Shown here: piece after piece, positions 1 through 64,000 of the stretch | Position numbering within the stretch: position 1 is the first letter of the stretch | How the letters are laid out: every line of letters begins with the position of its first letter | The notes under the pieces: model-generated | Seen by the model: the letters and a program-made list of their open reading frames with translations, nothing else | Told to the model about the DNA's origin: nothing | Database searches by the model: none | Assembly (NCBI GenBank): GCA_965368245.1 | Contig: CBDUMD010000003.1 | Span: forward strand, 16,735 to 80,734 | Direction of reading: 5' to 3' | Source: an uncultured Thermoproteales archaeon | GTDB lineage: Archaea; Thermoproteota; Thermoprotei; Thermofilales; B20-G17 | DNA: 64,000 nucleotides | Program-made: the position numbers and the translations under genes

Positions 1-418
1 CTATTTGAAGCGTGGCACGGCTCTCGTAGCCAGCTATACTCCGTGGATTTGGTTGATGATATATGGTTTGTCCATGGGAACCTATCAAATCTATGTCTTC
101 TATATCTATATTAGCTTCTTTCGCTATCTTGAGTGCAGCCTCTGCGAATATTTCCCCTAATATGAAGTTCATGAAGCATATTTCATCAACTGTACTTGTC
201 TTGGGATCGAATAGGGAGAAAATCTTCTCTCTCACTTCGCTCGGATAAGGGTAGGTTTTATACGCAAGAATCTTATACCGTGTGTTTACTCCACATCCTT
301 TTAATTCCACGAGAACCGCTGAAACACCGTCTGCAGAGGTGCCTGACATTAAGCCTATAACTAGCCTCCTATCCTTCCTCTTAACTTCTATTAGCCTTTC
401 AAGACCGTTCTTTGCCAT
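1..418 (-). CDS. AnmK-like (anhydro-N-acetylmuramic acid / levoglucosan kinase family) sugar kinase, N-terminal part; gene runs off the left window edge
   Basis: Absent from the ORF track because there is no stop inside the window. Reverse-strand ATG at 418-416 opens MAKNGLERLIEVKRKDRRLVIGLMSGTSADGVSAVLVELKG...IDLIGSHGQTIYHQP. This matches the GxMSGTSxDGxD loop and GxHGQT motif of AnmK as I recall them. The frame stays open to position 2. Confidence 0.7.
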   Translation of the reverse strand, partial: MAKNGLERLIEVKRKDRRLVIGLMSGTSADGVSAVLVELKGCGVNTRYKILAYKTYPYPSEVREKIFSLFDPKTSTVDEICFMNFILGEIFAEAALKIAKEANIDIEDIDLIGSHGQTIYHQPNPRSIAGYESRATLQI

Positions 419-507
419 AGGCTATATACGGTCAAATAATTTTTAAAGGTAAACCATTATAGGAGATATAAGTGCGGTGACCTTTTAATCAAAGGGGGGA
501 AGGAATC

Positions 508-2100
508 ATGAGAAAACTCATCCTGGTAAGTTCATCCATATTTACCGGAGAAAAACAGATTCGGGATGGAGGTATAGTGATTGAGGGGGATAAAGTAACA
601 TTTGTGGGGTCGAGGGAAGAAGCTTTAAGGAAAGCTAGAAGAGGGGATATTGTAGTTGATCTTAACGGATACACCGTTTTACCAGGGTTCCAGGATGCGC
701 ATCTACATTTACTCGGTTTGTCGCTTTCAGATAGGATTCTTGATCTACGCGACGTAGATTCAATAGATGTGCTTAAAGAGAAGGTTGCCGAGCAAGCAGA
801 GAAGCTGGGACCGGGAAAATGGATAGTGGGGAGGGGATGGGATCAGGAAAAGTTTATTGAAAAGAGGTATCCCACGAGAAGGGATCTGGACGATGCGGCT
901 CCAAGAAACCCGGTTTTATTAATCCGTGTATGTGGGCACATCGCTGTGGCAAATACCTTAGCCCTCAAAATCGCTGGAGTGTATGGGGGCTCGGCTGTAA
1001 AGGAGACTGGTGTTGAATTCGACGAAAACGGGGATCCTACAGGAGTGTTAAAGGAAAATGCTGTTGAACTGGTTGCCAAAGCGGTCCCGGAGCCTTCACT
1101 TAGTGAATTAGCTGAAATTTTAAAGAAGGGTATAGATAGGTTGCTTGCCGCGGGACTTACAACCATACATGCTATGTCTGTTACAGAAAAGGAGTTTAAA
1201 GCCCTCCAACTGCTACGGTCAAAGGGTCAGTTGAAGATAAAGGTTAGAGTTTACTTTGATCTAGAAGCTTGGAAACGCTTGAAGGATACCGACTTGCTCG
1301 TTAGCCCAGAAGACGATTTTATTAGGGTAATGGGGGTGAAGGTGTTTGCCGACGGAAGCCTTGGCGGTAGAACTGCTGCACTCCAGGAACCGTACAGCGA
1401 TAAACCCGATGTTAAAGGTGACCTACTAATGCCGAAAAAAGAACTTAGCGACCTCTTTAGACAAGCACTAAAGCACGGTTTCCAGGTAGCCGTGCACGCT
1501 ATAGGAGACAGGGCTATAAAGGAGGTTTTAGAGGCAGCCAGAGCTTCGGGTATAAGAGGAGATCTACTGCGGATAGAACACGTGTCTGTAGTGACCCCCA
1601 CTATTATAGAAGATATAAGAGATGTCTCCCCTTACCTTATAGTACAACCCCACTTTATATTAAGCGACTGGTGGATTGTAAGAAGGCTTGGAGAAGAAAG
1701 AAGCCGCTTTGCATACGCTTTTAAAAGCCTCTTAGCCGCCCGTGGGATTCTAGCTGCCTCCTCCGACGCACCGGTCGAACCATTTAACCCGTGGCTCGGC
1801 GTGTATGCGGCTGTACTTCGAGGAGAAAAAGAGAAAATAGAACTCTACAATTTTACTAGAGGCGAGAAGTTAAGTATCGATGAAGCAATAAAAATGTATA
1901 CTGTTTACCCCGCTATCGTGAGCAAGGATCAGACAGGCCTAATAAGTGAAGGCAGAAAAGCGGACATAATAGTGGTTAATGGAAACCCCTTTGAAGCATC
2001 GGGAGAGGAGCTACCAAAGATAAGGGTTTTGATGACCATCGTTAATGGAGAAATCGTTTACAACGCTCTAGAAAACCATTTATTTATAAAATACATGTAA
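508..2100 (+). CDS. metal-dependent amidohydrolase (amidohydrolase-3 / YtcJ-like family)
   Basis: 530-aa ORF. N-terminal beta-sandwich then GFQDAHLHLLG (HxH metal motif), later VHAIGD and HFILSD. C-terminal 'ADIIVVNGNP' is typical of the family. Confidence 0.75.
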   Translation: MRKLILVSSSIFTGEKQIRDGGIVIEGDKVTFVGSREEALRKARRGDIVVDLNGYTVLPGFQDAHLHLLGLSLSDRILDLRDVDSIDVLKEKVAEQAEKLGPGKWIVGRGWDQEKFIEKRYPTRRDLDDAAPRNPVLLIRVCGHIAVANTLALKIAGVYGGSAVKETGVEFDENGDPTGVLKENAVELVAKAVPEPSLSELAEILKKGIDRLLAAGLTTIHAMSVTEKEFKALQLLRSKGQLKIKVRVYFDLEAWKRLKDTDLLVSPEDDFIRVMGVKVFADGSLGGRTAALQEPYSDKPDVKGDLLMPKKELSDLFRQALKHGFQVAVHAIGDRAIKEVLEAARASGIRGDLLRIEHVSVVTPTIIEDIRDVSPYLIVQPHFILSDWWIVRRLGEERSRFAYAFKSLLAARGILAASSDAPVEPFNPWLGVYAAVLRGEKEKIELYNFTRGEKLSIDEAIKMYTVYPAIVSKDQTGLISEGRKADIIVVNGNPFEASGEELPKIRVLMTIVNGEIVYNALENHLFIKYM

Positions 2101-2121
2101 GATATTTGTTAACAGGTTGGC

Positions 2122-3072
2122 ATGAAGATAAGGAATGTAGTTAAAATAGGGAACTCCTACTATGTCTCGCTTCCCAAGTCTTGGGTTAAGGAGTTTCTGA
2201 GAAATAGCAGAGCAGTGTATGTTAACGTTTCACAGGAGGGTACCATAGAGATACGGCCACTCAATAAGGGAGAAGGTATGGTTTTACGAGAAATAAAATT
2301 GATTTTTTCACCCATAGATACTATTAGAAAGACTCTAGCCGCATACCTTAACGGTTACGATATAATTGAAATAGAGACAAAGGAAAAGGGATTTCCCAAA
2401 AAATTTCTTGAAGACCTAAATAGACTCTGCAACCTTCTTATAGGCTTAGAGATAATCGAGGAATCGAAGAAACGTATAATACTTCAATGCTTCAGCGATG
2501 CCGAACCGGAAATAACACCCCTCGTTCGAAGAATGGATAGCATCACTAGATCCATGTATAAGGACGCTCTTGAAGGATGGATAAACGGGCTATGGGAACT
2601 CGTAGAAGCCGTCGCACGAAAGGATGATAGTGTCGACAAGCTGTATTTCCTAGCTGTAAGGGGCATAAGAAAAGCCATAATGGATCCCATGAAACCTGGA
2701 GAAGAAAAAGTGAAGCTCCTAGATTTAAGATTGACGGTACAAAGCTTAGAGAGAGTTGGCGACGTTTCAGAAAAACTTGCACTAGATCTTCTGGAGAAAG
2801 GATACGGCTATAAGATCACCAAAAAGGAGGCCCAGCTAGTTAGAAAAATGGTTCATGAGCTTCATAAATACCAAAGAAAACTTGTTGATCTAACTTTAAT
2901 GCGCGAAAAAGAAGCTGGCTTGATAAAGGATCTCGATTCAAATGTCAAGGTTTCACTCGACAAACTAGGGGAAAAAGTGCTTGGAAAAACGTCTAAAACT
3001 TTGCGCATGGTTTTAGGTCATCTAAATGAAATATATGATATACTCACTGATTTAAGTGACTTAATAAGCTGA
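2122..3072 (+). CDS. PhoU-family phosphate-uptake regulator homolog with N-terminal AbrB/SpoVT domain
   Basis: N-terminus VVKIGNSYYVSLPKSWVKE (AbrB-like). Two helical repeats carry PhoU-type motifs DDSVDKLY and LERVGDVSEKLA. Confidence 0.65.
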   Translation: MKIRNVVKIGNSYYVSLPKSWVKEFLRNSRAVYVNVSQEGTIEIRPLNKGEGMVLREIKLIFSPIDTIRKTLAAYLNGYDIIEIETKEKGFPKKFLEDLNRLCNLLIGLEIIEESKKRIILQCFSDAEPEITPLVRRMDSITRSMYKDALEGWINGLWELVEAVARKDDSVDKLYFLAVRGIRKAIMDPMKPGEEKVKLLDLRLTVQSLERVGDVSEKLALDLLEKGYGYKITKKEAQLVRKMVHELHKYQRKLVDLTLMREKEAGLIKDLDSNVKVSLDKLGEKVLGKTSKTLRMVLGHLNEIYDILTDLSDLIS

Positions 3073-3089
3073 ACAGATTGATGGAAAAA

Positions 3090-3165
3090 GGTTTCAGGGC
3101 CCCGTGGCCGTGCCGGCAATCCCTCTCCGGGAGGGATTAAAGCCGGCGCATATTCATCAGGGTTT
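3090..3165 (-). ncRNA. candidate small structured RNA or terminator hairpin (GC-rich island with C/D-box-like motifs on the minus strand)
   Basis: GC-rich patch in AT-rich spacer. Hairpin at 3112-3147: GCCGGC/GCCGGC plus AATCCCTC/GAGGGATT around a 5-nt loop. On the minus strand it is flanked by CTGATGA (3160-3154) and CTGA (3097-3094). No canonical D'/C' boxes. Confidence 0.25.
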
Positions 3166-3341
3166 CCCCACCTTGTTTTACAATATATTGTCATTCCTCA
3201 ATATATAAAAATGTTTCCAAGGATTATTTCATAAATTATACCCAAATATCGTTTAAAACAAATAATACATATTTTACTCCGTTTGCCCTTTTAGGTAACG
3301 ATGTCAACTCAAATACTTGGACAAAACCGGTGATATCTGGG

Positions 3342-4928
3342 ATGTTATTTAAAAGGTTCGTTGAATTCCTTGAGCAGATAGAGTCTAGGAAAAGTAGAAC
3401 CGAGAAAGTAAATTTAATTGTAGATCTTCTTTTGAAGCTTAAACCAGAGGAGATAGCCCCAGCCGTTAGGCTAATGGTGGGCAGAATTTTCCCAGAATAT
3501 TCGGATCTGAGCCTAGATGCAGGATGGTCGTTGATTAGCAAGGCTTTAAAAACCACCCGAAGCGTAAACATGCTTCTTAAAAAGGAGCTCACAGTACTTG
3601 AAGTATACAATTTACTTGAGAAAGTAGCGCAAACCGTGGGTGAAGATTCTCGTCGGAGAAAACAAAGAATATTCGAAAGAATATTTGTGAATCTTGAGGA
3701 AAAAGAAATAGAATATTTGTTTAGAATGATATTTGGCGAACCAAGATTAGGGGCAAACGAGGGACTAGTACTAGAGGCTATAGCTAAGCTTGTTGATGTC
3801 GATGTAAGCAAGGTTAGAAAGGCCTACATGTTCATATCGGATATCGGCCACTTAGCCCATCTTGCCGTAAAAAAGGGAGCAAAGGGAATACTTAACGTAA
3901 ACCTTCAACTTTTCAGACCTGTGAAACCAATGCTTGCAGAAATGGCTCAGGATGTGAGAGAAGCTTTAAAGGAGTGCGGAGGAAGGGCATCCCTTGAATA
4001 CAAGTATGATGGAATAAGGTTGCAGGTTCATAAAAGGGGGAAGGACATCAAGCTCTTCACCCGTAGGTTGACTGATGTGACTGAAAGTCTCCCCGATGTA
4101 GTCAAGCTTGTAGAAGAAAAAGTCCACGCAGACGAGGTAGTATTAGATTCAGAGGCTATAAGCTTCAAAGAAGGAAAGCCAATAAGGTTCCAAGATTTAA
4201 TGCGGAGAATAAGGAGAAAACATGGTATAGAGAAATTAGCTAGAGAAATGCCTTTAACCCTAAAGGTTTTCGACATACTCTACATTGACGGAAAAGTTTT
4301 GGTAGATCTCCCCTATTCGAAACGATGGGAGATTATGACAAAAGTTGTAGACGACGACATCCTGATAGAAAGAATAGTGACAAATGATCTAGAGGAAGCA
4401 AGAAAATTCTTCAATGAAAGCGTAAAGATGGGTAATGAAGGACTAATGGTTAAGCGTATAGATAGCCCATATACTCCAGGTGTAAGAGGCAGGTATTGGT
4501 TTAAGGTGAAACCTTCAGAAACCTTAGATCTAGTCATAGTGGGGGCGGAGTGGGGGCACGGAAGGAGGAAGGGATGGCTGAGTGACTACTATCTTGCAGT
4601 CTTCGATGAAAAAACAAACAAGTTTATGGTAGTCGGTAAAACCTTTAAGGGTTTAAGCGATGAAGAGTTTAAAGAGATGACTAGGAAACTGCTTGCCATT
4701 AAGGTTAAGGAGGAGGGTTGGAGGGTCTGGGTGAGGCCGAAAATAGTTGTCGAAGTAGCGTTCAACGAGATACAGAAAAGTCCTAAATATAAATCAGGGT
4801 ATGCATTAAGGTTCGCCAGAATAGTTAGAATAAGATACGATAAAAGCCCTTATGAAGTAGCAACGCTAGAGACTCTTAGAAAAATCTATGAAAACCAGTT
4901 TAAAAGCAAGGCGAAAATAACTTCTTAG
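3342..4928 (+). CDS. lig: ATP-dependent DNA ligase
   Basis: Adenylation motif I EYKYDGIRLQVH. Also LDSEAI, EGLMVK, YWFKVKP and an OB-fold C-terminus. The track ORF starts at GTG 3330; ATG 3342 (MLFKRFVEFLEQIE) fits the usual ligase N-terminus better. Confidence 0.95.
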   Translation: MLFKRFVEFLEQIESRKSRTEKVNLIVDLLLKLKPEEIAPAVRLMVGRIFPEYSDLSLDAGWSLISKALKTTRSVNMLLKKELTVLEVYNLLEKVAQTVGEDSRRRKQRIFERIFVNLEEKEIEYLFRMIFGEPRLGANEGLVLEAIAKLVDVDVSKVRKAYMFISDIGHLAHLAVKKGAKGILNVNLQLFRPVKPMLAEMAQDVREALKECGGRASLEYKYDGIRLQVHKRGKDIKLFTRRLTDVTESLPDVVKLVEEKVHADEVVLDSEAISFKEGKPIRFQDLMRRIRRKHGIEKLAREMPLTLKVFDILYIDGKVLVDLPYSKRWEIMTKVVDDDILIERIVTNDLEEARKFFNESVKMGNEGLMVKRIDSPYTPGVRGRYWFKVKPSETLDLVIVGAEWGHGRRKGWLSDYYLAVFDEKTNKFMVVGKTFKGLSDEEFKEMTRKLLAIKVKEEGWRVWVRPKIVVEVAFNEIQKSPKYKSGYALRFARIVRIRYDKSPYEVATLETLRKIYENQFKSKAKITS

Positions 4929-6172
4929 TACACCCCTTCATCACAACCTTCTATAAAATGCTTTAAATCCGCTGACCGTGGAGGCCCGTGACTTAAAAGC
5001 CATTCTTTAACCTTTGAGGGACTCCTCAGCTTGCTAATTATATTTAAAACTTCATGGAACAACCCCCTAATATTTTCCTTTACTTCGGGGATGTAGTCTA
5101 AACTTGGAATAACTATGTCACGGTAATGGACTATGAGGTTTCGAGCTTCCTCGAAGCTTATTTTACCTTGAATATAGTGGCTTAAAATGTCCTCCAAGAA
5201 TTCCACAGCTTTTTTACTATCCCCCCGCAAATCCCTCTTCTTTAATTCTCTTGGATTTAAATTATATCTAAGGAGACTGACGGAGGTTTTTGGATACTGT
5301 TCTAAAACCCTTTTTATCTGTTCGTCGACGGGAGGAAGCTTACGAAATCTGCGAGGCGGGGAAGGCTTTGGATAGGCGCCAATAACCTTGTAGGCTTTGT
5401 AGGCTAATGCATCAGCTTCTCCTTCTATATACTTCTTCCAGTCCGGATTATGTCTAGGGGATGTAGGCGAAAGCCAGGATACATCAAAAGAATCGATCTC
5501 CTCTGGCCTAAAAGCTATACATGATATGTCGAGAAACCTATGTAAACTTAATGGAGCCGTAAACACTCTCTGAGGATCCATTAGATTTTCAACTTTAATT
5601 GAAACATTATCCTCTTTATTTATCGTAAACACCTTTTCCCTGATCTTCTTTAAAACATATTCGACAATCGAGTAAGACAAGTCTATCGGATGGATCTTAT
5701 CGTAGACCTCCTTTGAAAAAGCTTTCTCATGTATGTGTATGTGAAGACCCCGTCCAGACCATTTAAGGTAAACCGATCGATAAACACCCTCCTTCTCCAA
5801 GTAGTCTACAATAACCCTAGCAACCTTTAATGTGGTTTTCCACCACTCAAGTCGGCTATCTACATCCCACGTGGGTGTCCTAGCATATATATTATCTATA
5901 TAATTTAGAGCATCATCTTTCTCCTTTAGCTTTAGGTAGAGGCTTGCAGAGCCATAGAAGGTCCTAGGTTGCAGGAACTTAAACTTCTTCATGAAAAAGA
6001 GAAGGTCTCTAGTGCTCGTTATTACCAAGGGTTTTCCCTTATAGTACCTGAGGAGAACGGGAGACCCATTCTTCAATGTTTTTGTACAATGGATCGCGAC
6101 CCATCTATCCTTTAGGAAAGCTATGATCTCCTTTTGTACATCTAGCTTTGAATAGTATTTTAGGCAGTCCAT
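4925..6172 (-). CDS. archaeo-eukaryotic primase (AEP) superfamily protein, PriS-like catalytic core without zinc knuckle, plus helical C-terminal extension
   Basis: Ordered AEP motifs PTWDVDS (DxD), KWSGRGLHIHIH (SGxGxH) and DPQRVFTAPLSLH. PriS-like PRTFYGSASLY lies before motif I. No Cys cluster between motifs I and II. Confidence 0.6.
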   Translation of the reverse strand: MDCLKYYSKLDVQKEIIAFLKDRWVAIHCTKTLKNGSPVLLRYYKGKPLVITSTRDLLFFMKKFKFLQPRTFYGSASLYLKLKEKDDALNYIDNIYARTPTWDVDSRLEWWKTTLKVARVIVDYLEKEGVYRSVYLKWSGRGLHIHIHEKAFSKEVYDKIHPIDLSYSIVEYVLKKIREKVFTINKEDNVSIKVENLMDPQRVFTAPLSLHRFLDISCIAFRPEEIDSFDVSWLSPTSPRHNPDWKKYIEGEADALAYKAYKVIGAYPKPSPPRRFRKLPPVDEQIKRVLEQYPKTSVSLLRYNLNPRELKKRDLRGDSKKAVEFLEDILSHYIQGKISFEEARNLIVHYRDIVIPSLDYIPEVKENIRGLFHEVLNIISKLRSPSKVKEWLLSHGPPRSADLKHFIEGCDEGVY

Positions 6173-6451
6173 CGAAGAGACACTTCCATGAAGATAAATA
6201 CTAGAGGATAGATATCAGTACAACGTGTAAAATCCATGCGTGAAGTAAAAGTTATCTTTTCCAAAGATGCAAAAACAAAAACTCAAAAACAGGCAGGTAA
6301 AAATTCTTCAATAGTACATATTTTCCTGACGTATTCTGATATTTATTTTGATAAAAATCCTTAAAAAATAGTTTTAAAGGTATTTTGTTACCAATTCTTA
6401 TGAAGCAATAATAAATATATTATACTATTTAATATAGTATTTTGGTGGTTT

Positions 6452-7495
6452 GTAATTAGAATTAGTGATTCCGAGTATAAAATTATAAAGAATATTCCAA
6501 GAGCGTTACATTACACAAATGTAGCTGAGAATGCTGGCTTCACTGTAGCGTATGTAAGTGTCAAGATAAAGGATCTTCTAAAAAAGATTAAAATTTCATT
6601 TATTCCAAGCTACTGGAAAATGGGGCTAATACCGTCCTTTTTCCTATTTGAAGACCGTGGCTACGACTTAAAGGACTTCAAGAAACCTTATGTAACGACT
6701 ATAGGAAAAGTGTTAGGAGAAAAAGAGTATTTCTTCGTGAAAGCCACCATACCTCAGGAACATCTCGATGAATATGTTGGAATCTTTGGAGCTGAACCTG
6801 AGCTTGGTGAAATCGGGTTAATTGAATATTACTGGGAACCATACTCTCCTTTGACCATTCATAGACGAAATCACCTGGATGTAGACCTAAAGAACTTTAT
6901 AGAAGTTTTCGAGAAGGAGGCTTCTAAGCCCCAGATATTTACTATCACACAAAGGTTGCCCGTAGATGAAATTGATCTATATATTATTAAGGAGAAGATG
7001 AAAAACCCCTTCAAATCATTAACATCTATGGGGAAGATTATAAATCGATCCCAACAGCTAATATCCTACCACTTCCATAAACATGTTTATCCACTATGGG
7101 AACGTAATTCAATTATGATTTTCCAGAATTACTACCGGACACCACTATCCCTACATTTCCTTGAATTTTCCGATACAAAAAGTGCACGCGGTTTTGCAAA
7201 AACCCTTGCCTATCTACCATACACTCATATAGTGCTTCTTTCCACAAGTAGACCCTTCTTAATATATATAGGCACTATTCTACAGGAAAGGGCTTTGGAT
7301 TTAATGAGAATCATTTCACAGTTAAGAAAAAAGGATTATATTAGGTATTATAGGTTCATTGGTTATGTTGATCCCGATTATTTTAAAGAATACACAATAT
7401 CTTTTCGAGGGGTTTTAAGGGCAGGTGTTTGGAGCCTACCAGCTACTAAATCATTGGATGACGTTGCTGAGGAACTTTCATTCCCCCTAGTATAG
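6452..7495 (+). CDS. two-HTH putative transcription regulator, paralog 1 of 3 (start codon unresolved; first ATG is 6620)
   Basis: Track ORF is 6620..7495. The in-frame sequence upstream, open back to TGA 6401-6403, encodes ISDSEYKIIKNIPRALHYTNVAENAGFTVAYVSVKIKDLLKKIKISFIPSYWKMGLIP. This aligns with the N-terminal HTH of the paralogs at 42016-43047 and 58563-59651. Second HTH motif: LISYHFHKHV. Confidence 0.55.
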   Translation, partial: VIRISDSEYKIIKNIPRALHYTNVAENAGFTVAYVSVKIKDLLKKIKISFIPSYWKMGLIPSFFLFEDRGYDLKDFKKPYVTTIGKVLGEKEYFFVKATIPQEHLDEYVGIFGAEPELGEIGLIEYYWEPYSPLTIHRRNHLDVDLKNFIEVFEKEASKPQIFTITQRLPVDEIDLYIIKEKMKNPFKSLTSMGKIINRSQQLISYHFHKHVYPLWERNSIMIFQNYYRTPLSLHFLEFSDTKSARGFAKTLAYLPYTHIVLLSTSRPFLIYIGTILQERALDLMRIISQLRKKDYIRYYRFIGYVDPDYFKEYTISFRGVLRAGVWSLPATKSLDDVAEELSFPLV

Positions 7496-7500
7496 TTACC

Positions 7501-7968
7501 CTACCGGATATATTTTTTGAGGGCTTCTGCTACTTTAATGCCTCTGGGTGAAAGTATTATAACCCTGTAGTTTCTGGCTCTCTGTGTATCCTTATAGGTT
7601 TTCACCAGCCTTTTTTCCTCTAATCTGTATAGTGCGGTGTATTTTCGAGTACCGATTTCCTCAAGTAGCCTTCTTATAGGCTTAAAGCCGCCCAACAAGT
7701 TGACGAGTATCTTTGCTTCGGTCTTTGTTAGGTTTGATAGTTCCCTATCTACGTCCACTTCCACTGTTTCACCTAGTATCTTCAATGCTTCTTGTAGACC
7801 CTTGTAGCTTAGGAAGATCAAATCTCCTAAGGCCTCTTTTCTAATTTCTATCAGACCTTCATTAAGACAGGGTTCAATAAGGCTCTCATATTTTTCAGGC
7901 ATCTTATCTCTTAGATATGGACCACCCTTGTAGAGGTCGACAATAAAATCTTTTATTTTCTCATCCAT
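7501..7968 (-). CDS. hypothetical protein with C-terminal winged-helix DNA-binding domain
   Basis: 155-aa ORF. C-terminal YTALYRLEEKRLVKTYKDTQRARNYRVIILSPRGIKV resembles a PadR/MarR-type recognition helix plus wing. Confidence 0.45.
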   Translation of the reverse strand: MDEKIKDFIVDLYKGGPYLRDKMPEKYESLIEPCLNEGLIEIRKEALGDLIFLSYKGLQEALKILGETVEVDVDRELSNLTKTEAKILVNLLGGFKPIRRLLEEIGTRKYTALYRLEEKRLVKTYKDTQRARNYRVIILSPRGIKVAEALKKYIR

Positions 7969-8044
7969 ATTGATATTACACCTCCATTTATATGTTCACC
8001 TTAAGCGCTATTTAAAGCTTTTTTTAACATTTTGGAAAAGATAG

Positions 8045-8060
8045 GTTTCACATGTGAAAC
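8045..8060. promoter_or_regulatory. perfect 16-bp palindrome GTTTCACATGTGAAAC (operator or terminator hairpin)
   Basis: Read directly from the sequence. Lies between the stop of the methyltransferase (8140) and the start of the wHTH gene (7968), both on the minus strand. Confidence 0.4.
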
Positions 8061-8139
8061 ATTGTAAAAAACATAGATATTACTAGAAAAATATATTTCG
8101 ATCAGTTAAAAAATTTTTCATATTGGCAAAATGTTATAT

Positions 8140-8904
8140 TTACGGTGATAGCACCAGCAAAAAATTCCGCGGAAACACCAAGTATTCACGGCCGAAAACT
8201 TCTATTAAATTTATACTGAAACCCACCTTGTTCACAATATTCCTGATTTCACCGGATGTAAATAGATGGTAGAAACGTAGAATAGTCTTCCCCCTTTTTC
8301 TCCAAGGTATTAGGACATCCCCGAAGTCTCTACATATATTTGAATGAAATAGTTTACACTTGAGGGCTTTTAACATCATTCGGGGTTGAAGGAGGGACCA
8401 AACCGTTAAAATGGCTACGGCGTTGGGTTTCAATAGTCTTTTGATCTCCCTTAAAGCTTCTAGTCTCCGTACACTCCCCGGAATATTATGTAATACAGCT
8501 ATGCAAAGAATTCCGTTAAAAGCATTTGCCCTAAAAGGCATTAAAACAACGCTTCCCTGGACCGGATTCAGTCTACTTGTTAACAGCCTCCTTTTAGCAG
8601 CATCCCTATATTTTTTGAGCATTGAAATCGATATGTCAAGTGCAACAACCTCTCTTCCGTTTTCCAGTAAAAAAATGGAATGTCTTCCGCTGCCGCAACC
8701 AGCATCAAGTATAGGATCTCTACGGAAAACACGTAGTGCCAAGTTTTTAATCCTGCCCCATGGTCTGCTACGCCAATGCTGGTAACCTTCTGCTATCTCA
8801 TCAAATGCCTCAATAACAAACTTCTCTTCTATCGTTCTCCACGATGAATACTCATCGAACATAACATCACTTCTTGAATAACTTTTCCTATTCACTAAGT
8901 ACAC
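8140..8904 (-). CDS. class I SAM-dependent methyltransferase
   Basis: Motif I ILDAGCGSGRHS, then VVALDIS and a later NAFNGILCIAVLHNI. The likely true start is the internal Met at 8862 (MFDEYSSW). Confidence 0.75.
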   Translation of the reverse strand: MYLVNRKSYSRSDVMFDEYSSWRTIEEKFVIEAFDEIAEGYQHWRSRPWGRIKNLALRVFRRDPILDAGCGSGRHSIFLLENGREVVALDISISMLKKYRDAAKRRLLTSRLNPVQGSVVLMPFRANAFNGILCIAVLHNIPGSVRRLEALREIKRLLKPNAVAILTVWSLLQPRMMLKALKCKLFHSNICRDFGDVLIPWRKRGKTILRFYHLFTSGEIRNIVNKVGFSINLIEVFGREYLVFPRNFLLVLSP

Positions 8905-9192
8905 TAGTTAACTATTCGTTCAGTTTAATTAAAACACCTCTGCCCATAAACCTAAGCTCAATCACTTGTATTCTTTATCTGAAAATACAATATTTTCAAA
9001 TCAATGGTTTCATTGAAAACAGGCTTAAATTTTATTTTTTAACTATATTTTGAGGCATATGAATACGTTGTTTTTCCTAAAGGTTCTTTAATTTTTGTCT
9101 TTTAATTAAATGTCTTACATTAAAGTTAAGCAGGTTAAATAGTTAATATTTTAGTACTGTACCTTAAAACTTTTAAAGGTAGGGGGCTAGTA

Positions 9193-10032
9193 ATGTATCC
9201 TATTGTCGAAAAAAGGGTTTTAGCGCCGCGAATAAAGTCGATAAAAGTGAAAGCCCCTCATGTAGCACGTAACGTTAAGGCTGGCCAGTTCGTAGTAGTA
9301 CGTGTCGATGAAAGGGGAGAACGAATCCCACTCACTGTAGTGGACTGGAATAGAAAGGAAGGAACAATATTACTTGTGTTTCAGGAAATAGGGGTAAGCA
9401 CAATAAAACTTGGGTTGTTGAAGGAAGGTGACAATATACTTAATATATCGGGTCCACTCGGCAACCCCACTGAAATCAAAAAATACGGTACGGTCATCTG
9501 TATTGGTGGTGGTGTCGGGACAGCATGTATTTACCCGGTGGCCCGTGAGCTTAAGAAAGCCGGTAACAACGTTATCTCCATAGTAGGAGCAAGAAGCAGT
9601 AACCTGTTAATACTGGAGGAGGAAATAAAGTCAGTTAGCGATGAATTCTACATAACTACTGATGACGGGAGTAGGGGGAGAAAGGGGTTTGTTACGGACC
9701 AACTTAAGGATATTTTGAGGGAGGGACGTAAAGTAGATCTAGTTTATGCAGTTGGTCCCGCAATAATGATGAAGGTCGTGGCAGATGTTACTAGGAATTA
9801 CAATATAAAAACGATCGTGAGCCTTAATCCTATAATGGTTGACGGTACAGGGATGTGTGGTGCCTGCAGAGTTATAGTAGGTGGCCAAATGAAGTTTGCC
9901 TGCGTGGATGGTCCTGAGTTTGATGCCCATGAAGTGGACTTCGATTCACTGATGTCGAGGCTACGCACGTACATTCAGGAAGAAAAGAGGGCTCTAGAGC
10001 TACTTCAAACCAAGGTTAAGGGAGGTGAATAA
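9193..10032 (+). CDS. NfnA/SudB-like FAD/NAD(P)-binding ferredoxin-reductase-type subunit with C-terminal [2Fe-2S] motif
   Basis: 279 aa. GGGVGTACIYPVA nucleotide fold. DGTGMCGACRV...FACVDGPEF cysteine motif. Paired with a GltD-like subunit downstream. Confidence 0.8.
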   Translation: MYPIVEKRVLAPRIKSIKVKAPHVARNVKAGQFVVVRVDERGERIPLTVVDWNRKEGTILLVFQEIGVSTIKLGLLKEGDNILNISGPLGNPTEIKKYGTVICIGGGVGTACIYPVARELKKAGNNVISIVGARSSNLLILEEEIKSVSDEFYITTDDGSRGRKGFVTDQLKDILREGRKVDLVYAVGPAIMMKVVADVTRNYNIKTIVSLNPIMVDGTGMCGACRVIVGGQMKFACVDGPEFDAHEVDFDSLMSRLRTYIQEEKRALELLQTKVKGGE

Positions 10033-10033
10033 C

Positions 10034-11419
10034 ATGGGGCAGAGGAAGATTATACGTGAAGGTACACCCATGAGAAAGCTTAGCTTAAAGGAGCGTAGAA
10101 CAACGTTCAAAGAGGTTGCGCTTGGATACAATCTTGAGGAAGCTTTAAGGGAGGCGGAAAGATGTCTTCAATGTCCCCAACCACCCTGTGTTAAAGCCTG
10201 CCCCCTGCACATAGATATTCCCGGATTTATACGGCTGTTAAAAGAAAGACGTTTTGAGGAGGCTATAGAAAAGATAAAGGAAACGAACGAGTTTCCAGCC
10301 ATAACGGGTAGAGTATGTCCACAGGAACTCTTATGCCAGGAAGTTTGTGTTATGAAGAGAATAGGAGATCCCGTTTTCATAGGTAGATTAGAAAGGTTTC
10401 TGGGAGACTATGAGATAAAGAAAGGGATAAAGGTTCCAGAAAAAATAGTGGAGAACGGTAAAAGCGTCGCTATAGTTGGTTCAGGGCCAGCAGGTCTATT
10501 CGCTGCCGCCAGACTTAGAAAACTGGGATACAAGGTGACAATCTATGAGGCTTTACATAGACCGGGAGGAGTGATGGTCTACGGTATACCTGAGTTTAGG
10601 CTTCCAAGACATGTTCTCGATGCATACATAAACTACCTGAGGAAACTTGGTGTAGAAATTAAAGTAGATCACGTGGTCGGTAAGGCTGTCACCGTGGCCG
10701 AACTCCTCAAAGAATACGACGCCGTCTTGATATCAACCGGTGCCGGTACACCACGGTTCCTGAGAATTCCCGGTGAAGAGTTAAACGGAATATACTCGGC
10801 AAACGAGTTTCTGATAAGAGTCAACTTAATGAAAGCATACCGCTTCCCCGATTACGATACCCCAATTAAAGTAGGCAAACGTGTTGTAGTGGTGGGCGGA
10901 GGAAACACAGCTATGGATGTGGCACGCATTTCGCTTAGACTAGGAGCTGAAGTCACAATAATTTACAGGAGAACTGAAAAAGAAATGCCAGCAAGGAGAG
11001 AGGAAGTGGAGAACGCCATGGAGGAAGGTGTCAAGTTCCAGTTCCTGACCCAACCAATAGAATTCATAGGAGATGAAAAAGGCTGGGTAAAGAAAATACG
11101 TTGTATAAAAATGAGGTTAGGGGAACCTGATGAAAGCGGTAGGAGAAGACCCATACCCATACCTGGAAGCGAGTTCGAGATAGAGGCAGATACAGTAGTA
11201 ATAGCCATAGGAGCCTCCGTAAACCCGATAATCCAAGCAACAACACCTGGACTAAAAGCAGATAGAAAAGGCAGAATAATAGTCGATGAGAATGGACGTA
11301 CCTCACTTGATAGAGTATACGCGGCAGGAGACGTAACCTCCGGCGAGGGGACAGTAATAGAGGCCCTCGCAGAAGCCTTAAAGGCGGTGAACAGCATCCA
11401 TAGAGATCTTGAAAGCTAA
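10034..11419 (+). CDS. NfnB/SudA-like (glutamate synthase small-chain family) NAD(P)H oxidoreductase subunit
   Basis: Two Cys clusters (CLQCPQPPCVKACP, RVCPQELLCQEVC). GSGPAGL and VVVVGGGNTAMD dinucleotide folds. GGAGGTGA SD 6 nt upstream of ATG 10034 (track start is GTG 10025). Confidence 0.85.
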   Translation: MGQRKIIREGTPMRKLSLKERRTTFKEVALGYNLEEALREAERCLQCPQPPCVKACPLHIDIPGFIRLLKERRFEEAIEKIKETNEFPAITGRVCPQELLCQEVCVMKRIGDPVFIGRLERFLGDYEIKKGIKVPEKIVENGKSVAIVGSGPAGLFAAARLRKLGYKVTIYEALHRPGGVMVYGIPEFRLPRHVLDAYINYLRKLGVEIKVDHVVGKAVTVAELLKEYDAVLISTGAGTPRFLRIPGEELNGIYSANEFLIRVNLMKAYRFPDYDTPIKVGKRVVVVGGGNTAMDVARISLRLGAEVTIIYRRTEKEMPARREEVENAMEEGVKFQFLTQPIEFIGDEKGWVKKIRCIKMRLGEPDESGRRRPIPIPGSEFEIEADTVVIAIGASVNPIIQATTPGLKADRKGRIIVDENGRTSLDRVYAAGDVTSGEGTVIEALAEALKAVNSIHRDLES

Positions 11420-11658
11420 ACCTTTTCTCTACAACACAACAATAATTAATGTCCACTAACCGATTCTATTTAACCAGCTGTTTCATATTCTTCTCTATAA
11501 ATCCAAGAAAAGATAAGGTCTGGTATTGGATAATCCAGAGATCCTCTAGGGCTTTAATGTAAAATCATTTTATTTTTGTTCTCCAGCTCAACGCGACCGC
11601 TTAAGCGCCGTTAACTGAATCTTACACGTAAATGTTAGCAGTTGAGAGGTAAGGTTTT

Positions 11659-11677
11659 TATCTGACTATGTCAGATA
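11659..11677. promoter_or_regulatory. inverted repeat TATCTGAC-TAT-GTCAGATA, probable VapB operator overlapping the vapBC promoter
   Basis: 8-bp perfect arms, read directly. Sits just downstream of a TTTTTA TATA-like element and about 20-30 nt upstream of the vapB start. Confidence 0.45.
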
Positions 11678-11695
11678 TTTTCTGGTGATACCTGG

Positions 11696-11944
11696 TTGAG
11701 TCAGGTTATGAGTGTAAGGGTTGGAAAGAAATACGCGGTCTACTTGCCTAGACGGGTTGTAGAGACACTGGATATCAGAGAGGGAGATAAACTTATCCTC
11801 ATAGTTAAGGGTGAAAGCTTAGTGCTAAGGAAAGTGGAGGACTTCTTCGAGGCCTCGCTCCGCTCGCCTAAAAAGCTGAAGATGTCGTTCGAGGAGGCTG
11901 AGAAAGCTAGCTTGGAAACTCAGCGGGAGCTTCTAGGTGCCTGA
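11696..11944 (+). CDS. vapB: AbrB/SpoVT-family antitoxin (VapB-like)
   Basis: MSVRVGKKYAVYLPRRVVETLDIREGDKLILIVKGESLVLRKV is a typical AbrB looped-hinge fold. Alternative start ATG 11708. The stop abuts the PIN gene. Confidence 0.75.
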   Translation: MSQVMSVRVGKKYAVYLPRRVVETLDIREGDKLILIVKGESLVLRKVEDFFEASLRSPKKLKMSFEEAEKASLETQRELLGA

Positions 11945-11945
11945 G

Positions 11946-12428
11946 ATGAGGCTGGCCATTCTGCTTGACACGTCGTTTCTGCTGCCATCATTTGGGGTGA
12001 ATGTCGGCGAGAGGGTGGAGCGTTGTTTGAAGCTCTTAGCTGAACATAGGGGGGAGGTTTGGGTCTACTACTCGAGGTATAGCGTCCTAGAGGCAGTTCT
12101 CATCCTCCTGAGGGAGGTGAAGCGTGGCCAGCTGAGGCTGAAAGAAGCATACGAAATGGTTGAAGCTGGCGTTGCCGCCGTCGTTTACGGTCTCAAAGCT
12201 GTAGACGAGTCTCCATCGGCCTTCAGAGAGGCGCTGAGGCTTTACGGGCTAGGACATAGGGATATCTTCGATGACATTCTGTACGCTACGGCTACCACTA
12301 GCGAAATGTACTTTCTGACGCTTGACAGGGAGCTAATAGATTTTATCAGGAAAAAGGGGTTAGCTAGTATAACATTAACTCCAGAAAACCTACAGGAGAA
12401 ATTACAATTACAAAGGAACCGAAAGTGA
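11946..12428 (+). CDS. vapC: PIN-domain ribonuclease toxin (VapC-like)
   Basis: N-terminal AILLDTSFLL (first acidic residue). LEAV, DIFDDILYATA and FLTLDREL give the remaining PIN acidic quartet. ATG 11946 follows the vapB stop by 1 nt. Confidence 0.75.
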   Translation: MRLAILLDTSFLLPSFGVNVGERVERCLKLLAEHRGEVWVYYSRYSVLEAVLILLREVKRGQLRLKEAYEMVEAGVAAVVYGLKAVDESPSAFREALRLYGLGHRDIFDDILYATATTSEMYFLTLDRELIDFIRKKGLASITLTPENLQEKLQLQRNRK

Positions 12429-12484
12429 AGACATTCTTGTAGTTTCTTCTTTTAGCTGGTGAAAGAGCATTTATTTTAATCAAT

Positions 12485-13699
12485 TTAGGTGGATGTATAT
12501 CTCGAGTAGTGAAGAGCTGTAAGGCTTCCTGTTAATGCTTCTATGAAGCATTTGAATGCTTTGTATGGGCTCTTATAGGGGTTAAAGTATCCGTGGACCA
12601 TGCCGGCGGGACCTGTTTTAGTGGACATGTAATAGAAATGATCTGAAGTAAGAAACATACGCCACAGCTTGCTACACTTCTTTTTCTCAAATATTTTCCT
12701 CGATTTTAGTAGGGAGTTAAAAGCTAGCTTTTGCATTTCGTTTCCAAGCCATGCCGACTCATCCTTTTCCTTGTCGGCCCATGAAACCACACGTTCGAAG
12801 AATATTTCATCTGCTGGCTCAAAGTATTCTAATATCTCACTTGGATGCAGAAGCTTCACACCTCTCTTCTTTAGTTCCCTTGGAAGCCACCTTAGGAACT
12901 CAAGTATACCGGTTTCTTGTTTAAAATGTTCACCGAAAGTTTCGATGTCGAAACCTATAACCACGAATTCGCCTGGCAGATTCCTTATCCAACTTGCATA
13001 TTTATCTGCCGTCAACGGAAATTGGCTCCACGATCTGTCTCCAAACCGGAATCCAATATCATCCGACAATTGACAATGCCGTAGCAGTATCTTTAAATTA
13101 CTATTGTGTGCTGTGTAAAGAAAAGTGGGGCTCCTCCAGCCTAGAATCCCTTCAACACCCTCAGTTATAGTAGCTGTGAAACCCATTTCCTCCAATAGAT
13201 CAGCTAATGAATCTGCATAAAGCCCTTCGGTGTTGAAGGCTATTTTCGGCTTTTTACCGAAAAATTCCCTAATTATTTTAAGAGAGTCCTTCATCTCTTG
13301 GCGGAAGACATCCTCACCTGCAAATATCGCCAATGAATGGTGGTAGGGCTCGCATAGAAATTCAATTAACTGGATTGAAGATGCTTGTTGAAGAACCTCT
13401 AGAACATCAGATCTTGTCTCCCTAAGAAACTCAAGAAGGATGCCTGAAACAGATAGGGATATCTTTAACTCTTCTTCCATTATGGTATTTAGTACAGGTA
13501 GGTAGCATTTGTCACTTATCCTGTTTAAAATTCTTTTATCTAGATCTTTATCAAATAATAGATCCATCAACATCGATTCATCAGCATCTCTAATCTCCGT
13601 GGAGTATAGTAGCCTTTCAAAAACCCCCTCTCTTATACGCCTTGGCTGATGCATCTCCATGAATATTGTTAGATATTGGACCATTGGTTTCAATAACAA
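12485..13699 (-). CDS. glycoside hydrolase family 57 (GH57) alpha-glucan-active enzyme
   Basis: N-terminal MEMHQPRR and FDIETFGEHF motifs resemble the GH57 HQP and E..FG.H catalytic regions. Located in an alpha-glucan gene cluster. Confidence 0.65.
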   Translation of the reverse strand: MLLKPMVQYLTIFMEMHQPRRIREGVFERLLYSTEIRDADESMLMDLLFDKDLDKRILNRISDKCYLPVLNTIMEEELKISLSVSGILLEFLRETRSDVLEVLQQASSIQLIEFLCEPYHHSLAIFAGEDVFRQEMKDSLKIIREFFGKKPKIAFNTEGLYADSLADLLEEMGFTATITEGVEGILGWRSPTFLYTAHNSNLKILLRHCQLSDDIGFRFGDRSWSQFPLTADKYASWIRNLPGEFVVIGFDIETFGEHFKQETGILEFLRWLPRELKKRGVKLLHPSEILEYFEPADEIFFERVVSWADKEKDESAWLGNEMQKLAFNSLLKSRKIFEKKKCSKLWRMFLTSDHFYYMSTKTGPAGMVHGYFNPYKSPYKAFKCFIEALTGSLTALHYSRYTST

Positions 13700-13714
13700 G
13701 CAAAATAATTAAAT

Positions 13715-14938
13715 TTATTTTTCTTTCTCGGGAATCCTCTTCCATAAGTGTTTCCAGTCTTTTTCCTTCGCCTCCTTAGATATGGATCTATACACCTCCA
13801 ATGTGAAACGAGCTATCCTATCCCATGTATATAGTTTCTTCACCCTCTTTCTCGCATTTACGCTCATTAAATCCCTTAACTGCGTGTCGTCGAGAAGCTG
13901 ACGTATTCTCTCTGCGATTTCACGTGGATCAAGGGAAATCTTAAACCCCTCTACTCCATGCCTTATGATTTCACTGGGACCGCCGTGGCGTGGCACGATA
14001 ACAGGTAGTCCGCAACTCATGGCCTCTAGGATGGCTATTCCGAATGGTTCATATCTACTCGGAAAAACACCTACATAGGATACCTTCATCAATGAGAAAA
14101 GCTCTTTATCACTTATTCTACCGGTAAAGTAAACCTTATCCCTTAAACCGTATTTATGGACCATTGACACCAAATGTTCTCTCATAGGTCCGTCACCTAC
14201 TATAACTAGTTTTACATCGCCACGTTTAAAGTCGTTGATAAGGATGTTGAATGCTTCGACAAGCAGGTCGGGCCCTTTCTCGTAGACATGTCTTCCCACG
14301 AAGACAATTATTTTCTCGTGAGGGGAAGCATATTTCTCCTTTAAACCTGGCTCGGGCTCAAATCTTTCAATATCACTTAATTCTATGGCGTTAGGTATTT
14401 TAACTATTTTTTCTGGAGGTAGCATAAACACTCTGCCCACTTCACCAATCATATAGTCACTACAGACCACAACCTTCCACGACTCGTACGTTACCCTCCA
14501 CTCCCAGTCATGGATTATCCTTTGGTCTTCGCTCCATATTCCGCCTCTACGACCTATTTCAGTGGCATGTATCGTTGTTACAAGAGGCACTTTCAAAACA
14601 TGTTTCAAAATTATCCCACTATAGGCTGTCAGCCAATCATGTACATGTATTACATCCGGTTCTCCCACCTCATCCACGAGTTCAAGAACCTTAACTATCA
14701 TAAGATAGTTAAAATTTAAAATCCATGTAATGAAGTCAATAGACTTTAAGGTGAAGGGATCAACCCTATGTACCTTTACTCCCTCAATGTTCTCGAAGCC
14801 CCTTCCCTCGACATCCGTAGTTATCACATGAACGTCGGCTCCAAGTTTTGCCAGATACTTGGTTAAATAAAAAACATGTCTCCCAAGCCCGCCGACGATA
14901 TTGGGAGGATACTCCCATGTAATATGAAAAATCTTCAT
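13715..14938 (-). CDS. GT-B fold glycosyltransferase, family 4 type (glycogen-synthase-like)
   Basis: N-terminus KIFHITWEYPPNIVGGLGRHV. C-terminal EPFGIAILEAMSCGLPVIV (E-x7-E motif). Confidence 0.8.
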   Translation of the reverse strand: MKIFHITWEYPPNIVGGLGRHVFYLTKYLAKLGADVHVITTDVEGRGFENIEGVKVHRVDPFTLKSIDFITWILNFNYLMIVKVLELVDEVGEPDVIHVHDWLTAYSGIILKHVLKVPLVTTIHATEIGRRGGIWSEDQRIIHDWEWRVTYESWKVVVCSDYMIGEVGRVFMLPPEKIVKIPNAIELSDIERFEPEPGLKEKYASPHEKIIVFVGRHVYEKGPDLLVEAFNILINDFKRGDVKLVIVGDGPMREHLVSMVHKYGLRDKVYFTGRISDKELFSLMKVSYVGVFPSRYEPFGIAILEAMSCGLPVIVPRHGGPSEIIRHGVEGFKISLDPREIAERIRQLLDDTQLRDLMSVNARKRVKKLYTWDRIARFTLEVYRSISKEAKEKDWKHLWKRIPEKEK

Positions 14939-15516
14939 GATCTACCACCGGCCACCCTAAGGTAAGCATTGTAAACGTCCCTTATACTGCTATATTTTAT
15001 CACCTTCTTGCCGAATCTTTCCCTCAAGTCGTCGAAAAGCTTTTCATGGTGACAGAGAATGAGATCAGCTTTCCTAAAGAGGTATGTTTCAACGCTTTCA
15101 ATACTTAGGCTTAACATGTTATCCATATTTGATCTCATCTGTTCGGTGGAGTATATACTTAAAATAAACGGTTTTTTAAAGGCCCTAGATAACGCTAGGG
15201 CTATCATCCCAGCTATCCAGTCATGTCCATGAATAAGTGGAAAGTCTCTGTAGGAAAGAAAGTATGGAAGCTTAGTCAACGCCCCATAGACCAGTTCATG
15301 CGAATAAACTATAAAATTGCCCCTCAGGTACCCTGTATCACGGAACATGATTACCTCGATATCATCGTCTTTATATTGTTTATTTTCAGGACCTGGATGG
15401 ACAACTACAGGTCTACAGAATACCCTTAGGTTTCTAACTATTTCCTGAACTTTCCAAGCCAATTCGCCTATTATCCTGAAAGGAGGATATTCCCATGAGA
15501 CATGAAGAATTATCAT
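14935..15516 (-). CDS. stand-alone GT-B N-terminal (acceptor) domain paralog of the adjacent glycosyltransferase
   Basis: MIILHVSWEYPPFRIIGELAWKV and HGHDWIAG parallel MKIFHITWEYPP..GGLGRHV and HVHDWLTA of the 407-aa neighbour. No C-terminal nucleotide-sugar domain. ATGA overlap with the downstream gene. Confidence 0.6.
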   Translation of the reverse strand: MIILHVSWEYPPFRIIGELAWKVQEIVRNLRVFCRPVVVHPGPENKQYKDDDIEVIMFRDTGYLRGNFIVYSHELVYGALTKLPYFLSYRDFPLIHGHDWIAGMIALALSRAFKKPFILSIYSTEQMRSNMDNMLSLSIESVETYLFRKADLILCHHEKLFDDLRERFGKKVIKYSSIRDVYNAYLRVAGGRS

Positions 15517-15526
15517 GACAAAAGCC

Positions 15527-15763
15527 CTAACAAAAGATGCTATTCAGCTTGAATATAGCCTGTTTAGTTAAATACGCTTTTTCGTTTTCGGAAACTACAT
15601 AACCTAGAGAAGAAAGTTCATTCAACAGGCTTTTCAATTCACTTGTTGATAGACCAGTAAATTTAGATAGAAGAGAAAGGGAAGTAGCCTTTTCTCGGCT
15701 TACCGCCGAAAGAGAAAATAAAGTGCTAAGGATCTTCATTAAACGTGACTCGAAATTCTCCAC
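15527..15763 (-). CDS. small winged-helix protein, possible cluster regulator
   Basis: 78 aa. LSLLSKFTGLSTSELKSLLNELSSLGYVVSE looks like HTH plus wing. First gene of the minus-strand glucan operon. Confidence 0.35.
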   Translation of the reverse strand: MENFESRLMKILSTLFSLSAVSREKATSLSLLSKFTGLSTSELKSLLNELSSLGYVVSENEKAYLTKQAIFKLNSIFC

Positions 15764-15981
15764 TTATTAACACCAAGTATTTCTCTATCTCCCCCCTAAA
15801 ATAGCTTTTTACAGTTACTAAATGCTTTCATCAAAATCCTTTAGTGCTCTTTGCTGGTTCCAGAACAACAGGCATAAATTGTATGTTCTTTTTCACTTTT
15901 AGGTGGGGGACGCCGATTACCTCATGGAGTACGAAAGTGAAACTTTTTATACCTTAGTTAAGGCATATTCCCGGAGGTTTA

Positions 15982-17751
15982 ATGAAAGTTTTCCTGAACT
16001 TCAGCGACGTTGCTTATTTCCCCGATGAAGAGATCCTCTTCAGAATTAACGTGCGAGGGGCCAAACAGGGGGAAACCGTACACTTTAAAGTGTTAAAAGA
16101 CTCTACGAAAGAAGTTTTCTCCCAAGATTACTATATACCTTTACCTGAATTTTTCATAGAGGATTCCCTGGAAAGCCTAGAGGAAGGTTTTTACGATGCA
16201 TATGTCATATGGAATGACCTCGTTACCTCGCTACCTTTCGTCGTCTTATCTCCTGATAGAGTTAAGGGTAAACTGCTTACAGTCTTCCACAACCATCAGG
16301 CATTAAATAAATATCCCAACGGAATCTACCATAGCCCTTGGGCTTTTACACACACCTGGGAGGATGAGTTTAAACCCTATTATCGTGGAGGAGTATATTT
16401 TCTCCATACATTTCTACTAGAGAAAAAACCTGTTAAAATCTGCTTTAACTTGTCGCCTAGTCTTCTACTTCAATGGAAGGAGGCCGTCGAGAAAGGAGTT
16501 TTACTGGAATGGGACAGTAATATAGAATATGTTTCACCGAAAGATGAACGTGTACAGATAATTAAAGATACTTTAAGTGGATATAGACGTTTAAACAGAG
16601 AAAATGTCATCGAAATATTCTCAAGTTTTTTCGCGCATCCAATAGCTGGTTACCTAATCGACCATTATGGATGGTTGGATATAGTTGAAGAAGAAGTGAA
16701 GCTGGGAGCCGAAGTAACAAAAAGTATTTTGGATACTGAGGCTCAAGGCTTCTGGGTTTCCGAACTCTTCTTCTCAATGAAGCTGGTTCCAGTACTCTCT
16801 AAATATAATTACAGGTATATTGTGCTTGACTCCCTCCACCATTTCATTGAATCTTTAGGAGATAAGAGGACTCCTTACGAGCCGTACAAGGTTGAATATG
16901 GCGGAGGAGAGCTTATAGTCTTTTTCAGAGACACTAGCCTCTCGGACTACATTAGCTTCCAGCTAAACAAGGCAAAGAGCCTACAGGAGGCAGATGCAAA
17001 CGCCAGAAGATACACTCTAAATATTTTAAAGTTGATGATGGGCGACGAAGAAAAGATAGTTACTGTCGCATTGGATGGTGAAAACTGGATGATTTTACCG
17101 CATCCATCACCAAAAGCAGCTGTAGCTTACGAAAAACTACTTACATATATTTTGTCCTGCGAGAGAAAAGGATACTTTAAATGCGTCCTAGCAAGAGAGG
17201 TAGCCGATTTAGCAGAAAGAAAGCTTAAAAAAATACCGGCCACAACGTGGCTAGGAAGTATAGCTAAATGGACAACAGAGAGACCAGCCGTGCAAGGTAG
17301 GCTTTGGAAGCTCGCTGAACAGGCATACAATCTACTAAAGATCTATGAAGAGATCTTCAGCAAAGAAGAAAAATACGGGCACCTGCTCCACTGTATAATG
17401 CAGATTCTGGACAGCGACATGTACTGGACCGAGTTCATAAATGAAGACCATGTCGTTTCATGGTACAATGAATTAACGGAAAATATTCTTCCAAAATTGA
17501 ATCTATTAAGGGTGAAAAGGATCGAAAAAGAAAATGGAGATGTATTCGTGGAAATTGAAAGCCCTTTAAGAGGAGAGATAATACTAAGGATACAGGTAGA
17601 TGGTACAAAAATGTTGCAAAAGATCGTGAAACTAAACGCCGGTATAAATATCTTTAAAGAAAGCATCCAGGGAAACGTTGTTGAAGCCAGAATTTTAACC
17701 CCTATTTCCCTTTGTCCAATAGGAAAACCGGTATACGCACGGTGTAGATAG
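15982..17751 (+). CDS. GH57 family glycoside hydrolase with N-terminal extra domain
   Basis: LTVFHNHQALN and VTVALDGENWMIL match the GH57 HNHQP and DGEN-W regions as I recall them. Confidence 0.7.
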   Translation: MKVFLNFSDVAYFPDEEILFRINVRGAKQGETVHFKVLKDSTKEVFSQDYYIPLPEFFIEDSLESLEEGFYDAYVIWNDLVTSLPFVVLSPDRVKGKLLTVFHNHQALNKYPNGIYHSPWAFTHTWEDEFKPYYRGGVYFLHTFLLEKKPVKICFNLSPSLLLQWKEAVEKGVLLEWDSNIEYVSPKDERVQIIKDTLSGYRRLNRENVIEIFSSFFAHPIAGYLIDHYGWLDIVEEEVKLGAEVTKSILDTEAQGFWVSELFFSMKLVPVLSKYNYRYIVLDSLHHFIESLGDKRTPYEPYKVEYGGGELIVFFRDTSLSDYISFQLNKAKSLQEADANARRYTLNILKLMMGDEEKIVTVALDGENWMILPHPSPKAAVAYEKLLTYILSCERKGYFKCVLAREVADLAERKLKKIPATTWLGSIAKWTTERPAVQGRLWKLAEQAYNLLKIYEEIFSKEEKYGHLLHCIMQILDSDMYWTEFINEDHVVSWYNELTENILPKLNLLRVKRIEKENGDVFVEIESPLRGEIILRIQVDGTKMLQKIVKLNAGINIFKESIQGNVVEARILTPISLCPIGKPVYARCR

Positions 17752-17753
17752 CT

Positions 17754-19274
17754 ATGGGTAATACAGGGATTATAGTTAGCGTCACCCCTGAAATAGCTTT
17801 AGAAGAGGGATATACTTATGCAGGAGGTTTAGGTGTACTTGAAGGAGACAAATTCTATACTGCAGGCGACTTAGGTATAAGATATTTAGTCTTAACCCTC
17901 TTCTATGAAAACGGTTATGTTGATTATGATTTTAAAGAAGATGGCTCTCCCATCCCTAGACCTCAACCCCAGCCAGACAACTTTTTAAGCCATCTTCAAA
18001 GCAAGGGTAAAATTTCTGTTAAGGTGAGAGGAGAAAATGTTCTGCTTGAAGCATTCTCCTACAAGTACAAGACCGCAGAAACCATCTTCTTCCATCCTAT
18101 CCAGCTAGGCTGGGTCCACAATCTAGTAGATAAATTATACATTGAAGAGCATTACGAAGATCGGTTCTACAAGTATGTATTGCTCGCCAGGGCTTCTGCA
18201 GAATACATTAGAACTCATGTGACACTAAATAGGGTAAGTAAAATAATTTTAAATGAAGCCTACACCGCACTTCTACCACTTGTGTTACGTGCCCCAGAAA
18301 AGTACATTTTTATAATACACACTCCGGGACCCTGGGGGCATCCAATATTTCCGGTAGAGCTTTTTGAAAGGGAATTCGGATTTAAATTTATTTCAGAAAA
18401 AGTATCCCTGACGGAAATAGGTTTAGCGGCATCCACTAAAACATACACTGTATCTAGAAAACACTTTAAGGTAATGCAGAAAATAATACCGCACTTTGCC
18501 CACCAGCTATCCTACGTGACAAACGGTGTTAGTCTGTCTCGTTGGATGACAGACCATATTAAGAAATTGATCTCCAAGGGTTGTTTAAACACGAAATCCC
18601 TGGCAACGGCTAAGCAAGAGGCTAGAGAAAAGCTACTAAAATTCATAAGAGCAAGGAAAAAGTTGAATTCAACAAACAAGCCGATAATCGTTTGGAGTCG
18701 AAGAATAACAAGATACAAGAGACCATATTTCATCACTAGGATTATAGAAGAGGACCCTGACGCGATATTTATAGTTGCAGGTAAAGCCCATCCATATGAT
18801 GTAGAGGGTTTACGTTACATGAAAAAGTTCCGTCAATACCACATGGAAAAGCCATCTGTGATCTACATACATGATTACGATGTCGACAAAGCTAGGCTTC
18901 TACTGAGCGGAGGAGACCTCCTGTTGTTCACGCCCTTTCCGTCATGGGAAGCTTGCGGAACAAGTTTTATGAAAGCTGGGATAAATGGTGTGCCAAGCCT
19001 CGCATCCCGAGACGGCGGAGTCTTGGAGTTAATAGAGGACGGTGTAAATGGCTGGTTATTTGGTAGAAACGAAGAGAGACTAGTAGACCCTCAAACACCT
19101 GAAGGCACCAAACTAGACGAAAAAGAATACAAGGAATTTAAAAGCAAACTCCTAAAAATTATTGATTTAATTAACAACAACGAAGACGATTATCTTAAAG
19201 TAGCTTTAAGAAGCATCAAAACATTTATACCGAAAGTAGACATGAAAGAGAAAATAAGATACTTCATAAAGTGA
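17754..19274 (+). CDS. short alpha-glucan (glycogen/maltodextrin) phosphorylase, GT35-like
   Basis: N-terminal PEIALEEGYTYAGGLGVLEGDKFYTAGDLG. C-terminal WEACGTSFMKAGINGVPSLASRDGG resembles the PLP-lysine motif EASGTS.MK..NG. Confidence 0.7.
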   Translation: MGNTGIIVSVTPEIALEEGYTYAGGLGVLEGDKFYTAGDLGIRYLVLTLFYENGYVDYDFKEDGSPIPRPQPQPDNFLSHLQSKGKISVKVRGENVLLEAFSYKYKTAETIFFHPIQLGWVHNLVDKLYIEEHYEDRFYKYVLLARASAEYIRTHVTLNRVSKIILNEAYTALLPLVLRAPEKYIFIIHTPGPWGHPIFPVELFEREFGFKFISEKVSLTEIGLAASTKTYTVSRKHFKVMQKIIPHFAHQLSYVTNGVSLSRWMTDHIKKLISKGCLNTKSLATAKQEAREKLLKFIRARKKLNSTNKPIIVWSRRITRYKRPYFITRIIEEDPDAIFIVAGKAHPYDVEGLRYMKKFRQYHMEKPSVIYIHDYDVDKARLLLSGGDLLLFTPFPSWEACGTSFMKAGINGVPSLASRDGGVLELIEDGVNGWLFGRNEERLVDPQTPEGTKLDEKEYKEFKSKLLKIIDLINNNEDDYLKVALRSIKTFIPKVDMKEKIRYFIK

Positions 19275-19819
19275 TCACACCTATCGCTACAACCTACACC
19301 CTGTCTCCTGCGCTATGAACATGAATTAACATGTATTTGTACAAAAGAGTGATTTTTTGATTTCCCGGTTCAAAGATGTAAGTGCGAATTTGGTAAAATT
19401 AGGAAACGCTTTTAACACTTCTGTCAATAGGTTTAGTTTCATACAGTAGAACACTACAGTACTACTTTTTATCTCCGATGACAGAAACTTTCTTTGGAGA
19501 GAACACCGAAGAAAACGTTAGCTCAATGACAATATTATTGTCTATATTATTTTGGTTAAATTTATTTGTTCGATCTCAGAATCCTCTACATCCCACTATA
19601 CCAATATTTACAAACAAAACATCACAACTGAAAAGACCCCTAGAAATTGTCCTCACCATGGAAAACCATGAACCGTTTGCCCCATCCAGCAACATCACAG
19701 CCTCCATTGAACCAACTTTTCCAGAGTTTCCGGAAAAGTTGGGATAAAGTTATGATTTTATTTCAACCAAAACCAATAAAATAATCTACTATGTTTTCCT
19801 TACAGGTGGATGTAGTAGG

Positions 19820-21562
19820 GTGAAGGTTCAACCTTTAGTCAAAGAAGTAATAATAGAGAACTTTATGTCATATCGTTACGCTCGAATAGGCTTTCAGCCG
19901 GGTCTCAATATAATTACAGGACCTAACGGTGCAGGAAAATCGTCCATATTGCTTGCAATCGCTGTAGCTCTTGGACAAACTTATACTGAGAGAGGAAGAA
20001 GATTGAGCGACTTAATACGAAGGGGAGAGGAGATAGCCAGAGTGACTGTTGTCCTGGATAACTCTCCCAGAAACCGTATAAGACCATTGCCTAGGTGGAG
20101 GTACAATGAAATCTATTTAACAAGGTATCTTCGTAGCGATGGAAAATACTGGCATGAACTTAACAATACTCTTGCAACAAAATATGAGATCAATCGTCTA
20201 CTTAACCGTATAGGACTCAATCCAGACAATATGTTCATAATAATGCATCAAAACATGATAGAGGAGTTTGTTTACCTTTCTCCACAAGAGAAACTACGTT
20301 TAATAGAAGATGCAGTCGGGTTGAAAGGATATAGAGACGCTATAGTCAAATCCATGCAAAGGCTGGAACATACACTCAGCGAAGAAGAAAAAATCAAAGA
20401 ACTTCTTAAAAAAGCCGAAGAAAAGTTCGAAAACATTAAACAGGAACACGAAAAATACCTTCGTAAACTGGAGCTAGAAGAGATTCGTGGGAGACTGAGG
20501 CTTGAAGCCGCATGGATTAAAGTTAGGGATCTAGAACATCAGACTAACCTGCTAAAAGAAGAGATAAATGCGTTACTTCAAGAGAAGAAAAAGACCGAAA
20601 GGAAGATAGTCGGCTTAAGAGATTCTATCGACTATCTAAAAGCGGCTTTAAAAGACATTGAAAAAGATTTAATAGATGGTTTCATCAATAAGGTTTCCCT
20701 TGAAGACTTTTTGTCTCTATTGAACAAATATAAGGATACTTGGAATAGTTATTTAAATGACTATTCTGAATTAAAGTTATCAAAATACGTTTTAAAAATA
20801 CTTAACGAAAAAATAGCTAGCATAGAGACGGAACTCAGGGAACTAAGTTTTCGGTTAGAGGTTGCGCTTAAACAGGCGTTAACCCTTGGAGAGAGAGTCG
20901 AATCTCAACGAAAGATAGAGGAGGTGGAAGAAGAGTTAAAGAAAATAGAGTTGGAGCTCGCTGGCTACAGGGGAATAAGCAGGGAGGTAGAGGAGTTATA
21001 TAAAAGATATCTAGGTGATTTAAACAGGCTTAGAGAGAAAGCCTTAATAGTTGCAAGGAACAGGGAGAAGGTTCTTAAAGAGCTAGAGTATAGGAAAAAC
21101 ATCTGGAAGAGCAAACTGATAAAATTGATATCAGACGTAAGGAGACTATTTTCAAGCCATTTATCCCATGTTGAAGCCGTGGGGGATGTTCGTCTCATAA
21201 ACCTTGATGACATAGAACAGGCTGGAATAGAGATAACAGTTGGATTCCGGGGATCCGCCCCCACCGTCCTCGACCCTTATACTCAAAGCGGAGGGGAAAG
21301 GACAACAGCTATAATGTGCTTTCTCCTGGCTCTACAACAATACATAAGATCGCCTTTCAGAGCTGTAGACGAATTCGACGTACACATGGATCCTAAAAAT
21401 AGAGAAGCCGTATTCAACCTAATTTTCCGAATCTCGGAACAACACCCCGATGTTCAATACTTGGTAATAACACCTGGAACATTGATTAATCTGGTGAAGA
21501 CAGCCAATGTAGTTGTGGTCCAAAATGTTAAGGGTGTATCTAAGGTGGGAACGCTTCGATGA
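19820..21562 (+). CDS. half-size SMC-family ABC ATPase with SMC5/6-like head motifs, short coiled coil, no hinge and no zinc hook
   Basis: Walker A GPNGAGKSS. Q-loop region IIMHQNMIEEF. Signature SGGERT. Walker B AVDEFDVHMD. QYLVITPGTL in place of the His switch. About 260 aa of heptad-rich K/E/L sequence lies between the head halves. Confidence 0.85.
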   Translation: MKVQPLVKEVIIENFMSYRYARIGFQPGLNIITGPNGAGKSSILLAIAVALGQTYTERGRRLSDLIRRGEEIARVTVVLDNSPRNRIRPLPRWRYNEIYLTRYLRSDGKYWHELNNTLATKYEINRLLNRIGLNPDNMFIIMHQNMIEEFVYLSPQEKLRLIEDAVGLKGYRDAIVKSMQRLEHTLSEEEKIKELLKKAEEKFENIKQEHEKYLRKLELEEIRGRLRLEAAWIKVRDLEHQTNLLKEEINALLQEKKKTERKIVGLRDSIDYLKAALKDIEKDLIDGFINKVSLEDFLSLLNKYKDTWNSYLNDYSELKLSKYVLKILNEKIASIETELRELSFRLEVALKQALTLGERVESQRKIEEVEEELKKIELELAGYRGISREVEELYKRYLGDLNRLREKALIVARNREKVLKELEYRKNIWKSKLIKLISDVRRLFSSHLSHVEAVGDVRLINLDDIEQAGIEITVGFRGSAPTVLDPYTQSGGERTTAIMCFLLALQQYIRSPFRAVDEFDVHMDPKNREAVFNLIFRISEQHPDVQYLVITPGTLINLVKTANVVVVQNVKGVSKVGTLR

Positions 21563-22353
21563 CAAGTGTGCCGAGAAACATAGAGGAACAGCTTAAAGCA
21601 CGCATCAGGACGATAAAGCAGATTATAGAAGAACGGAAGGATCCCTTCACTGTAGACATATCATCTTTATTGGATGATCTCAGGTTCTTCCTAGAAAAAT
21701 ACGGTGAAAAAATACTACATCTTGACGCAGAAGCCATCGAAAACATAGTAATGCTCCTTGTAGAGCAGGAAGAATGGCTGAAAATGGAGTCGCAGTTACT
21801 TGGATTGAGTTCGCTTGCCGCCCTCATGACATTACGGAAAGCCCCCCTAAAAAAGATTGCATCAATATTCTTAGCTGCATGGACCCCTCAAGTCTATAGA
21901 GACCACCTTACATTAAGGGAAATAAAAAGAGGTTTAAAGTATATTGAAGCATTTAGAAGGCTTCCAAAGAAACCTAAAGTCGGTGAAGAAGACACTTTGG
22001 GTTTAGTTAACGAAAAATTCCTTAAATATCTAGGAATAATAGGAGAAAAAGACTTTGAGAAAAAACTTTCCGAATATGCTTTAAAAATAGCTTCCCAACT
22101 CGAGAAAAATAGTCGAATAGAGTACTGGGATGCCATAATTGATGAAAACGATTATCGAAAAACGGTGGAAAACGCGCTTCTACTATCTCATCTTATAAGC
22201 AGGGGGAACCTAGCAATCGAGATAGATCCACTGAAAGAAAAAATATTCATTGTCAAAGAGGAAAAAACCGGGAGTAAACGTTCAAACAGGTTTTCTCTAG
22301 CAGTCTCAATAAATTATCTGGAATGGGTGAAAAGAGTTGGTAAAGAAGGTTGA
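21559..22353 (+). CDS. kleisin (ScpA/Nse4-like) subunit candidate
   Basis: ATGA overlap with the SMC-like gene. N-terminal DPFTVDISSLLDDLRFFLEKYGEKILHLDAEAIENIVMLLVEQEEWLKMES follows the ScpA N-terminal pattern. C-terminal TVENALLLSHLISRGNLAIEIDPLKEKIFIV follows the ScpA winged-helix pattern. Confidence 0.65.
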   Translation: MTSVPRNIEEQLKARIRTIKQIIEERKDPFTVDISSLLDDLRFFLEKYGEKILHLDAEAIENIVMLLVEQEEWLKMESQLLGLSSLAALMTLRKAPLKKIASIFLAAWTPQVYRDHLTLREIKRGLKYIEAFRRLPKKPKVGEEDTLGLVNEKFLKYLGIIGEKDFEKKLSEYALKIASQLEKNSRIEYWDAIIDENDYRKTVENALLLSHLISRGNLAIEIDPLKEKIFIVKEEKTGSKRSNRFSLAVSINYLEWVKRVGKEG

Positions 22354-22888
22354 TCAAAGGGTTAAACGGGCATTGAGAATACTCCTTGTGAGGGGTAGAA
22401 GCCGGCCAGGTATCAGAGGATCGGAGCTACGTAAGCTTCTCGGAATAGATTATCCCGAGGTGTTAAAAAAGCTTAATAGTGAACTGGAAAAACTTGGGCT
22501 TCGTGTAAAGGCTGTTCTTGAGGACGGTAGCGAAGTCAACCTAGATGAAAGAGAAAAACTATCTCAGGCATGGATAGGAATAGTGTTAACAGAGGAGCTT
22601 AAAATCGAGGATCTACGTAGCGTTGGATGGCGCATAGACGATCTAGCTGTTTTGGCATCGACGCTGGTTCTTGTGTTTGCTCATGGAGGAAAGGTTCAAA
22701 GACAAACAGTAGTAAATTTTCTCAAGGACAAGGTGCCGGAGTGGAGGATACAAAGTACTTTAGATCGCTTCATAAAAGCAGGCTATCTGATCGAAGATGA
22801 AGAGTTTCTAATTTCACTAGGATGGCGTACATATATGGAGGTCGACCTGGAAAAACTTGTTAAAATGCTTGGAGCCGACGCTGAGTGA
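22337..22888 (+). CDS. tandem winged-helix 'kite' subunit candidate (ScpB/Nse1-Nse3-like)
   Basis: TTG start 6 nt after the GGGTGA SD, 17-nt overlap with the kleisin gene. Two wHTH-like halves: RALRILLVRGRSRPGIRGSELRKLLG... and LAVLASTLVLVFAHGGKVQRQTVVNFLKD...FIKAGYLIED. Confidence 0.55.
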   Translation: MVKKVDQRVKRALRILLVRGRSRPGIRGSELRKLLGIDYPEVLKKLNSELEKLGLRVKAVLEDGSEVNLDEREKLSQAWIGIVLTEELKIEDLRSVGWRIDDLAVLASTLVLVFAHGGKVQRQTVVNFLKDKVPEWRIQSTLDRFIKAGYLIEDEEFLISLGWRTYMEVDLEKLVKMLGADAE

Positions 22889-25709
22889 AGCGTCTAAGTA
22901 AGCCACGTCTATACGTTTTTCTAAGTTCTTTCATAAATTCATCAAGTGTTTCAAATTCAGCTTTCAGTAGCCTTCTAAGTTCAGTTAAAGGTAAACCTAG
23001 AACTACACCTGCCAGTGTTTTCAGGCCATATTTTTCATAGAGAGCAGCTATAGTTTTCAACCTTATGGTTCGTTTAGACTTTTCTCCTCTCATGTAATAT
23101 TCTAGTTCATTTTCAAGGGCTTCAACCGGTTTTGTAGAAAAAACTAGTTCATTGGAGCCACATTTTGGACAATGATAATTGTCACCCACTTCATAAAGAA
23201 TTTTTTCTTCCACGTAACCGCATGATAAACAGCCAACCGTTATCCTTTCGGAGAGAACTCGGGCTTTAAAAATCAGGTTTTCGAGAACCTCGCGTTTATC
23301 CGGCTTGAACACCTCGCCGCTACGTCCAACGTAATATAATATTTGTTCGGCTAGGGAGGAGAACCCGCCACGAACGTGTATCACTATTTCTCCTTTCTCT
23401 ATTTTTTTAACCACTTCAATGGCTCTGGCTAAATCCAGGTCCCGATTCAATACCTCTTTTAAGGCCTCCTCGTAGGCAGGGGTCCCCTTAAGCATAGAAA
23501 CTAGCTTGTCCATTATATCTGATGAAAGACGGGTATCCGGATCGACTATTCCCATTCTTCTAGCTACCTGGGCAAGCCGCCATTTAAATAACCTGCTTTC
23601 CGAGATTCCGCCTATAACGTTTCTCTTGAAGTCATGTGAAGAAACCTTTTTTAAACATTCTTCAACATCCTTTACATCCAGAAAATTGGATCTTAATGCA
23701 ATCGCATAAGGTTTATCTACCGTTACTATAGCTGAACCTAAAATTCTTGAAAGAGAGTAGGCAAGATACCTTGCAAACGTTCTGTTCACACGTGTCCCGA
23801 AATGCATATGTACAATCACCAATCCCTTTTCACCCTCTATTATAATGTCTTTATTTGATGGGACTTTCAGCCCTGAGCGGGCCATCTTATATACGTCTTT
23901 CACCGCTTCTTTAACGTCATCCCCCTTCCATTCATTGACGTCAACAAGATGTCTTACAATATCTTTTAGAGACCATCCCTTTGCGGCCAGGTCTTCGACG
24001 CAACCACGTACTTTACCAACCTCCTGCGCAACTTCAAAGGGTACAGGAATCTCCTCACCTACCCAGCTAGGGATAGCCCCTTTATAGTCATCTTCAGACT
24101 CAACTTTTATTGTTTCTTCGAGAACCTCGACGATGCGCCATGGTCTTCCGCCCATAATGAATTTTACTCCAAGTTCACAATAGTAGGAGACGAAGGTATC
24201 ATCGAGTATCCCTACAGGGATTCCTTCCTTCGAATCTATGACAATGTACTGTTTCAGTTCAGGTATCATTGAAAGGGTACCGTAAAAGTACTTATAGGCA
24301 TATCTTCTATCTTTTAGGACGATCTTGTCCCCCACCCTTCTCAAAATTTTAACTTGATCTAGGAAATCGATTAATTTGTTAAATTCTTCAATTTTCAAAT
24401 CTCGGAAGGGGTATGCCTTCCTAAAGAAAAGATATAGCTCATGTATATCAAGCCATCTTCTTCTCTCGGAAATGAAAAGTCCGACTATTTCGTGTGCTAG
24501 CACATCGAATGGTTTAGAAGGTATTTCAATAGGCTCTATCCTTTCTTCTCTCAGAAACTTCTTTAACACTAAGGCTTCTAAAACATCGTTGGAATCCAGT
24601 GCTAACACAACACCCCTACTGACTTCTCCAAGTCTATGACCACTTCTCCCGATCCTTTGGACAAGCTTGGAAACTTGCCGCGGTGAATTATACTGTATAA
24701 CGAGATCTACATGTCCCACATCGATACCCAACTCCATCGAAGAGGTTGAAACCAAGCCTCTTATGCCACCGCTCTTTAACCCTATTTCGGCACGTTGCCG
24801 CCTATCCGCAGAAAGACTTCCATGGTGAACATCGATAGGCGCCCTTAAATCAAGTATTTTAAATCGACTGGCAAGCATTTCGGCGGTGGGTCGAGTATTA
24901 GTAAAAATTATTACCGCTCTATTGTTCTCTAAAAGTTCTCTTATGACTCTAATTCGCGCTAAGATCTCAGGGGAATCTCCTAATTTGCTGGCTAAAGCAT
25001 AGTCCCGGGGAATTGGACGCGGGCATTTAACGTTAATCGATATCCTCTTGGCGACAGGTACATATACTACTTTGCAGGGTTTGCTGGAGCCTGCCAGGAA
25101 TCTCGCTACTTCCTCTGGATTACCTACAGTTGCAGATAAACCTATTATCTGTATTTCTCGTCCCTGAACATGTCTCTTAAGTTTTTCTAGTAGTATGGAC
25201 AATTGGCTACCGCGTTTACTTGAAGCTATTTCATGAACCTCGTCAATGATGACCCAACGAACATTTCTAATTATTTCCCTAAGTCTTCTACCTAAAAAGA
25301 GCAGTTGAAGGCTTTCAGGTGTAGTTACTAAAACGTCGGGAAGGGATATAACGTGCAGTCTACGTTCGGACACGGGTGTATCTCCATGTCTAACAGCGAC
25401 CTTGAAGTCGAGTTTAAGAAACCACCATTTTATTCTCTCCAATATATCTCGATTAAGTGCACGGAGAGGGGTCACGTATATGAGTTTCACTCCTTTAACA
25501 GATTTTTCCTTTAACATTAAATCCAGTAGAGGTATGATAGCTGCCTCCGTTTTTCCAGTACCAGTGGGCGCTACAATTAAAACATTATAACCGGAAAGTA
25601 TCAGGGGGATAGCCTTTTCTTGGGGAGGAGTCAGGCTAGAGAATCCTCTTTCCTCTATGAGTTTCTTTACAACCGGTGAAAGAAGCTCAATAGCCTTCAC
25701 CAATATCAC
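22860..25709 (-). CDS. lhr: Lhr-type (large helicase-related) SF2 DNA helicase
   Basis: LTPPQEKAIPLILSGYNVLIVAPTGTGKTEAA, IIDEVHE, SATVGN, QRIGRSGH, a long Lhr-core C-terminal region and a terminal CxxC..CxxC ribbon. Confidence 0.9.
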   Translation of the reverse strand: MILVKAIELLSPVVKKLIEERGFSSLTPPQEKAIPLILSGYNVLIVAPTGTGKTEAAIIPLLDLMLKEKSVKGVKLIYVTPLRALNRDILERIKWWFLKLDFKVAVRHGDTPVSERRLHVISLPDVLVTTPESLQLLFLGRRLREIIRNVRWVIIDEVHEIASSKRGSQLSILLEKLKRHVQGREIQIIGLSATVGNPEEVARFLAGSSKPCKVVYVPVAKRISINVKCPRPIPRDYALASKLGDSPEILARIRVIRELLENNRAVIIFTNTRPTAEMLASRFKILDLRAPIDVHHGSLSADRRQRAEIGLKSGGIRGLVSTSSMELGIDVGHVDLVIQYNSPRQVSKLVQRIGRSGHRLGEVSRGVVLALDSNDVLEALVLKKFLREERIEPIEIPSKPFDVLAHEIVGLFISERRRWLDIHELYLFFRKAYPFRDLKIEEFNKLIDFLDQVKILRRVGDKIVLKDRRYAYKYFYGTLSMIPELKQYIVIDSKEGIPVGILDDTFVSYYCELGVKFIMGGRPWRIVEVLEETIKVESEDDYKGAIPSWVGEEIPVPFEVAQEVGKVRGCVEDLAAKGWSLKDIVRHLVDVNEWKGDDVKEAVKDVYKMARSGLKVPSNKDIIIEGEKGLVIVHMHFGTRVNRTFARYLAYSLSRILGSAIVTVDKPYAIALRSNFLDVKDVEECLKKVSSHDFKRNVIGGISESRLFKWRLAQVARRMGIVDPDTRLSSDIMDKLVSMLKGTPAYEEALKEVLNRDLDLARAIEVVKKIEKGEIVIHVRGGFSSLAEQILYYVGRSGEVFKPDKREVLENLIFKARVLSERITVGCLSCGYVEEKILYEVGDNYHCPKCGSNELVFSTKPVEALENELEYYMRGEKSKRTIRLKTIAALYEKYGLKTLAGVVLGLPLTELRRLLKAEFETLDEFMKELRKTYRRGLLRRFTQRRLQAF

Positions 25710-25797
25710 TAAAATGAATACCTTGCAGGTAGTGTATAAAGATATCCTTAAACGATAATCACTGTAAATGTTTCACCGACAATTGCTAAAATATTCA

Positions 25798-26385
25798 TCA
25801 AAAAACGGGTTTTGCAAGTACCTTTTTGATTTTTAAATCAAAGAACATCTCGGAGGGGGCTGCTGTTATAACTAGGGCTGTGTCAGCACCCCGGCCTGTA
25901 CCTCCTATGGATATGACTTCTTCACCAGGGTTAACATACCCAGCATCTGTGGCCATTAACGTTATTTCTACGGCTACCTTCACTCCCTCACAGAACAGGC
26001 GTAGAACATCGGCTATCAATACAGTTAAAGGTATGCCTCCAAAACGTCTTCCCACAGCTCTACATACTCCCCCCAAGGCATGTGCGGCAGTAACTACTTT
26101 AACTCCTTTCTTGTTCAAGGAAGAGAGTACCTTGCTGTCGAATTCCTGCTTTATGTTTGGCCTAAACCAGCAGGAATGGGTTACAACTATAAGGTTAAAG
26201 GTGGTAGGGTCAAAAAAGTCCAGAAGCTTGCTGGCAACCCTTCCTCTCGTAGAGGCTACAATAATGCTTTTAATATCGTTCTTCAACGCATATTCTCTTG
26301 ATATTTCTAAGACCTTCAATGTATTTTCCTCTTCATTCTTATCAGTAAAATAATATGTTTCTTCCTTAGTATACAAGTTAACCAC
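25798..26385 (-). CDS. pyruvate-kinase C-terminal (alpha/beta) domain-like protein of unknown function
   Basis: 195 aa. IIVASTRGRVASKLL ... GGTGRGADTALVI resembles the PK_C-fold stand-alone archaeal family. Assigned from memory only. Confidence 0.4.
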   Translation of the reverse strand: MVNLYTKEETYYFTDKNEEENTLKVLEISREYALKNDIKSIIVASTRGRVASKLLDFFDPTTFNLIVVTHSCWFRPNIKQEFDSKVLSSLNKKGVKVVTAAHALGGVCRAVGRRFGGIPLTVLIADVLRLFCEGVKVAVEITLMATDAGYVNPGEEVISIGGTGRGADTALVITAAPSEMFFDLKIKKVLAKPVF

Positions 26386-26564
26386 CCATAAGCAATGATT
26401 TTAACTAATCTTATTAGCCGTGGTTAACGCTATATAACTTTTCGGGAAGGGGACGATAGTGGTTTGAGGAAGTTTTCGTTACCCAGTGGCTACTCTATCC
26501 TATATATGGAATTTGAGTAAACATCAGATCAGGATCATCATTTTACTCTTTAATAAGGAAAATG

Positions 26565-26837
26565 TTATTCGACAACGTATAGCAGGAAAAAACCTATTGT
26601 GCCCTGGAGGATTCTCGAAAACATCTCACGTAACTTCCTTTCATCGTCTCTAGAAAGCACAAGAAGATAAACGAATTCCAGTGAATCCAGATCTCGTCTC
26701 ACATCGAAATGTTTTATTCTCTTACTGTAGAAGGAGAGACAACCCTTGGTTTTTACTGTTTCAAGCGCCTTTTCAACGCGTTTAAGGTCCCTAGCTGGGA
26801 CAACCACCCGTAAAATGTACTTCCTGGTTTCTGGCAA
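26565..26837 (-). CDS. hypothetical small protein
   Basis: 90-aa ORF in an otherwise empty interval, with host-like codon usage. No motif recognised. Confidence 0.3.
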   Translation of the reverse strand: MPETRKYILRVVVPARDLKRVEKALETVKTKGCLSFYSKRIKHFDVRRDLDSLEFVYLLVLSRDDERKLREMFSRILQGTIGFFLLYVVE

Positions 26838-26903
26838 TTCACATCAACAACAATTATTTATCAACAGGTTTATAAACATCACATGCATTCAACTTAACCG
26901 ATA

Positions 26904-28832
26904 ATGATGAAAACAAATGATTTAATTGGAGCGGTCACGAAGGAGTTTTCCGGATACCAAGCTAAAGAATATTCGAAAATGATATCATCATTCCATAGGA
27001 TCCAGGTTTCTCCCGGACTGTCTAAGGCGCAGGATTATGTGGCATCAATTTTAAAGGAGATGGGATTTGAGGTAAATGTATATTCTTATCCAGGAGACGG
27101 AAAAACTAGGTATTTGGACGGCTATGTGGCTCCAATAGGATGGGAGGTTCGAGATGGTTTTCTCGAGGTGCGAAAACCAAGAAACATGGTTTTGGGTAGA
27201 TTTAAGGACCATCCTACACTAGTGGTTGCGCATAGTGGTTCTCTACCAGAGGGAGTAGAAGGGGAATTAGTATACGTTGGTGAAGGAGTTTGGGAGGAAG
27301 ATTACAAAAACATAGATGTAGAGGGAAAATTCGTCATTGCAAAGGGCCCAGCCTCGATCGTATTTAAGAGAGCTGTTATTGAAAGAGGCGCTATCGGAAT
27401 AATTGTTTTCAAGGAAAACACGTCAAACCCGGACGGTTATCCATATGCAGCAATATGGCCGACCGCTGAAACCCTGTATGAGAAAGGTTTGGCTTTCTCA
27501 GTTTCATATAATGTTGCATTAAGGCTTCTAAGGATGCTTGAACGAGAACAAGTAATGGTCTACGGTAGAGTTGACGCACGTTTCTATGAAGGAGAGATTA
27601 AATTAGTTGAAGGTAGAATACAAGGTAAATACAATAAAGATGTACTGCTCGTAGCTCATATATGCCACCCAAGCCCCGGGGCAAACGATAATTCTTCTGG
27701 AAGCGGGACTTTAATCGAAGTTGCTAGAGCTGCCATGAAGCTTGTTGAAAACGGTTTTCGCTTGGATAGAGGGTTGCGTTTCTGGTGGGTTCCTGAATTT
27801 ACTGGAATTATAGCACACTTAGACAGAAAACCGGAGGTAGTTAATGAGCTGGTTTCAGTGATAAATTTAGATATGGTAGGTGGGCATCAGGATAAGGTAG
27901 GAGGAGTATTAACAGTGGTCGGGTCCCCCGAGTTTAATCCATCATTTCTGCCGTTTCTGGCATACGGTATGCTTGAGAAAACGGTCATCGGGTTCAGGCA
28001 CTTTGGAGGATGGGAGAATCTACCGAAGATTCGATACAAACTAACTGGGTATAGTGGTGGAAGTGACCACCATATCTTCGTAGACCCATGGGTGAATGTA
28101 GCTGCCACGGCCTTTATCGAATGGCCAGACAAATTCTACCATAGTGATAGAGATACATTAGATAACCTCGACCCTGATCTCATGAGGATCGTCGGCTCGA
28201 CAGCTCTTTCAACGGCTTTTCTTCTAACGTCAACTTCTAAAAAGACATTACGAGATGTAATTATTATATCATATTCAAACATGAAAAAACATTTATATGA
28301 TAAATTGCAATACTTAGTTAACGAACCCTACTGGTACGTTAAAGGAAGAATTAAACAGCTCGCTAACATGTATTTAAAAGCATTATCATCGATTGAAAGG
28401 ACATGGGAAAGCGAAGGCATTAATGAAGTAATTAAAAATATAAGCTCCAACATAACTCAGGACGTGGAAAATCTCTTCGATATACTGTTAGAAAGTGGAG
28501 AGGAAGAAACTCCTCCCCGAATAGACGATAAACGGGTATTCAAAAGGTTACGTCGAAGCCCATTACATATAAGGTTTATTCAACTTGAATCAGTAGACAA
28601 GGAACTTGCTAGAAAGTTTTTGCGGAAAAGAGGAAGAGGACTAAACACCGTCATGAATTATATATACTTTATGTGTGACGGTAAGAAAACCCTAGAAGAA
28701 ATATTTGATGAACTAAAATACGTCTTTAAAGGCTTATCTAAAGAAGATTTCCAGCTAGCTGTCGAAGTAATGGAAAAGACTGCTTGGATAAAGGAACAGC
28801 AGCTATCCAGTAATTATCCTATTGAACAGTAA
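26904..28832 (+). CDS. M28-family zinc peptidase-like protein with PA-type insert and C-terminal helical/wHTH-like region
   Basis: HICHPSPGANDNSSGSGTLIEVARA and later GGSDHHIF match M28 metal-ligand regions. 642 aa. Confidence 0.6.
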   Translation: MMKTNDLIGAVTKEFSGYQAKEYSKMISSFHRIQVSPGLSKAQDYVASILKEMGFEVNVYSYPGDGKTRYLDGYVAPIGWEVRDGFLEVRKPRNMVLGRFKDHPTLVVAHSGSLPEGVEGELVYVGEGVWEEDYKNIDVEGKFVIAKGPASIVFKRAVIERGAIGIIVFKENTSNPDGYPYAAIWPTAETLYEKGLAFSVSYNVALRLLRMLEREQVMVYGRVDARFYEGEIKLVEGRIQGKYNKDVLLVAHICHPSPGANDNSSGSGTLIEVARAAMKLVENGFRLDRGLRFWWVPEFTGIIAHLDRKPEVVNELVSVINLDMVGGHQDKVGGVLTVVGSPEFNPSFLPFLAYGMLEKTVIGFRHFGGWENLPKIRYKLTGYSGGSDHHIFVDPWVNVAATAFIEWPDKFYHSDRDTLDNLDPDLMRIVGSTALSTAFLLTSTSKKTLRDVIIISYSNMKKHLYDKLQYLVNEPYWYVKGRIKQLANMYLKALSSIERTWESEGINEVIKNISSNITQDVENLFDILLESGEEETPPRIDDKRVFKRLRRSPLHIRFIQLESVDKELARKFLRKRGRGLNTVMNYIYFMCDGKKTLEEIFDELKYVFKGLSKEDFQLAVEVMEKTAWIKEQQLSSNYPIEQ

Positions 28833-29534
28833 TGTTCGTGGAAGATAACGTATGTTTAATGTGGAAAGCAGGCTATTAATGGATCTTTCCAGGTCCTTAA
28901 ACGTCTTTTTAGCTGGGAAATATCCCCTTACAACAAACAAGTATCCCTCGTTTTTCGTGGCACTTGTGAATCTCTCCGCGATCTTTTGTAAGTATTCATG
29001 CACGTACAGGCTTTCCTCCAAACAAGATTTAACGACAGAGGGATGCAGAAAATAATAGTCGGTTTTCAACAACCCTGTCGAGATGTCTTTTAGGTCACCA
29101 TGCTTTTCTATATATAGATCTTCCTTCTCATAGGAATCTACTGGAATAAACATTTCAAACAAAACTTCGTGAATAATATCTTCGTTACTTTTTAATATCC
29201 TTAGGAAAACGTCTTCAGGTATATACTCTGAAGCAGGATAACCCGTTTTAATTAATTTCATGAGGTTCTCGAAAACTCTTTTACTAACATGTTTTTTAGC
29301 TTCTTCTAAGAATTTTTCCTCTTCAAAGAAAAATTGAAGGAAACACAATCCTCCGGAAGTTGTTGGAAAAGGTGATATTTTTTCACTTGTCTCCAAGCGA
29401 ATTTTATCTAAACCATAATCCACCAGGTAGAAGCCCCAATCCACGTCATATGATTGAAATGCTTCAATCACATCAAGAGAATTATTAATGTTATATTGCT
29501 TGAGCTTCTCGGGTAGCAGTACCTCAAATTCCAT
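28803..29534 (-). CDS. hypothetical protein
   Basis: 243-aa ORF with host-like composition. Its 3' end overlaps the convergent peptidase gene by 30 nt. No motif recognised. Confidence 0.4.
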   Translation of the reverse strand: MEFEVLLPEKLKQYNINNSLDVIEAFQSYDVDWGFYLVDYGLDKIRLETSEKISPFPTTSGGLCFLQFFFEEEKFLEEAKKHVSKRVFENLMKLIKTGYPASEYIPEDVFLRILKSNEDIIHEVLFEMFIPVDSYEKEDLYIEKHGDLKDISTGLLKTDYYFLHPSVVKSCLEESLYVHEYLQKIAERFTSATKNEGYLFVVRGYFPAKKTFKDLERSINSLLSTLNIRYLPRTLLFNRIITG

Positions 29535-29668
29535 AATTTCCTTTTCTCCATCATAGGAACATTCAGGTCCAATAAAAATCTATTCCCTCTTCACAGCAAG
29601 TAAATATCTTTTTGCTAGAATACGATAACTTTATTTTTAAACGGTATCCTCTCTCATGCAGATGTGAA

Positions 29669-30178
29669 ATGTCGTTGGCCCAAGAGTTCATTAACACGGT
29701 TATGTTTCTTCTCCCATGTTATATAGCCAACGCTACACCCGTACTTTCCTCGAAAATTTTCCCTAGGAGACATCCGATAGATATGGGTAAAAATTTTGTC
29801 GACGGAAAAAGGATTCTTGGAGACCATAAAACAATAGAGGGATTTACAATAGGTTTTCTAACAGGATCTACCGTAGGTTTCCTGCTTTCTATAATAGGGT
29901 ATCATACTCCGTTTTCAGGTGCTGTCCTTAGCTTAGGAACAATGTTAGGTGATCTAACTGGATCGTTTTTAAAACGTAGACTCAACGTGGCTCCGGGAAA
30001 GGCGCTTCCAGTGGCAGACCAATTGTTATTTCTAGTGTTTTCGCTGTTACTCTACTCCATACTAGTTGAACCAGTTGAGTTTCTAACATTTATAATAAGT
30101 ATTTTAATTACACCACCACTACATCTTTTAACAAATTTTGTTGCATTTAAACTTGGTTTGAAGAGTGTTCCATGGTAA
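29669..30178 (+). CDS. carS: CDP-archaeol synthase (CarS, DUF46 family)
   Basis: LPCYIANATPVL...HPIDMGKNFVDGKRILGDHKTIEGF is the CarS signature region, and the protein is multi-pass membrane. ATG 29669 is preferred over the track start at 29612 (TATA-like TTTATTTTTAAA about 30 nt upstream). Confidence 0.8.
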   Translation: MSLAQEFINTVMFLLPCYIANATPVLSSKIFPRRHPIDMGKNFVDGKRILGDHKTIEGFTIGFLTGSTVGFLLSIIGYHTPFSGAVLSLGTMLGDLTGSFLKRRLNVAPGKALPVADQLLFLVFSLLLYSILVEPVEFLTFIISILITPPLHLLTNFVAFKLGLKSVPW

Positions 30179-30186
30179 GGTCGGGT

Positions 30187-31170
30187 TTAAGCGTTAATTT
30201 TCATCGAAATCTTTTTCAGTTCGAGAAAAATTTGGTCGAAAGCCATTCTCGGGACCCTTACCGACGCTGCCTTAGGATGTCCTCCTCCGGCACCTCTATA
30301 TTTTTCCACAAGTTTTCTAACTATTTCAAGGACATTGAACTCTATTTTTGAAGGTACTCTCATGGTTAACACGATTTCTCGTAATGAGGGTTGAAAAAAC
30401 ACGAACGTTATTTTGTTGGAAGACTCGGCTCTTTCTGATGCAATCTTGCCTACGTATCCACGTACATTTATTTCTCTTAAATCTATTATTTCGACTAAGT
30501 CTGTTGAAAACACCACCTGTCCCTCAAAAATTTTGTGAAGTTTTCTAAGTTTATCTCTAGCTTTTCTGGCTCTTGCTGTGATTTCTTCTGACAGTATTTT
30601 TTGCTCGTTAACCCAGAATTCTATTAATCGCTTCTTAAATTCTATGTCGCTTGGCAGGTATAATAAAGAATCCTCAAGTATTTTCGTTTCCCTTGAAAGA
30701 GGTTTATCTGTCACGAGATAGAGGTTTTTATCGCTTAGGGACCCTATTTCAGCAAGGGTCTTATAAAAGGATGGATTGCTTGTCTGGTTTCCAAAATTTT
30801 CCTCAACCAATTCCGCTGTGCATTTTTCAAGTGAAAAAATCAATGTTATTTTATCGCTTTTGTATTTTGATAAAGCAACTAACGTTGATCTATGATGGTC
30901 GATCCATACGATTTCCCTCCCGTCTTCTTCGATTATAAAAGGAGATATCTTAAACCAGGTATTTTCATCTAAAGCCAGATCGAGAATCCATAAATTACAT
31001 CTATTATAATAAAATCTCTTGAAGAACCTTTGGAGAATATAGGGTTGTGCTATTTCGATATGCGGCTTCCCTACATCTTTTTGGATGATATAGTCAAGAA
31101 GAATAGCGGCGGCAGTTAGTCCGTCCAAATCTCCATGTGTAATTATTATGTTTGATGAAGCAGGATTCAT
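30187..31170 (-). CDS. DHH/DHHA1 family phosphoesterase (NrnA/RecJ-like)
   Basis: ITHGDLDGLTAAAIL (motifs I/II), VWIDHHRS (DHH) and GAGGGHPKAAS (DHHA1 GGGH). Confidence 0.75.
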   Translation of the reverse strand: MNPASSNIIITHGDLDGLTAAAILLDYIIQKDVGKPHIEIAQPYILQRFFKRFYYNRCNLWILDLALDENTWFKISPFIIEEDGREIVWIDHHRSTLVALSKYKSDKITLIFSLEKCTAELVEENFGNQTSNPSFYKTLAEIGSLSDKNLYLVTDKPLSRETKILEDSLLYLPSDIEFKKRLIEFWVNEQKILSEEITARARKARDKLRKLHKIFEGQVVFSTDLVEIIDLREINVRGYVGKIASERAESSNKITFVFFQPSLREIVLTMRVPSKIEFNVLEIVRKLVEKYRGAGGGHPKAASVRVPRMAFDQIFLELKKISMKINA

Positions 31171-31174
31171 ATTT

Positions 31175-31894
31175 TCACCGAATTTCCTGAATATAGTCTG
31201 TCATTTTTTTAATTATTGAAGGTAAATCCCTGTTCCTACACTCCATTGTCAGAACTATGGTTAAAGGGTGCTGTGATCTGATAGAAATTCTTGCATTCGG
31301 GAATTTTCCTTCAAGGAGCTTGATTATCGTATCATCTTTTTCTTTCCACGTGTAAACTCTTTCTTCAATTCTGATAAGGGAGCGTGAATTTATAGATCTA
31401 ACTTCAATCTCGTGAACGTAGCCTCCCTTACCGGTCGAAGTGGTTATTCGTGCGGTAAGGGTATTTTCGTCCTTATGAACCAGCCAGCCTTCCTTTGCTA
31501 AAATTTCTTCTATAAAGGATAGGTTAACTGGTTCAAGAGCCTTAGCTAAGATTAGCCCCCTGGAAACTAGTCGGGAAACGTATTTTTCTACTTCTTTTAG
31601 ATTGTCAAATACATTCCCATAAGGGTCTTTTACCCAAAAATTCAACCTTCCACCTTTTTCTTGAAACGAGTAGTCCCATTCTACATCGCCAACTTGTTCT
31701 ATGAAGCTTCTAATCAATGTTGGAGTTACAGGATATATTGAGAAACTTTGTAACGCTACACCTTTTATAGCGTCTTCTCTAAACACTCTTACTGGTACAT
31801 AAAAACCTTCGATATGCAGTTCTTTCTCTAAGTAAACCCTTTTACCCCTCCTCTCCTTTATCTTCCATCTTCTCGACGTCCTTTGCAGACCCAT
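31175..31894 (-). CDS. hypothetical protein, co-operonic with the DHH phosphoesterase
   Basis: 239-aa ORF ending 4 nt before the DHH gene start. No motif recognised. Confidence 0.5.
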   Translation of the reverse strand: MGLQRTSRRWKIKERRGKRVYLEKELHIEGFYVPVRVFREDAIKGVALQSFSIYPVTPTLIRSFIEQVGDVEWDYSFQEKGGRLNFWVKDPYGNVFDNLKEVEKYVSRLVSRGLILAKALEPVNLSFIEEILAKEGWLVHKDENTLTARITTSTGKGGYVHEIEVRSINSRSLIRIEERVYTWKEKDDTIIKLLEGKFPNARISIRSQHPLTIVLTMECRNRDLPSIIKKMTDYIQEIR

Positions 31895-32000
31895 TTCCCT
31901 CCTACTAAAAACTACTGTTTATTCATGTAGCATTTAAACATTTAAACGTATTTCATTTATTTTCCTAGTAAGAAAGATTATTATAGTAGACTAAGTGCCT

Positions 32001-33179
32001 TTAAGTCTTCTTACGCAGTTTTGCTATGAAGAAACCGGGTGTATCCATGTTATCTGGATGGAATCTCTGTAAGAATGGACACCATTCGCTATCCCCTAAT
32101 CCCCTTTCAGCTACATGGAAATCCTGTTCCTCGACTTCGAAACCATATTTTTCAACAAGAACTCTCACTATATGCTCATTTTCTTCAAGTGTAAGGGTGC
32201 ATGTTGAATATACTAATATTCCATTCTTTTTCAGTAGGCTTGAGGCTGCAGGAAGAAACTGTTGTTGATACATGAAGCAGGATATAATGTCTCGAAAAGT
32301 TTTCCTCTCGATGAGTTTGGGCCTAACCCCCAGCGATGAGCAAGAAGGATCTAAAATCACTTTATCTGCTTTAAGAGAAGGATATTTCACATGTAAACGT
32401 CTACTATCCTCTAAAAGAATTCTAATTGATTTCAGTCCAAGTCTTCTCGAATTCTCAGCCAGTTTTTCGACCTTCTTTCTGCTTCTATCTACCGCTACAA
32501 CCAGCCCCCTATCACCCATAATTTGTGCAACATGGGTCGCTTTTCCTCCAGGGGCTGCACAAAGGTCTACTATTGTTTCTCCAGGCTTCGGGTCAAGGAT
32601 TCTGGCAACTAGCATTGCGGGATAACTTTGGTCATACAATAACCCCTTTTTATATTCGTCTAATTCGCGGATCTTAGGAGCCCTATATCTAGATACAATT
32701 ATTCTTACCGCTAATCCTCTTCGCTTCTGCATGGCATCTCCTATATCCATCTCAGCTATCCCGTACCCTACAGCTATACCATTAGGGGAGTATACTGTGA
32801 CCTCGTCGCCTTTTTTAACAGGATCGCCCCTTAAAATCCCGGGAGCATAGAGGTTTGCCCCCTGAAACACGCTCTCAGCCGTACGTTTATCTACTATAAT
32901 ACCTTTTCTTGCTATAGGTACTTTGAAAGGTCCCTCAACCTCAAAGTATATTGCTTCAGATAAAATACCATCTGCATATGCCGTTAACCCCTCTTCTTTT
33001 AGTCTTTCCAGGATTTTTTCACGGGTGATCTTAAGAGTGTTGACTCTTACAAAATACCGTTTAACAGGCTTGCATGTTTCTTTTATTATCGAGTAGACCC
33101 GTGTCCATCCGATGTATTCAGCCAGGCCTTCAAATATTCTTTTTTCGTATTCTAGGCCCTGAACCTTGATGAACTCCAT
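32001..33179 (-). CDS. NOL1/NOP2/Sun-family RNA (cytosine-C5) methyltransferase with PUA domain
   Basis: DLCAAPGGKATH SAM motif, catalytic-Cys regions DPSCSSLG and YSTCT, and an N-terminal PUA-like region. Confidence 0.85.
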   Translation of the reverse strand: MEFIKVQGLEYEKRIFEGLAEYIGWTRVYSIIKETCKPVKRYFVRVNTLKITREKILERLKEEGLTAYADGILSEAIYFEVEGPFKVPIARKGIIVDKRTAESVFQGANLYAPGILRGDPVKKGDEVTVYSPNGIAVGYGIAEMDIGDAMQKRRGLAVRIIVSRYRAPKIRELDEYKKGLLYDQSYPAMLVARILDPKPGETIVDLCAAPGGKATHVAQIMGDRGLVVAVDRSRKKVEKLAENSRRLGLKSIRILLEDSRRLHVKYPSLKADKVILDPSCSSLGVRPKLIERKTFRDIISCFMYQQQFLPAASSLLKKNGILVYSTCTLTLEENEHIVRVLVEKYGFEVEEQDFHVAERGLGDSEWCPFLQRFHPDNMDTPGFFIAKLRKKT

Positions 33180-33184
33180 TTCCT

Positions 33185-33598
33185 TTATTCGCCTATAACT
33201 TCTACAATTATTCTTCTTATCGGTCGGGGACCATCCAGTTCCAGCAAGAAAATGTTCTGCCAGGTGCCTCTTACAAGTCTTCCATTAACTACGGGAAATG
33301 TTCTTTCCGCACCTAAAAAAGCAGATGCTAGATGTGCAGAAGCGTTATCGTCTATTCTATTATGCTTCCATTTACCGTTATGCGGAAATTCCTCTGAAAC
33401 TTTCTTCAATATATCTTCTATCAACCCGTATTCATGTTCGTTGGCTATAATAGCAGCAGTTGCATGGGGTGCGAAGACTAGGCATAACCCGTTTTTTACA
33501 CCACTTTCAGCAACTATTTCTTCCACTCTATGTGTTATATCGACTAGCTCCAGCCTGTTTCGCGTTTTTAACACGATCTCCCTGACATGCACCTTCAT
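33185..33598 (-). CDS. YjbQ/UPF0047 family protein
   Basis: 137 aa. ITHRVEEIV..SGVKNGLCLVFAPHATAAI..NE...NASAHL...LVRGTWQNIFLLELDGPRPR matches the YjbQ pattern. Confidence 0.75.
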   Translation of the reverse strand: MKVHVREIVLKTRNRLELVDITHRVEEIVAESGVKNGLCLVFAPHATAAIIANEHEYGLIEDILKKVSEEFPHNGKWKHNRIDDNASAHLASAFLGAERTFPVVNGRLVRGTWQNIFLLELDGPRPIRRIIVEVIGE

Positions 33599-33680
33599 TT
33601 TTAACCCTCATTAAAGCCAATTGAGTAAAACATTTTAAATCTATCTCCTTTTTACAGCGAAAGTAAGTGAGGCTTACTCT

Positions 33681-34277
33681 ATGCATGAAAAAAGACCACG
33701 TAGGATACGTTTAGGCAAACATTTATCCATAAAAGCCGACTATCTACCCGCCATCTTTAGAGGGGAAAAAATAACCACTATAAGGAGGGGTATCGTGGTA
33801 CCCATATATGATAGAGTTTATCTCCATAGTAAAGGTAAGGTTATAGGCGAAGTTGAGATTGAATCAACAAAATATGTTAAAGTGAGGGATCTAACAGACA
33901 AAGATGCTCTCCTTGATGGATTTAAAAATAAAAGAGAATTAATGGAAAATCTGCGGAAATTCTATCCAGATATAAATGAGGAGGATTGGGTGACCATCCT
34001 GAGGTTCAAGCTCGTGAGAAAGATCAAGGAAGAAGATAAAGATCATTATATATATTATGGGTATACACCTAGAGAGATAGCTAAACTTGCATTAGCATAT
34101 GATGTAGCTTCTAATTCAGAGGAGAAAAGAATTTTGGCCCTAGTTTTAACAAAAAATAGTATTAGAGAGGCTGCCATCCAGCTCGGCGGGCTTCATAATA
34201 GGAATAAAATAAGGAGTATACTCAGATCCTGTACAGAAAAGCTTCTGAAAATGGGGGTAATCAAACCAAAAAAGTAG
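33681..34277 (+). CDS. ASCH (PUA-like) domain protein with C-terminal HTH-like region
   Basis: LSIKADYLPAIFRGEKITTIRRG is typical of an ASCH N-terminus. The C-terminal helical segment looks HTH-like. Confidence 0.4.
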   Translation: MHEKRPRRIRLGKHLSIKADYLPAIFRGEKITTIRRGIVVPIYDRVYLHSKGKVIGEVEIESTKYVKVRDLTDKDALLDGFKNKRELMENLRKFYPDINEEDWVTILRFKLVRKIKEEDKDHYIYYGYTPREIAKLALAYDVASNSEEKRILALVLTKNSIREAAIQLGGLHNRNKIRSILRSCTEKLLKMGVIKPKK

Positions 34278-34342
34278 AGACATGCTTTCTCCTACTGTCA
34301 AAGCAAGAAACTAGGACACAGAGGTTGTTTTATAAGTGTTGT

Positions 34343-35008
34343 CTATTTCATCCATCCCTGGCTTCTGAGAAAACTAATTATCCTACTTATACTTAATGCC
34401 CCCTCCCTTAAAATTATTAGACTCCCGTCATTCAACACCTTAATGATGGTCGATGGTTTTTTAAGCTCTGTTTCACCCGCATCTATCACAAGGTCTACCA
34501 TTTCATCCAACTGATCTATGGCTTCTTTAGCAGTAATGGGGCTTTTTCTTCCGGAAATGTTAGCGCTTGTTCCAGTTAATAACCCCCCGCAATCTTTAAT
34601 CAGTGTGAGAGCTACCTTGTTCTTAGGTATACGGAAACCGTTTTCCATGGTTCCAGAATGAATGAGAGGGGAAATCGGAGTTCTATCTCGTAGGGGGAGG
34701 ACAAGGGTTAAGGGGCCCGGCCAAAATTTTCTTGCTAGGGTTAATGAATACTTGTTAAAGACAGCTATCTCCATAACTTTTTCGATGCTGGAAGCTAGAA
34801 GAGGTATGTGTTTTCCTGGGGGTCTCTTCTTTACTTTAAGTATTCTTTCTACAGCTTTATCTGAAAAAGGGGTGGCCCCTAAACCGTAAACGGTATCCGT
34901 TGGAAAAACAACTAACCCTCCTTTCTTTACAGTTTCAACCGCGATTTTAAGTTTTTCTTGTAGATCTTCTTCCGTTGTTATCCTTATTACTTGAGGTATA
35001 GTAATCAC
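34343..35008 (-). CDS. L-threonylcarbamoyladenylate synthase (Sua5/YrdC/TsaC family, YrdC domain only)
   Basis: VVFPTDTVYGLGA, PLTLVLP and TSANISG motifs. Confidence 0.85.
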   Translation of the reverse strand: MITIPQVIRITTEEDLQEKLKIAVETVKKGGLVVFPTDTVYGLGATPFSDKAVERILKVKKRPPGKHIPLLASSIEKVMEIAVFNKYSLTLARKFWPGPLTLVLPLRDRTPISPLIHSGTMENGFRIPKNKVALTLIKDCGGLLTGTSANISGRKSPITAKEAIDQLDEMVDLVIDAGETELKKPSTIIKVLNDGSLIILREGALSISRIISFLRSQGWMK

Positions 35009-36857
35009 CCATCCTTTCTAAAGCATATAATAGTTTTTCTTGAAGCTCGTTCTCCTTTTCCCGCAGTCTATCAAAATAGTCTAAGAATTCGCTTTTAACT
35101 GTTTCCACAACTTCTTGGGGGTTAACGCCTTTCTCGGGGATCTGTGCCAAGAAGCTTTCTATTTTTCCGCGCACCTCAGGATTAACTATCTCTGGCACAA
35201 CCTCCTTTAACGATAATATGAGGGCTTTCCCCAGCTCCGTGGGGATACATTTTTTGCCTTTAACCAGCATGTATTTTCTCTTTATATTCGTGTATATGTG
35301 CTCCTGCATTGTAGCATCTGTACCTATACCATAGATTTTCATTAACCTTAGTAGTTCAGCTTCACTTAAGTGGGGAGGAGGTGTAGTGGTTTTCTGAAGC
35401 ATGTTAACATTCAGGATTTCATAAACTTCACCTTTCTGGAACAACCCTAGATCCTTCTCCTTAGGTCTTTCAAAAGGAAATATCCTATAGTACCCCTCAT
35501 TTAGTACCCTTAATCCCTCCATTCTAAAGGGAAACCCGCCAGCCTTTAACGTGATAATCTGGCTTTCTACAACTGCCGGGTCACTTAAAGTAGCAAGGAA
35601 GTGGCGTACAATATAATCATAAATTTTCGCTGCCTTAACACCGAACCGTGATCTAACGTCCTCTAATCTAACGCTTTTAACAGGGTATATGGGGGGATGA
35701 GCTTTATCGTCCTCCCTTCCCCTAGTGGGAACTAGCTTATATTTGGCGAGAACGTATCTCTCTACATAATCTCCGTAATGTGGGTTTCGTATAAACATTT
35801 TAGCGAGATTTCTCAAGTTGAGGGTTGGGGGATAAATGGTGGTCTCTGTTCTCGGGTAGGAGATTAAACCATGCCTATAAAGTTCCTCTGCTATAGTTAA
35901 TGTCTCTTTGGAGCGTATATTAAGAAATCTACTGCAGTTCCTCTCTAACTCGATGGTGTTTAAGGGTACAGGAGACCTTTTTATACGTTTCTTGTAAACT
36001 GCTTCAACAACCTCGACAAAGGATGATTTTCTAAGTTTTTCAAACATCTGAAGCGCTATTTTTCTGTCAAATATTTTTTCTCCTGCATAAAGTGCCCGGT
36101 ATGTTTCTCCTCTCTTCCTAAAAAATAATTCAAATGTATAGTACTTTTTCTTCTTAAAGTTCTCCCTTTCCAATTCCCTTTTTACAACGAAGTAGAGTAC
36201 AGGTGATTGACAGGGACCGTAGCTCAAGAACATTCCCTTTGGGAAAACTTTTTTCTTTTCAACAGTCAAGGTTAAAAATCTTGTGAATGCTGCACCTATA
36301 GTCAGGTCAATTATCATGCGTGCAAATACTTTGTTAGCTAAAAGCGGGTTAGGGTCTCTTAGGTTTTGAAAAGCCTCCAGAATATCTTTTCTTGTTAGAG
36401 CAGAAAACCACGCTCTCTTGAAAACCGCCTTTGGATTGACTTTCCGTATTACGCTCATAGCCTCAAAGGCTATGGCTTCACCTTCCACGTCAGCGTCTAA
36501 TGCCAAAACAACGAATCTCGATATTCGACCTAATAGTTCTAGCGCCCGAACGTATTCTCTGTTTTCAGGTATGACCACCCTAATAGGCGTCGTGAAGAAT
36601 AATACTCTAGGATCCACGTTTCTCCAAGAATTGTATTTTCTATGGAAGTCATAGTTCATTAGGTGTCCTTTAAGCCCTATACATACCCATGTCTTGTTTC
36701 TCCTGGAAAAAATGTATAGCGGAATCCTGCCTATGTTTCTCACGAAAATTCTGCCTTCGGCGAGAAAACTCGAAATTGCTTTGGCTACACTGTTTTTTTC
36801 TGCGACAACAAGGACATCGATTTTTCTCAGAACTTTGTATTTGTCATTATTCTTCAT
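34947..36857 (-). CDS. type IA DNA topoisomerase (archaeal topoisomerase III-like)
   Basis: Toprim VLVVAEKNSVAKAI and LALDADVEGEAIAFE. Active-site Tyr motif LISYPRTETT. Confidence 0.9.
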   Translation of the reverse strand: MKNNDKYKVLRKIDVLVVAEKNSVAKAISSFLAEGRIFVRNIGRIPLYIFSRRNKTWVCIGLKGHLMNYDFHRKYNSWRNVDPRVLFFTTPIRVVIPENREYVRALELLGRISRFVVLALDADVEGEAIAFEAMSVIRKVNPKAVFKRAWFSALTRKDILEAFQNLRDPNPLLANKVFARMIIDLTIGAAFTRFLTLTVEKKKVFPKGMFLSYGPCQSPVLYFVVKRELERENFKKKKYYTFELFFRKRGETYRALYAGEKIFDRKIALQMFEKLRKSSFVEVVEAVYKKRIKRSPVPLNTIELERNCSRFLNIRSKETLTIAEELYRHGLISYPRTETTIYPPTLNLRNLAKMFIRNPHYGDYVERYVLAKYKLVPTRGREDDKAHPPIYPVKSVRLEDVRSRFGVKAAKIYDYIVRHFLATLSDPAVVESQIITLKAGGFPFRMEGLRVLNEGYYRIFPFERPKEKDLGLFQKGEVYEILNVNMLQKTTTPPPHLSEAELLRLMKIYGIGTDATMQEHIYTNIKRKYMLVKGKKCIPTELGKALILSLKEVVPEIVNPEVRGKIESFLAQIPEKGVNPQEVVETVKSEFLDYFDRLREKENELQEKLLYALERMGDYYTSSNKDNNGRRSTRKT

Positions 36858-38059
36858 CAGCTTCTTTTCCTCTTTCTTGCTCCTTTCTCCCTAACCGCAC
36901 GGATACCTACATGAAAGAGTTTTCTAAATATGGCGTCAATGAATTTAACGTATGAACCGCCTTGACCTAGAAATGCTCCTATTCCTTCACCCGTTAAACC
37001 TACTTGAAATTCAGGTCCCACGAAGTCCACGGTCTTAATGTGTTTTCCTATCCAGCTTACAGGATGCACTGCAGTTATAAGTCTACTAAAGTCCAGTGTC
37101 AACTCTACTGCTCTTAAACGGAATCCCGTCTCCTTTTCGATTAAATGTATTCTTTCACCTTTTCTACCTACAAGCCTACCTAAGCTACCTTCTTTAACTA
37201 TTATCAAAGCATCTGGAACCACTTCACTGGTAATGTCAAAATCCTTCTTCTCTTTAGTCATTTCAATTACAGTTAATATTTCTGCGTCCGGGGCCCTGAT
37301 TTTAGCTATATCAAGGATGCTTTTTTCGATGTTATTTAGCTTCCTCTTTAATATCCTTAGTTCGAGGGCGAGCTTGATTCCCCTCTTCGCGCCGGGTCTC
37401 ACTATGTCGGAGAGACCTAGGTCGATTACTATAGCTTTTTCTTCGCCCATTAAAACTTCACGTATAAGAGTTGCTCCATCTACTTCCACGGTTGGATCTC
37501 GCTGAAAAACAGGGTCTCCAGCCACCACGAGTTTAGAGTTCCTTCCAATACGCATAATTATTTCCGCAACTATCTCAGGGTATGTGGATTGGACGTCGTC
37601 GAGAAATATAATCGACTCGTCAAACGTTCTTCCCCGAAGGAAATGCGAATCAGCTATCACTATTTTTCCTTCGTCGATGAGTTTTTGTAGATCTTTTTGG
37701 GAAAATATGCCAGCTAAGACGTCCTCTAGATACGAGTAAACAAGTTTATAGTAAAGGTCACCCACCTCCAGCGCGGTAACTTCTTTGCCGGTACGTACGT
37801 CGACAACTGGTCGTGCAAGTATAAATCTCCTATATTCTCCTTTAAGCACTGCGTCAATAGCGTAGACGCAGGAAAGAAGGCTTTTCCCGGTCCCGGTCGG
37901 ACCAAATACGCCTACAATCTCGTATTCTTTACTTTTTAAGGCATTGAGCAGGACTTCTTGTCCAGCACTCATGGGCTTTACTTTCTCTATTATTCCTGCC
38001 ATCGACCGCCACCTAAAAGGAGTATCTAAATGCTCCATTAAACTAGCTATATGCTTCAA
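36857..38059 (-). CDS. PhoH-like P-loop ATPase with C-terminal KH domain
   Basis: GPTGTGKSLLS, ARPVV, IIFLDDVQS and VVAGDPVFQRD (PhoH pattern). C-terminal GRLVGRKGERIHLIEKETGF (KH GxxG). TGATG overlap with the topoisomerase start. Confidence 0.8.
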   Translation of the reverse strand: MKHIASLMEHLDTPFRWRSMAGIIEKVKPMSAGQEVLLNALKSKEYEIVGVFGPTGTGKSLLSCVYAIDAVLKGEYRRFILARPVVDVRTGKEVTALEVGDLYYKLVYSYLEDVLAGIFSQKDLQKLIDEGKIVIADSHFLRGRTFDESIIFLDDVQSTYPEIVAEIIMRIGRNSKLVVAGDPVFQRDPTVEVDGATLIREVLMGEEKAIVIDLGLSDIVRPGAKRGIKLALELRILKRKLNNIEKSILDIAKIRAPDAEILTVIEMTKEKKDFDITSEVVPDALIIVKEGSLGRLVGRKGERIHLIEKETGFRLRAVELTLDFSRLITAVHPVSWIGKHIKTVDFVGPEFQVGLTGEGIGAFLGQGGSYVKFIDAIFRKLFHVGIRAVREKGARKRKRS

Positions 38060-38100
38060 AGTATCAGATACATGGAGCAGTACAAATATAAATTAGTTTT

Positions 38101-38430
38101 CTAGATGCGGCGTCCACAGAAGGGGCATATGGCATGTACATCGCCTAAAGGTAATTCCATTCCACAGTGTGGGCAAACCTTTTGTTTAAAGAGTAGCTCT
38201 TCATTTTCCTTGAGCGTCGATCGGCTTCGACTTTCTTCTTTTATACTACTGCCACTTAATCCCTTTATACTCGTCTCCATCTCCGATAATAAGCGGCTTT
38301 GCATAACTAGGAGTCTATTTAGTTTTCTAAAACTAAAAACGAAGTATACTAGCACCAGGAATATTACCAGGTTTAACACCGCCAGTAGAAGCACCGTTAA
38401 ATAAAGTTGGGAATCCATCACCTGTAGCAT
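38101..38430 (-). CDS. small membrane-anchored zinc-ribbon protein
   Basis: N-terminal TM helix LTVLLLAVLNLVIFLVLVYFVF. C-terminal CPHCG...CPFCG. Confidence 0.45.
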   Translation of the reverse strand: MLQVMDSQLYLTVLLLAVLNLVIFLVLVYFVFSFRKLNRLLVMQSRLLSEMETSIKGLSGSSIKEESRSRSTLKENEELLFKQKVCPHCGMELPLGDVHAICPFCGRRI

Positions 38431-38581
38431 CTCTAGCTCCTCCTATACCCTTTTTACATTGTTTTATTTATATTAAGCTTACCTTGCTTATAATCACCCT
38501 TAAAATAACGTATTGCTCTAGCGGAATAGACATTGCCTTAATATCTGAAAATATTCTACTATATCCGGGAAGTGAGGAACA

Positions 38582-39127
38582 TTGGAGGAAACAAAATACA
38601 GGGGTAGGGTGAAGATAAGGATAATTAAAGGTGATATAACAGACCTCGAGGTTGATGCAATAGTTAATCCTGCGAATTCGCTGATGCTTATGGGTGGAGG
38701 TGTTTCAGGCGCCATAAAACGTAGAGGCGGTGTAGAGATAGAGATGGAGGCTAGAAAGATGGCTCCTGTACCAGTGGGTAAAGCCGTAGCGACCCACGGA
38801 GGTAAACTTAAAGTAAAATATGTTATACATGCCCCCACGATGGAACGGCCAGCCATGCGGACTACTTTCAAGAAGGTTAAAGAGGCATCTAAAGCAGCTA
38901 TTCAAGTTGCTCTAGATCTTGGTGTTAAGTCACTTGCTTTCCCGGCTATGGGGGCAGGAGTCGGTGGGCTTTCTGCTCGCATGTCAGCTCAAGCTATTCT
39001 TGAAGCTATCGAGGAATCGCTTAAAGATGTCCATGAACCGCCTCTTAAGGAGGTAATATTGGTTGCCTATACACAGGAAGACTATGAGAATTTTATTCAA
39101 AAATTTTCAGAGTGGGTTGGTAGATGA
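38582..39127 (+). CDS. macro domain protein (ADP-ribose binding / deacylase, Af1521-like)
   Basis: IIKGDITDLEVDAIVNPANSLMLMGGGVSGAIKRRGG and FPAMGAGVGGL motifs. Confidence 0.85.
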   Translation: MEETKYRGRVKIRIIKGDITDLEVDAIVNPANSLMLMGGGVSGAIKRRGGVEIEMEARKMAPVPVGKAVATHGGKLKVKYVIHAPTMERPAMRTTFKKVKEASKAAIQVALDLGVKSLAFPAMGAGVGGLSARMSAQAILEAIEESLKDVHEPPLKEVILVAYTQEDYENFIQKFSEWVGR

Positions 39128-39390
39128 AGAATCCCTTAAGGGAGCTACTTAACAAGATTATCTGGGATCCCAGGGTAAATCCTGAGATCTTTGAAATATG
39201 TTTTATATCCAGAGGCTTTCCGGGAGATGTGGAACGGGTTAGATGCAATAATTTAGTCAAAGTTACTCGCGACTATTTTTATATTGAGGAAAACAATAGA
39301 GTGAAGAAGATACCTTTGCACAGGGTTATCTACGTGAAAGACTTAAGGAAAAACGTTGTTGTTTACTCTAAAAGCGGTAGAAGAGGCTGA
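39124..39390 (+). CDS. UPF0248/DUF504-like small protein
   Basis: 88 aa. LRELLNKIIWDPRVNPE...IPLHRVIYV matches my memory of the DUF504 pattern. ATGA overlap with the macro gene. Confidence 0.5.
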   Translation: MKNPLRELLNKIIWDPRVNPEIFEICFISRGFPGDVERVRCNNLVKVTRDYFYIEENNRVKKIPLHRVIYVKDLRKNVVVYSKSGRRG

Positions 39391-39401
39391 GGATAGGGTC
39401 T

Positions 39402-40637
39402 ATGAGCGTTAAGGTAGCCGTAACCGGCGGTGGACCGGCCGGTCTGACGGTGGCTTCTAGGCTTTCAAGTAAGGGTGTTGAGGTGACTGTGTTTGAAGAA
39501 CATGCTCAAGTGGGATGGCCGGTTCATTGCGCAGGACTCGTGTCCTCAAAAGGCCTAGAGCTGATCGGTATAAAAGATGAATCCTTTGTCTTAAATAACG
39601 TAAGGGGGGCGATCTTTTATTCGCCAAGTGGACGTAACGTGTTGATTGTTTCAAGACCTGAGGTACAAGCAAAGGTTATTGACCGTCTATCGTTCGATTA
39701 CCTGCTTTATAGAAAAGCGCTTAAAAATGACGTTAACTTCGAGTTTAAAGCCCCGATAATCAGGGTCAAGAAAACCGGCGGCAATGCCTGGATACTAAGG
39801 ACAAATAGGAGAACATTTAAGGGCTTTGACCTTTTAATCGATGCCGAAGGGTATTCCTCTAAGATAATAAGGTCCATCGGAATAAGGGATTCACGTCAAA
39901 TGATACCTGCGATTCAATACGAGATCCAAGGAATCAGTGACATGGATAGCGACTTTGTAGAGATATTTACTGGGAAATGTTGGGCACCAGGCTTTTTTGC
40001 GTGGCTTATACCGTTATCCAGCGATGAAGCTCGGATCGGTTTAGCATCCACCTTTAAACCTAGATTCATGTTAAACAGGCTTATTCTAAAACATCCAGCT
40101 TTAAGGGAGAGAACAAAACATATACGGATTAAAAAAGTATATGGAGGCTTGGTGGTGGTTTCTGGTCCTAATCCTAAACCCTACGGCGACGGGTTTATGC
40201 TTGTAGGCGACGCCGCCGGACACGTTAAACCTACGACAGGGGGAGGAGTAGTTTTCGGGATTTTAGGCGCACTACTTGCAGCCAAAGTTGTTATAAAAAT
40301 AATTGAGGAAGATGAAATGTTTAATGAATCCTCTCTTTCCTATTATAGAAAACTTTGGTTAAAACTATATGCTGCAGAGTTTAAACTAATGAAAATCGCC
40401 AGAAAGTTGCTGGATATTCTTCCAGATAACTTCATCGAAAACTTATTTGCAAAAGGTAAGGAAAGCGGGTTAGAGGATGTTGCAACAACATTTGGCGATA
40501 TAGATTTTCAATCAACGGTTATCACAAAAACCCTCACGTCACGAACTTTTCTAAATGTAGCTATTAAAAGTTTAACAGGGTTTCTGGCCCCCATACAGGG
40601 GCTCTCCTCGAAGATGAAAACTCAAAAACTAATTTAA
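39402..40637 (+). CDS. geranylgeranyl reductase family flavoprotein (digeranylgeranylglycerophospholipid reductase-like)
   Basis: VAVTGGGPAGL FAD fold, LVGDAAGHVKPTTGGG motif, 411 aa. Confidence 0.8.
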   Translation: MSVKVAVTGGGPAGLTVASRLSSKGVEVTVFEEHAQVGWPVHCAGLVSSKGLELIGIKDESFVLNNVRGAIFYSPSGRNVLIVSRPEVQAKVIDRLSFDYLLYRKALKNDVNFEFKAPIIRVKKTGGNAWILRTNRRTFKGFDLLIDAEGYSSKIIRSIGIRDSRQMIPAIQYEIQGISDMDSDFVEIFTGKCWAPGFFAWLIPLSSDEARIGLASTFKPRFMLNRLILKHPALRERTKHIRIKKVYGGLVVVSGPNPKPYGDGFMLVGDAAGHVKPTTGGGVVFGILGALLAAKVVIKIIEEDEMFNESSLSYYRKLWLKLYAAEFKLMKIARKLLDILPDNFIENLFAKGKESGLEDVATTFGDIDFQSTVITKTLTSRTFLNVAIKSLTGFLAPIQGLSSKMKTQKLI

Positions 40638-40699
40638 AGTATGATTGATCTTGTTGATTTCTAAGAGTATGGAAGATAGATAGATGCATTTACAGGTGT

Positions 40700-41269
40700 T
40701 TAAGATAAAAGAAGAACAATTCCGACGATAATGAAGAGTATTCCTGAAATAAAACGAAGCATCCTCCTAGGTATCCTTCTTAATATAGCGTCACCTATTT
40801 CCAACGTTAAAAAACATATGAAAATCAATGCTAGATATCCGCCTAGTATCGTGGCAAAGGGATTTCTAGATACGGCTGAAAGCGAGAAAACGGTTATTTG
40901 GGTTTTATCTCCCAGTTCCGCTAGAGATATACCCATAAACGATGCTTTAAATGGAGAGAGACTCCTCCCCCCTTCCTCTTCTTTCAATTCATTTTTCCTT
41001 TGTATTAAGGTAAATAAACCGATTATTATAAAGAGAAGAGCCGACATTTGCGATACTAGATGAGAGGGAATTATAATAGATGCTTCGTGGCCTAAAACAC
41101 CGCCCATTATAGTTAAAGCTGCGAAAGCTAACGATGCTCCGAAAAACACTTCTTTTCCACTTCTATATCTTGCTAACAAGCTTAATAATATTAGCTGGGT
41201 TTTATCTCCCAATTCCATCAAGGAGACTATTGAAAAGGTGGTGAAAAAGCTTTCAAGGAAGCTGATCAT
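40700..41269 (-). CDS. GDT1/TMEM165 (UPF0016) family cation transporter
   Basis: Two ELGDKTQ motifs in a 189-aa multi-pass membrane protein. Confidence 0.85.
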   Translation of the reverse strand: MISFLESFFTTFSIVSLMELGDKTQLILLSLLARYRSGKEVFFGASLAFAALTIMGGVLGHEASIIIPSHLVSQMSALLFIIIGLFTLIQRKNELKEEEGGRSLSPFKASFMGISLAELGDKTQITVFSLSAVSRNPFATILGGYLALIFICFLTLEIGDAILRRIPRRMLRFISGILFIIVGIVLLLS

Positions 41270-41305
41270 TTCCTCACCCTGTTTTCAGGTCATCGTCCTG
41301 AAAAC

Positions 41306-41827
41306 CTAAATTTTCACTATTTTTGCGCATGGCTTTTCTAGATTTACTATGGCTAAGGTCGACTCCCCGGAGAGATAGCCTAGTATTTCTCCTGGATTTA
41401 CAACTAGTGTCCCATGGATTTGTTTCACTTCTCTTTCATGTGTATGGCCGTAAAATATTAGGTCATAGTTTTTACTCTCAGCGAGTTCGTATACTATTTT
41501 TCGTGTAAAGTCCTTTGGGCCGAAACCGTGAAGTACAAGGATTCTTTTACCATAAAGTTCCATGACATGTGGTGGTGTAAATATTTCGATATTGTTCTTT
41601 TCTGCTATTTTTAATAGGAGATATTTGTCGCCATCATTGTTTCCAAAGACGCCAATGAATTTACCTGGGAAAGAGGATATTTCCTTTAAAATGAACGGTG
41701 ACACAAAATCCCCACAATGGATCACGGTATTGATATCATGGTTCATAAGAATTTTCAATGCTTTTCTTAATGCTGGAATATTATCATGTGTATCAGACAT
41801 TAAGCCGATAATCATCTCCAAATCCAT
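41306..41827 (-). CDS. YfcE/MJ0936-type metallophosphoesterase
   Basis: MSDTHDN, HCGDF, GNND and GHTH motifs. Confidence 0.85.
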   Translation of the reverse strand: MDLEMIIGLMSDTHDNIPALRKALKILMNHDINTVIHCGDFVSPFILKEISSFPGKFIGVFGNNDGDKYLLLKIAEKNNIEIFTPPHVMELYGKRILVLHGFGPKDFTRKIVYELAESKNYDLIFYGHTHEREVKQIHGTLVVNPGEILGYLSGESTLAIVNLEKPCAKIVKI

Positions 41828-42015
41828 TAGATTCGATCAACAGACACTAAAATATTTAACGCAAGTGTAGTGAATTAACTCTACTGGGTGCTGATAGGTC
41901 AAACCCAAGTAAAATACAATGTACTTCTATACTAGCGTAGTAACATGCTTCGTGGCTTGAAAATTATGGTAAAATGAACTATATTATTTATTTAAACCCA
42001 TTATCCCTTTGCAAG

Positions 42016-43047
42016 TTAAAGGAATTTTTCTTCGAGGATCCATCCATTGTTGAATGTCTTTTCGGGTGGTGGAAACCCCCTCCATATACTCTTCTCCTCA
42101 TCAACTACACACATTAGATCTATGGTTTGTAATATGTCCTCTGAGATCATCTCTTCAAAGAATCTGTATGCTTCTATTAGATTCCTGTTGTCTGGTAAAA
42201 GCAATCGAGTGACCACACTTATATCCTTCTTTGAAATGAATATTTCATCCATTAAAGGTATTTTTTTAAATACATTAATGAAGGCGGCTGCTGCGTCAAG
42301 AGTATAGAATTTCATTTTAATGTACATGGGTAAAAGGTTTCCAGTTGCTGTACTCTTGAATTTTATTCGATACCCCTCGACCATGTTCACAACATGTTTA
42401 TGAAAGTGGTAGAGTAACGCCCTTGGATTCACATTTATATAGCGTGCTATCTTAGCTATGCTTTTCAATCCATCTCGTTCTAGTTCCCTTATAATATGAA
42501 GGTCTTTTATATCAACCTTCCATTTTCTTATAGGATTGAAGTTTAACGATCCTGTTCCTTCTCTTATCTGATCACCTATTTTCCTCCAGTCTAGGCGCCA
42601 TGTATTGTTTTTTAGGTCATAACATGAAAAATCGGGTTCAGGATGCATCCTCCTACCTATAAAAAGCTCGCTTTCAGGTATATGGCTTAAAACCATGTTT
42701 TGTAGTTTTTCCAGGTGTTTGCTTGGGAAAAAGTAGAGTAGAAGCCAGTAAACTTCACCTCCCTGGTACATTTTTTCTTTTGCACACAAGTATATCGAGT
42801 CAAGAAGTTTTAAATCGCTTCTAGAGGGTTGTTTTAGTATTAGAATTGCAGGTGTTAACCCTAATGCCTCATAGTTGGGAGAAATACATATTTGCAGGAA
42901 CTTTGTGAGCCTTCTAATCCTCCTTCTTATAGTCTCCTTAGATACTTTAACGCTTCTAGCAATTTCCGCCATATTTAATAGCTTTAATTTGGAAACTAAT
43001 TCGAGGATTCTTTTATCGCGGTCGTCAATGAATAAATCTTCCGACAT
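42016..43047 (-). CDS. two-HTH putative transcription regulator, paralog 2 of 3
   Basis: N-terminal HTH DKRILELVSKLKLLNMAEIARSVKVSKETIRRRIRRL followed by ISPNYEALGLTP. Second HTH DLHIIRELERDGLKSIAKIARYINVNPRALLYHFHKHV. Confidence 0.65.
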   Translation of the reverse strand: MSEDLFIDDRDKRILELVSKLKLLNMAEIARSVKVSKETIRRRIRRLTKFLQICISPNYEALGLTPAILILKQPSRSDLKLLDSIYLCAKEKMYQGGEVYWLLLYFFPSKHLEKLQNMVLSHIPESELFIGRRMHPEPDFSCYDLKNNTWRLDWRKIGDQIREGTGSLNFNPIRKWKVDIKDLHIIRELERDGLKSIAKIARYINVNPRALLYHFHKHVVNMVEGYRIKFKSTATGNLLPMYIKMKFYTLDAAAAFINVFKKIPLMDEIFISKKDISVVTRLLLPDNRNLIEAYRFFEEMISEDILQTIDLMCVVDEEKSIWRGFPPPEKTFNNGWILEEKFL

Positions 43048-43170
43048 GTTTAATTAAAATGAAAACAATTTATATTTAATTCTTCTCTTAAGTTTAAATC
43101 GCCAAAAATGGTATCAAGGATGGAGAGCCTTGAAAACCGATTACGTTAATAAATTATTGGGGTTAGGTCT

Positions 43171-46100
43171 TTGACCATAGAAAGTGCGAAAATACTGGAT
43201 CGGCTGGGATACAACTATTATAAATATTCTGAGCCAGAGGTTATGCCCGATACTGTGTCCGTAACTTTCCTGGATATGCTACCATTTATAAACAAATATC
43301 TGAATGACGATTACTTCGGCAACATTGGTAGAAAAAGGCTATATAAACATCAATGGGAAGCTTACGGGAAGCTGGCTCAAGGATATAACGTTATTCTTAG
43401 ATCAGGAACTGGGTCCGGCAAGACAGAAGCATGGGTTATGTATTCGATTATACACAGGAAGAAGGTTTTGGCAATTTATCCTACTTTAGCGTTGGCCAAT
43501 GATCAGCTTTATAGATTGAATAAATACTCGAAGGCCGCCAAAATTAAGGTTGTTGCAATCGACGCAAAGAGGAAGAACGAGCTTTATAAAGATAAAGGGA
43601 GTAGATCTAAAGTTATTAAATATATTGCTGGAGCCGACATAGTTGTAACTAACCCTGCTTTCTTAATCCTTGAACTGAAAAAGATAGGTTCAAGGCGAAA
43701 GGTCTCTATTCTCGAGGAGTTTCTAAGAAAAGTAGACGTTATAGTTCTTGATGAATTTGATTTCTATGGGCCGCGTGAAATAGCCCTTCTATTTTCGATG
43801 ATAAAGCTTTTAAGGGAATTTTATGGTGCCAGGTTTCAGATAGTATTACTGACTGCTACCTTGGAGAATGCCCACGAGGTAGCAAGGTATTTTACCGGTA
43901 TTAATTCCAAGCCGACAAGCATCATAGAAGGTAAGGCCTTCAAGGTAAAAAACATTCTCTACGTTATTCTAGGCAAAAACTTGGAACAAGTATGGAGCAT
44001 AGTTAAAAGAGAATTTAACAGGAACATTTCAAACCTCAAGGAGCTTGGTGAAGATATATTAAAGGCGTTGAAGGATTTCGAGTATTTTCGGGAAAACGTT
44101 TACAAAGTTTTGTCAATAGCAGAGGCAATGGGCCTTAAAATTCCCTGGATTGAATTCGACCCCTGCGAACTTCTCACACACTATTTAAACGATGACGGTG
44201 TAACGCTAGTATTCACTAGAAGTATAGCTAAAGCAGAGGAGATATACAGAAAACTTAGGTCGATGCTCTCAGAAGATAAGAGTAGACGGGTTGCAGCACA
44301 CCATCATCTGGTATCAAAAGATGTTAGAGAAAAAATAGAGGAAGGTGCACGTAGCGGGAAAATAAAGGTTATAATATCGCCGAGAACCCTTTCGCAGGGT
44401 ATAGACATCGGCACTATAGTGAGAATAGTGCACATAGGGTTACCGGAGAATGTTCGAGAATATTGGCAGCGGGAAGGTAGAAAGGGTAGACGAACGGATA
44501 TCAAGTTTACGGAAACAATAATAATCCCTTTAACCCGCTGGGATAGATACCTACTTTCACGGGGATTAAAAGCTCTAATAGAATGGACAAACCTACCCCT
44601 GGAAAAGACCATAGTTAACCCGCACAATAAGTACTCCTTACTCTTCGAAGCTCTCTTCAAGTTCATTTCGCCTGAGTTACGGGGCAAGCTCACCGAAGAG
44701 GAGTACCGTTTTCTAAAGGAATTAGGATTAGTTTCAGGAGCTGAGCTCACCAAGGTCGGTAAGATGACTTGGAGAAACATGAATTTCTACGAGTTTTCCC
44801 CGCCTTACGGTATAAAACGAATAAAACGGTTGGACGATGAAAAACAAATATATTTGGAGGATGTTTCCCACTGTGATCTGGTCGAGAGGTTTCAACCTGG
44901 TTGTATAGACTATTCATCTGATAGCATAGTTACTTTCCACAATTTAGGTGGACGTAGTGGAAGGGTAGTTACGGCAGTCATAGAAGAACCCTTAAACGAT
45001 AGAACCCTATGGAAATATGATCCCCTCGCAGAAGCCTATGAAGAGTATGCTAAGATTAAGAGGAAGTGGGGTGAATCTCCCTCCTTCTACTGGGATTATG
45101 TTAAGGGACACCTGCATTCCGAGGTAATATGCGTCGTATACGCCCCTAAAAATGGGTTCGGGAAACTCACGAAGTTCCCTAACAGGGTTGTATGGTTTTT
45201 AACGGCCCCACGCCCCATAATTAAAACAATTGGAGGTAAGTCGGTGGTCTTTAGAAACATAAAAACCATTGAAGTTCCAGCCGTCACTAATGGGAAATAC
45301 TCCGACTACACGTATGGCATCAGTGTAGAGCTCGATCCCAAGGAGAACATCGAGCTAATGAGAATCGGTATGGCTTATCTTATGGTAATTTTACGTAAAG
45401 AATTTGGTATACCATTTGATACTATAGATTATAGTTTACATAAGTTGGGGGAAAGAAAGCTCCTTCTACTCCATGAACCTGAAAGTGCAGGTCTTTTGGA
45501 ACTTCTAGACTGGTCCCTTGTAGCAGGGAAAGTCAAAGAATATGAACCTGAGGAAATAGATGAAATACTGCTTTTAGAGGTGGATGAAAACGCATACCTC
45601 GACTTCGTGGAATTTGACTTCAATTGGGATCTCGCAAAAAGCTTCGCCTTGAGGTCTATCGAATACCTTTTACTTAGACAAAATATCGAGCTAAAAATCA
45701 AGGGAAAAAGCATTCTCATACCGAAGCCGTCACGGGCCTTGCGTACAGCGGTAATAGATGTACTGGAGTTACCCTTTGACGAGCAACTAAGGGTATCTTT
45801 CTTCATTATGGGGGTATATGATGGGGACGATATGCTTGTTTCCAGAGGGTTTAAGGAGGTACTAGTAACGTCTGCTGAACTAGAGGACTTTGAAGACGTT
45901 GTACGGCAACTTATAAACGAGGGATTTAAACTAGTAGTTTTCTCCAAGAGTACGATTTACGAAAGCTTAGAGAAAATAGGGTTAAGAAGTATCATAGCTA
46001 CGATTCGCGGTCTTGAGCAGATGGGGCTTGTAGAGGATGTGGAGAGCCTCGCAAAAGATGTTCTAGAATTGCGGTTTATCTCTTTAGAGGAATTGGAAAG

Positions 46101-46311
46101 TGCTTTGGGACTTTCACGTAATACGTCCCTTGTAGATGTCCTAAACAAGTACTTTAATTCACTCAACAGGATAAAGGAGGTTCCTGTAGGTAAATGGAAG
46201 AAGTTCACTAGATTTCTTGGGGATACTTCAGAGAAAGCTATGAAAGAGAATCTTAAAAACATATATCTATTATACTTTATCCTTAAGAAAATGAAAGAGG
46301 AAAAAACATAG
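43171..46311 (+). CDS. YprA/MrfA-like SF2 helicase with Cys-less DUF1998-like region and a further C-terminal extension of about 250 aa
   Basis: LYKHQWEAY, SGTGSGKTEAW (I), VLDEFDFY (II), LTATL (III), SPRTLSQGIDIG (V) and QREGRKGRR (VI). Then FQPGCIDYSSDSIVTFHNL and LLLLHEPESAGLLE, which resemble MrfA C-terminal-domain elements. Confidence 0.8.
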   Translation: MTIESAKILDRLGYNYYKYSEPEVMPDTVSVTFLDMLPFINKYLNDDYFGNIGRKRLYKHQWEAYGKLAQGYNVILRSGTGSGKTEAWVMYSIIHRKKVLAIYPTLALANDQLYRLNKYSKAAKIKVVAIDAKRKNELYKDKGSRSKVIKYIAGADIVVTNPAFLILELKKIGSRRKVSILEEFLRKVDVIVLDEFDFYGPREIALLFSMIKLLREFYGARFQIVLLTATLENAHEVARYFTGINSKPTSIIEGKAFKVKNILYVILGKNLEQVWSIVKREFNRNISNLKELGEDILKALKDFEYFRENVYKVLSIAEAMGLKIPWIEFDPCELLTHYLNDDGVTLVFTRSIAKAEEIYRKLRSMLSEDKSRRVAAHHHLVSKDVREKIEEGARSGKIKVIISPRTLSQGIDIGTIVRIVHIGLPENVREYWQREGRKGRRTDIKFTETIIIPLTRWDRYLLSRGLKALIEWTNLPLEKTIVNPHNKYSLLFEALFKFISPELRGKLTEEEYRFLKELGLVSGAELTKVGKMTWRNMNFYEFSPPYGIKRIKRLDDEKQIYLEDVSHCDLVERFQPGCIDYSSDSIVTFHNLGGRSGRVVTAVIEEPLNDRTLWKYDPLAEAYEEYAKIKRKWGESPSFYWDYVKGHLHSEVICVVYAPKNGFGKLTKFPNRVVWFLTAPRPIIKTIGGKSVVFRNIKTIEVPAVTNGKYSDYTYGISVELDPKENIELMRIGMAYLMVILRKEFGIPFDTIDYSLHKLGERKLLLLHEPESAGLLELLDWSLVAGKVKEYEPEEIDEILLLEVDENAYLDFVEFDFNWDLAKSFALRSIEYLLLRQNIELKIKGKSILIPKPSRALRTAVIDVLELPFDEQLRVSFFIMGVYDGDDMLVSRGFKEVLVTSAELEDFEDVVRQLINEGFKLVVFSKSTIYESLEKIGLRSIIATIRGLEQMGLVEDVESLAKDVLELRFISLEELESALGLSRNTSLVDVLNKYFNSLNRIKEVPVGKWKKFTRFLGDTSEKAMKENLKNIYLLYFILKKMKEEKT

Positions 46312-46326
46312 GAAAAGGCGTCTACG

Positions 46327-46977
46327 ATGGTAATCTACGTGATAGAGCATTTAGAGCCAGTCGTCAGCAAATGGGTTTGGTTCGAATACAAGAACGTTAG
46401 CCATATAGTTGGTAAAGAGAACTTAGTTATATCGAATATTAGGGATCCAGCGGAAAGAAAGTTGCTGACAAAGATAGCATTCATGGTTTTAGAGGAGAGC
46501 ATACTATCCTTAAAATCGTTCAAGCAGGAGGACATGATAGTTCTTGATCCTCAGGCACCCCATGTTCTTGAACCAAAGGATGTAAAAGAAAATACGGTGT
46601 TTGTTATAGGCGGGATCATGGGGGATCACCCACCTAAGGGTAGAACGAAAACTTTTCTATCAAAACGGTTGCCCAACGCTAGAAAGAGAAATCTAGGTAA
46701 ACTTCAGTTATCCGTGGACGGTGCCGCCTATGTAGCTAAAAGAATAGCTGAAGGGACCCCGTTAAGCGAACTATTTTTCGTTAATGAACTTGAAATAAAG
46801 GTGTCTGAAAAACATTCAATAATCTTACCGTTTAGCTATCCAATAAAAGATGGTAGACCGTTAATAAGCAGGGAGTTGGTCGAATACCTTAAAAACGGTA
46901 TAGATAGGGATGAAGCCGAATACCTTAAGTTAGGGAGGGTGAAATCCGTTGTCGAATTCGACGAAAACGGGCTTTAG
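46327..46977 (+). CDS. SPOUT-fold methyltransferase, Sfm1/DUF431-like
   Basis: YVIEHLEPVVSKWVWFEYKNV and VFVIGGIMGDHPPKGRTKTF parallel yeast Sfm1 (YIIEHMEEGFSEWVILEY, FVFGGILGDHPPRDRTKEL) as I recall it. Confidence 0.55.
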   Translation: MVIYVIEHLEPVVSKWVWFEYKNVSHIVGKENLVISNIRDPAERKLLTKIAFMVLEESILSLKSFKQEDMIVLDPQAPHVLEPKDVKENTVFVIGGIMGDHPPKGRTKTFLSKRLPNARKRNLGKLQLSVDGAAYVAKRIAEGTPLSELFFVNELEIKVSEKHSIILPFSYPIKDGRPLISRELVEYLKNGIDRDEAEYLKLGRVKSVVEFDENGL

Positions 46978-46984
46978 ATCTAGG

Positions 46985-47545
46985 GTGTTATTTGCCACAA
47001 GGAACATGAATAAGTTTAAAGAAGCCTTCCTGATACTGTCGAAATACAATATTCAACTTGATCATCTTCCGGAAGATAAGCTTGAAATACAATCTGACTC
47101 CCTAGAGGAGATAGCTACTTACGCCGTTAAAGAGCTTGCTAGCCGTTATCCCAACAGAAATTTACTAGTTGAAGATGATGGGCTTTTCATAGAGGCGTTA
47201 AAAGGTTTTCCAGGACCCTTTTCCTCGTATGTATATAGAACCATAGGGTTAAGCGGTATCCTAAAGCTTATGTCAGGTAGAAGTGATAGAAGAGCCTACT
47301 TTAAGTCTGTTGTAGCTTTCGTATCTCCTGAATTGGGGTTAAAGGTTTTTACAGGAGTGGTCTCTGGTGTCATTGCAGAACAAGAGAAGGGGTCTCAAGG
47401 TTTCGGATATGATCCTATATTTATTCCTGAAGGGTCGTCTAAAACGTTTGCTGAAATGGACATTAAGGAGAAGAATCTATATTCACACCGGGGTAGAGCA
47501 TTCACGAAGTTTGCAGAATGGTTTAGGAATGTGATGTTAGTTTAA
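46985..47545 (+). CDS. non-canonical purine NTP pyrophosphatase (RdgB/HAM1/ITPase)
   Basis: LFATRNMNKFKEA, EDDGLFIEALKGFPGPFS and GFGYDPIFIP motifs. GTG 46985 is preferred over track TTG 46949, which overlaps the previous gene. Confidence 0.85.
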   Translation: MLFATRNMNKFKEAFLILSKYNIQLDHLPEDKLEIQSDSLEEIATYAVKELASRYPNRNLLVEDDGLFIEALKGFPGPFSSYVYRTIGLSGILKLMSGRSDRRAYFKSVVAFVSPELGLKVFTGVVSGVIAEQEKGSQGFGYDPIFIPEGSSKTFAEMDIKEKNLYSHRGRAFTKFAEWFRNVMLV

Positions 47546-47620
47546 AAATAAATCAGTTTCCACATTCATTATCTTCAAGAAGATTTATTAACCGAAACAT
47601 GTTTTTCTAGACAGTAGAAG

Positions 47621-48442
47621 ATGAGCATGGATAAATCATCTTTTAGAGAGGCTTGGCGTAAGGTCCGTAAAATAATAAGAAATGCTGATGTTGTACTTGA
47701 GGTGCTTGAAGCTAGAAACCCGATGGGTACGAGATCCCTGAAACTGGAGAAACTGGTTTCACGGCTCGGTAAACCTCTTATACTTGTAATAAATAAGGCT
47801 GACCTAGTACCTCGAGAAATTATGGATGAATGGAAAAATGTTTTTGAAAAAGAATATCCGACTATTTACATCAGCGCCCGGAAAAGGCTTGGCACAACAT
47901 TTCTATGGAAAACCATAAGAAAAGTAGTTCCCGGCAATAAGCCTGTAGTAAAGGTTGCTGTTGTAGGATATCCCAACGTAGGAAAATCCAGTATAATCAA
48001 TATCTTAAAGGGAAGACATTCGGCATCAACCTCTCCCAAGGCCGGGTATACTAAACATGTTCAAGAGTATAGGGCATCTAGATGGCTTAAGGTAATAGAT
48101 ACTCCAGGAGTAATACCTTTAAGAGAAAGTGAGGTCACCCTCGTACTACGTTTTGCATTAAACCCCGAGGATCTGTCAGATCCTGTAGGGACAGCCTGTA
48201 AACTAATAAAATTAGGTCTAAAACTGCACCCGGAGGTTTTCAAAGAAACATATAAAGTGCAATCTAAAACACCTGAGGAAATACTCAGAGAAATAGCGTT
48301 GAAGCGTGGACTACTTCTGAAAGGCGGTAAACTAAACATCGAGGAAGCTGCTAGAATAGTTTTGAGGGACTGGATAAACGGAAAACTAGTTTTCTATATT
48401 CCACCTCCTAGGTCAAAGCAGTCCTTCTCCAACACCCTGTAA
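47621..48442 (+). CDS. circularly permuted YlqF/RbgA-type ribosome-biogenesis GTPase
   Basis: G4 NKADL precedes G1 GYPNVGKSS and G3 DTPG. Confidence 0.8.
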   Translation: MSMDKSSFREAWRKVRKIIRNADVVLEVLEARNPMGTRSLKLEKLVSRLGKPLILVINKADLVPREIMDEWKNVFEKEYPTIYISARKRLGTTFLWKTIRKVVPGNKPVVKVAVVGYPNVGKSSIINILKGRHSASTSPKAGYTKHVQEYRASRWLKVIDTPGVIPLRESEVTLVLRFALNPEDLSDPVGTACKLIKLGLKLHPEVFKETYKVQSKTPEEILREIALKRGLLLKGGKLNIEEAARIVLRDWINGKLVFYIPPPRSKQSFSNTL

Positions 48443-48544
48443 TAGCTTCCAGTTACATGTGAGGTTCGGATGAAAAAGCAGATACTGTAAAATAATAAGT
48501 ATAATAGTGTCTAGAATACCTGTAAACAGATCTATAGGGGATAA

Positions 48545-49570
48545 GTGATGGCTAAAATGGAGGATATTTTAGGAGAATTAAGTGAGGTTGGAAGGTTAGT
48601 GGATCCCTTTATGGAGAAGGCTTTAGCAAACATGGTTAGTAGCGATTTCCTTGAAATAGTTCTGCATCAGGTTAAAACCGGGGGGAAACGCGTCAGACCT
48701 GCTCTTGTCATATTATCCTGTGAAGCATGCGGCGGAAGCAGAGAGGACGCGCTACCTGTAGCCGCTGCAATAGAACTGATACATGAATACTCCCTGATAT
48801 TCGACGATATCATTGACAGAGGAGAGATTAGGAGGGGAAAACCCACTGTCAGGAAACTTTATGGAGATATAATGGCTCTCTTAGCTGCCCTTCACTACCG
48901 TGAATCCATAAGCGAGCTAGTGAACCAGAGCAAGAAGCCCCTTGAGTTACATGCATTAATAGCAGAAACTATAAAACGCATAATAGAAGGCGAAAGACTT
49001 GACATACTCTTTGAACAGGCGGGTAGAAGAGAAGAATATATCGTAAAGCACAGGTACAGGGAAATAGATTTCAGCGATTATCTTAGAATGATCGAATATA
49101 AAACTGCGGCACTTATAGAGGCAGCCTGTTTAGCCGGTGCAATAATAGCTGATGCTCCCCCAGTTCAATGTGATGCATTAGCAAAGTATGGACGAAAAAT
49201 AGGGATTGCCTTCCAACTCATAGATGATCTTTTAGACATTTTCGGCGAAGAAAAAACATTTGGAAAAAAGGTTGGTAAAGATATTCTAGAACACAAGCTC
49301 GGTAACGCCATAATTCTTAAAGCACTACAAAATCTCCCTAAAGAAAAAAGAGAAGATTTGCTGGAGATATTAAGAAGCGAGAAAATAAGCGAAGAAGATG
49401 TAAGAAAAGCTATCAAAATAATTTCTATGACTAACGCTAGGGAAGAGGTCTATAACATGGCTTTGACGCTCGTGGAAGACGCAAAGAAGTCGTTGCTTGG
49501 ACTGCCAGTGTCACAGGCTAGATCAAAGCTCGAGAAACTAGCTGATTTTATAGTTAAAAGGAAGTTCTAG
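48545..49570 (+). CDS. polyprenyl (geranylgeranyl) diphosphate synthase
   Basis: First and second Asp-rich motifs FDDIID and DDLLD, plus GKRVRP. Confidence 0.9.
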   Translation: MMAKMEDILGELSEVGRLVDPFMEKALANMVSSDFLEIVLHQVKTGGKRVRPALVILSCEACGGSREDALPVAAAIELIHEYSLIFDDIIDRGEIRRGKPTVRKLYGDIMALLAALHYRESISELVNQSKKPLELHALIAETIKRIIEGERLDILFEQAGRREEYIVKHRYREIDFSDYLRMIEYKTAALIEAACLAGAIIADAPPVQCDALAKYGRKIGIAFQLIDDLLDIFGEEKTFGKKVGKDILEHKLGNAIILKALQNLPKEKREDLLEILRSEKISEEDVRKAIKIISMTNAREEVYNMALTLVEDAKKSLLGLPVSQARSKLEKLADFIVKRKF

Positions 49571-50213
49571 GTTACAATATGATAGATATTTAAACTACAT
49601 TGTATCTTATTCTGAACTTTTTGCAGAAACCTCTTGTCTTTTTTCAAGCTTTCTTTGATGCTCTTTGCTCGGTTGCCCAAATATTTTGAAAAGCTACCTG
49701 TATTTCGGCATTGACACTTTCCCCACTTTAGTGGGGAGATTCTTGCTTCTCGTGGGGGATTCATCGAAGCAGTGGCTGTGCCACCAGCCCGATGGACATA
49801 CCTCCATTACGGCGGGTGCCCATCCCCCTTCTGGAGAAAGGGGCTTTCCGGCGTCATATTTGTAACATGCTTTTTATCAATTTCCTCCAGTAAGTCTAAG
49901 TCCCTTAAAATTAGGGTTGACTTCGTTAGACAGGGGACAGGGAATCTAAATTTTGCTATAATTTTTAAACATCTTCTCGTAAGTTTGTATTCTCTTCAAT
50001 ATGTATCCAGGGCTCGGTTACTGAGCTTAAAGCAATAAAACCATACTCTCTTCCCTTTGCTCTTCTTCGCAGCTCTCTTTCAAGCAAAATCGGAGCATTT
50101 ATTTTAGCCGCTAAAACTTGCTTCACATTCTTTCTATATCTACTCCCCCGAATATAGCAGTAAATACAGTTAAAATCACAAAACCGATAAGGATTTAAAG
50201 AATAATCATCCAA
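49567..50213 (-). pseudogene. decayed radical-SAM gene (SplB/'DNA repair photolyase'-like): intact N-terminus, frameshift, then disrupted remainder
   Basis: 50213-49965 encodes ...NPYRFCDFNCIYCYIRG (CxxxCxxC). After the TAA at 49967-49965, homology-like sequence continues in another frame (IIAKFRFPVPCLTKSTLILRDLDLLEEIDKKH, from 49962). The shift sits at an A5 run, and further stops follow. Confidence 0.5.
49708..49856. other. GC-rich, hairpin-dense island of about 150 bp embedded in the radical-SAM pseudogene (structured RNA or inserted element; unassigned)
   Basis: Local hairpins read directly: CCCCAC-TTTA-GTGGGG (49721-49736), GTGGC-TGT-GCCAC, ATGGA-CATACC-TCCAT and CCCCTT-CTGGAGA-AAGGGG (49825-49843). 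Composition contrasts sharply with the AT-rich flanks. Confidence 0.3.
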
Positions 50214-50298
50214 AAACCATTCATCACTTTTTGTGTTTATTCAAAATCGTTTTTACAGAGACTAGTGGTTTATTTGGGTATTTAGGGTATTTTGGAGT

Positions 50299-50476
50299 TA
50301 TGGGAGCTCGAAGCTTATGTATGGTGTTTTACCTACTCGCCTTAGATGCCGTCAGGCTTAGCCGATGACAGCACTCCCCCGTAAGACCGCCTCTGTGGTG
50401 GCGGTCAATGTAGCCCCCGATAAACCACCAACTAGAGGCGAGGCGGCTAAGGGAGAAACCCACACAAGTTCCCATA
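50299..50476 (+). ncRNA. candidate structured ncRNA of about 178 nt (family not identified)
   Basis: Closing helix TATGGGAGCT (50299-50308) / AGTTCCCATA (50467-50476) has one G-T pair that works as G.U only on the plus strand. Nested helices: CTCGCCT (50336-50342) / AGGCGAG (50436-50442), GACCGCC (50385-50391) / GGCGGTC (50400-50406) and GTCAGGC-TTA-GCC(GA)TGAC. GC-rich island. Confidence 0.4.
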
Positions 50477-50808
50477 GTTTCAAAAATAACCTAAACACCA
50501 TGCACGGGCAACCACTTCCTTCATCATTTTATTTCACCAAAGAGATGTACAGGAGGTATCCTCACCGTTTCCTTCGCCTTCTTTCTTATATTCTAAATAT
50601 TTCTAAGGGAACGCTCTTCTATACTTTATCTATAACTAATCTTAATGAGACCCGCCAACGGACATATATGATCTGCAAAGTAGAAAATCCATCTTTCCGC
50701 TTTTCAACGGAGATCCCTGTTATCATTAAGGCGGGAAAGGGAGATCGAAGACCAAAAACAATATTTTTAAATGGAATGAAGCGATAGGGACAAACGGGGT
50801 GTGTAGGG

Positions 50809-51606
50809 ATAAAAAGAAAACTTGTCGCGATAAAACTTGGGGGATCAGCTATAACTATTAAAGATAAGCCTTGTACACCAAATGAGAAAGTACTATCTAG
50901 TGTGGCTGAACAGTTGGTGGAGTTATGGGAGGAGGGTTGGAAATTCATTCTCGTACATGGAGGAGGATCGTATGGTCATTGGACGGCAACAAGATATTCC
51001 GTCAACGAAGGCTATAAAGGGTTGCAGAGTATTAAAGGATACTTAGCTACAAGAAAAGCTATGTTGCTCCTAGATGAGGTTGTTTCAAAAATACTGGTAG
51101 AAACAGGTTTACCTGTAACACCTTTACACCCCTCCTGTCTAATAATAGCACGTAATGGTGTGATAGAGAAATTTTTCCTTGAACCCGTGAAAACGGCCTT
51201 AGTGAAGGGTTTCGTTCCCCTTCTACAGGGAGATGTAGTATTAGATCTAGATAAAGGCTTTTCCATAGTATCAGGTGACCAGATAATTTATTTCCTCGCG
51301 GAAAAATTCAAGCCGAGCAAAGTTGTATTTGGAACAGATGTAAAAGGAATATATGATAAAAATCCAAAACTCTACCCTGACGCAAAGCTATTTAGAAAAA
51401 TACCACTTAAACTCCTTAAAGCACTTGATACAAGTAAAATTATGGTGCCTGATGTTACAGGGGGACTTAAGGAAAAAATTAACTATGTTTCTAAAATAGT
51501 ATGTAAGGGGATACCGGTCTGCGTGGGGAGTTTAATTGAACCGAGAAATTTAATTAGAATGGTTAAAGGCGAGGAAGGGGACTATACGTTGATTCTAGGG
51601 TGGTGA
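50809..51606 (+). CDS. ipk: isopentenyl phosphate kinase (amino-acid-kinase fold); start codon unresolved
   Basis: ILVHGGGSYGH, VSGDQI, TDVKGIYDKNP and DVTGGLKEKI. The conserved N-terminal KLVAIKLGGSAIT lies in frame upstream of the first canonical start (GTG 50902), so I extend the call to ATA 50809 provisionally. Confidence 0.8.
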   Translation: MKRKLVAIKLGGSAITIKDKPCTPNEKVLSSVAEQLVELWEEGWKFILVHGGGSYGHWTATRYSVNEGYKGLQSIKGYLATRKAMLLLDEVVSKILVETGLPVTPLHPSCLIIARNGVIEKFFLEPVKTALVKGFVPLLQGDVVLDLDKGFSIVSGDQIIYFLAEKFKPSKVVFGTDVKGIYDKNPKLYPDAKLFRKIPLKLLKALDTSKIMVPDVTGGLKEKINYVSKIVCKGIPVCVGSLIEPRNLIRMVKGEEGDYTLILGW

Positions 51607-51685
51607 ATCAATATACTTTAACTGCTTTTTAGTTAAATTTATAAGTTTTAAGAAATAGTTTTCCTGCGACCGGAGGTTAGGGTCT

Positions 51686-51787
51686 ATGAGATCACGTATT
51701 TTTGACGAAGAAGAAGAGTGGTGGGAGGAGGAAGAGGAAGAAGAAGAGTGGGAAGAACTAGAGGAGGTCTGGGAGGAGGAATTTTAG
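51686..51787 (+). CDS. 33-aa hyper-acidic Trp-containing micro-ORF (MRSRIFDEEEEWWEEEEEEEEWEELEEVWEEEF)
   Basis: Too short for the ORF track. ATG 51686 is preceded by GGAGGT (51673-51678, 7-nt spacer) and a TATA-like AAATTTATAAG about 45 nt upstream. Stop TAG 51785-51787. Confidence 0.4.
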   Translation: MRSRIFDEEEEWWEEEEEEEEWEELEEVWEEEF

Positions 51788-51845
51788 TTTGGCAGTAAAA
51801 TAATTTGTTAATTTATTAGAAGCTTGAAAAGGAACTGATTTTCAA

Positions 51846-53063
51846 GTGTTTAGATGGATATCACCTGTAGATAGTTGGTGTTCATGTAAGTGGAGGTTAA
51901 TTAAATTACTTTCATGCTCCTTTTATCGATTCGTTATTTTAAGAGCTTTACTTAATAAAATTATAATAGATAAGAATGTTGGGGATGTGGAATTGATTCC
52001 AGAACTCATTGAGTATGCTCTACAGCATAGAGAAGAGATACTCGAGAATGCACAAAGCCTAAGAGTTAATAAAAAAGATGCTATAGAACGGTGGATTAAA
52101 TATAACCCTTCTTCTTTTGAAAGGGAGTTTAGGGTTTCAGCCACAGACGGTAGCCTCAATTTCATGGAGTTTAGAGGATTTATGTTGTATGCTATAAACG
52201 CGGTTTCTATTCTTTATTCGAGAAATGGTTTTGAAAAAGAGGTGAAAACCGGGAAAGTCGGTCTTCTACCTCCATCAGAGAACGTGCTAGAGAGGGTTAG
52301 AGCCCAAATGGGTATTTTGGAGGCTAAAACTACTTTGAATCTCATAGAGGAGGGCGAACTGGATCTTTCTTTAATAGATGGATCTTTTATAAGTTTTCTT
52401 GTTAAGCTTAGGGGTATTGAAAATGATATAAAAATGTTTATTAATCTGGATCCTGATTTCATGGAAAAATACATTAACGCTATTAATGAGCCTAAGCTTG
52501 ACATCCTCGCGGAGGAAAAGGCAACGGATATTATCGGCAGGGATCTTGATACAGATGTTCTTCTAAACTCGATGCTTACCCTCGAGAAGGTGGAGTTGCT
52601 GAATGTCTTAATTAAACTTTTTAGACGATATGGTGGAAAACTTGTGGCGATCTCCAAAACATCCACAAGTAGACGGTACTTCAGGTATAGCTTAAAGCCC
52701 GACCTAGTTATTTTCGATAAGCTTACTCAGAATACAGGTTTCTCCAAGCCTAATGTGGTTAAGTTATCTTTACCGAAAGCATTAAAAAATTATTTGGATT
52801 TTAGTGAGGATCTTATGTTCACGGTGTTTTATGCTCGGCTTGAACCGAGAGAACAGGTTTTTAGGATAGAGGTTTTTGGGGAAAGGAGTATGGAGGATAT
52901 TAAAAAATTACTTGATGACCTTTCAGTTTTCACGGTAAGGGGATACCCATATCCCCTTCGAAGAGCCCATCAGGAGGTTGAAATCCGTGGGGAAGATATG
53001 TTAAGAATCTACCGTATTTTAAGTCTCTATCATGAAGAGAGAGGGAGGGAGGTGTTGCTATGA
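51846..53063 (+). CDS. nurA: NurA 5'-3' nuclease
   Basis: FRVSATDGS and LSLIDGSF catalytic-Asp motifs. C-terminal VRGYPYPLRRAHQEV. The likely real start is in-frame GTG 51987 (TATA-like AAAATTATAATA about 25 nt upstream), because the Cys/Trp-rich first 47 codons look non-coding. Confidence 0.85.
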   Translation: MFRWISPVDSWCSCKWRLIKLLSCSFYRFVILRALLNKIIIDKNVGDVELIPELIEYALQHREEILENAQSLRVNKKDAIERWIKYNPSSFEREFRVSATDGSLNFMEFRGFMLYAINAVSILYSRNGFEKEVKTGKVGLLPPSENVLERVRAQMGILEAKTTLNLIEEGELDLSLIDGSFISFLVKLRGIENDIKMFINLDPDFMEKYINAINEPKLDILAEEKATDIIGRDLDTDVLLNSMLTLEKVELLNVLIKLFRRYGGKLVAISKTSTSRRYFRYSLKPDLVIFDKLTQNTGFSKPNVVKLSLPKALKNYLDFSEDLMFTVFYARLEPREQVFRIEVFGERSMEDIKKLLDDLSVFTVRGYPYPLRRAHQEVEIRGEDMLRIYRILSLYHEERGREVLL

Positions 53064-54553
53064 AACTTGGATACGTGGTTGGTGAAGCATCACCAACACA
53101 TGTAATTTTCATATCGAAAAAGCCTCCGAGACTGGGGCAATACGTTATCTTGGAATATGATGGAAAAAAGGTGCTGGGTATTGTTAGAAGGGTGGTTATG
53201 GGCAGTGTAGCTTTAAGCGAGGATATCCATGATCCCACTGTAGTAGAACGGATAAAAGATCTCGAAGGTGAAAGAGACTACTATATAAAGGGTATAATAA
53301 AAATACTTGGTGATGTCAAAAACCTCGAGATACCCCGTGTCCCTCCTCCACCTGCAACTGAGGTAAGAGAAGCTGATAGTTCAATTTTAAAGGATGTTTT
53401 CTCCTGTAAAGAGAAAGGTGTATGTATAGGTGTTCTTGCGTCAAACCCCGAAGTTCCTGTATATATTGATATAAATAGAATGGTTTCTAGACACCTGGCC
53501 ATACTGGCAATAACTGGTGCTGGAAAATCTAATACTGTAGCAGTTATAAGCGATGGTATTCTAGGGCTTGGCGGAGCCGTACTCATATTTGACATGCATT
53601 CAGAATATGTCGACGCTAGGTTTAGAAACGGTGACGTGAACCCGATTTCCCCAAGAGTAAATCCGTTACACCTGCATTTAAGCGAGCTACTGAAACTTTT
53701 AAATATCGATTACAAAGCCCATAGGCAGGAATATTACTTTAGAAAAGCTTTGAAGAAAGTTTATAATCACCTGAAAAGGCATCCGGAGGATACAGAGATG
53801 TTCTTTAAACTCCTAGTTAAAGCCCTTGATGATGTAGCTGAGGAGAGTAAATCCAGGGACGCAAAAAATGTAGTGATCTCGGTGCAGAACAAGCTAGAGG
53901 CCATGCAAGATAAATATGGTTTTATTATAGATCTCCAGGCTCCCTCAGTATTAAACCAGATAAAGCTTGGATATGTAAACGTAGTCGACTTGGGTGCTCT
54001 TGATGAGGATGCCTCTGATGTCATTGTAAGCCACTATCTAAGAACATTACTGTACTCCCGTAAAAGCTATAAAAGTACGGGAGAAGGGCTTGCCTTCCCA
54101 GTGTTTGTTGTGCTTGAAGAGGCTCATATACTGGCGCCCAAGGGCAGATCCACTCTCTCAAAATACTGGATAAGCCGTATAGCGCGTGAAGGTAGGAAAT
54201 TCGGTTTGGGACTATGTCTGGTCAGTCAACGGCCTAAAGCATTGGATCCTGACACCTTATCACAAGCCAATAACATGATAGTTTTGAGGCTCGTTGAACC
54301 ATCTGACCAAAGGTTCGTACAGCAAGCTAGCGAAACATTAAGTGAAGATCTTTTGGAGCAACTTCCTTCCCTCAATATCGGTGAAGCAGTCGTACTAGGC
54401 TTGATGGTTAAAATACCGGCTATAGTTAAAATAAATAAGTTTGAGGGCAAGCTTTCTGGAGGCGATATCGATATAGTTTCTGAATGGAAGAGGATACGCG
54501 AGGAAGAGCTGGAGCTAGAGAAAGCTTATAATGACATAACGGAGGAGTGGTAG
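53060..54553 (+). CDS. herA: HerA hexameric DNA translocase/helicase
   Basis: Walker A AITGAGKSNT, Walker B VVLEEAH and ARE GRKFGLGLCLVSQRP. ATGA overlap with nurA and GGAGGTG SD. Confidence 0.92.
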   Translation: MKLGYVVGEASPTHVIFISKKPPRLGQYVILEYDGKKVLGIVRRVVMGSVALSEDIHDPTVVERIKDLEGERDYYIKGIIKILGDVKNLEIPRVPPPPATEVREADSSILKDVFSCKEKGVCIGVLASNPEVPVYIDINRMVSRHLAILAITGAGKSNTVAVISDGILGLGGAVLIFDMHSEYVDARFRNGDVNPISPRVNPLHLHLSELLKLLNIDYKAHRQEYYFRKALKKVYNHLKRHPEDTEMFFKLLVKALDDVAEESKSRDAKNVVISVQNKLEAMQDKYGFIIDLQAPSVLNQIKLGYVNVVDLGALDEDASDVIVSHYLRTLLYSRKSYKSTGEGLAFPVFVVLEEAHILAPKGRSTLSKYWISRIAREGRKFGLGLCLVSQRPKALDPDTLSQANNMIVLRLVEPSDQRFVQQASETLSEDLLEQLPSLNIGEAVVLGLMVKIPAIVKINKFEGKLSGGDIDIVSEWKRIREEELELEKAYNDITEEW

Positions 54554-55699
54554 ATGGTGTTTTTTGCCCATATATCTGATACCCATCTGGGTTTTCGACA
54601 ATATAATCTACGTGAAAGAGAGCAGGATTTTTACGATGCATTTAACGAAGCAATAGACAAAATAATTAAAGAAAAAGTAGATTTCGTGGTACACTCCGGC
54701 GATCTTTTCGAATCTTCCAGACCATCCACCGAAGCTCTATTAGCGGTTTTAAAATCAGTTAAGAAGCTGGATGAAAAAGGTATTAAAATTTATGCGATTC
54801 CCGGGAGCCATGATCAGCCTAGAAGAAAGGGGCTCCCTCCACATGCATTATTTGAGCAACTTGGTGTAACAGTATTAAGGTCGAGCAAGCCCTTTGATGT
54901 TTTCGGCAAAAAAGTTTTCATAGGAGGGGTCGAATACACCCCACGTGCTTTCAAAAAGATTCTTATGTCAAAGATAGAGGCAATAGCCTCGAATTCTAAA
55001 AACTACAGTAAAAGGATACTTGTCCTCCATCAAGCGGTTCAACAATACCTCCCATTTGACTACGAACTTGATTTAAGCGACCTACCCACAAATTTTGACT
55101 ACTATGCTATGGGACATATTCATAAACGTTTAAAAACCAATTATGGTAGAGGAATTCTAGCATATCCTGGATCAACCGAAGTTTGGAGTAAAGACGAGTA
55201 TAATGAATACAGAAAAAACGGCAAAGGCTTCTATATTGTGGATTTAAGCGGCGACCAACCCTATGTACATGAAATCAACCTAGAGAACATTAGACCCCAC
55301 CTTGAATTCAAGGTAAAGAGTTCAGAGAACTTTGATAAAGAATTTGCAAAGATAATGGAGAAAATACGTTCCATAAGATTCAATAAGAAACCTGTAATTC
55401 ATCTTGAAATAAAGACAAGTTCGTCAATTAACAGGGTCTTTCTACAGAAACTTATCTCCAAGTACATCGAGCCTTACGCACTTGGCGTTAGATGGCAACT
55501 AGAGGAGAAGCCACTTACACCCGATCTATTAACCTTAGAAATGGATAAAATAAGTATCAAAGACCTTTTGAGGGAGTTTCTAAAGGATGAATCCAAAGCA
55601 AGTTTTGCCTACGAGCTTTTCAATCTATTATCCCAAGGCGATATTGAAGGCGCCGTAAACCAGGCACGTAAGTTCTATGAAAAAGGTGCTTGGAAATGA
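54554..55699 (+). CDS. mre11: Mre11 nuclease
   Basis: Phosphoesterase motifs HISDTHLG, HSGDLF, GSHD and GHIH. Confidence 0.92.
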   Translation: MVFFAHISDTHLGFRQYNLREREQDFYDAFNEAIDKIIKEKVDFVVHSGDLFESSRPSTEALLAVLKSVKKLDEKGIKIYAIPGSHDQPRRKGLPPHALFEQLGVTVLRSSKPFDVFGKKVFIGGVEYTPRAFKKILMSKIEAIASNSKNYSKRILVLHQAVQQYLPFDYELDLSDLPTNFDYYAMGHIHKRLKTNYGRGILAYPGSTEVWSKDEYNEYRKNGKGFYIVDLSGDQPYVHEINLENIRPHLEFKVKSSENFDKEFAKIMEKIRSIRFNKKPVIHLEIKTSSSINRVFLQKLISKYIEPYALGVRWQLEEKPLTPDLLTLEMDKISIKDLLREFLKDESKASFAYELFNLLSQGDIEGAVNQARKFYEKGAWK

Positions 55700-58449
55700 T
55701 ATTGAGAAAAATTATTCTAGAAAACTTTGTATCACACGATAATACGAAGCTACAATTCCCGGAAGGAATAATCGCTATAGTGGGACCTAATGGTGCAGGG
55801 AAAACAAGTATACTAGATGCCATAAGCTTTGCATTATATAAGGAACATAGCAGAGGAGGAACACTAGAAAATATTGTTAAAAGAGGAGCTGGAAAGGCTA
55901 CTGTCGTTCTCGAATTTGAAGCCAAGGGTAGGCTATATAAGGTTGAGAGGAGAGTGATGAAAAGTGGAAGAAGCGTAAAAAGTGATGTAAGAGTCTACGA
56001 GAATAATACGTTGAAGGCGTATACTGATTCTGAAGCAAATAAGCTCTTAGAGCGGATTATAGGGATGGATAAGACTCTTTTCCTAAATTCTATCTACATA
56101 AGGCAAGGTGAAATAGAGAAACTGGTTACTGCTAGACCTGCTGAAAGGAAGCAAATTATAGCCCGCCTAATGGGTATAGAGGATCTTGAAAAAGCTTTTC
56201 AAGAAATGCGGGAAGTGATTAAACCATTTGAAAATAAATCACATGAGCTTTATGGAAGGTTAAAGGCCAAAGACGAGATAATAAAGCTTTTAGTCGAGAA
56301 AAACTCCCTGCTGAACGGTAAACGAAAGGAGTTGGAAAAGGCTAGGCGAGAGTTAAACGATGTTCAGAATAAATATCGAGCACTAGAAAAAGCGCTAAGC
56401 GAATATGATGCTAAAGCAACAAAGTTCGTGGAATATAAATCACGTCTGGAGAACATTAGGAAGAGGATCACCGATATTAATTCCCGTTTGGATAACTTTA
56501 ACGAGGAGTATTCAAAGGCCTTAGAAGCCGCTAAAAAACTAGCTATTTTAGAGCCAAAGCTAGCCATAATGGATGTTCTTAAAGAATATTTAGCCCTTAA
56601 AGAAAGAGAGAATATTTTCTCGGAGAGAGTTGAAGAATTAAAGAAAAAGAGACAGGAAATTGAGGAACATAGACGTTTCATCGACAACAATAGAGATATT
56701 GAAGAAAAATACAATCGCCTAAAGAGTTTAGAGAAGGAATTTAAGGAGATCTTATCTCAACATTCAAACCTCCTTGGCAGACTTAAGGAGATTCAAAGAC
56801 AAATTATGGAACTCCAAGCATCCATTGAAACCATACAGAAACGGTTCGAAGACACCTTACATATGTTAATAAATACAGTACCTGAAGAATTTGTATCACC
56901 GCTCAGAGGATCTGAATACACGATCACCAGCTTTTCAAGCAACTTGGAAAAGATAATGGACCATTTAAGCAAGGATATGGAAAGAATGGAACATGATATA
57001 GAGTTTTTAAAAAATAAGAAACTGAAGATCAATTATAGCCTAGAGGAGATCGCCGCCAACATTAAGGAGATTTCTACATCAAGCCAGTGTCCGCTCTGCC
57101 ATAGTAAACTTACACCCGAGCATAGAGATGAATTACTTAAAGACCTGTTTAATACAAAAAGAGAGCTCGAAAAACTACTTCAAAACTTGGAGGAAGAAGA
57201 AAAAGATAAGATAAGGCGTCACGAGTTTCTTAGAAACACTCTTGAAAAGCTAGAGTCCGTCTTTAAAGGGAAACTAATGTTATTGTCAGAAAAATACAAG
57301 GAATATAATCTTAGATTCGATAATCTCAAAGGTGAAAGAGAGAAGATTAGGTTGGAATTAGAGGTTCTTGAAGAGGAGAAGAAGAGCATCCAAAAGAAGC
57401 TTGAAAGCCTTGAGGAAATAGAGCGAAATTACCGACGATTTCTCCTGGCTAAAGAATACCTTGAAAAGGTGAATGAAGAGGAGATAAACACTAATCTTCG
57501 CAACCTCTCCAGGGAGCTTTCGAACGTTAAGGCTAAAATAAGCCTTATTGAACAGGAACATGCGGAGGAAGTAAAAGATGTCGAGAAAAGGATAGATTAT
57601 TACCGTGAGCTGGAGAAAGAAGTTAGTGAACTACGAAGCATTGTAGCAAAAATACCCTTTTTGAAGGATATAATTGCGAAACTTGAGGACGAGAAAAGGC
57701 TGTTACAGGAGACTATGCAGGCTATACAAAAAGACCTCAAAGACCTCGGCTACGACGAAAATACTCACCTCCAGCTCAAGAAAGAAGAAGCCAGGTTAAG
57801 GGATCTGGAAAAAAGATTACTTTCAAAGACTTCTTCCCTCGAAGCAGATATCCTAAACCTTAAGAACGAGATCCTCGACCTTGAAAGGAAGCTAAACGAG
57901 ATTGGGAGAATCGAGGAAGAATATGCTCGTCTAAATGATTTCATAGGATTTCTCCGCAAAATACGTAAACTTTATGGCAAAGAAGGACTTCAAAAAATTG
58001 TAAGAAGGCGAGCTCGTCCACTATTAGAGCTTCACACAAAACAAATTTTCCAACATTTGAACTACGTTAACTTCGTTGATATACGTTTGGATGATAACTA
58101 CGAAATAACTCTCGTTACTCCACGTGGAGACGAGACAGCTGACATGATAAGTGGTGGTGAAAGGGTAGGATTGGCGTTAGCGCTCCGTTTGGCCATTGCA
58201 AGGGTGTTGGCAGGGGATAAAGTGGGTTTCCTGCTGCTGGATGAGCCTACAACACATTTAGATGAGGAACGTAGACGCTATCTTGTGGGTTTACTTAAAA
58301 AATTCTTTAAAGAGAAGGGGGGAATAATCCCTCAGCTTATAATAGTCACACATGAACGCGAACTAGAGGATGCAGCTGATTTAGTCTACAAAGTGGAGAA
58401 GAAAGGGGGGACTTCACACGTTTTTCTTGAAGCTGAACCCATAAGTTAA
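55696..58449 (+). CDS. rad50: Rad50 ATPase
   Basis: Walker A GPNGAGKTS, long coiled coil, zinc hook CPLC (SSQCPLCHS), signature SGGERV and Walker B LLLDEPTTHLD. ATG 55696 gives an ATGA overlap with mre11 (track start TTG 55690). Confidence 0.95.
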   Translation: MILRKIILENFVSHDNTKLQFPEGIIAIVGPNGAGKTSILDAISFALYKEHSRGGTLENIVKRGAGKATVVLEFEAKGRLYKVERRVMKSGRSVKSDVRVYENNTLKAYTDSEANKLLERIIGMDKTLFLNSIYIRQGEIEKLVTARPAERKQIIARLMGIEDLEKAFQEMREVIKPFENKSHELYGRLKAKDEIIKLLVEKNSLLNGKRKELEKARRELNDVQNKYRALEKALSEYDAKATKFVEYKSRLENIRKRITDINSRLDNFNEEYSKALEAAKKLAILEPKLAIMDVLKEYLALKERENIFSERVEELKKKRQEIEEHRRFIDNNRDIEEKYNRLKSLEKEFKEILSQHSNLLGRLKEIQRQIMELQASIETIQKRFEDTLHMLINTVPEEFVSPLRGSEYTITSFSSNLEKIMDHLSKDMERMEHDIEFLKNKKLKINYSLEEIAANIKEISTSSQCPLCHSKLTPEHRDELLKDLFNTKRELEKLLQNLEEEEKDKIRRHEFLRNTLEKLESVFKGKLMLLSEKYKEYNLRFDNLKGEREKIRLELEVLEEEKKSIQKKLESLEEIERNYRRFLLAKEYLEKVNEEEINTNLRNLSRELSNVKAKISLIEQEHAEEVKDVEKRIDYYRELEKEVSELRSIVAKIPFLKDIIAKLEDEKRLLQETMQAIQKDLKDLGYDENTHLQLKKEEARLRDLEKRLLSKTSSLEADILNLKNEILDLERKLNEIGRIEEEYARLNDFIGFLRKIRKLYGKEGLQKIVRRRARPLLELHTKQIFQHLNYVNFVDIRLDDNYEITLVTPRGDETADMISGGERVGLALALRLAIARVLAGDKVGFLLLDEPTTHLDEERRRYLVGLLKKFFKEKGGIIPQLIIVTHERELEDAADLVYKVEKKGGTSHVFLEAEPIS

Positions 58450-58562
58450 AACAGTAAACGTTTAGGTGATATTGTATTGAGACATAGGGCGCCTGAGGGA
58501 AAGTAAACAAAGCACATATATTATAGGAAGGTAATAGTAAGTACAGTGATTGTAAGAGGTGC

Positions 58563-59651
58563 ATGGTGACACCATTGATGTACAATAATCTACCTAAGAT
58601 TAGAAGAAGAGAATGGAAGATCATTGAAGCCGCGTCAACATCACGTACAGTGAGGGAAATCAGCAAAAAGACAAAAATATCGCCCTCAACCGTAAAAAAT
58701 ATCCTGGAAAGGCTTAGGGAAAAAGGGTCGTTACGATATGTTCCAAACTATCTTTATTTTGGCTTTATACCTCTTGCAGTTATATGCGACTTCGATGAAG
58801 AATTATCGAGGCTTCATATTACAGGCACCTTAGGGAGAAGGATTCTTTACGGCCTGGAAAAATACATTCTCTTCACCGCCCTTATTCCAGTGGTTTTTGT
58901 GGACGAATATACAAGGATGCTCGATGCCAAAAAGATAGTTGTAAAGGGAACAGAATACCTCAGATGGAGACCCGATTTAAGTCGAGAATTTTACAATCAG
59001 GAAAAGGAAGTTTTAGAACCATGCTTTAAAAAATGTTTTTCATTAATAGACTCTACCCCAAAAAACTATGGTAATCAGTATATTAAACCTGGTCCACCCC
59101 CAGATCATATAGATTTAGCGATACTCACCTTTAAGCTGGCGCGTGGACCCTTCATCAAGTTATCTGAGGTTATCCGTTTAGCGGCTTCCATCGATCCCAT
59201 ATTTGATAAAGCATATTCGAGACAGACATTAAGCTATCACTATAGGAAACATGTTATCCCGGGATGGAGGTACAATTCTTTTTCGGCCTATCTACCCTTA
59301 AAGAACGTTCCGATGAAAATACTGTACTTTAAAGGTAGAGAGGCTCCTCTTTTAGCAAGAGTACTTATCAGGTTACCCTATTTCTATAGTGCTTTCATAG
59401 ATGGTGATACTTCTTTAATCGCAGCGCAGATCCCCTGTTCGTTTGAAGAAGAGTTCTATAATTTTCTCTCTGTACTTGATGTAGACATGCCTTTAGGTGT
59501 TCTAATACAGTCAAGTAAGGATATAAATAGATTAATGCCCTTCCTATGGAAATTTGTTGGAATAAAAGATAATTATAGGTTCTGGCGGTGGCCGGAAATT
59601 CAAGTTAAAGAAGTTACTAGTAGACAGTACGATAAATCCCCTAAGTCCTAA
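58563..59651 (+). CDS. two-HTH putative transcription regulator, paralog 3 of 3
   Basis: REWKIIEAASTSRTVREISKKTKISPSTVKNILERLREKG then VPNYLYFGFIP. Second HTH IDLAILTFKLARGPFIKLSEVIRLA...RQTLSYHYRKHV. Confidence 0.65.
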   Translation: MVTPLMYNNLPKIRRREWKIIEAASTSRTVREISKKTKISPSTVKNILERLREKGSLRYVPNYLYFGFIPLAVICDFDEELSRLHITGTLGRRILYGLEKYILFTALIPVVFVDEYTRMLDAKKIVVKGTEYLRWRPDLSREFYNQEKEVLEPCFKKCFSLIDSTPKNYGNQYIKPGPPPDHIDLAILTFKLARGPFIKLSEVIRLAASIDPIFDKAYSRQTLSYHYRKHVIPGWRYNSFSAYLPLKNVPMKILYFKGREAPLLARVLIRLPYFYSAFIDGDTSLIAAQIPCSFEEEFYNFLSVLDVDMPLGVLIQSSKDINRLMPFLWKFVGIKDNYRFWRWPEIQVKEVTSRQYDKSPKS

Positions 59652-59775
59652 ATAGAATGCCTATGTTCATTCAAAAATATAGCTGAAAGATTTCTCGTGT
59701 AAAACCATGAAAACCTGATTACATAGTGTTACTGATTGTTTTTATTTATCCAATACATAGAGTTAGGGGGGTTGA

Positions 59776-60444
59776 ATGAAGCCTAAATTAAGGGGTGTAA
59801 CCGTCGAAAAGATTGCTAAACTATTGCTTGAAGAAGAGGGATTTACGGTAATTGAAGAAAGAAAACGGGTTAAAAGAAATAATATCGATGTGGCTGAAAT
59901 AGATCTACTAGCTGAGAAAAATGGTGAAGTTTATGCGGTGGAAGTTAAAGCTGGACGTGTTTCAGTCACTGATCTAAGGCAAGTTTATACTAATGCAAAA
60001 CTAGTGGAGGCAAGACCAATTATAATATGTCGAGGCTATGCCGATAAAGCCGCTGAAGAACTGGCTAAAGCTTTAAATGTAGAGGTATTGTTTTTATCGG
60101 ATTATCTTATTTTCTTAGAGCCCGAAGAATTGGTTAACATCGTCGAAAGAACTCTAACTAAACTTCTTATCCGAATATTAGAACCGCAATTACATGTATT
60201 TAACGAAGAAGAGTTTAAACTGCTCCAATCGATCGCATACTGTAAAGATTTTCCGGATTTAGTGAGGAAAACTGGTATAAGCGCCAGAGAACTCAGGGAA
60301 CTTATTAATTCACTTAAGTTAAAGGGATTTGAAAACGATCCAAAAAACTACGATATATTAAGGCTCCAAGCGCTAGTAGCCATGCTTTTAGGCTACAATA
60401 AGGGTCCTCATCCAGCTTCTGAGCTTGATCCCAAAGGTGATTGA
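59776..60444 (+). CDS. PD-(D/E)XK nuclease-fold protein (YraN/Hjc-like core) with C-terminal winged-helix region
   Basis: VEKIAKLLLEEEGFTVIE...VAEIDLLAEKNGEVYAVEVKAG gives the E...D...E-x-K arrangement. C-terminus: FKLLQSIAYCKDFPDLVRKTGISARELRELINSLKLKGF. Confidence 0.55.
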   Translation: MKPKLRGVTVEKIAKLLLEEEGFTVIEERKRVKRNNIDVAEIDLLAEKNGEVYAVEVKAGRVSVTDLRQVYTNAKLVEARPIIICRGYADKAAEELAKALNVEVLFLSDYLIFLEPEELVNIVERTLTKLLIRILEPQLHVFNEEEFKLLQSIAYCKDFPDLVRKTGISARELRELINSLKLKGFENDPKNYDILRLQALVAMLLGYNKGPHPASELDPKGD

Positions 60445-60445
60445 T

Positions 60446-61261
60446 ATGAGGGTACTTAAAAGAGAATTCAGTAGGTTTAGTTGCTTTATAATTGATTTAG
60501 ACGGGGTTGTATGGAAAGGTAACGAAATCATTCCGGGAGCAGTCGATGCCGTTAATGCACTTTTAAAGCTGGATAAAATTGTTATTTTCATGACAAACAA
60601 CTCTACACTTTCTAGAAAAAGTTACATAAAACGGCTTAAACAAATAGGGGTAAATGTTGACAGCGAGAAGCTGATTGTAGTGAATAGTGCTTATGCTACA
60701 GCATTATTTCTAAAGTCTAGGATAGGGATTAGCGAAGCATACGTGGTTGGTGAAGCTGGGCTAATAGAAGAGCTTGCTTTAAACGACATAAAGATCGTTA
60801 ACAACCGCTTTAAATGGGGCATGAAGGTAGACTGTGTCGTAGTAGGTTTAGATAGGGATTTAACCTACCTTAAGCTGGCGCAAGCCGTGGATGCGATCTA
60901 TCATGGCGCCCTATTTATTGCAACTAACGACGATAGCACGTTGCCCGCAGAGCATGGGCTTCTACCTGGAGCAGGATCAATAGTTGCAGCTATAAGTAGG
61001 GCTACCGGGAGGGATCCAGACTTCATTGTCGGTAAACCTCAAAGATTTATTTTTGAGCTTGCTTTAAGCAAGGCAGAGGTGAATCCAGAGGATACTATTG
61101 TTATAGGAGATCGCTTAGACACAGATATTAGAGGTGCAAGAAACATGGGTCTTTGTTCGGCACTAGTTTTAACAGGTGTGATCAACAACCCTAAACAGGT
61201 TGAGGATAGCTGTTTTAAACCCGATTTTATAATTAAAAGCCTTGCCGATGTTTTTAAGTAA
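60446..61261 (+). CDS. HAD-superfamily subfamily IIA hydrolase (NagD-like sugar phosphatase)
   Basis: FIIDLDGVVWKG (DxD), MTNNS, GKP and GDRLDTDI motifs. ATG 60446 follows the previous stop by 1 nt. Confidence 0.85.
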   Translation: MRVLKREFSRFSCFIIDLDGVVWKGNEIIPGAVDAVNALLKLDKIVIFMTNNSTLSRKSYIKRLKQIGVNVDSEKLIVVNSAYATALFLKSRIGISEAYVVGEAGLIEELALNDIKIVNNRFKWGMKVDCVVVGLDRDLTYLKLAQAVDAIYHGALFIATNDDSTLPAEHGLLPGAGSIVAAISRATGRDPDFIVGKPQRFIFELALSKAEVNPEDTIVIGDRLDTDIRGARNMGLCSALVLTGVINNPKQVEDSCFKPDFIIKSLADVFK

Positions 61262-61291
61262 CCATAAAGTAATTGGATTACTGAGGGAGGT

Positions 61292-62413
61292 GTGTTGGCA
61301 GAATACGATGTATACTGTAGCAATTGTGGTAAAACCTATGGTAAGGGCACGCTACTATGGCGGTGTGAATGCGGGAGCCCTCTTGACATCAAAATAAAAA
61401 CATATGGAAAGTTCAGCATCGAAAAGGAAAACTATAGCATGTGGCGTTACAAATCCCTTCTCCCCTCAATCAAGCCTGAAAACATTACAAGCTTGAAGGA
61501 GGGCTTTACACCCATAGTGGAAAGAAACGTCGCGGGAATAAAAATATGGTATAAGCTTGACTTCCTGAATCCCACAGGGTCGTTCAAGGATAGAGGAGCA
61601 AGCATGCTTGTATCATATCTTAGAGAACAGGGGATCAGGGAGGTTGTAGAGGATTCTTCTGGAAATGCAGGTGCAGCGTTATCGGCTTACTGCTCCGTGG
61701 CCGGAATCAAATGCAAGGTTTTTGTTCCCGCTTCAGCCCCCGAAGGTAAGATAAAACAGATCTCATCTTACGGCGCTGAAGTGATCCCCGTAGAAGGGTC
61801 CCGCGAGGATGTTAATAAAGCTGCATTGAAAGCTGCAAGAAAAAGTTACTATGCAGGGCATTTATGGAACCCCTTTTTCATAGAGGGGCTTAAAACCATA
61901 TCCTTTGAAGTGTACGAGATGACGGGAGGAAGGGTTCCTGATACAATTTTAGTGCCGGTTGGTAGTGGAGGGCTTCTTATAGGCATTTATAAAGGATTTA
62001 GGGAGCTAAAGGAGGCCGGATACCTAGACCATCTTCCTAGATTAATCGGAATACAAACTCCAAGATTCGCCAGGGTCTACGAGTTATTATACAATAAAAA
62101 GGTTAGATCAAAATCTGAAGCCATACTTGCCGACGGAATAGCAGTTCCGGATCCACCCAGAGCACATCAGGTTGCTAGAATCATAGAGGAAACCGAAGGG
62201 AAGATAATTCTCGTGTACAACGAGGAAATTGCTCAAGGGTTTAAAGAGCTGGCTAGAATGGGATTGTACGTAGAACCTACGTCAGCTACCGTACAAGCGG
62301 CTTTCAGGAAGCTTCTTTCAGAGAAGTTTATTAGTAGGGGAGAAGCTGTACTTGCACCGTTAACAGGTATTGGACTTAAGGCAACAGACAAGATTATTCG
62401 ATACATGGGTTGA
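61292..62413 (+). CDS. thrC: threonine synthase-like PLP enzyme with N-terminal zinc ribbon
   Basis: CSNCGK...CECGS ribbon, PLP-lysine motif LNPTGSFKDRGA and GNAGAA. GGAGGTG SD. Confidence 0.8.
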   Translation: MLAEYDVYCSNCGKTYGKGTLLWRCECGSPLDIKIKTYGKFSIEKENYSMWRYKSLLPSIKPENITSLKEGFTPIVERNVAGIKIWYKLDFLNPTGSFKDRGASMLVSYLREQGIREVVEDSSGNAGAALSAYCSVAGIKCKVFVPASAPEGKIKQISSYGAEVIPVEGSREDVNKAALKAARKSYYAGHLWNPFFIEGLKTISFEVYEMTGGRVPDTILVPVGSGGLLIGIYKGFRELKEAGYLDHLPRLIGIQTPRFARVYELLYNKKVRSKSEAILADGIAVPDPPRAHQVARIIEETEGKIILVYNEEIAQGFKELARMGLYVEPTSATVQAAFRKLLSEKFISRGEAVLAPLTGIGLKATDKIIRYMG

Positions 62414-62417
62414 GGAA

Positions 62418-64000
62418 ATGAGCTTAAATCGAAAAGCGATTTTAGGAGGCTTAGGGACGGGGAAGATCGAGTTAACGGAAGGCGGTAAACTAATTAACTT
62501 GACTATAAGAAACAATTGGTTTAAACCGCTTAAAAAACTAGCTGGATTTCATATAGCAGTACATGTTAAAAGTGAAAACTTCTCCCAAGGTTTTCTACTA
62601 GAAAAGGAAGCAACGGGTGTTGGCGTAGCAGATTTTAAGACATGTTACCCCTGGGTAGAGGCAAAATATATCTTAGAAAATTCACCTGTAAAAATAGAGT
62701 TACAGGCGTTTTCTCCCTTTATTCCCGGAGATGTTCTCAACTCCTCGATTCCAGCAATTCTATTCATTTTCAGAGTAAAAAATACTTTGAAAAGGAATGT
62801 ACATGTGGCTATCTCCATGGGGCTGGAAAACATTGTGGGATCTAGTAGAATAGGTAGGATAAATAAAGTATTCAAGAAGGTGGGGGCTCATGGAATATAC
62901 TTTTATTCGTCGAAAAGCACCGTCGAGGATCCGTTTCATGGCAATATGACCCTAGGAACTCTACCCGGAGAGACAACGATTCTAGGACAATATTTTTCAT
63001 CTACCCACAAGCAAGAGAACACAGAGCCTTGGCAAGAATTCTTAGCGACGGGAGTTATACCCTCAAATGAGGGAGGTGTAGAATTAAACGATCTAGCCCA
63101 TAATATTGGAGGAATATTGTCTGTACGGAGAAGGCTACGTGGAGGCAGTGAAACGGAGATTCCCTTTATTATTTCATGGTACTTTAATGGAAAGAGCCAT
63201 GAATATCCGTACGGACACTACTACGAAAACTTTTTTGCCAACTCATTTGATGTAGCAGAATATGTTTTAAGAAACATGAAGACATTAAGACATAAAACTA
63301 GAGAATTGTTTAAGGCAATTCAATCTTCCAACATTCCTCCCCACTTTAAAAAATTGTTAGCGAAAAGTTTACATGTTTACGCATCTAACACTTGGCTCAC
63401 CAAGGATGGACAACTTTTCTTCATCAGTAGACTAGGTTCAAATACAATTGTAGAGCTATTCGACTACAAGCTGTTCCGCTCTTTTCTGACACTTCACCTG
63501 TTTCCACAACTTGAAGTAAAGAACCTTACTTATATAGGTAGGCTGCAAAACATCGATGGAAGTATACCGGATAATCTAGGTGAATCTAGAATAGATTCAC
63601 CCAATATGGGGATTCGGGGTAAACCTGCTTTAGAGCATCCCTCTCTCTACATTCTTTCGATATATAATATCGTTAAATCATTAGGCGACCTAAGTATTTT
63701 AAAAAGGTTTTACAGGTCCATGGTAAAAGCTTATGAATGGCTTGTCGCCTCCGACATAAACGGTGACTGGCTTCCTGATCATAGGGGAGACGATTCATGC
63801 TTCTATAGAACAGTATATGGAGCGGTATCCTGTTCTTCCCTCCTCTATCTAGCCGCATTACTGGCTTTGAAGAAGACAGTTGAACTGGCCGGAGATAGGG
63901 AACAAACATCTTTTCTAGTTAAGAGAATTGACAAAACTGTGGAAAATATCAAAGGAATCTTACTGGCTAATGAGCGCTTCATACACTTCGTTTCAGAAAA
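62418..64000 (+). CDS. GH116-like (GBA2-type beta-glucosidase family) glycoside hydrolase, 5' part; runs off the right window edge
   Basis: Absent from the ORF track because there is no stop inside the window. ATG 62418 opens MSLNRKAILGGLGTGKIELTEGGKL... (GGxGTG N-terminal motif of GBA2/GH116 as I recall it). The frame is open through 64000 with host-like composition. Confidence 0.6.
   Translation, partial: MSLNRKAILGGLGTGKIELTEGGKLINLTIRNNWFKPLKKLAGFHIAVHVKSENFSQGFLLEKEATGVGVADFKTCYPWVEAKYILENSPVKIELQAFSPFIPGDVLNSSIPAILFIFRVKNTLKRNVHVAISMGLENIVGSSRIGRINKVFKKVGAHGIYFYSSKSTVEDPFHGNMTLGTLPGETTILGQYFSSTHKQENTEPWQEFLATGVIPSNEGGVELNDLAHNIGGILSVRRRLRGGSETEIPFIISWYFNGKSHEYPYGHYYENFFANSFDVAEYVLRNMKTLRHKTRELFKAIQSSNIPPHFKKLLAKSLHVYASNTWLTKDGQLFFISRLGSNTIVELFDYKLFRSFLTLHLFPQLEVKNLTYIGRLQNIDGSIPDNLGESRIDSPNMGIRGKPALEHPSLYILSIYNIVKSLGDLSILKRFYRSMVKAYEWLVASDINGDWLPDHRGDDSCFYRTVYGAVSCSSLLYLAALLALKKTVELAGDREQTSFLVKRIDKTVENIKGILLANERFIHFVSE

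Follow-up and report, generated by a model that had tools for sequence, protein, structure and literature searches.

A previously unannotated family of PriS-related AEP proteins in TACK and Asgard archaea

Locus, domain architecture and catalytic motifs

The window, i.e. the whole stretch of 64,000 nt that was analysed, carries on its reverse strand an ORF that starts with ATG and encodes a product of 415 aa, convergent with a DNA ligase gene (Table 1). The AlphaFold model of the whole protein has a pLDDT of 92.3. Its catalytic domain begins with an N-terminal module, YYS..V..EI..F...RWVA.HC, which was also found by sequence comparison in the fused primases of DPANN archaea, and is followed by a flexible linker and a helical C-terminal domain.

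Table 1. Features of the primase-like gene and the convergent ligase gene (positions in the window)
Feature	Position	Strand	Basis
Whole gene, 415-aa T-clade member of a PriS-related AEP family without annotation	4925..6172	-	ORF, homologues, model
AEP catalytic domain, aa 1-270, including the N-terminal module	5363..6172	-	Foldseek, hhalign, sequence comparison
Motif I, TWDVDS, aa 101-106; D103 and D105 form the metal-binding DxD	5855..5872	-	85/85 homologues
Cys-free stretch between motifs I and II, without zinc knuckle	5762..5854	-	Cys positions, 85 members
Motif II, WSGRGLHIHIH, aa 138-148; S139, G140, G142, H144	5729..5761	-	85/85 homologues
Motif III, ENLMDPQRVFTAPLSLH, aa 195-211	5540..5590	-	85/85 homologues
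Basic proline-rich linker, aa 271-281, low confidence	5330..5362	-	pLDDT <50 at aa 272-278
T-clade-specific helical C-terminal domain, aa 282-400, LEDILSHY ... WLLSHGPP	4973..5329	-	Domain model
C-terminal DLKHFI, PIP-box-like, after a basic stretch; putative PCNA-binding tail	4952..4969	-	Motif count
ATP-dependent DNA ligase, neighbour only, not a conserved unit	3330..4928	+	Pfam, NCBIfam
TTAG, interlocked stops of the primase-like gene (TAA, -) and the ligase gene (TAG, +)	4925..4928	.	Sequence

The initial annotation of this DNA had described three AEP catalytic motifs in order, and all three are indeed present in the 415-aa ORF. Across 85 homologues drawn from all three clades of the family (see below), W102, D103 and D105 of motif I, S139, G140, G142 and H144 of motif II, and E195, N196, D199, R202, S209 and H211 of motif III are invariant; W102, D103, D105, S139, G140, G142, H144, D199, R202 and H211 are so in a separate family alignment too. 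That is, the catalytic acidic residues (D103, D105 and D199), whose conservation had been left in question, do not vary, and the conservation of D103, D105, H144, D199, R202 and H211 is more than chance would give. The SGRGxH spacing of motif II is equal to that of the Pyrococcus PriS (YSGRGYHIRI), and motif III resembles the PriS pattern D-x2-R-x4-P-x-[ST]-L-H, as in the Pfu sequence DIKRILRLPSTLH.

The absence of cysteines between motifs I and II was likewise borne out. The protein has four Cys in total (C3, C29, C218 and C410), none of them at aa 106-137, and no CxxC pair, and it therefore lacks a zinc knuckle. The same stretch contains no Cys in 81 of the 85 family members, whereas the canonical PriS sequences in the alignment have Cys-rich inserts between motifs I and II.

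The C-terminal tail of about 170 aa had been described as helical and without recognisable similarity. Both points hold; in the model the chain is helical from about aa 282 on. Modelled alone, the domain has a pLDDT of 89.7, and its best Foldseek match among PDB folds was no better than E 1.4. The tail, which contains a single Cys, is unlike PriL-CTD and PriX (structure search and hhalign), the two domains with which a comparison had been proposed; neither these nor solved helix-bundle domains showed detectable similarity to it, and no PriCT model of Pfam matched. In hhalign comparisons the T-clade tail also proved unrelated to both the M-clade tail and the PriL-like region (probability 0.2% for the latter). 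A profile of the T-clade tail matched only family proteins among the sequences fetched, and in an exhaustive search the matches confined to the C-terminal domain were short fragments or M-clade tails.

Close to the C-terminus, 27 of the 34 distinct tails of the T clade contain the motif [LIM]xx[FYW][FYWLIMT]; for shuffled tails the expectation is 1.3. Most have it as KLDEFF; the window variant, DLKHFI, is without the Gln of Qxx[LIM]xx[FY][FY], and the cultured Infirmifilum and Thermofilum members lack the motif. This motif is a candidate PCNA-docking site.

The convergent ORF encodes a ligase (PF01068 at E 3e-55, plus PF04675 and PF04679) which, according to NCBIfam, is of the ordinary replicative Lig1 type. 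The stop-to-stop overlap of the two genes reported initially was confirmed. It is unremarkable for this window: three of the eight convergent pairs have overlaps, of 4, 29 and 30 nt, and two further pairs are separated by 5-8 nt. Of the related loci, only that of the closest relative (L004) again places a ligase gene nearby, there with a further gene in between; at one more locus (L076) the ligase gene is about 2 kb away, and the adjacency is absent from the other loci examined. A functional partnership with the ligase was rejected: the adjacency is not kept across the family and reflects local synteny only. The neighbours are housekeeping genes, with synteny that is stable within Bathyarchaeia and within Infirmifilum, and no priL, PriL-like or GINS (gins51) gene was found as a neighbour in the window or in 86 related loci. 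Recurrent tRNA-related neighbours (TYW1-like radical SAM, TyrRS, MiaB-like and tRNA-Thr-ED) were considered and judged consistent with chance and common descent. A small ORF (c58) downstream of the gene in Culexarchaeia was considered as Gins51 and discarded, as it had no Pfam match and no resemblance by eye.

A conserved family and its relatives

The protein had been taken as a possible lineage-specific, divergent PriS. Instead, it is a member of a conserved family that is distinct, spans several phyla and is made up of three clades. The family is small and isolated: 192 clusters of homologues were found for the window protein, the family has 238 members among 1.84 billion representatives, and 293 stretches were found in 185,579 GTDB species genomes. 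Its hosts are Thermofilaceae, Methanomethylicia/Culexarchaeia, Bathyarchaeia and several Asgard lineages, with at least four TACK lineages represented. Core identity across phyla is 45-50%, compared with about 30% for PriS within Crenarchaeota. Members of the T clade, to which the window protein belongs, have their own helical tail and the LDEFF-like C-terminal motif. S-clade proteins are short, and their genes form an operon with that of a KaiC/RadA-like ATPase, directly downstream of which they lie in about 24 loci. M-clade proteins have a tail that differs from the T type. At least five genomes hold two family members, and such paralogue pairs always combine M with T or S (L006 with L072, L018 with L040, L037 with L042, L020 with L070, and both members in L066). 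One M-like branch is without catalytic residues and is probably non-catalytic.

The family has escaped annotation. No Pfam, NCBIfam, PADLOC or PHROGs match was obtained for the window protein, none of the 192 homologues has a precomputed Pfam domain, and searches of PDB sequences with either the protein or the family profile found nothing. Nearly all members are named "hypothetical" in the databases, although UniRef gives the name "DNA primase small subunit" to the member from I. lucidum. We found no description of the family in the published literature; it is previously unannotated and invisible to Pfam, NCBIfam and PGAP naming.

The fold and the profile comparisons place the protein among the AEP enzymes, on the PriS side of the superfamily, in agreement with the initial annotation. 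A Foldseek search of the PDB gave 60 matches at E<=1e-3, the best 50 of which were all AEP primases or polymerases, comprising PriS, LigD-Pol and Prim-PolC; structure matches in BFVD were mostly primases too. The best superpositions were obtained with Prim-PolC/LigD-Pol (6sa1, 5op0 and 2fao; TM on target 0.54-0.57, rmsd 4.9-5.6 Å) and were weaker with PriS (TM on target 0.35-0.45). At the profile level, hhalign aligned the family with canonical crenarchaeal PriS at a probability of 96.8% (E 2e-10, 209 columns) and with fused PriS-PriL primases at E 2e-43 (243 columns), and the fused primases also matched in a whole-library HMMER search (E 1e-8 to 1e-11). The initial annotation had considered that the protein might cluster with orthodox crenarchaeal PriS. 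It does not: PF01896, the Pfam model of canonical PriS, and PF20873, which joins it in Crenarchaeota, gave no match even at E<=1, nor did any NCBIfam primase model, whereas all canonical PriS retrieved match, PF01896 being present in every full-length one. The fused PriS-PriL proteins themselves score for PF01896 and PF04104.

Judged from these profile comparisons, the nearest outside relatives are the zinc-less, monomeric fused primases of the DPANN/Nanoarchaeum equitans NEQ395 type, with canonical PriS further off. The fused primases have in common with the window protein an N-terminal module (YY.R.DVQE.I..F...RE/WV), the lack of a zinc knuckle and the order of the motifs. They differ in carrying the PriL Fe-S domain (PF04104, four Cys), where the window protein has no PF04104 match and an unrelated helical domain free of Cys; in motif II, which reads SGSRGFH instead of SGRGxH; and in their hosts, which are DPANN rather than TACK and Asgard thermophiles. 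Canonical PriS shares with the window protein the AEP fold, an FYxS element that lies some 25 aa ahead of motif I (cf. PMC12770985), the motif III pattern D..R....P.SLH and profile-level homology. Compared with canonical PriS, however, the window protein is without the Zn knuckle, the helical or beta subdomain and PriS-CTD, and the present family has up to two members per genome and far higher conservation across phyla. LigD-Pol, Prim-PolC and the Methanocella Pol likewise consist of a compact AEP core without Zn finger, and superpose best; relative to these enzymes, the window protein adds the N-terminal module, the C-terminal helical domain and a PriS-type motif III. pRN1 ORF904, RepB', NrS-1 and PolpTN2 likewise combine, in a single chain, an AEP core with a helical domain behind it (PMC10250227, PMC3973330), but unlike these plasmid and phage primase-polymerases the family is chromosomal and without a fused helicase.

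Possible roles of the protein

Archaea are generally described with one cellular primase, PriS-PriL, joined by PriX in some Crenarchaeota, and extra AEP enzymes are mostly those of plasmids and viruses or the rare NHEJ polymerase of Methanocella. The present family is a conserved chromosomal AEP family with three tail types, co-occurring paralogues, one tight operon with a KaiC/RadA-like ATPase and a degenerate branch. The initial annotation had offered a divergent PriS or a second, PrimPol-type enzyme. Indirect evidence favours the second. Our preferred reading, whose chance we put at about even, is that the window protein is an accessory chromosomal primase-polymerase and not the canonical replicative PriS. 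Several observations lead to this reading: the lack of any PF01896, PF20873 or NCBIfam match, of the Zn knuckle and of a priL or gins51 neighbour; the occurrence of an M paralogue together with T or S, which is easier to reconcile with an additional system than with the replacement of a core gene; the conservation of the T-clade tail motif far above chance; and the negative searches of phage, plasmid, IMG/VR, PADLOC and PHROGs collections, which argue that the family is not mobile. The KaiC/RadA-like ATPase that adjoins the S clade provides a link to DNA transactions. Moreover, Baldr-, Njord- and Odinarchaeia, in which canonical primases are reported (PMC12680538, PMC12770985), also hold the present family according to the search of GTDB species genomes.

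Such an accessory enzyme may act in repair or restart. Its compact AEP core would carry out two-metal nucleotidyl transfer at the DxD / SGxGxH / D..R..P.SLH active site, followed along the chain by the flexible basic linker, the clade-specific helical bundle and the LDEFF-like tail. The helical domain could hold the initiating nucleotide or the template, as helix-bundle and PriL-like domains do elsewhere, and the tail probably docks PCNA. Gap filling, end processing and re-priming at damaged or stalled DNA would be likely roles. If it is an accessory primase-polymerase, the protein would represent in archaea what PrimPol-type damage tolerance is elsewhere, and it would be a candidate component of the pathways by which hyperthermophiles deal with double-strand breaks and restart forks, which are poorly understood.

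Other features of the protein and its hosts speak against an accessory role. PCNA binding leans on a short motif, with the Gln missing and with Infirmifilum and Thermofilum members that do without it, and the T-clade window gene has no conserved repair gene beside it. The family appears to be steadily present in Thermofilaceae genomes and MAGs, much as a core gene would be, and the DPANN fused primases, to which it is most closely related, have a replicative function and are sole replicative primases (PMC10250227). Furthermore, scans with phmmer and HMMs detected canonical PriS/PriL neither in the 64-kb window nor in about 1.18 Mb of flanking sequence from 86 loci, in which only about one occurrence would be expected by chance. 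A search with S. solfataricus PriS fragments, and then with a 10-sequence profile, gave only Sulfolobales, Desulfurococcales and Fervidicoccales among the 120 matches listed, and no per-genome table of canonical primases was found in the literature and its supplements.

The presence in Thermofilaceae, the replicative relatives and the lack of canonical PriS/PriL in the sequence scanned, together with the homology to PriS, the PriS-like motifs II and III and the UniRef name of the I. lucidum member, would also suit a replicative primase, that is, a divergent PriS which replaced the canonical catalytic subunit, with the M paralogue or the tail serving as PriL. We regard this as unlikely, since canonical PriS/PriL is reported in the Asgard classes that bear the family, and since the gene is not syntenic with priL, gins51 or further genes of the replisome. 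The family also seems too rare, given the counts above, to serve all Bathyarchaeia; cultured Infirmifilum seemingly has the T form only, among the named matches; and the core identity across phyla is unlike that of the fast-evolving PriS. If PriS was nevertheless replaced in Thermofilaceae, this would mean the displacement of a core gene that is supposed to be universal in archaea.

A very unlikely reading, in our view, is that the gene stems from an integrated mobile element, whose replication primase, domesticated or resident, it would be, passed horizontally among thermophilic archaea and without host function. The patchy distribution across phyla at unusually high identity would agree with it, as would the remote relatives, which are fused with helicase domains of MCM-like or DUF3987 type and with an intein, in the manner of element-borne primase-helicases, and AEPs are common on archaeal plasmids (PMC5862659). 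A mobile origin was rejected, however, as no match was found in 50,697 phage records, 72,556 plasmids, 2.9 million IMG/VR contigs or PHROGs. The housekeeping neighbours with their stable synteny, the absence of an integrase, tRNA gene or repeats beside the window gene, and the strict conservation of all catalytic residues point the same way. More improbable still is an NHEJ-type repair polymerase that partners the adjacent ligase as LigD-Pol does LigD-Lig. The ligase gene does abut the primase-like gene, the best superpositions are with LigD-Pol, Prim-PolC and the Methanocella NHEJ polymerase, and in I. lucidum NurA and HerA are encoded 2.5-5 kb away. Yet the two genes are convergent and not co-transcribed, their adjacency is not conserved, and the ligase is of the replicative type. 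PF21686 gives no match to the window protein, and no Ku was found in the scanned ORFs of the window or among the Pfam-annotated genes of six related loci. LigD-Pol motif III ends in S-x-R, whereas that of the window protein ends in SLH as in PriS.

A further reading, extending to the family as a whole, is that thermophilic archaea of the TACK and Asgard groups have in it a second system for priming, free of both Fe-S and zinc, in which T or S would be the catalytic subunit and M an accessory partner comparable to PriL. We consider this quite unlikely. The KaiC/RadA-like ATPase, of a ring-forming type, would then be the associated motor in S lineages, and chromosomal priming in Thermofilaceae might even be taken over. 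Pairing of T or S with M would explain why M always accompanies one of them, and also why the M-like branch without catalytic residues has retained its tail, at E 1e-54 to 1e-68.

Motifs, conservation and hosts of the AEP family

Translation of the AEP-like gene yields the three AEP motifs where the initial annotation had placed them (see the table), and the zinc knuckle is indeed absent, since none of the four cysteines of the window protein (positions 3, 29, 218 and 410) lies between motifs I and II. The tetranucleotide TTAG at 4925-4928 does combine the TAA of this gene with the TAG of the convergent DNA ligase gene. This stop overlap is nothing unusual for this genome, because three of the eight convergent gene pairs in the window overlap and two more are spaced by 5-8 nt.

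Features of the window and of related loci (L handles denote related loci with flanking DNA; positions without a handle refer to the window)
Feature	Location	Strand	Description
AEP-like gene	4925..6172	-	ATG start, 415 aa
Motif I, TWDVDS	aa 101-106	-	translated ORF
Motif II, WSGRGLHIHIH	aa 138-148	-	translated ORF
Motif III, ENLMDPQRVFTAPLSLH	aa 195-211	-	translated ORF
ATP-dependent DNA ligase	3330..4928	+	PF04675, PF01068, PF04679; NCBIfam ligase models
NurA	51846-53063		Pfam
Mre11-like metallophosphoesterase	54554-55699		Pfam
S gene + ATPase	L029:9184-10849	same strand	one of ~24 such loci, in Bathyarchaeia and some Methanomethylicia
PF01931 NTPase + AEP gene	L001:9421-11200; L084:9415-11203
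T clade (window type)			~400-434 aa; helical tail with LEDILSHY, WLLSHGPP
S clade			~285-315 aa; tail absent; C-terminal end RLDQQIxEWLKKF
M clade			~450-494 aa; different tail, GRFQVMALLQAARYY ... FGLNRAIFYAWAK ... PVRD.F
Thermofilaceae co1_150	L006+L072		paralogue pair
Njord B6_G17	L018+L040		paralogue pair
Methanomethylicia JZ-1_bins_15	L037+L042		paralogue pair
Thermofilaceae S146 bin.032	L020+L070		paralogue pair
Both paralogues	L066		~4 kb span

The 192 clusters that a word-indexed search retrieved at E<=1e-3 all lack a precomputed Pfam domain and are labelled "hypothetical protein" by NCBI; one UniRef entry for the Infirmifilum lucidum member reads "DNA primase small subunit", and the Thermoprotei MAG protein RLE67314.1 is identical to the window protein. 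Exhaustive HMMER searching of 1.84 billion representatives gave 238 proteins at E<=1e-3 (79 at E<=1e-30) and did not reach canonical PriS; the family is small and isolated. No member was matched in phage, plasmid and IMG/VR collections, PADLOC or PHROGs. A GTDB scan with one genome per species found 293 stretches encoding family members, in TACK archaea (Thermofilaceae, other Thermoprotei, Culexmicrobium, Methanomethylicia and many Bathyarchaeia) and in Asgard archaea (Njord-, Baldr- and Odinarchaeota and other Asgard MAGs), whose isolate names point to hydrothermal sediments and hot springs. Identity of the AEP core to the window protein is high across phyla (35-57%), and D103, D105, S139, G140, G142, H144, E195, N196, D199, R202, S209 and H211 are invariant in all 85 full-length GTDB members. 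The catalytic acidic residues, on whose conservation the initial annotation had made its reading depend, are thus retained in every one of these 85. The window gene is a real and conserved AEP of a new family, predicted to be catalytically intact.

Structural and sequence relatives

Neither the window protein, searched against Pfam, NCBIfam and PDB sequences, nor a 27-sequence family profile, searched against PDB sequences, found a significant match or a primase, respectively. An AlphaFold model built on the 27-sequence alignment was of high confidence, at a mean pLDDT of 92.3, and showed a disordered linker at aa 272-278. Among the matches listed by Foldseek against the PDB only AEP enzymes occurred: PriS of human, yeast, Pyrococcus and Saccharolobus, M. 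smegmatis Prim-PolC, LigD polymerase domains and the Methanocella NHEJ polymerase. Compact bacterial-type AEP cores gave the best superposition (TM on target 0.54-0.57, rmsd ~5 A), whereas PriS structures superposed more poorly (0.35-0.45); a viral structure library returned generic primase matches only.

The weaker matches of the exhaustive search include 405-460-aa proteins passing PF01896 and PF04104, i.e. fused PriS-PriL primases of the Nanoarchaeum NEQ395 type, which share with the family the N-terminal module "YY.R.DVQE.I..F...REV" and the absence of a zinc knuckle. Profile-profile comparison gave E 2e-43 between the family core and the fused primases, E 2e-10 (96.8%) between the family and 130 canonical crenarchaeal PriS, and E 6.5e-19 between the fused primases and canonical PriS. 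Moreover, Pyrococcus PriS has the same motif II spacing as the SGRGxH of the family, and the D-x2-R-x4-P-x-[ST]-L-H pattern of PriS recurs in family motif III. The order of these scores, together with the likeness of motifs II and III, places the family with PriS within the superfamily, beside the monomeric primases of DPANN archaea; the Fe-S domain is absent or replaced. Of the earlier alternative, divergent PriS or PrimPol-type enzyme, the PriS side stands; the gene is no Prim-Pol-clade enzyme, nor is it an orthodox PriS or a LigD-type polymerase.

In other weak matches, proteins of 940-1290 aa, the same N-terminal core is combined with an MCM-like domain, a DUF3987 domain or an intein. Six of them (P0221, P0242, P0251, P0255, P0256, P0265) start with a related zinc-less PriS-like core, mostly have a PriL-like domain too, and variously carry an MCM P-loop, a DUF3987 helicase domain or a winged helix, with the intein in P0256; presumably they are mobile-element primase-helicases.

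Clades, gene neighbourhoods and possible role

In a neighbour-joining tree of the AEP domain the family falls into three clades, T, S and M, and single genomes with two members always combine M with T or S. The T tail, in which the initial annotation had recognised no motif, found no PDB fold when modelled alone (pLDDT 89.7), and no similarity was detected among the T tail, the M tail and PriL-like domains. In an M-like branch (P0176, P0180, P0187, P0193, P0199, P0210, P0224, P0254) the AEP core is degraded: P0176 has lost the DxD as well as the His of motif II, and in P0254 the core falls below detection, while the M tail is retained at E 1e-54 to 1e-68. Such proteins would be subunits without catalytic activity, possibly with a regulatory role. 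In the T clade, WLLSHGPP and a basic stretch are followed in 27 of 34 distinct proteins by the ending [LIM]xx[FYW][FYWLIMT], mostly KLDEFF (1.3 expected from shuffled tails), the window variant being DLKHFI. This end resembles a C-terminal PIP box but lacks the Gln, and could mediate PCNA binding. Some M tails have QxxLxxLL/LF-type ends (e.g. QMTLDSLL, QATLDELF), and the S clade ends in IxEWL.

Adjacency to ligase recurs only in L004, the closest relative, where a 331-aa gene separates the two; at the other loci unrelated genes for housekeeping or transport flank the family member. One association is strong: in ~24 loci a KaiC/RadA-like ATPase gene (267 aa, single-domain, PF06745 E 2e-55) lies directly upstream of the S-clade gene on the same strand, abutting it or overlapping by a few bases, in what looks like a conserved two-gene operon (also e.g. 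L030, L034, L045, L052, L053, L061, L073, L075, L077, L078 and L082). A house-cleaning NTPase gene of the inosine/xanthosine triphosphatase type (PF01931) precedes the AEP gene by 40-50 nt, on the same strand, in I. uzonense and I. lucidum; in Infirmifilum sp. CP182482 an insertion of ~6.4 kb that carries toxin-antitoxin genes lies between the two (L085:3072-3599 and 10001-11197). TYW1-like radical SAM (L006, L011, L020, L023), TyrRS (L054, L062, L067, L081, L009, L010) and tRNA-Thr-ED (L016-L018) genes also adjoin family members, and these recurrent tRNA-related neighbours in different lineages were judged compatible with chance and inherited synteny.

The window protein would most likely be an accessory primase-polymerase, probably tethered to PCNA, a role to which we give about an even chance. 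The main rival, that it is the replicative primase of this lineage, seems rather unlikely. No canonical PriS/PriL was found in the scanned window ORFs or in the ~1.18 Mb flanking the 86 related loci, which says little because only ~1 would be expected there by chance; searches seeded with canonical PriS returned, among the matches listed, Sulfolobales, Desulfurococcales and Fervidicoccales only. Raymann et al. (PMC3914693) report PriS and PriL from most of the 142 archaeal genomes that they surveyed, and canonical primases have been described in Baldrarchaeia, Njordarchaeia and Odinarchaeia (PMC12680538, PMC12770985). Coexistence of canonical PriS with a family member is indirectly favoured, since these three lineages carry the family, single genomes hold paralogues, and the family seems too sparse to serve all Bathyarchaeia. 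The gins51 or priL gene often adjoins canonical priS (PMC2861644, PMC3189178, PMC12680538); in the loci examined, none of the clades has priL, gins51 or a further replisome gene as a neighbour. A two-paralogue, Fe-S-free primase working with a KaiC-like ATPase would be a further, though unlikely, arrangement.

Other genes in the window

The region 51846-58449 is a DNA end-resection cluster, in which, beside NurA and the Mre11-like protein, 497-aa and 919-aa ORFs occupy the positions expected of HerA and Rad50; the AEP gene of I. lucidum has NurA and HerA 2.5-5 kb upstream. Three ORFs (6620-7495, 42016-43047, 58563-59651) are mutually weakly similar (~27% identity), the 343-aa one with an AsnC-type HTH; the ORF at 6620-7495, on the strand opposite to the AEP gene and just upstream of it, has a homologue in L004. 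At 34947-38059(-), the gene of a type IA topoisomerase (Toprim and Topoisom_bac, 636 aa) comes directly after that of a 400-aa PhoH-like ATPase carrying KH domains, and the topoisomerase start codon overlaps the ATPase stop codon. A glycogen/starch metabolism cluster at 12485-19274 comprises two GH57 enzymes, a GT4/starch-synthase-like glycosyltransferase and a phosphorylase-like protein.

Follow-up and report, generated by a model that had tools for sequence, protein, structure and literature searches.

The Micro-ORF and Its Neighbourhood

The DNA analysed here (64,000 nucleotides, referred to as the window) contains a very small open reading frame (ORF) on the forward strand at 51686–51787, comprising 33 codons and a TAG stop and translated as MRSRIFDEEEEWWEEEEEEEEWEELEEVWEEEF*. 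Read from the sequence, this micro-protein gene has a promoter-like element of its own, the TATA-like box TTTATAAG (51638–51645, + strand), about 45 nt 5′ of the ATG, and an SD-like GGAGGT (51672–51677, + strand) is placed 8 nt 5′ of the same codon. The ORF and both signals are present as reported in a preliminary description of this DNA. The region 3′ of the stop is T-rich (TTTGGCAGTAAAATAATTTGTTAATTTATT), with no T5 run. The coding body of the micro-ORF is also the purine-rich tract of about 80 nt noted before (51704–51784, + strand); it is 85% purine and contains five GGAGG copies (51724, 51727, 51763, 51772 and 51775), which arise from GAG-GAG and TGG-GAG codons. Gene calls for the micro-ORF exist on two metagenome contigs.

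The predicted peptide opens with the stub MRSRIF, continues with Asp and Glu and closes with EEEF, F33 being the last residue, in agreement with the acidic run and final Phe described earlier. Acidic residues number 20 of 33 (not 22, as first counted), the only basic residues are R2 and R4, Pro is absent and the net charge is roughly −19. Four Trp are present, as had been stated, but their positions (12, 13, 22 and 29) are not evenly spaced. The AF2 prediction from the single window sequence is one helix (residues 4–32, pLDDT 84), which for a poly-Glu peptide is weak evidence. On this predicted helix, W22, L25, W29 and F33 share one face, and the peptide includes the motif L25-x-x-V28-W29.

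The micro-ORF is bordered on its 5′ side by an AA_kinase-family gene, called IPK (50902–51606, + strand; Pfam AA_kinase, 4e-33), which is the conserved 5′ neighbour in the window's lineage. On the 3′ side, a non-coding spacer of 199 nt (51788–51986, + strand) carries a TATAAT box, promoter-like for nurA, that ends at 51967; the micro-ORF and nurA are thus provided with separate promoter-like boxes. The nurA gene follows at 51987–53063 (+ strand; Pfam NurA, 1e-33), its start (GTG 51987) being set by N-terminal alignment with homologs of 345–362 aa (P0002, P0003, P0007 and P0010), and the HerA, Mre11 and Rad50 genes come next. The position upstream of nurA-herA-mre11-rad50 was therefore correctly described, although "immediately" overstated it, given the 199-nt spacer. 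An Rfam scan of 51400–52200 gave no match.

In the two sampled relatives of the window, the gene order is IPK, micro-ORF, a PAPS-reductase-like gene (434–445 aa) and nurA. The window's spacer sits where the relatives carry the PAPS-reductase-like gene, and a tblastn search of the window with their PAPS_reduct protein found no match; in the window, the micro-ORF abuts nurA only because this gene is missing. The order of IPK followed by the micro-ORF is kept in loci L005, L040, L126, L128, L129 and L130. In-frame orthologs, MRIFVFEEEEEWWEEEEEEEWEELEEVWEEEEF (L040/L129) and MIYEEEEEFWEEEEWEEEEWEELEEIWEEEEF (L005/L126), recur in relatives that share only 47% and 36% NurA identity with the window. 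The block TAGTTAA(A/G)TTTATAA is common to the window and L040, and GGTGA occupies in the relatives the place of the window's GGAGGT. Furthermore, synteny in this lineage extends over the entire helicase-to-rad50 block. The adjacency of micro-ORF and nurA is therefore not specific, and the position of the micro-ORF beside a DNA-repair operon looks secondary.

Evidence for a Protein-Coding Gene

Comparison of 41 equal-length homolog pairs revealed 277 synonymous third-position differences against 159 non-synonymous ones. Indels between relatives are multiples of three and keep the frame, while start and stop codons are conserved, with ATG as the start in 61 of 71 cases among the matches listed. 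Dozens of other archaeal genomes contain similar ORFs, around which the expected signals are enriched. An A/T run of at least 8 nt is found at −65 to −26 in 58% of the 62 family loci listed (12% in the background), an SD-like 4-mer at −15 to −4 in 56% of the loci listed (background, 16%), and a run of at least five T in the first 45 nt behind the stop in 68% of these loci (background, 5%). In the window's micro-ORF, Glu is encoded by GAA 10 times and by GAG nine times, which matches the usage of the neighbouring genes (157/126).

These comparisons show selection acting on the peptide and not on the DNA tract and, by the same comparative evidence, the 33-codon acidic ORF is a real gene. The claim that it codes for a peptide is upheld by a product that stays very acidic, with an aromatic end, in frame across distant relatives, and the proposed search of related genomes returned in-frame orthologs free of frame-breaking indels.

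The preliminary description had also considered a non-coding tract that might work by sequestering the anti-SD or by forming a triplex or R-loop; the 85% purine content and the five GGAGG copies speak for it. This reading is already contradicted by the pattern of change, in which substitutions are mainly synonymous and at third codon positions, the ATG and the stop codons are conserved and indels come in threes. Moreover, the GAR tract is broken up by TGG codons that are nonetheless conserved, codon usage is the same as in the neighbouring genes, the alternative forward frames are closed in most homologs and there is no Rfam family match; on these comparisons a non-coding tract is hardly credible.

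Other frames were considered as well. An Arg/Gly ORF in an alternative frame (51718–51798) was rejected, the alternative forward frames being closed in most homologs. The reverse strand is open only because a pyrimidine strand cannot encode stops, and no reverse-strand ORF of at least 25 aa overlaps the tract.

A Glu/Trp Micro-Protein Family across Thermoproteota

The distribution of such genes was studied by a codon-pattern scan of species-representative genomes. The pattern required was W-EE-x-EE-x-W-EE, and the counts from the scan therefore describe a biased sample. Among the matches listed, about 63 distinct stand-alone ORFs of 24–52 aa were found, carried by Desulfurococcales, Sulfolobales, Thermoproteales, Bathyarchaeia, Nitrososphaerota and Brockarchaeota. 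These peptides are about 68% acidic, with a median of five Trp (E 1303 and W 300 of about 1980 residues, among the matches listed), and share an architecture of Glu runs punctuated by Trp behind a short hydrophobic N-terminus; basic residues do not occur beyond position 8. Of the 63 peptides listed, 51 close with W, F, L or V, usually with W, F or L, and the other 12 with Glu; most members end in Trp. The final pair is [E]-[W/F] in 46 of the 63.

The family was defined as stand-alone ORFs of 24–52 codons with at least 60% Asp/Glu, at least two Trp and no basic residue after the N-terminal eight. The window peptide has this composition (33 aa, 20 acidic residues, four Trp, R2 and R4 as the only basic residues), together with the hydrophobic/aromatic stub MRSRIF and the terminal F33. 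Of the signals typical of the family, the TATA-like box and GGAGGT are present in the window, and the region after the stop is T-rich without a T5 run. The block I[FL]DEEEEWWEEEEEEEEW is common to the window peptide and to Pyrodictium peptides encoded next to ABCE1.

Database searches were nearly silent. Pfam and NCBIfam contained no family for six representative peptides, phmmer found no matches to the window peptide in 1.84 billion representative proteins, and exact-sequence look-ups of eight family peptides and the window's own found none of them in the protein collection. A profile led by a 45-aa member gave one marginal match, P0027, an unnamed family member. In the open-access literature, no description of small acidic archaeal Glu/Trp proteins or of an ABCE1-linked peptide was found, and searches with motif fragments gave nothing relevant. 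The family is thus apparently undescribed in Pfam, NCBIfam and the open-access literature. Because sequence complexity is very low, homology across classes is not statistically demonstrable and, with no phmmer matches and a single profile match, convergent composition is conceivable.

Possible domain fusions in longer open frames (L042, L059, L096 and others) were discarded. They are upstream extensions without a start-codon-supported fusion and therefore appear to be just open frame.

ABCE1 as the Main Genomic Partner

The recurrent neighbour of the micro-ORF is the gene for ABCE1/RLI, an ATPase of ribosome recycling, found at 39 of the 81 pattern-selected loci among the matches listed and identified as RLI by NF009945 (760 bits). 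Among these matches, ABCE1 is co-directional and 57–455 nt downstream of the micro-ORF in 34 loci and divergent in five. The link occurs in Thermoprotei, Bathyarchaeia, Nitrososphaerota and Brockarchaeota. When the sample was centred on ABCE1 instead, the micro-ORF was just upstream in five of seven loci, among them unannotated copies in Hyperthermus butylicus and Pyrodictium occultum, the remaining two loci being without the ORF. The neighbourhood of ABCE1 includes the translation and tRNA-modification genes eS17, Cgi121, Urm1-like and THUMP. Gene order across these lineages shows ABCE1/RLI to be the predominant and phylogenetically broad genomic partner of the family.

This adjacency is typical of the family and not universal. 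A tblastn search for ABCE1 in the 64-kb window found none, and the micro-ORF is not beside ABCE1 in Thermoproteales, in Vulcanisaeta or in the window's lineage. In this lineage (window, L005 and L040), IPK is upstream and the PAPS-reductase-like gene or nurA downstream, while in Thermoproteales the co-directional downstream gene encodes AdoMet decarboxylase. The next gene is convergent in 19 of the 58 distinct family loci listed.

Other neighbours of family members include eS17, eS26, Cren7 and thermosome genes, and at four other micro-ORF loci a HerA-like ORF is located two or three genes away. The ABC ATPase encoded upstream of the Nitrososphaerota copies was considered as a possible Fe-S connection; judged by eye, it is of the transporter type rather than SufC, and the connection to Fe-S assembly was therefore dropped.

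Proposed Function and Alternative Explanations

Genomic context suggests that the micro-protein is most likely related to translation and to ABCE1. Judged by gene arrangement, it is trans-acting, since the next gene is convergent in 19 of 58 loci and conservation persists where ABCE1 is not adjacent. The complete reading, in which the ORF is an expressed gene of its own and its 33-aa polyanionic product, a member of a Thermoproteota-wide Glu/Trp family, would serve in trans as an ABCE1-related ligand, is a prediction whose chances we regard as evenly balanced. The peptide would be an acidic, helix-prone ligand whose aromatic residues may dock on ABCE1 or on the ABCE1–ribosome complex, at a hydrophobic or basic surface. 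It could in this way tune the recruitment, ATPase activity or release of ABCE1, by analogy with the aP1 tail and the eIF3j N-terminus, with a possible working mode like that of the ribosomal stalk tail or of the acidic N-terminus of eIF3j.

The C18 peptide of aP1 binds ABCE1 NBD1 via L103, L106 and F107 (PMC6125642), and the N-terminus of eIF3j binds the same NBD1 patch as the aP1 tail (PMC7780240). A more specific proposal, tentative and somewhat unlikely in its full detail, is that the free peptide is a widely conserved trans-acting cofactor of archaeal ABCE1, so far overlooked, that would occupy the NBD1 patch to which the stalk tail and, in eukaryotes, the eIF3j N-terminus bind, and would control ABCE1 loading, ATPase or small-subunit release; it would then be the archaeal functional counterpart of the acidic Trp motifs in eIF3j/Hcr1 and conceivably their forerunner. 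Within the family, the aP1-like L-x-x-hydrophobic-aromatic motif is confined to the window's lineage. A polyanionic, nucleic-acid-mimicking mode of binding is physically plausible.

It had been suggested that the peptide might be a DNA or ssDNA mimic, or resemble an SSB tail, and modulate end resection by the adjacent NurA-HerA-Mre11-Rad50 machinery. In the window and two relatives the micro-ORF does lie on the same strand, 0.2–1.5 kb 5′ of nurA-herA-mre11-rad50, and a net charge of about −19 combined with stacking aromatic residues could in principle mimic nucleic acid; a eukaryotic example is DSS1, a micro-protein with Trp and many acidic residues that acts as a DNA mimic in the BRCA2/RPA hand-off during repair. 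Nevertheless, the PAPS-reductase-like gene intervenes in both relatives, the helicase-to-rad50 block is syntenic as a whole, no NurA is encoded beside any micro-ORF locus outside the window's lineage among the matches listed, and micro-ORF and nurA have a promoter-like box each. The peptide itself has no OB fold, no Pro-Phe SSB tip and no Pfam match. With ABCE1 as the recurrent neighbour, gene order makes a role as NurA/HerA/Mre11/Rad50 modulator unlikely, and mimicry directed at end resection is highly improbable. Another reading is that of a cis-acting leader or upstream ORF. Its acidic run would report ribosome stability or recycling capacity and set the level of read-through, past a T-run terminator, into the gene that follows (ABCE1, AdoMet decarboxylase or the PAPS-reductase-like gene). 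Translation of a long acidic run destabilises ribosomes in bacteria and eukaryotes, an effect that Chadani et al. reportedly described in 2017 as "intrinsic ribosome destabilisation", and in eukaryotes AdoMet decarboxylase is controlled by an upstream-ORF peptide. The co-directional position close upstream of ABCE1 in 34 loci (among the matches listed) and of AdoMet decarboxylase in Thermoproteales fits such control, and so do the T runs (T5 or longer) that 68% of the loci listed have in the first 45 nt behind the stop and the arrangement in L005, where a gap of 14 nt containing GGAGGAG separates the stop from the next start. A leader peptide should always be upstream of, and co-directional with, its target, but a convergent next gene (19 of the 58 distinct loci listed) leaves nothing to regulate in cis, ABCE1 is divergent in five loci and the spacers hold a second TATA-like box for the downstream gene; in the window, the 199-nt spacer before nurA has a separate promoter-like box. 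A destabilising run alone would need neither conserved Trp placement nor a terminal aromatic residue and leader peptides are not known to attenuate transcription in archaea. Control in cis is accordingly unlikely.

A generic polyanionic chaperone or "glue" for basic ribosomal or chromatin proteins, DSS1/Sem1-like and with no specific tie to ABCE1, has about the same low probability; the position beside ABCE1 would then be inherited synteny. The extreme, low-information composition (E 1303 and W 300 of about 1980 residues in the matches listed), the variable length, the contexts that differ between clades and the presence of eS17, eS26, Cren7 and thermosome genes nearby would all be compatible with it. 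Against this, the pair is kept across Nitrososphaerota and Thermoprotei, which would be unusual without a functional link, and the peptide has no Pfam match, hence none to DSS1/SEM1. Finally, the peptide might be an adaptor or tag for Fe-S delivery that guides cluster insertion into the twin 4Fe-4S domain of ABCE1; its C-terminal acidic residue and W/F resemble the CIA recognition tripeptide of Lto1, which in eukaryotes serves Rli1/ABCE1 as an adaptor. The CIA signal is [LIM]-[DES]-[WF]-COO- (PMC10245660); the [E]-[W/F] end of 46 of the 63 peptides listed fits its positions −2 and −1, the genomic partner is an Fe-S protein, and the C-terminal Trp of Lto1 is needed for Rli1 maturation (PMC4523923). 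Position −3 is Glu in place of L, I or M, also in the window peptide, where F at −1 and E at −2 fit and E at −3 is outside [LIM]. In addition, 12 of the 63 peptides listed end in Glu, the peptide contains no deca-GX3 or other client-binding module, no CIA targeting-complex genes occur in the neighbourhoods, and the signal was found to be restricted to eukaryotic CIA clients, with archaeal homologs lacking it (PMC10245660). Fe-S delivery is thus very unlikely.

Significance

If the peptide is made, it would be among the smallest and most compositionally extreme conserved archaeal proteins. Family members consist almost entirely of two amino acids and are kept across several classes of Thermoproteota, and annotation overlooked the micro-ORF even in the cultured Hyperthermus butylicus, whose genome is complete. 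This points to a methodological blind spot, in which similarity searches against billions of proteins give essentially nothing for low-complexity micro-proteins that a codon-pattern scan combined with synteny readily finds. For the micro-ORF of the window, the analysis takes away a connection with DNA end resection that was tempting but had no support. The persistent pairing with ABCE1 provides a testable lead on how the archaeal relatives of eukaryotes, in which we know of no accessory factor equivalent to eIF3j, regulate ribosome recycling and the passage to initiation.

Comparison with Known Systems

Acidic leader peptides such as MgtL, which exploit intrinsic ribosome destabilisation, are, like the micro-ORF, encoded by short ORFs that lie upstream of a gene, have their acidic run near the N-terminus and precede a terminator-like element. 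They differ in that a third of the family loci are without a co-directional downstream gene and in that destabilisation leaves the conserved aromatic pattern unexplained; moreover, we know of no MgtL-type destabilisation mechanism in archaea. The tip of bacterial SSB (DDDIPF) is likewise an acidic run that ends in Phe, as in the window peptide. SSB, in contrast, is an OB-fold protein with a Pro-Phe tip, whereas the window peptide is free-standing, 33 aa long and without Pro or any Pfam domain, and ends in EEEF; most members of this archaeal family end in Trp, and their genomic context is not DNA metabolism.

The likeness to DSS1/Sem1 lies in very small size, acidity and conserved Trp anchors, together with the binding of basic or hydrophobic partner grooves, which for the micro-protein is proposed. 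DSS1 is longer (70–90 aa), with two acidic Trp sites, non-acidic linkers and a C-terminal helix, and its partners, PCI proteins and BRCA2, are absent from these archaeal neighbourhoods; the 33-aa window peptide gave no match in the Pfam scan and is similar in composition only. The CIA tripeptide of Lto1 shares with the family a C-terminal acidic residue followed by W/F with a free carboxylate, and a tie to ABCE1 that for the micro-protein is genomic. The differences are Glu at −3, the lack of a client-binding module and the reported restriction of the CIA signal to eukaryotes.

The N-terminus of eIF3j/Hcr1, an accessory factor of ABCE1 recycling, is also built of acidic stretches punctuated by Trp. 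The protein is much larger (about 260 aa), a helical-bundle dimer with a C-terminal tail that binds the 40S subunit, and archaea are devoid of eIF3; the 33-aa peptide, with no Pfam match, shares only the acidic/Trp character. On the small subunit, the N-terminus of eIF3j makes contact with ABCE1 close to NBD1 (PMC7780240).

A parallel in motif is the archaeal ribosomal stalk protein aP1. Stalk proteins (aP1/P1/P2) have an N-terminal dimerisation domain, a flexible hinge and a conserved C-terminal L-x-x-L-F-G tail, and the aP1 tail belongs to a ribosome-anchored dimer, whereas the micro-protein is a free peptide without the dimerisation domain or any Pfam or NCBIfam match. The micro-protein is also far more acidic and uses Trp rather than Leu, Ala or Gly; there is no detectable sequence homology, and the likeness is one of motif alone. 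In both the aP1 tail (EEEVSEEEALAGLSALFG) and the micro-protein, an acidic run precedes spaced hydrophobic or aromatic residues near the C-terminus, with a helix formed by the former and predicted for the latter, and L-x-x-V-W in the window peptide parallels L-x-x-L-F in aP1. The aP1 tail binds ABCE1 NBD1 as well as translational GTPases (PMC6125642), and ABCE1 is the main genomic partner of the micro-ORF.

The micro-ORF and its surroundings

The micro-ORF at 51686–51787 of the window (+ strand) runs from ATG through 33 codons, encoding MRSRIFDEEEEWWEEEEEEEEWEELEEVWEEEF, to a TAG stop. It is preceded by an SD-like GGAGGT (51672–51677, +), 8 nt 5´ of the ATG, and by a TATA-like box, TTTATAAG (51638–51645, +), as the preliminary description had it; the peptide is indeed real and acidic, with a C-terminal acidic run followed by Phe. 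The 22 acidic residues first claimed are actually 20, and the four Trp residues are present but not evenly spaced (positions 12, 13, 22 and 29). The purine-rich tract also stands: purines make up 85% of the coding body (51704–51784), with five GGAGG copies, which result from GAG-GAG and TGG-GAG codons. Glu codons (GAA 10, GAG 9) agree with those of the flanking genes (157/126). The region has no Rfam match, and no reverse-strand ORF of at least 25 aa was found over the purine tract in the window.

Pfam identifies an AA_kinase/IPK gene upstream (50902–51606) and NurA, HerA, Mre11 and Rad50 downstream. Alignment with homologs of 345–362 aa places the nurA start at GTG 51987, not at GTG 51846 of the longest ORF, so that 199 nt, including an A/T box that ends at 51967, separate it from the micro-ORF. 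Gene callers took the long form (405 aa), with a 47-codon N-terminal extension (VFRWISPVDSWCSCKWRL..., 51846–51986) that is probably untranslated, since the homologs align only from GTG 51987.

Conservation in the lineage

Two metagenome contigs from the same species have a called gene for the identical peptide. NurA homologs are distant, the best being 47% and 36% identical to that of the window, and both lineages carry an in-frame micro-ORF ortholog: MRIFVFEEEEEWWEEEEEEEWEELEEVWEEEEF in loci L040, L128 and L129, and MIYEEEEEFWEEEEWEEEEWEELEEIWEEEEF in loci L005, L006, L126 and L130. In a three-way DNA alignment the changes are mostly GAA/GAG and the indels are of 3 or 6 nt. GGAGGT or GGTGA lies 5´ of the ATG in all three aligned micro-ORFs, and a TATA block is common to the window and L040.

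Both relatives show IPK, the micro-ORF, a gene for a PAPS-reductase-like PP-loop protein (434–445 aa) and nurA-herA-mre11-rad50, in this order. The PAPS-reductase-like protein corresponds to NCBIfam PRK08576 (‘hypothetical protein’, 416 bits), and its gene lies directly 5´ of nurA-herA-mre11-rad50 (L005:1351–2655; L129:1009–2346; L126:858–2162); in L005, a gap of 14 nt that includes GGAGGAG separates the micro-ORF stop from its start. No trace of it was found in the window, where the spacer 51788–51986 contains no gene, and the micro-ORF abuts nurA there only because this gene is missing. The position ‘immediately upstream of nurA’ is overstated as to adjacency, as 199 nt separate the two. The block further upstream (helicase, SFM1-like, Ham1, GTPase, polyprenyl synthase and IPK) is also syntenic, and the nearness of the micro-ORF to nurA is thus not specific.

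A family of Glu/Trp micro-proteins

Similarity tools are blind to the peptide: phmmer against 1.84 billion representative proteins gave no hits, Pfam and NCBIfam gave no family for it or for the family representatives, and a profile search for the family gave one marginal match. The family was collected by scanning a degenerate codon pattern, W-E-E-x-E-E-x-W-E-E, over one genome per prokaryotic species. At least 119 loci matched, in a collection that presupposes this pattern, and at least about 70 of them are stand-alone micro-ORFs in MAGs and isolates of Thermoproteota. Carriers among the matches listed include Desulfurococcales, Sulfolobales, Pyrodictium, Ignisphaera, Thermoproteus, Pyrobaculum, Vulcanisaeta, Bathyarchaeia, Brockarchaeota and Nitrososphaerota, with a few Asgard and Methanobacteriota; examples are MFEEEWWEEEEEEEWWEEEEEEWEEEEW, MPREEEWEEEEELWEEFEEEWEEEEEW, MSEDFDEEEEEEEEWEEEEEDWEEDWEEEELEEEW, MVFEEDWEEEEDWEEEEEDWEEEEW and MNNLVMEEEEWEGEEEEEWEEFEEEWEEEL.

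The 63 distinct archaeal peptides among the matches listed have a median length of 30 aa (range 24–52), a median acidic fraction of 68%, a median of five Trp and no basic residues after position 8. F, Y or L usually closes their N-terminal stub, and the C-terminal residue is W in 40, E in 12, F in six, L in four and V in one. The string I[FL]DEEEEWWEEEEEEEEW is common to the window peptide and the Pyrodictium peptides. Kinship across classes is suggested by architecture and synteny, not by statistics. Neither Pfam and NCBIfam nor the searchable literature, where exact motif strings were also tried, yielded a description of the family. The bacterial pattern matches (L045, L051, L072, L083 and L122; Bacteroidota and Anaerolineae) are open reading frames of 68–87 codons; their N-terminal region contains Cys, their C-terminal tail is rich in Trp, Glu and Asp, and they look like a separate family.

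The non-coding purine tract proposed as an alternative is ruled out by several lines of data. Among 41 equal-length pairs with peptide identity of at least 80%, which are phylogenetically non-independent, 277 synonymous third-position differences stand against 159 non-synonymous ones. Stops interrupt the alternative forward frames of most homologs, and ATG is the start in 61/71 distinct ORFs among the matches listed. At 62 loci among those matches, an SD-like 4-mer occurs at −15 to −4 in 56% (background 16%), a run of five or more T in the 45 nt that follow the stop in 68% (5%), and an A/T run of at least 8 at −65 to −26 in 58% (12%). The family ORFs bear the marks of a small gene, independently transcribed and translated.

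Genomic association with ABCE1

When flanking ORFs were clustered at 81 pattern loci among the matches listed, the commonest neighbour by far was a ~600-aa protein that combines a double 4Fe-4S domain at its N-terminus with two ABC domains, namely RLI/ABCE1 (NCBIfam NF009945, 760 bits; cut-off 469). By tblastn at these loci, ABCE1 is co-directional, 57–455 nt downstream, in 34 and divergent, ~700 nt upstream, in five. The arrangement is found alike in Thermoprotei, Bathyarchaeia, Nitrososphaerota and Brockarchaeota.

As a pattern-independent check, the loci of seven ABCE1 proteins taken from a homology search were inspected. In five of them, a Glu/Trp micro-ORF closely precedes ABCE1 on its strand; among the five are Hyperthermus butylicus (complete genome CP000493.1; L131:2742–2852, MKWILLEEEEEWWEEEEEEEWWEEEEEEEEWEEEEW, 148 nt 5´ of RLI) and Pyrodictium occultum (LNTB01000001.1; L132:2646–2759, ~175 nt or more upstream, depending on the ABCE1 start chosen). 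In these cultured species, the micro-ORFs of 36–37 codons are called as genes in neither record. In the Sulfolobales MAG loci L134 and L136, a Glu/Trp micro-ORF is lacking within 2 kb of ABCE1, which is flanked there by eS26, with Cren7 also near in L136.

Other recurring neighbours are related to translation or tRNA modification (eS17, Cgi121-like, Urm1-like, THUMP and an RPB9-like Zn-ribbon protein) or to housekeeping (thermosome, FBP aldolase/phosphatase, TIM and a PRTase). Urm1-like and PP-loop (SGGKDS motif) genes occur at L133:1014–1769, L137:990–1274 and L021 (+3 gene); their recurrence in the eS17-Cgi121-micro-ORF-ABCE1 block makes it enriched in translation and tRNA-modification genes. 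A protein of ~95–100 aa that couples an N-terminal Zn ribbon of RPB9/TFS type (PF02150, 1e-13) to an acidic tail rich in Ser and Glu lies, in several lineages, between micro-ORF and ABCE1 (L012, L054, L055 and L080); in L041 it adjoins the micro-ORF.

Contexts other than ABCE1 occur in Thermoproteales, Vulcanisaeta and the lineage of the window, and tblastn found no ABCE1 within the 64-kb window. In Pyrobaculum/Thermoproteus (L016, L023, L065 and L094), S-adenosylmethionine decarboxylase (PF02675) is co-directional, 100–200 nt downstream. Eukaryotes regulate this enzyme through a peptide encoded by an upstream ORF, a likeness that may be coincidence.

Possible roles of the micro-protein

The proposal that the peptide modulates NurA-HerA-Mre11-Rad50 is unsupported because the relatives have another gene in between, the micro-ORF and nurA have separate promoter-like boxes, NurA adjoins the micro-ORF in none of the family loci outside the lineage (among the matches listed), and the recurrent partner of the family is ABCE1. 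A HerA-like ORF does lie two or three genes from the micro-ORF in four other loci, outside the lineage. Membership among the SSB tails fails in turn, since the peptide has neither an OB fold nor a Pro-Phe tip. DSS1 membership was rejected for lack of a Pfam match and wrong length. The peptide may also act as a generic polyanion or in a DSS1-like way. A cis-acting leader role is also possible for ORFs upstream of ABCE1 or, in Thermoproteales, of AdoMet decarboxylase; however, the next gene is convergent in 19/58 distinct peptides with a downstream ORF (co-directional in 39/58) and ABCE1 is divergent in five loci, all among the matches listed. Spacers between micro-ORF and ABCE1 show a T-run and then a second TATA-like box. 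As the peptide features are conserved whatever the downstream gene, the common function is best assigned to a peptide acting in trans.

Acidic runs can destabilise the ribosome, and a sensor of such destabilisation, tied to ABCE1, is one alternative to the reading favoured below. Another is an Fe-S targeting tag like the [LIM]-[DES]-[WF] signal of Lto1, the adaptor of Rli1: positions −1 and −2 of the peptide agree with it, position −3 departs from it, and the signal is reportedly confined to eukaryotes (PMC10245660, PMC4523923). The favoured reading, drawn from gene neighbourhood only, is that the micro-protein would bind ABCE1, or complexes of ABCE1 with the ribosome, as a free ligand resembling the stalk tail or the eIF3j NTD, because it is acidic with aromatic residues and an NBD1 patch of ABCE1 binds partners of both kinds. 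This patch binds the C-terminal 18 residues of the stalk protein aP1, EEEVSEEEALAGLSALFG, which are helical when bound, make contacts via L103, L106 and F107, and activate the ATPase (PMC6125642); the eIF3j N-terminus occupies the same patch on small-subunit complexes (PMC7780240).

AF2 (single sequence) predicts one helix for the window peptide (residues 4–32, pLDDT 84), a weak indication for poly-Glu, and W22, L25, W29 and F33 would lie on one helical face of the C-terminal half in the lineage of the window. Small acidic Trp-anchored regulators are already known as a kind, in DSS1, the stalk tails and the acidic motif of eIF3j; where the aP1 tail has L-x-x-L-F, the peptide of the window’s lineage has L-x-x-V-W.
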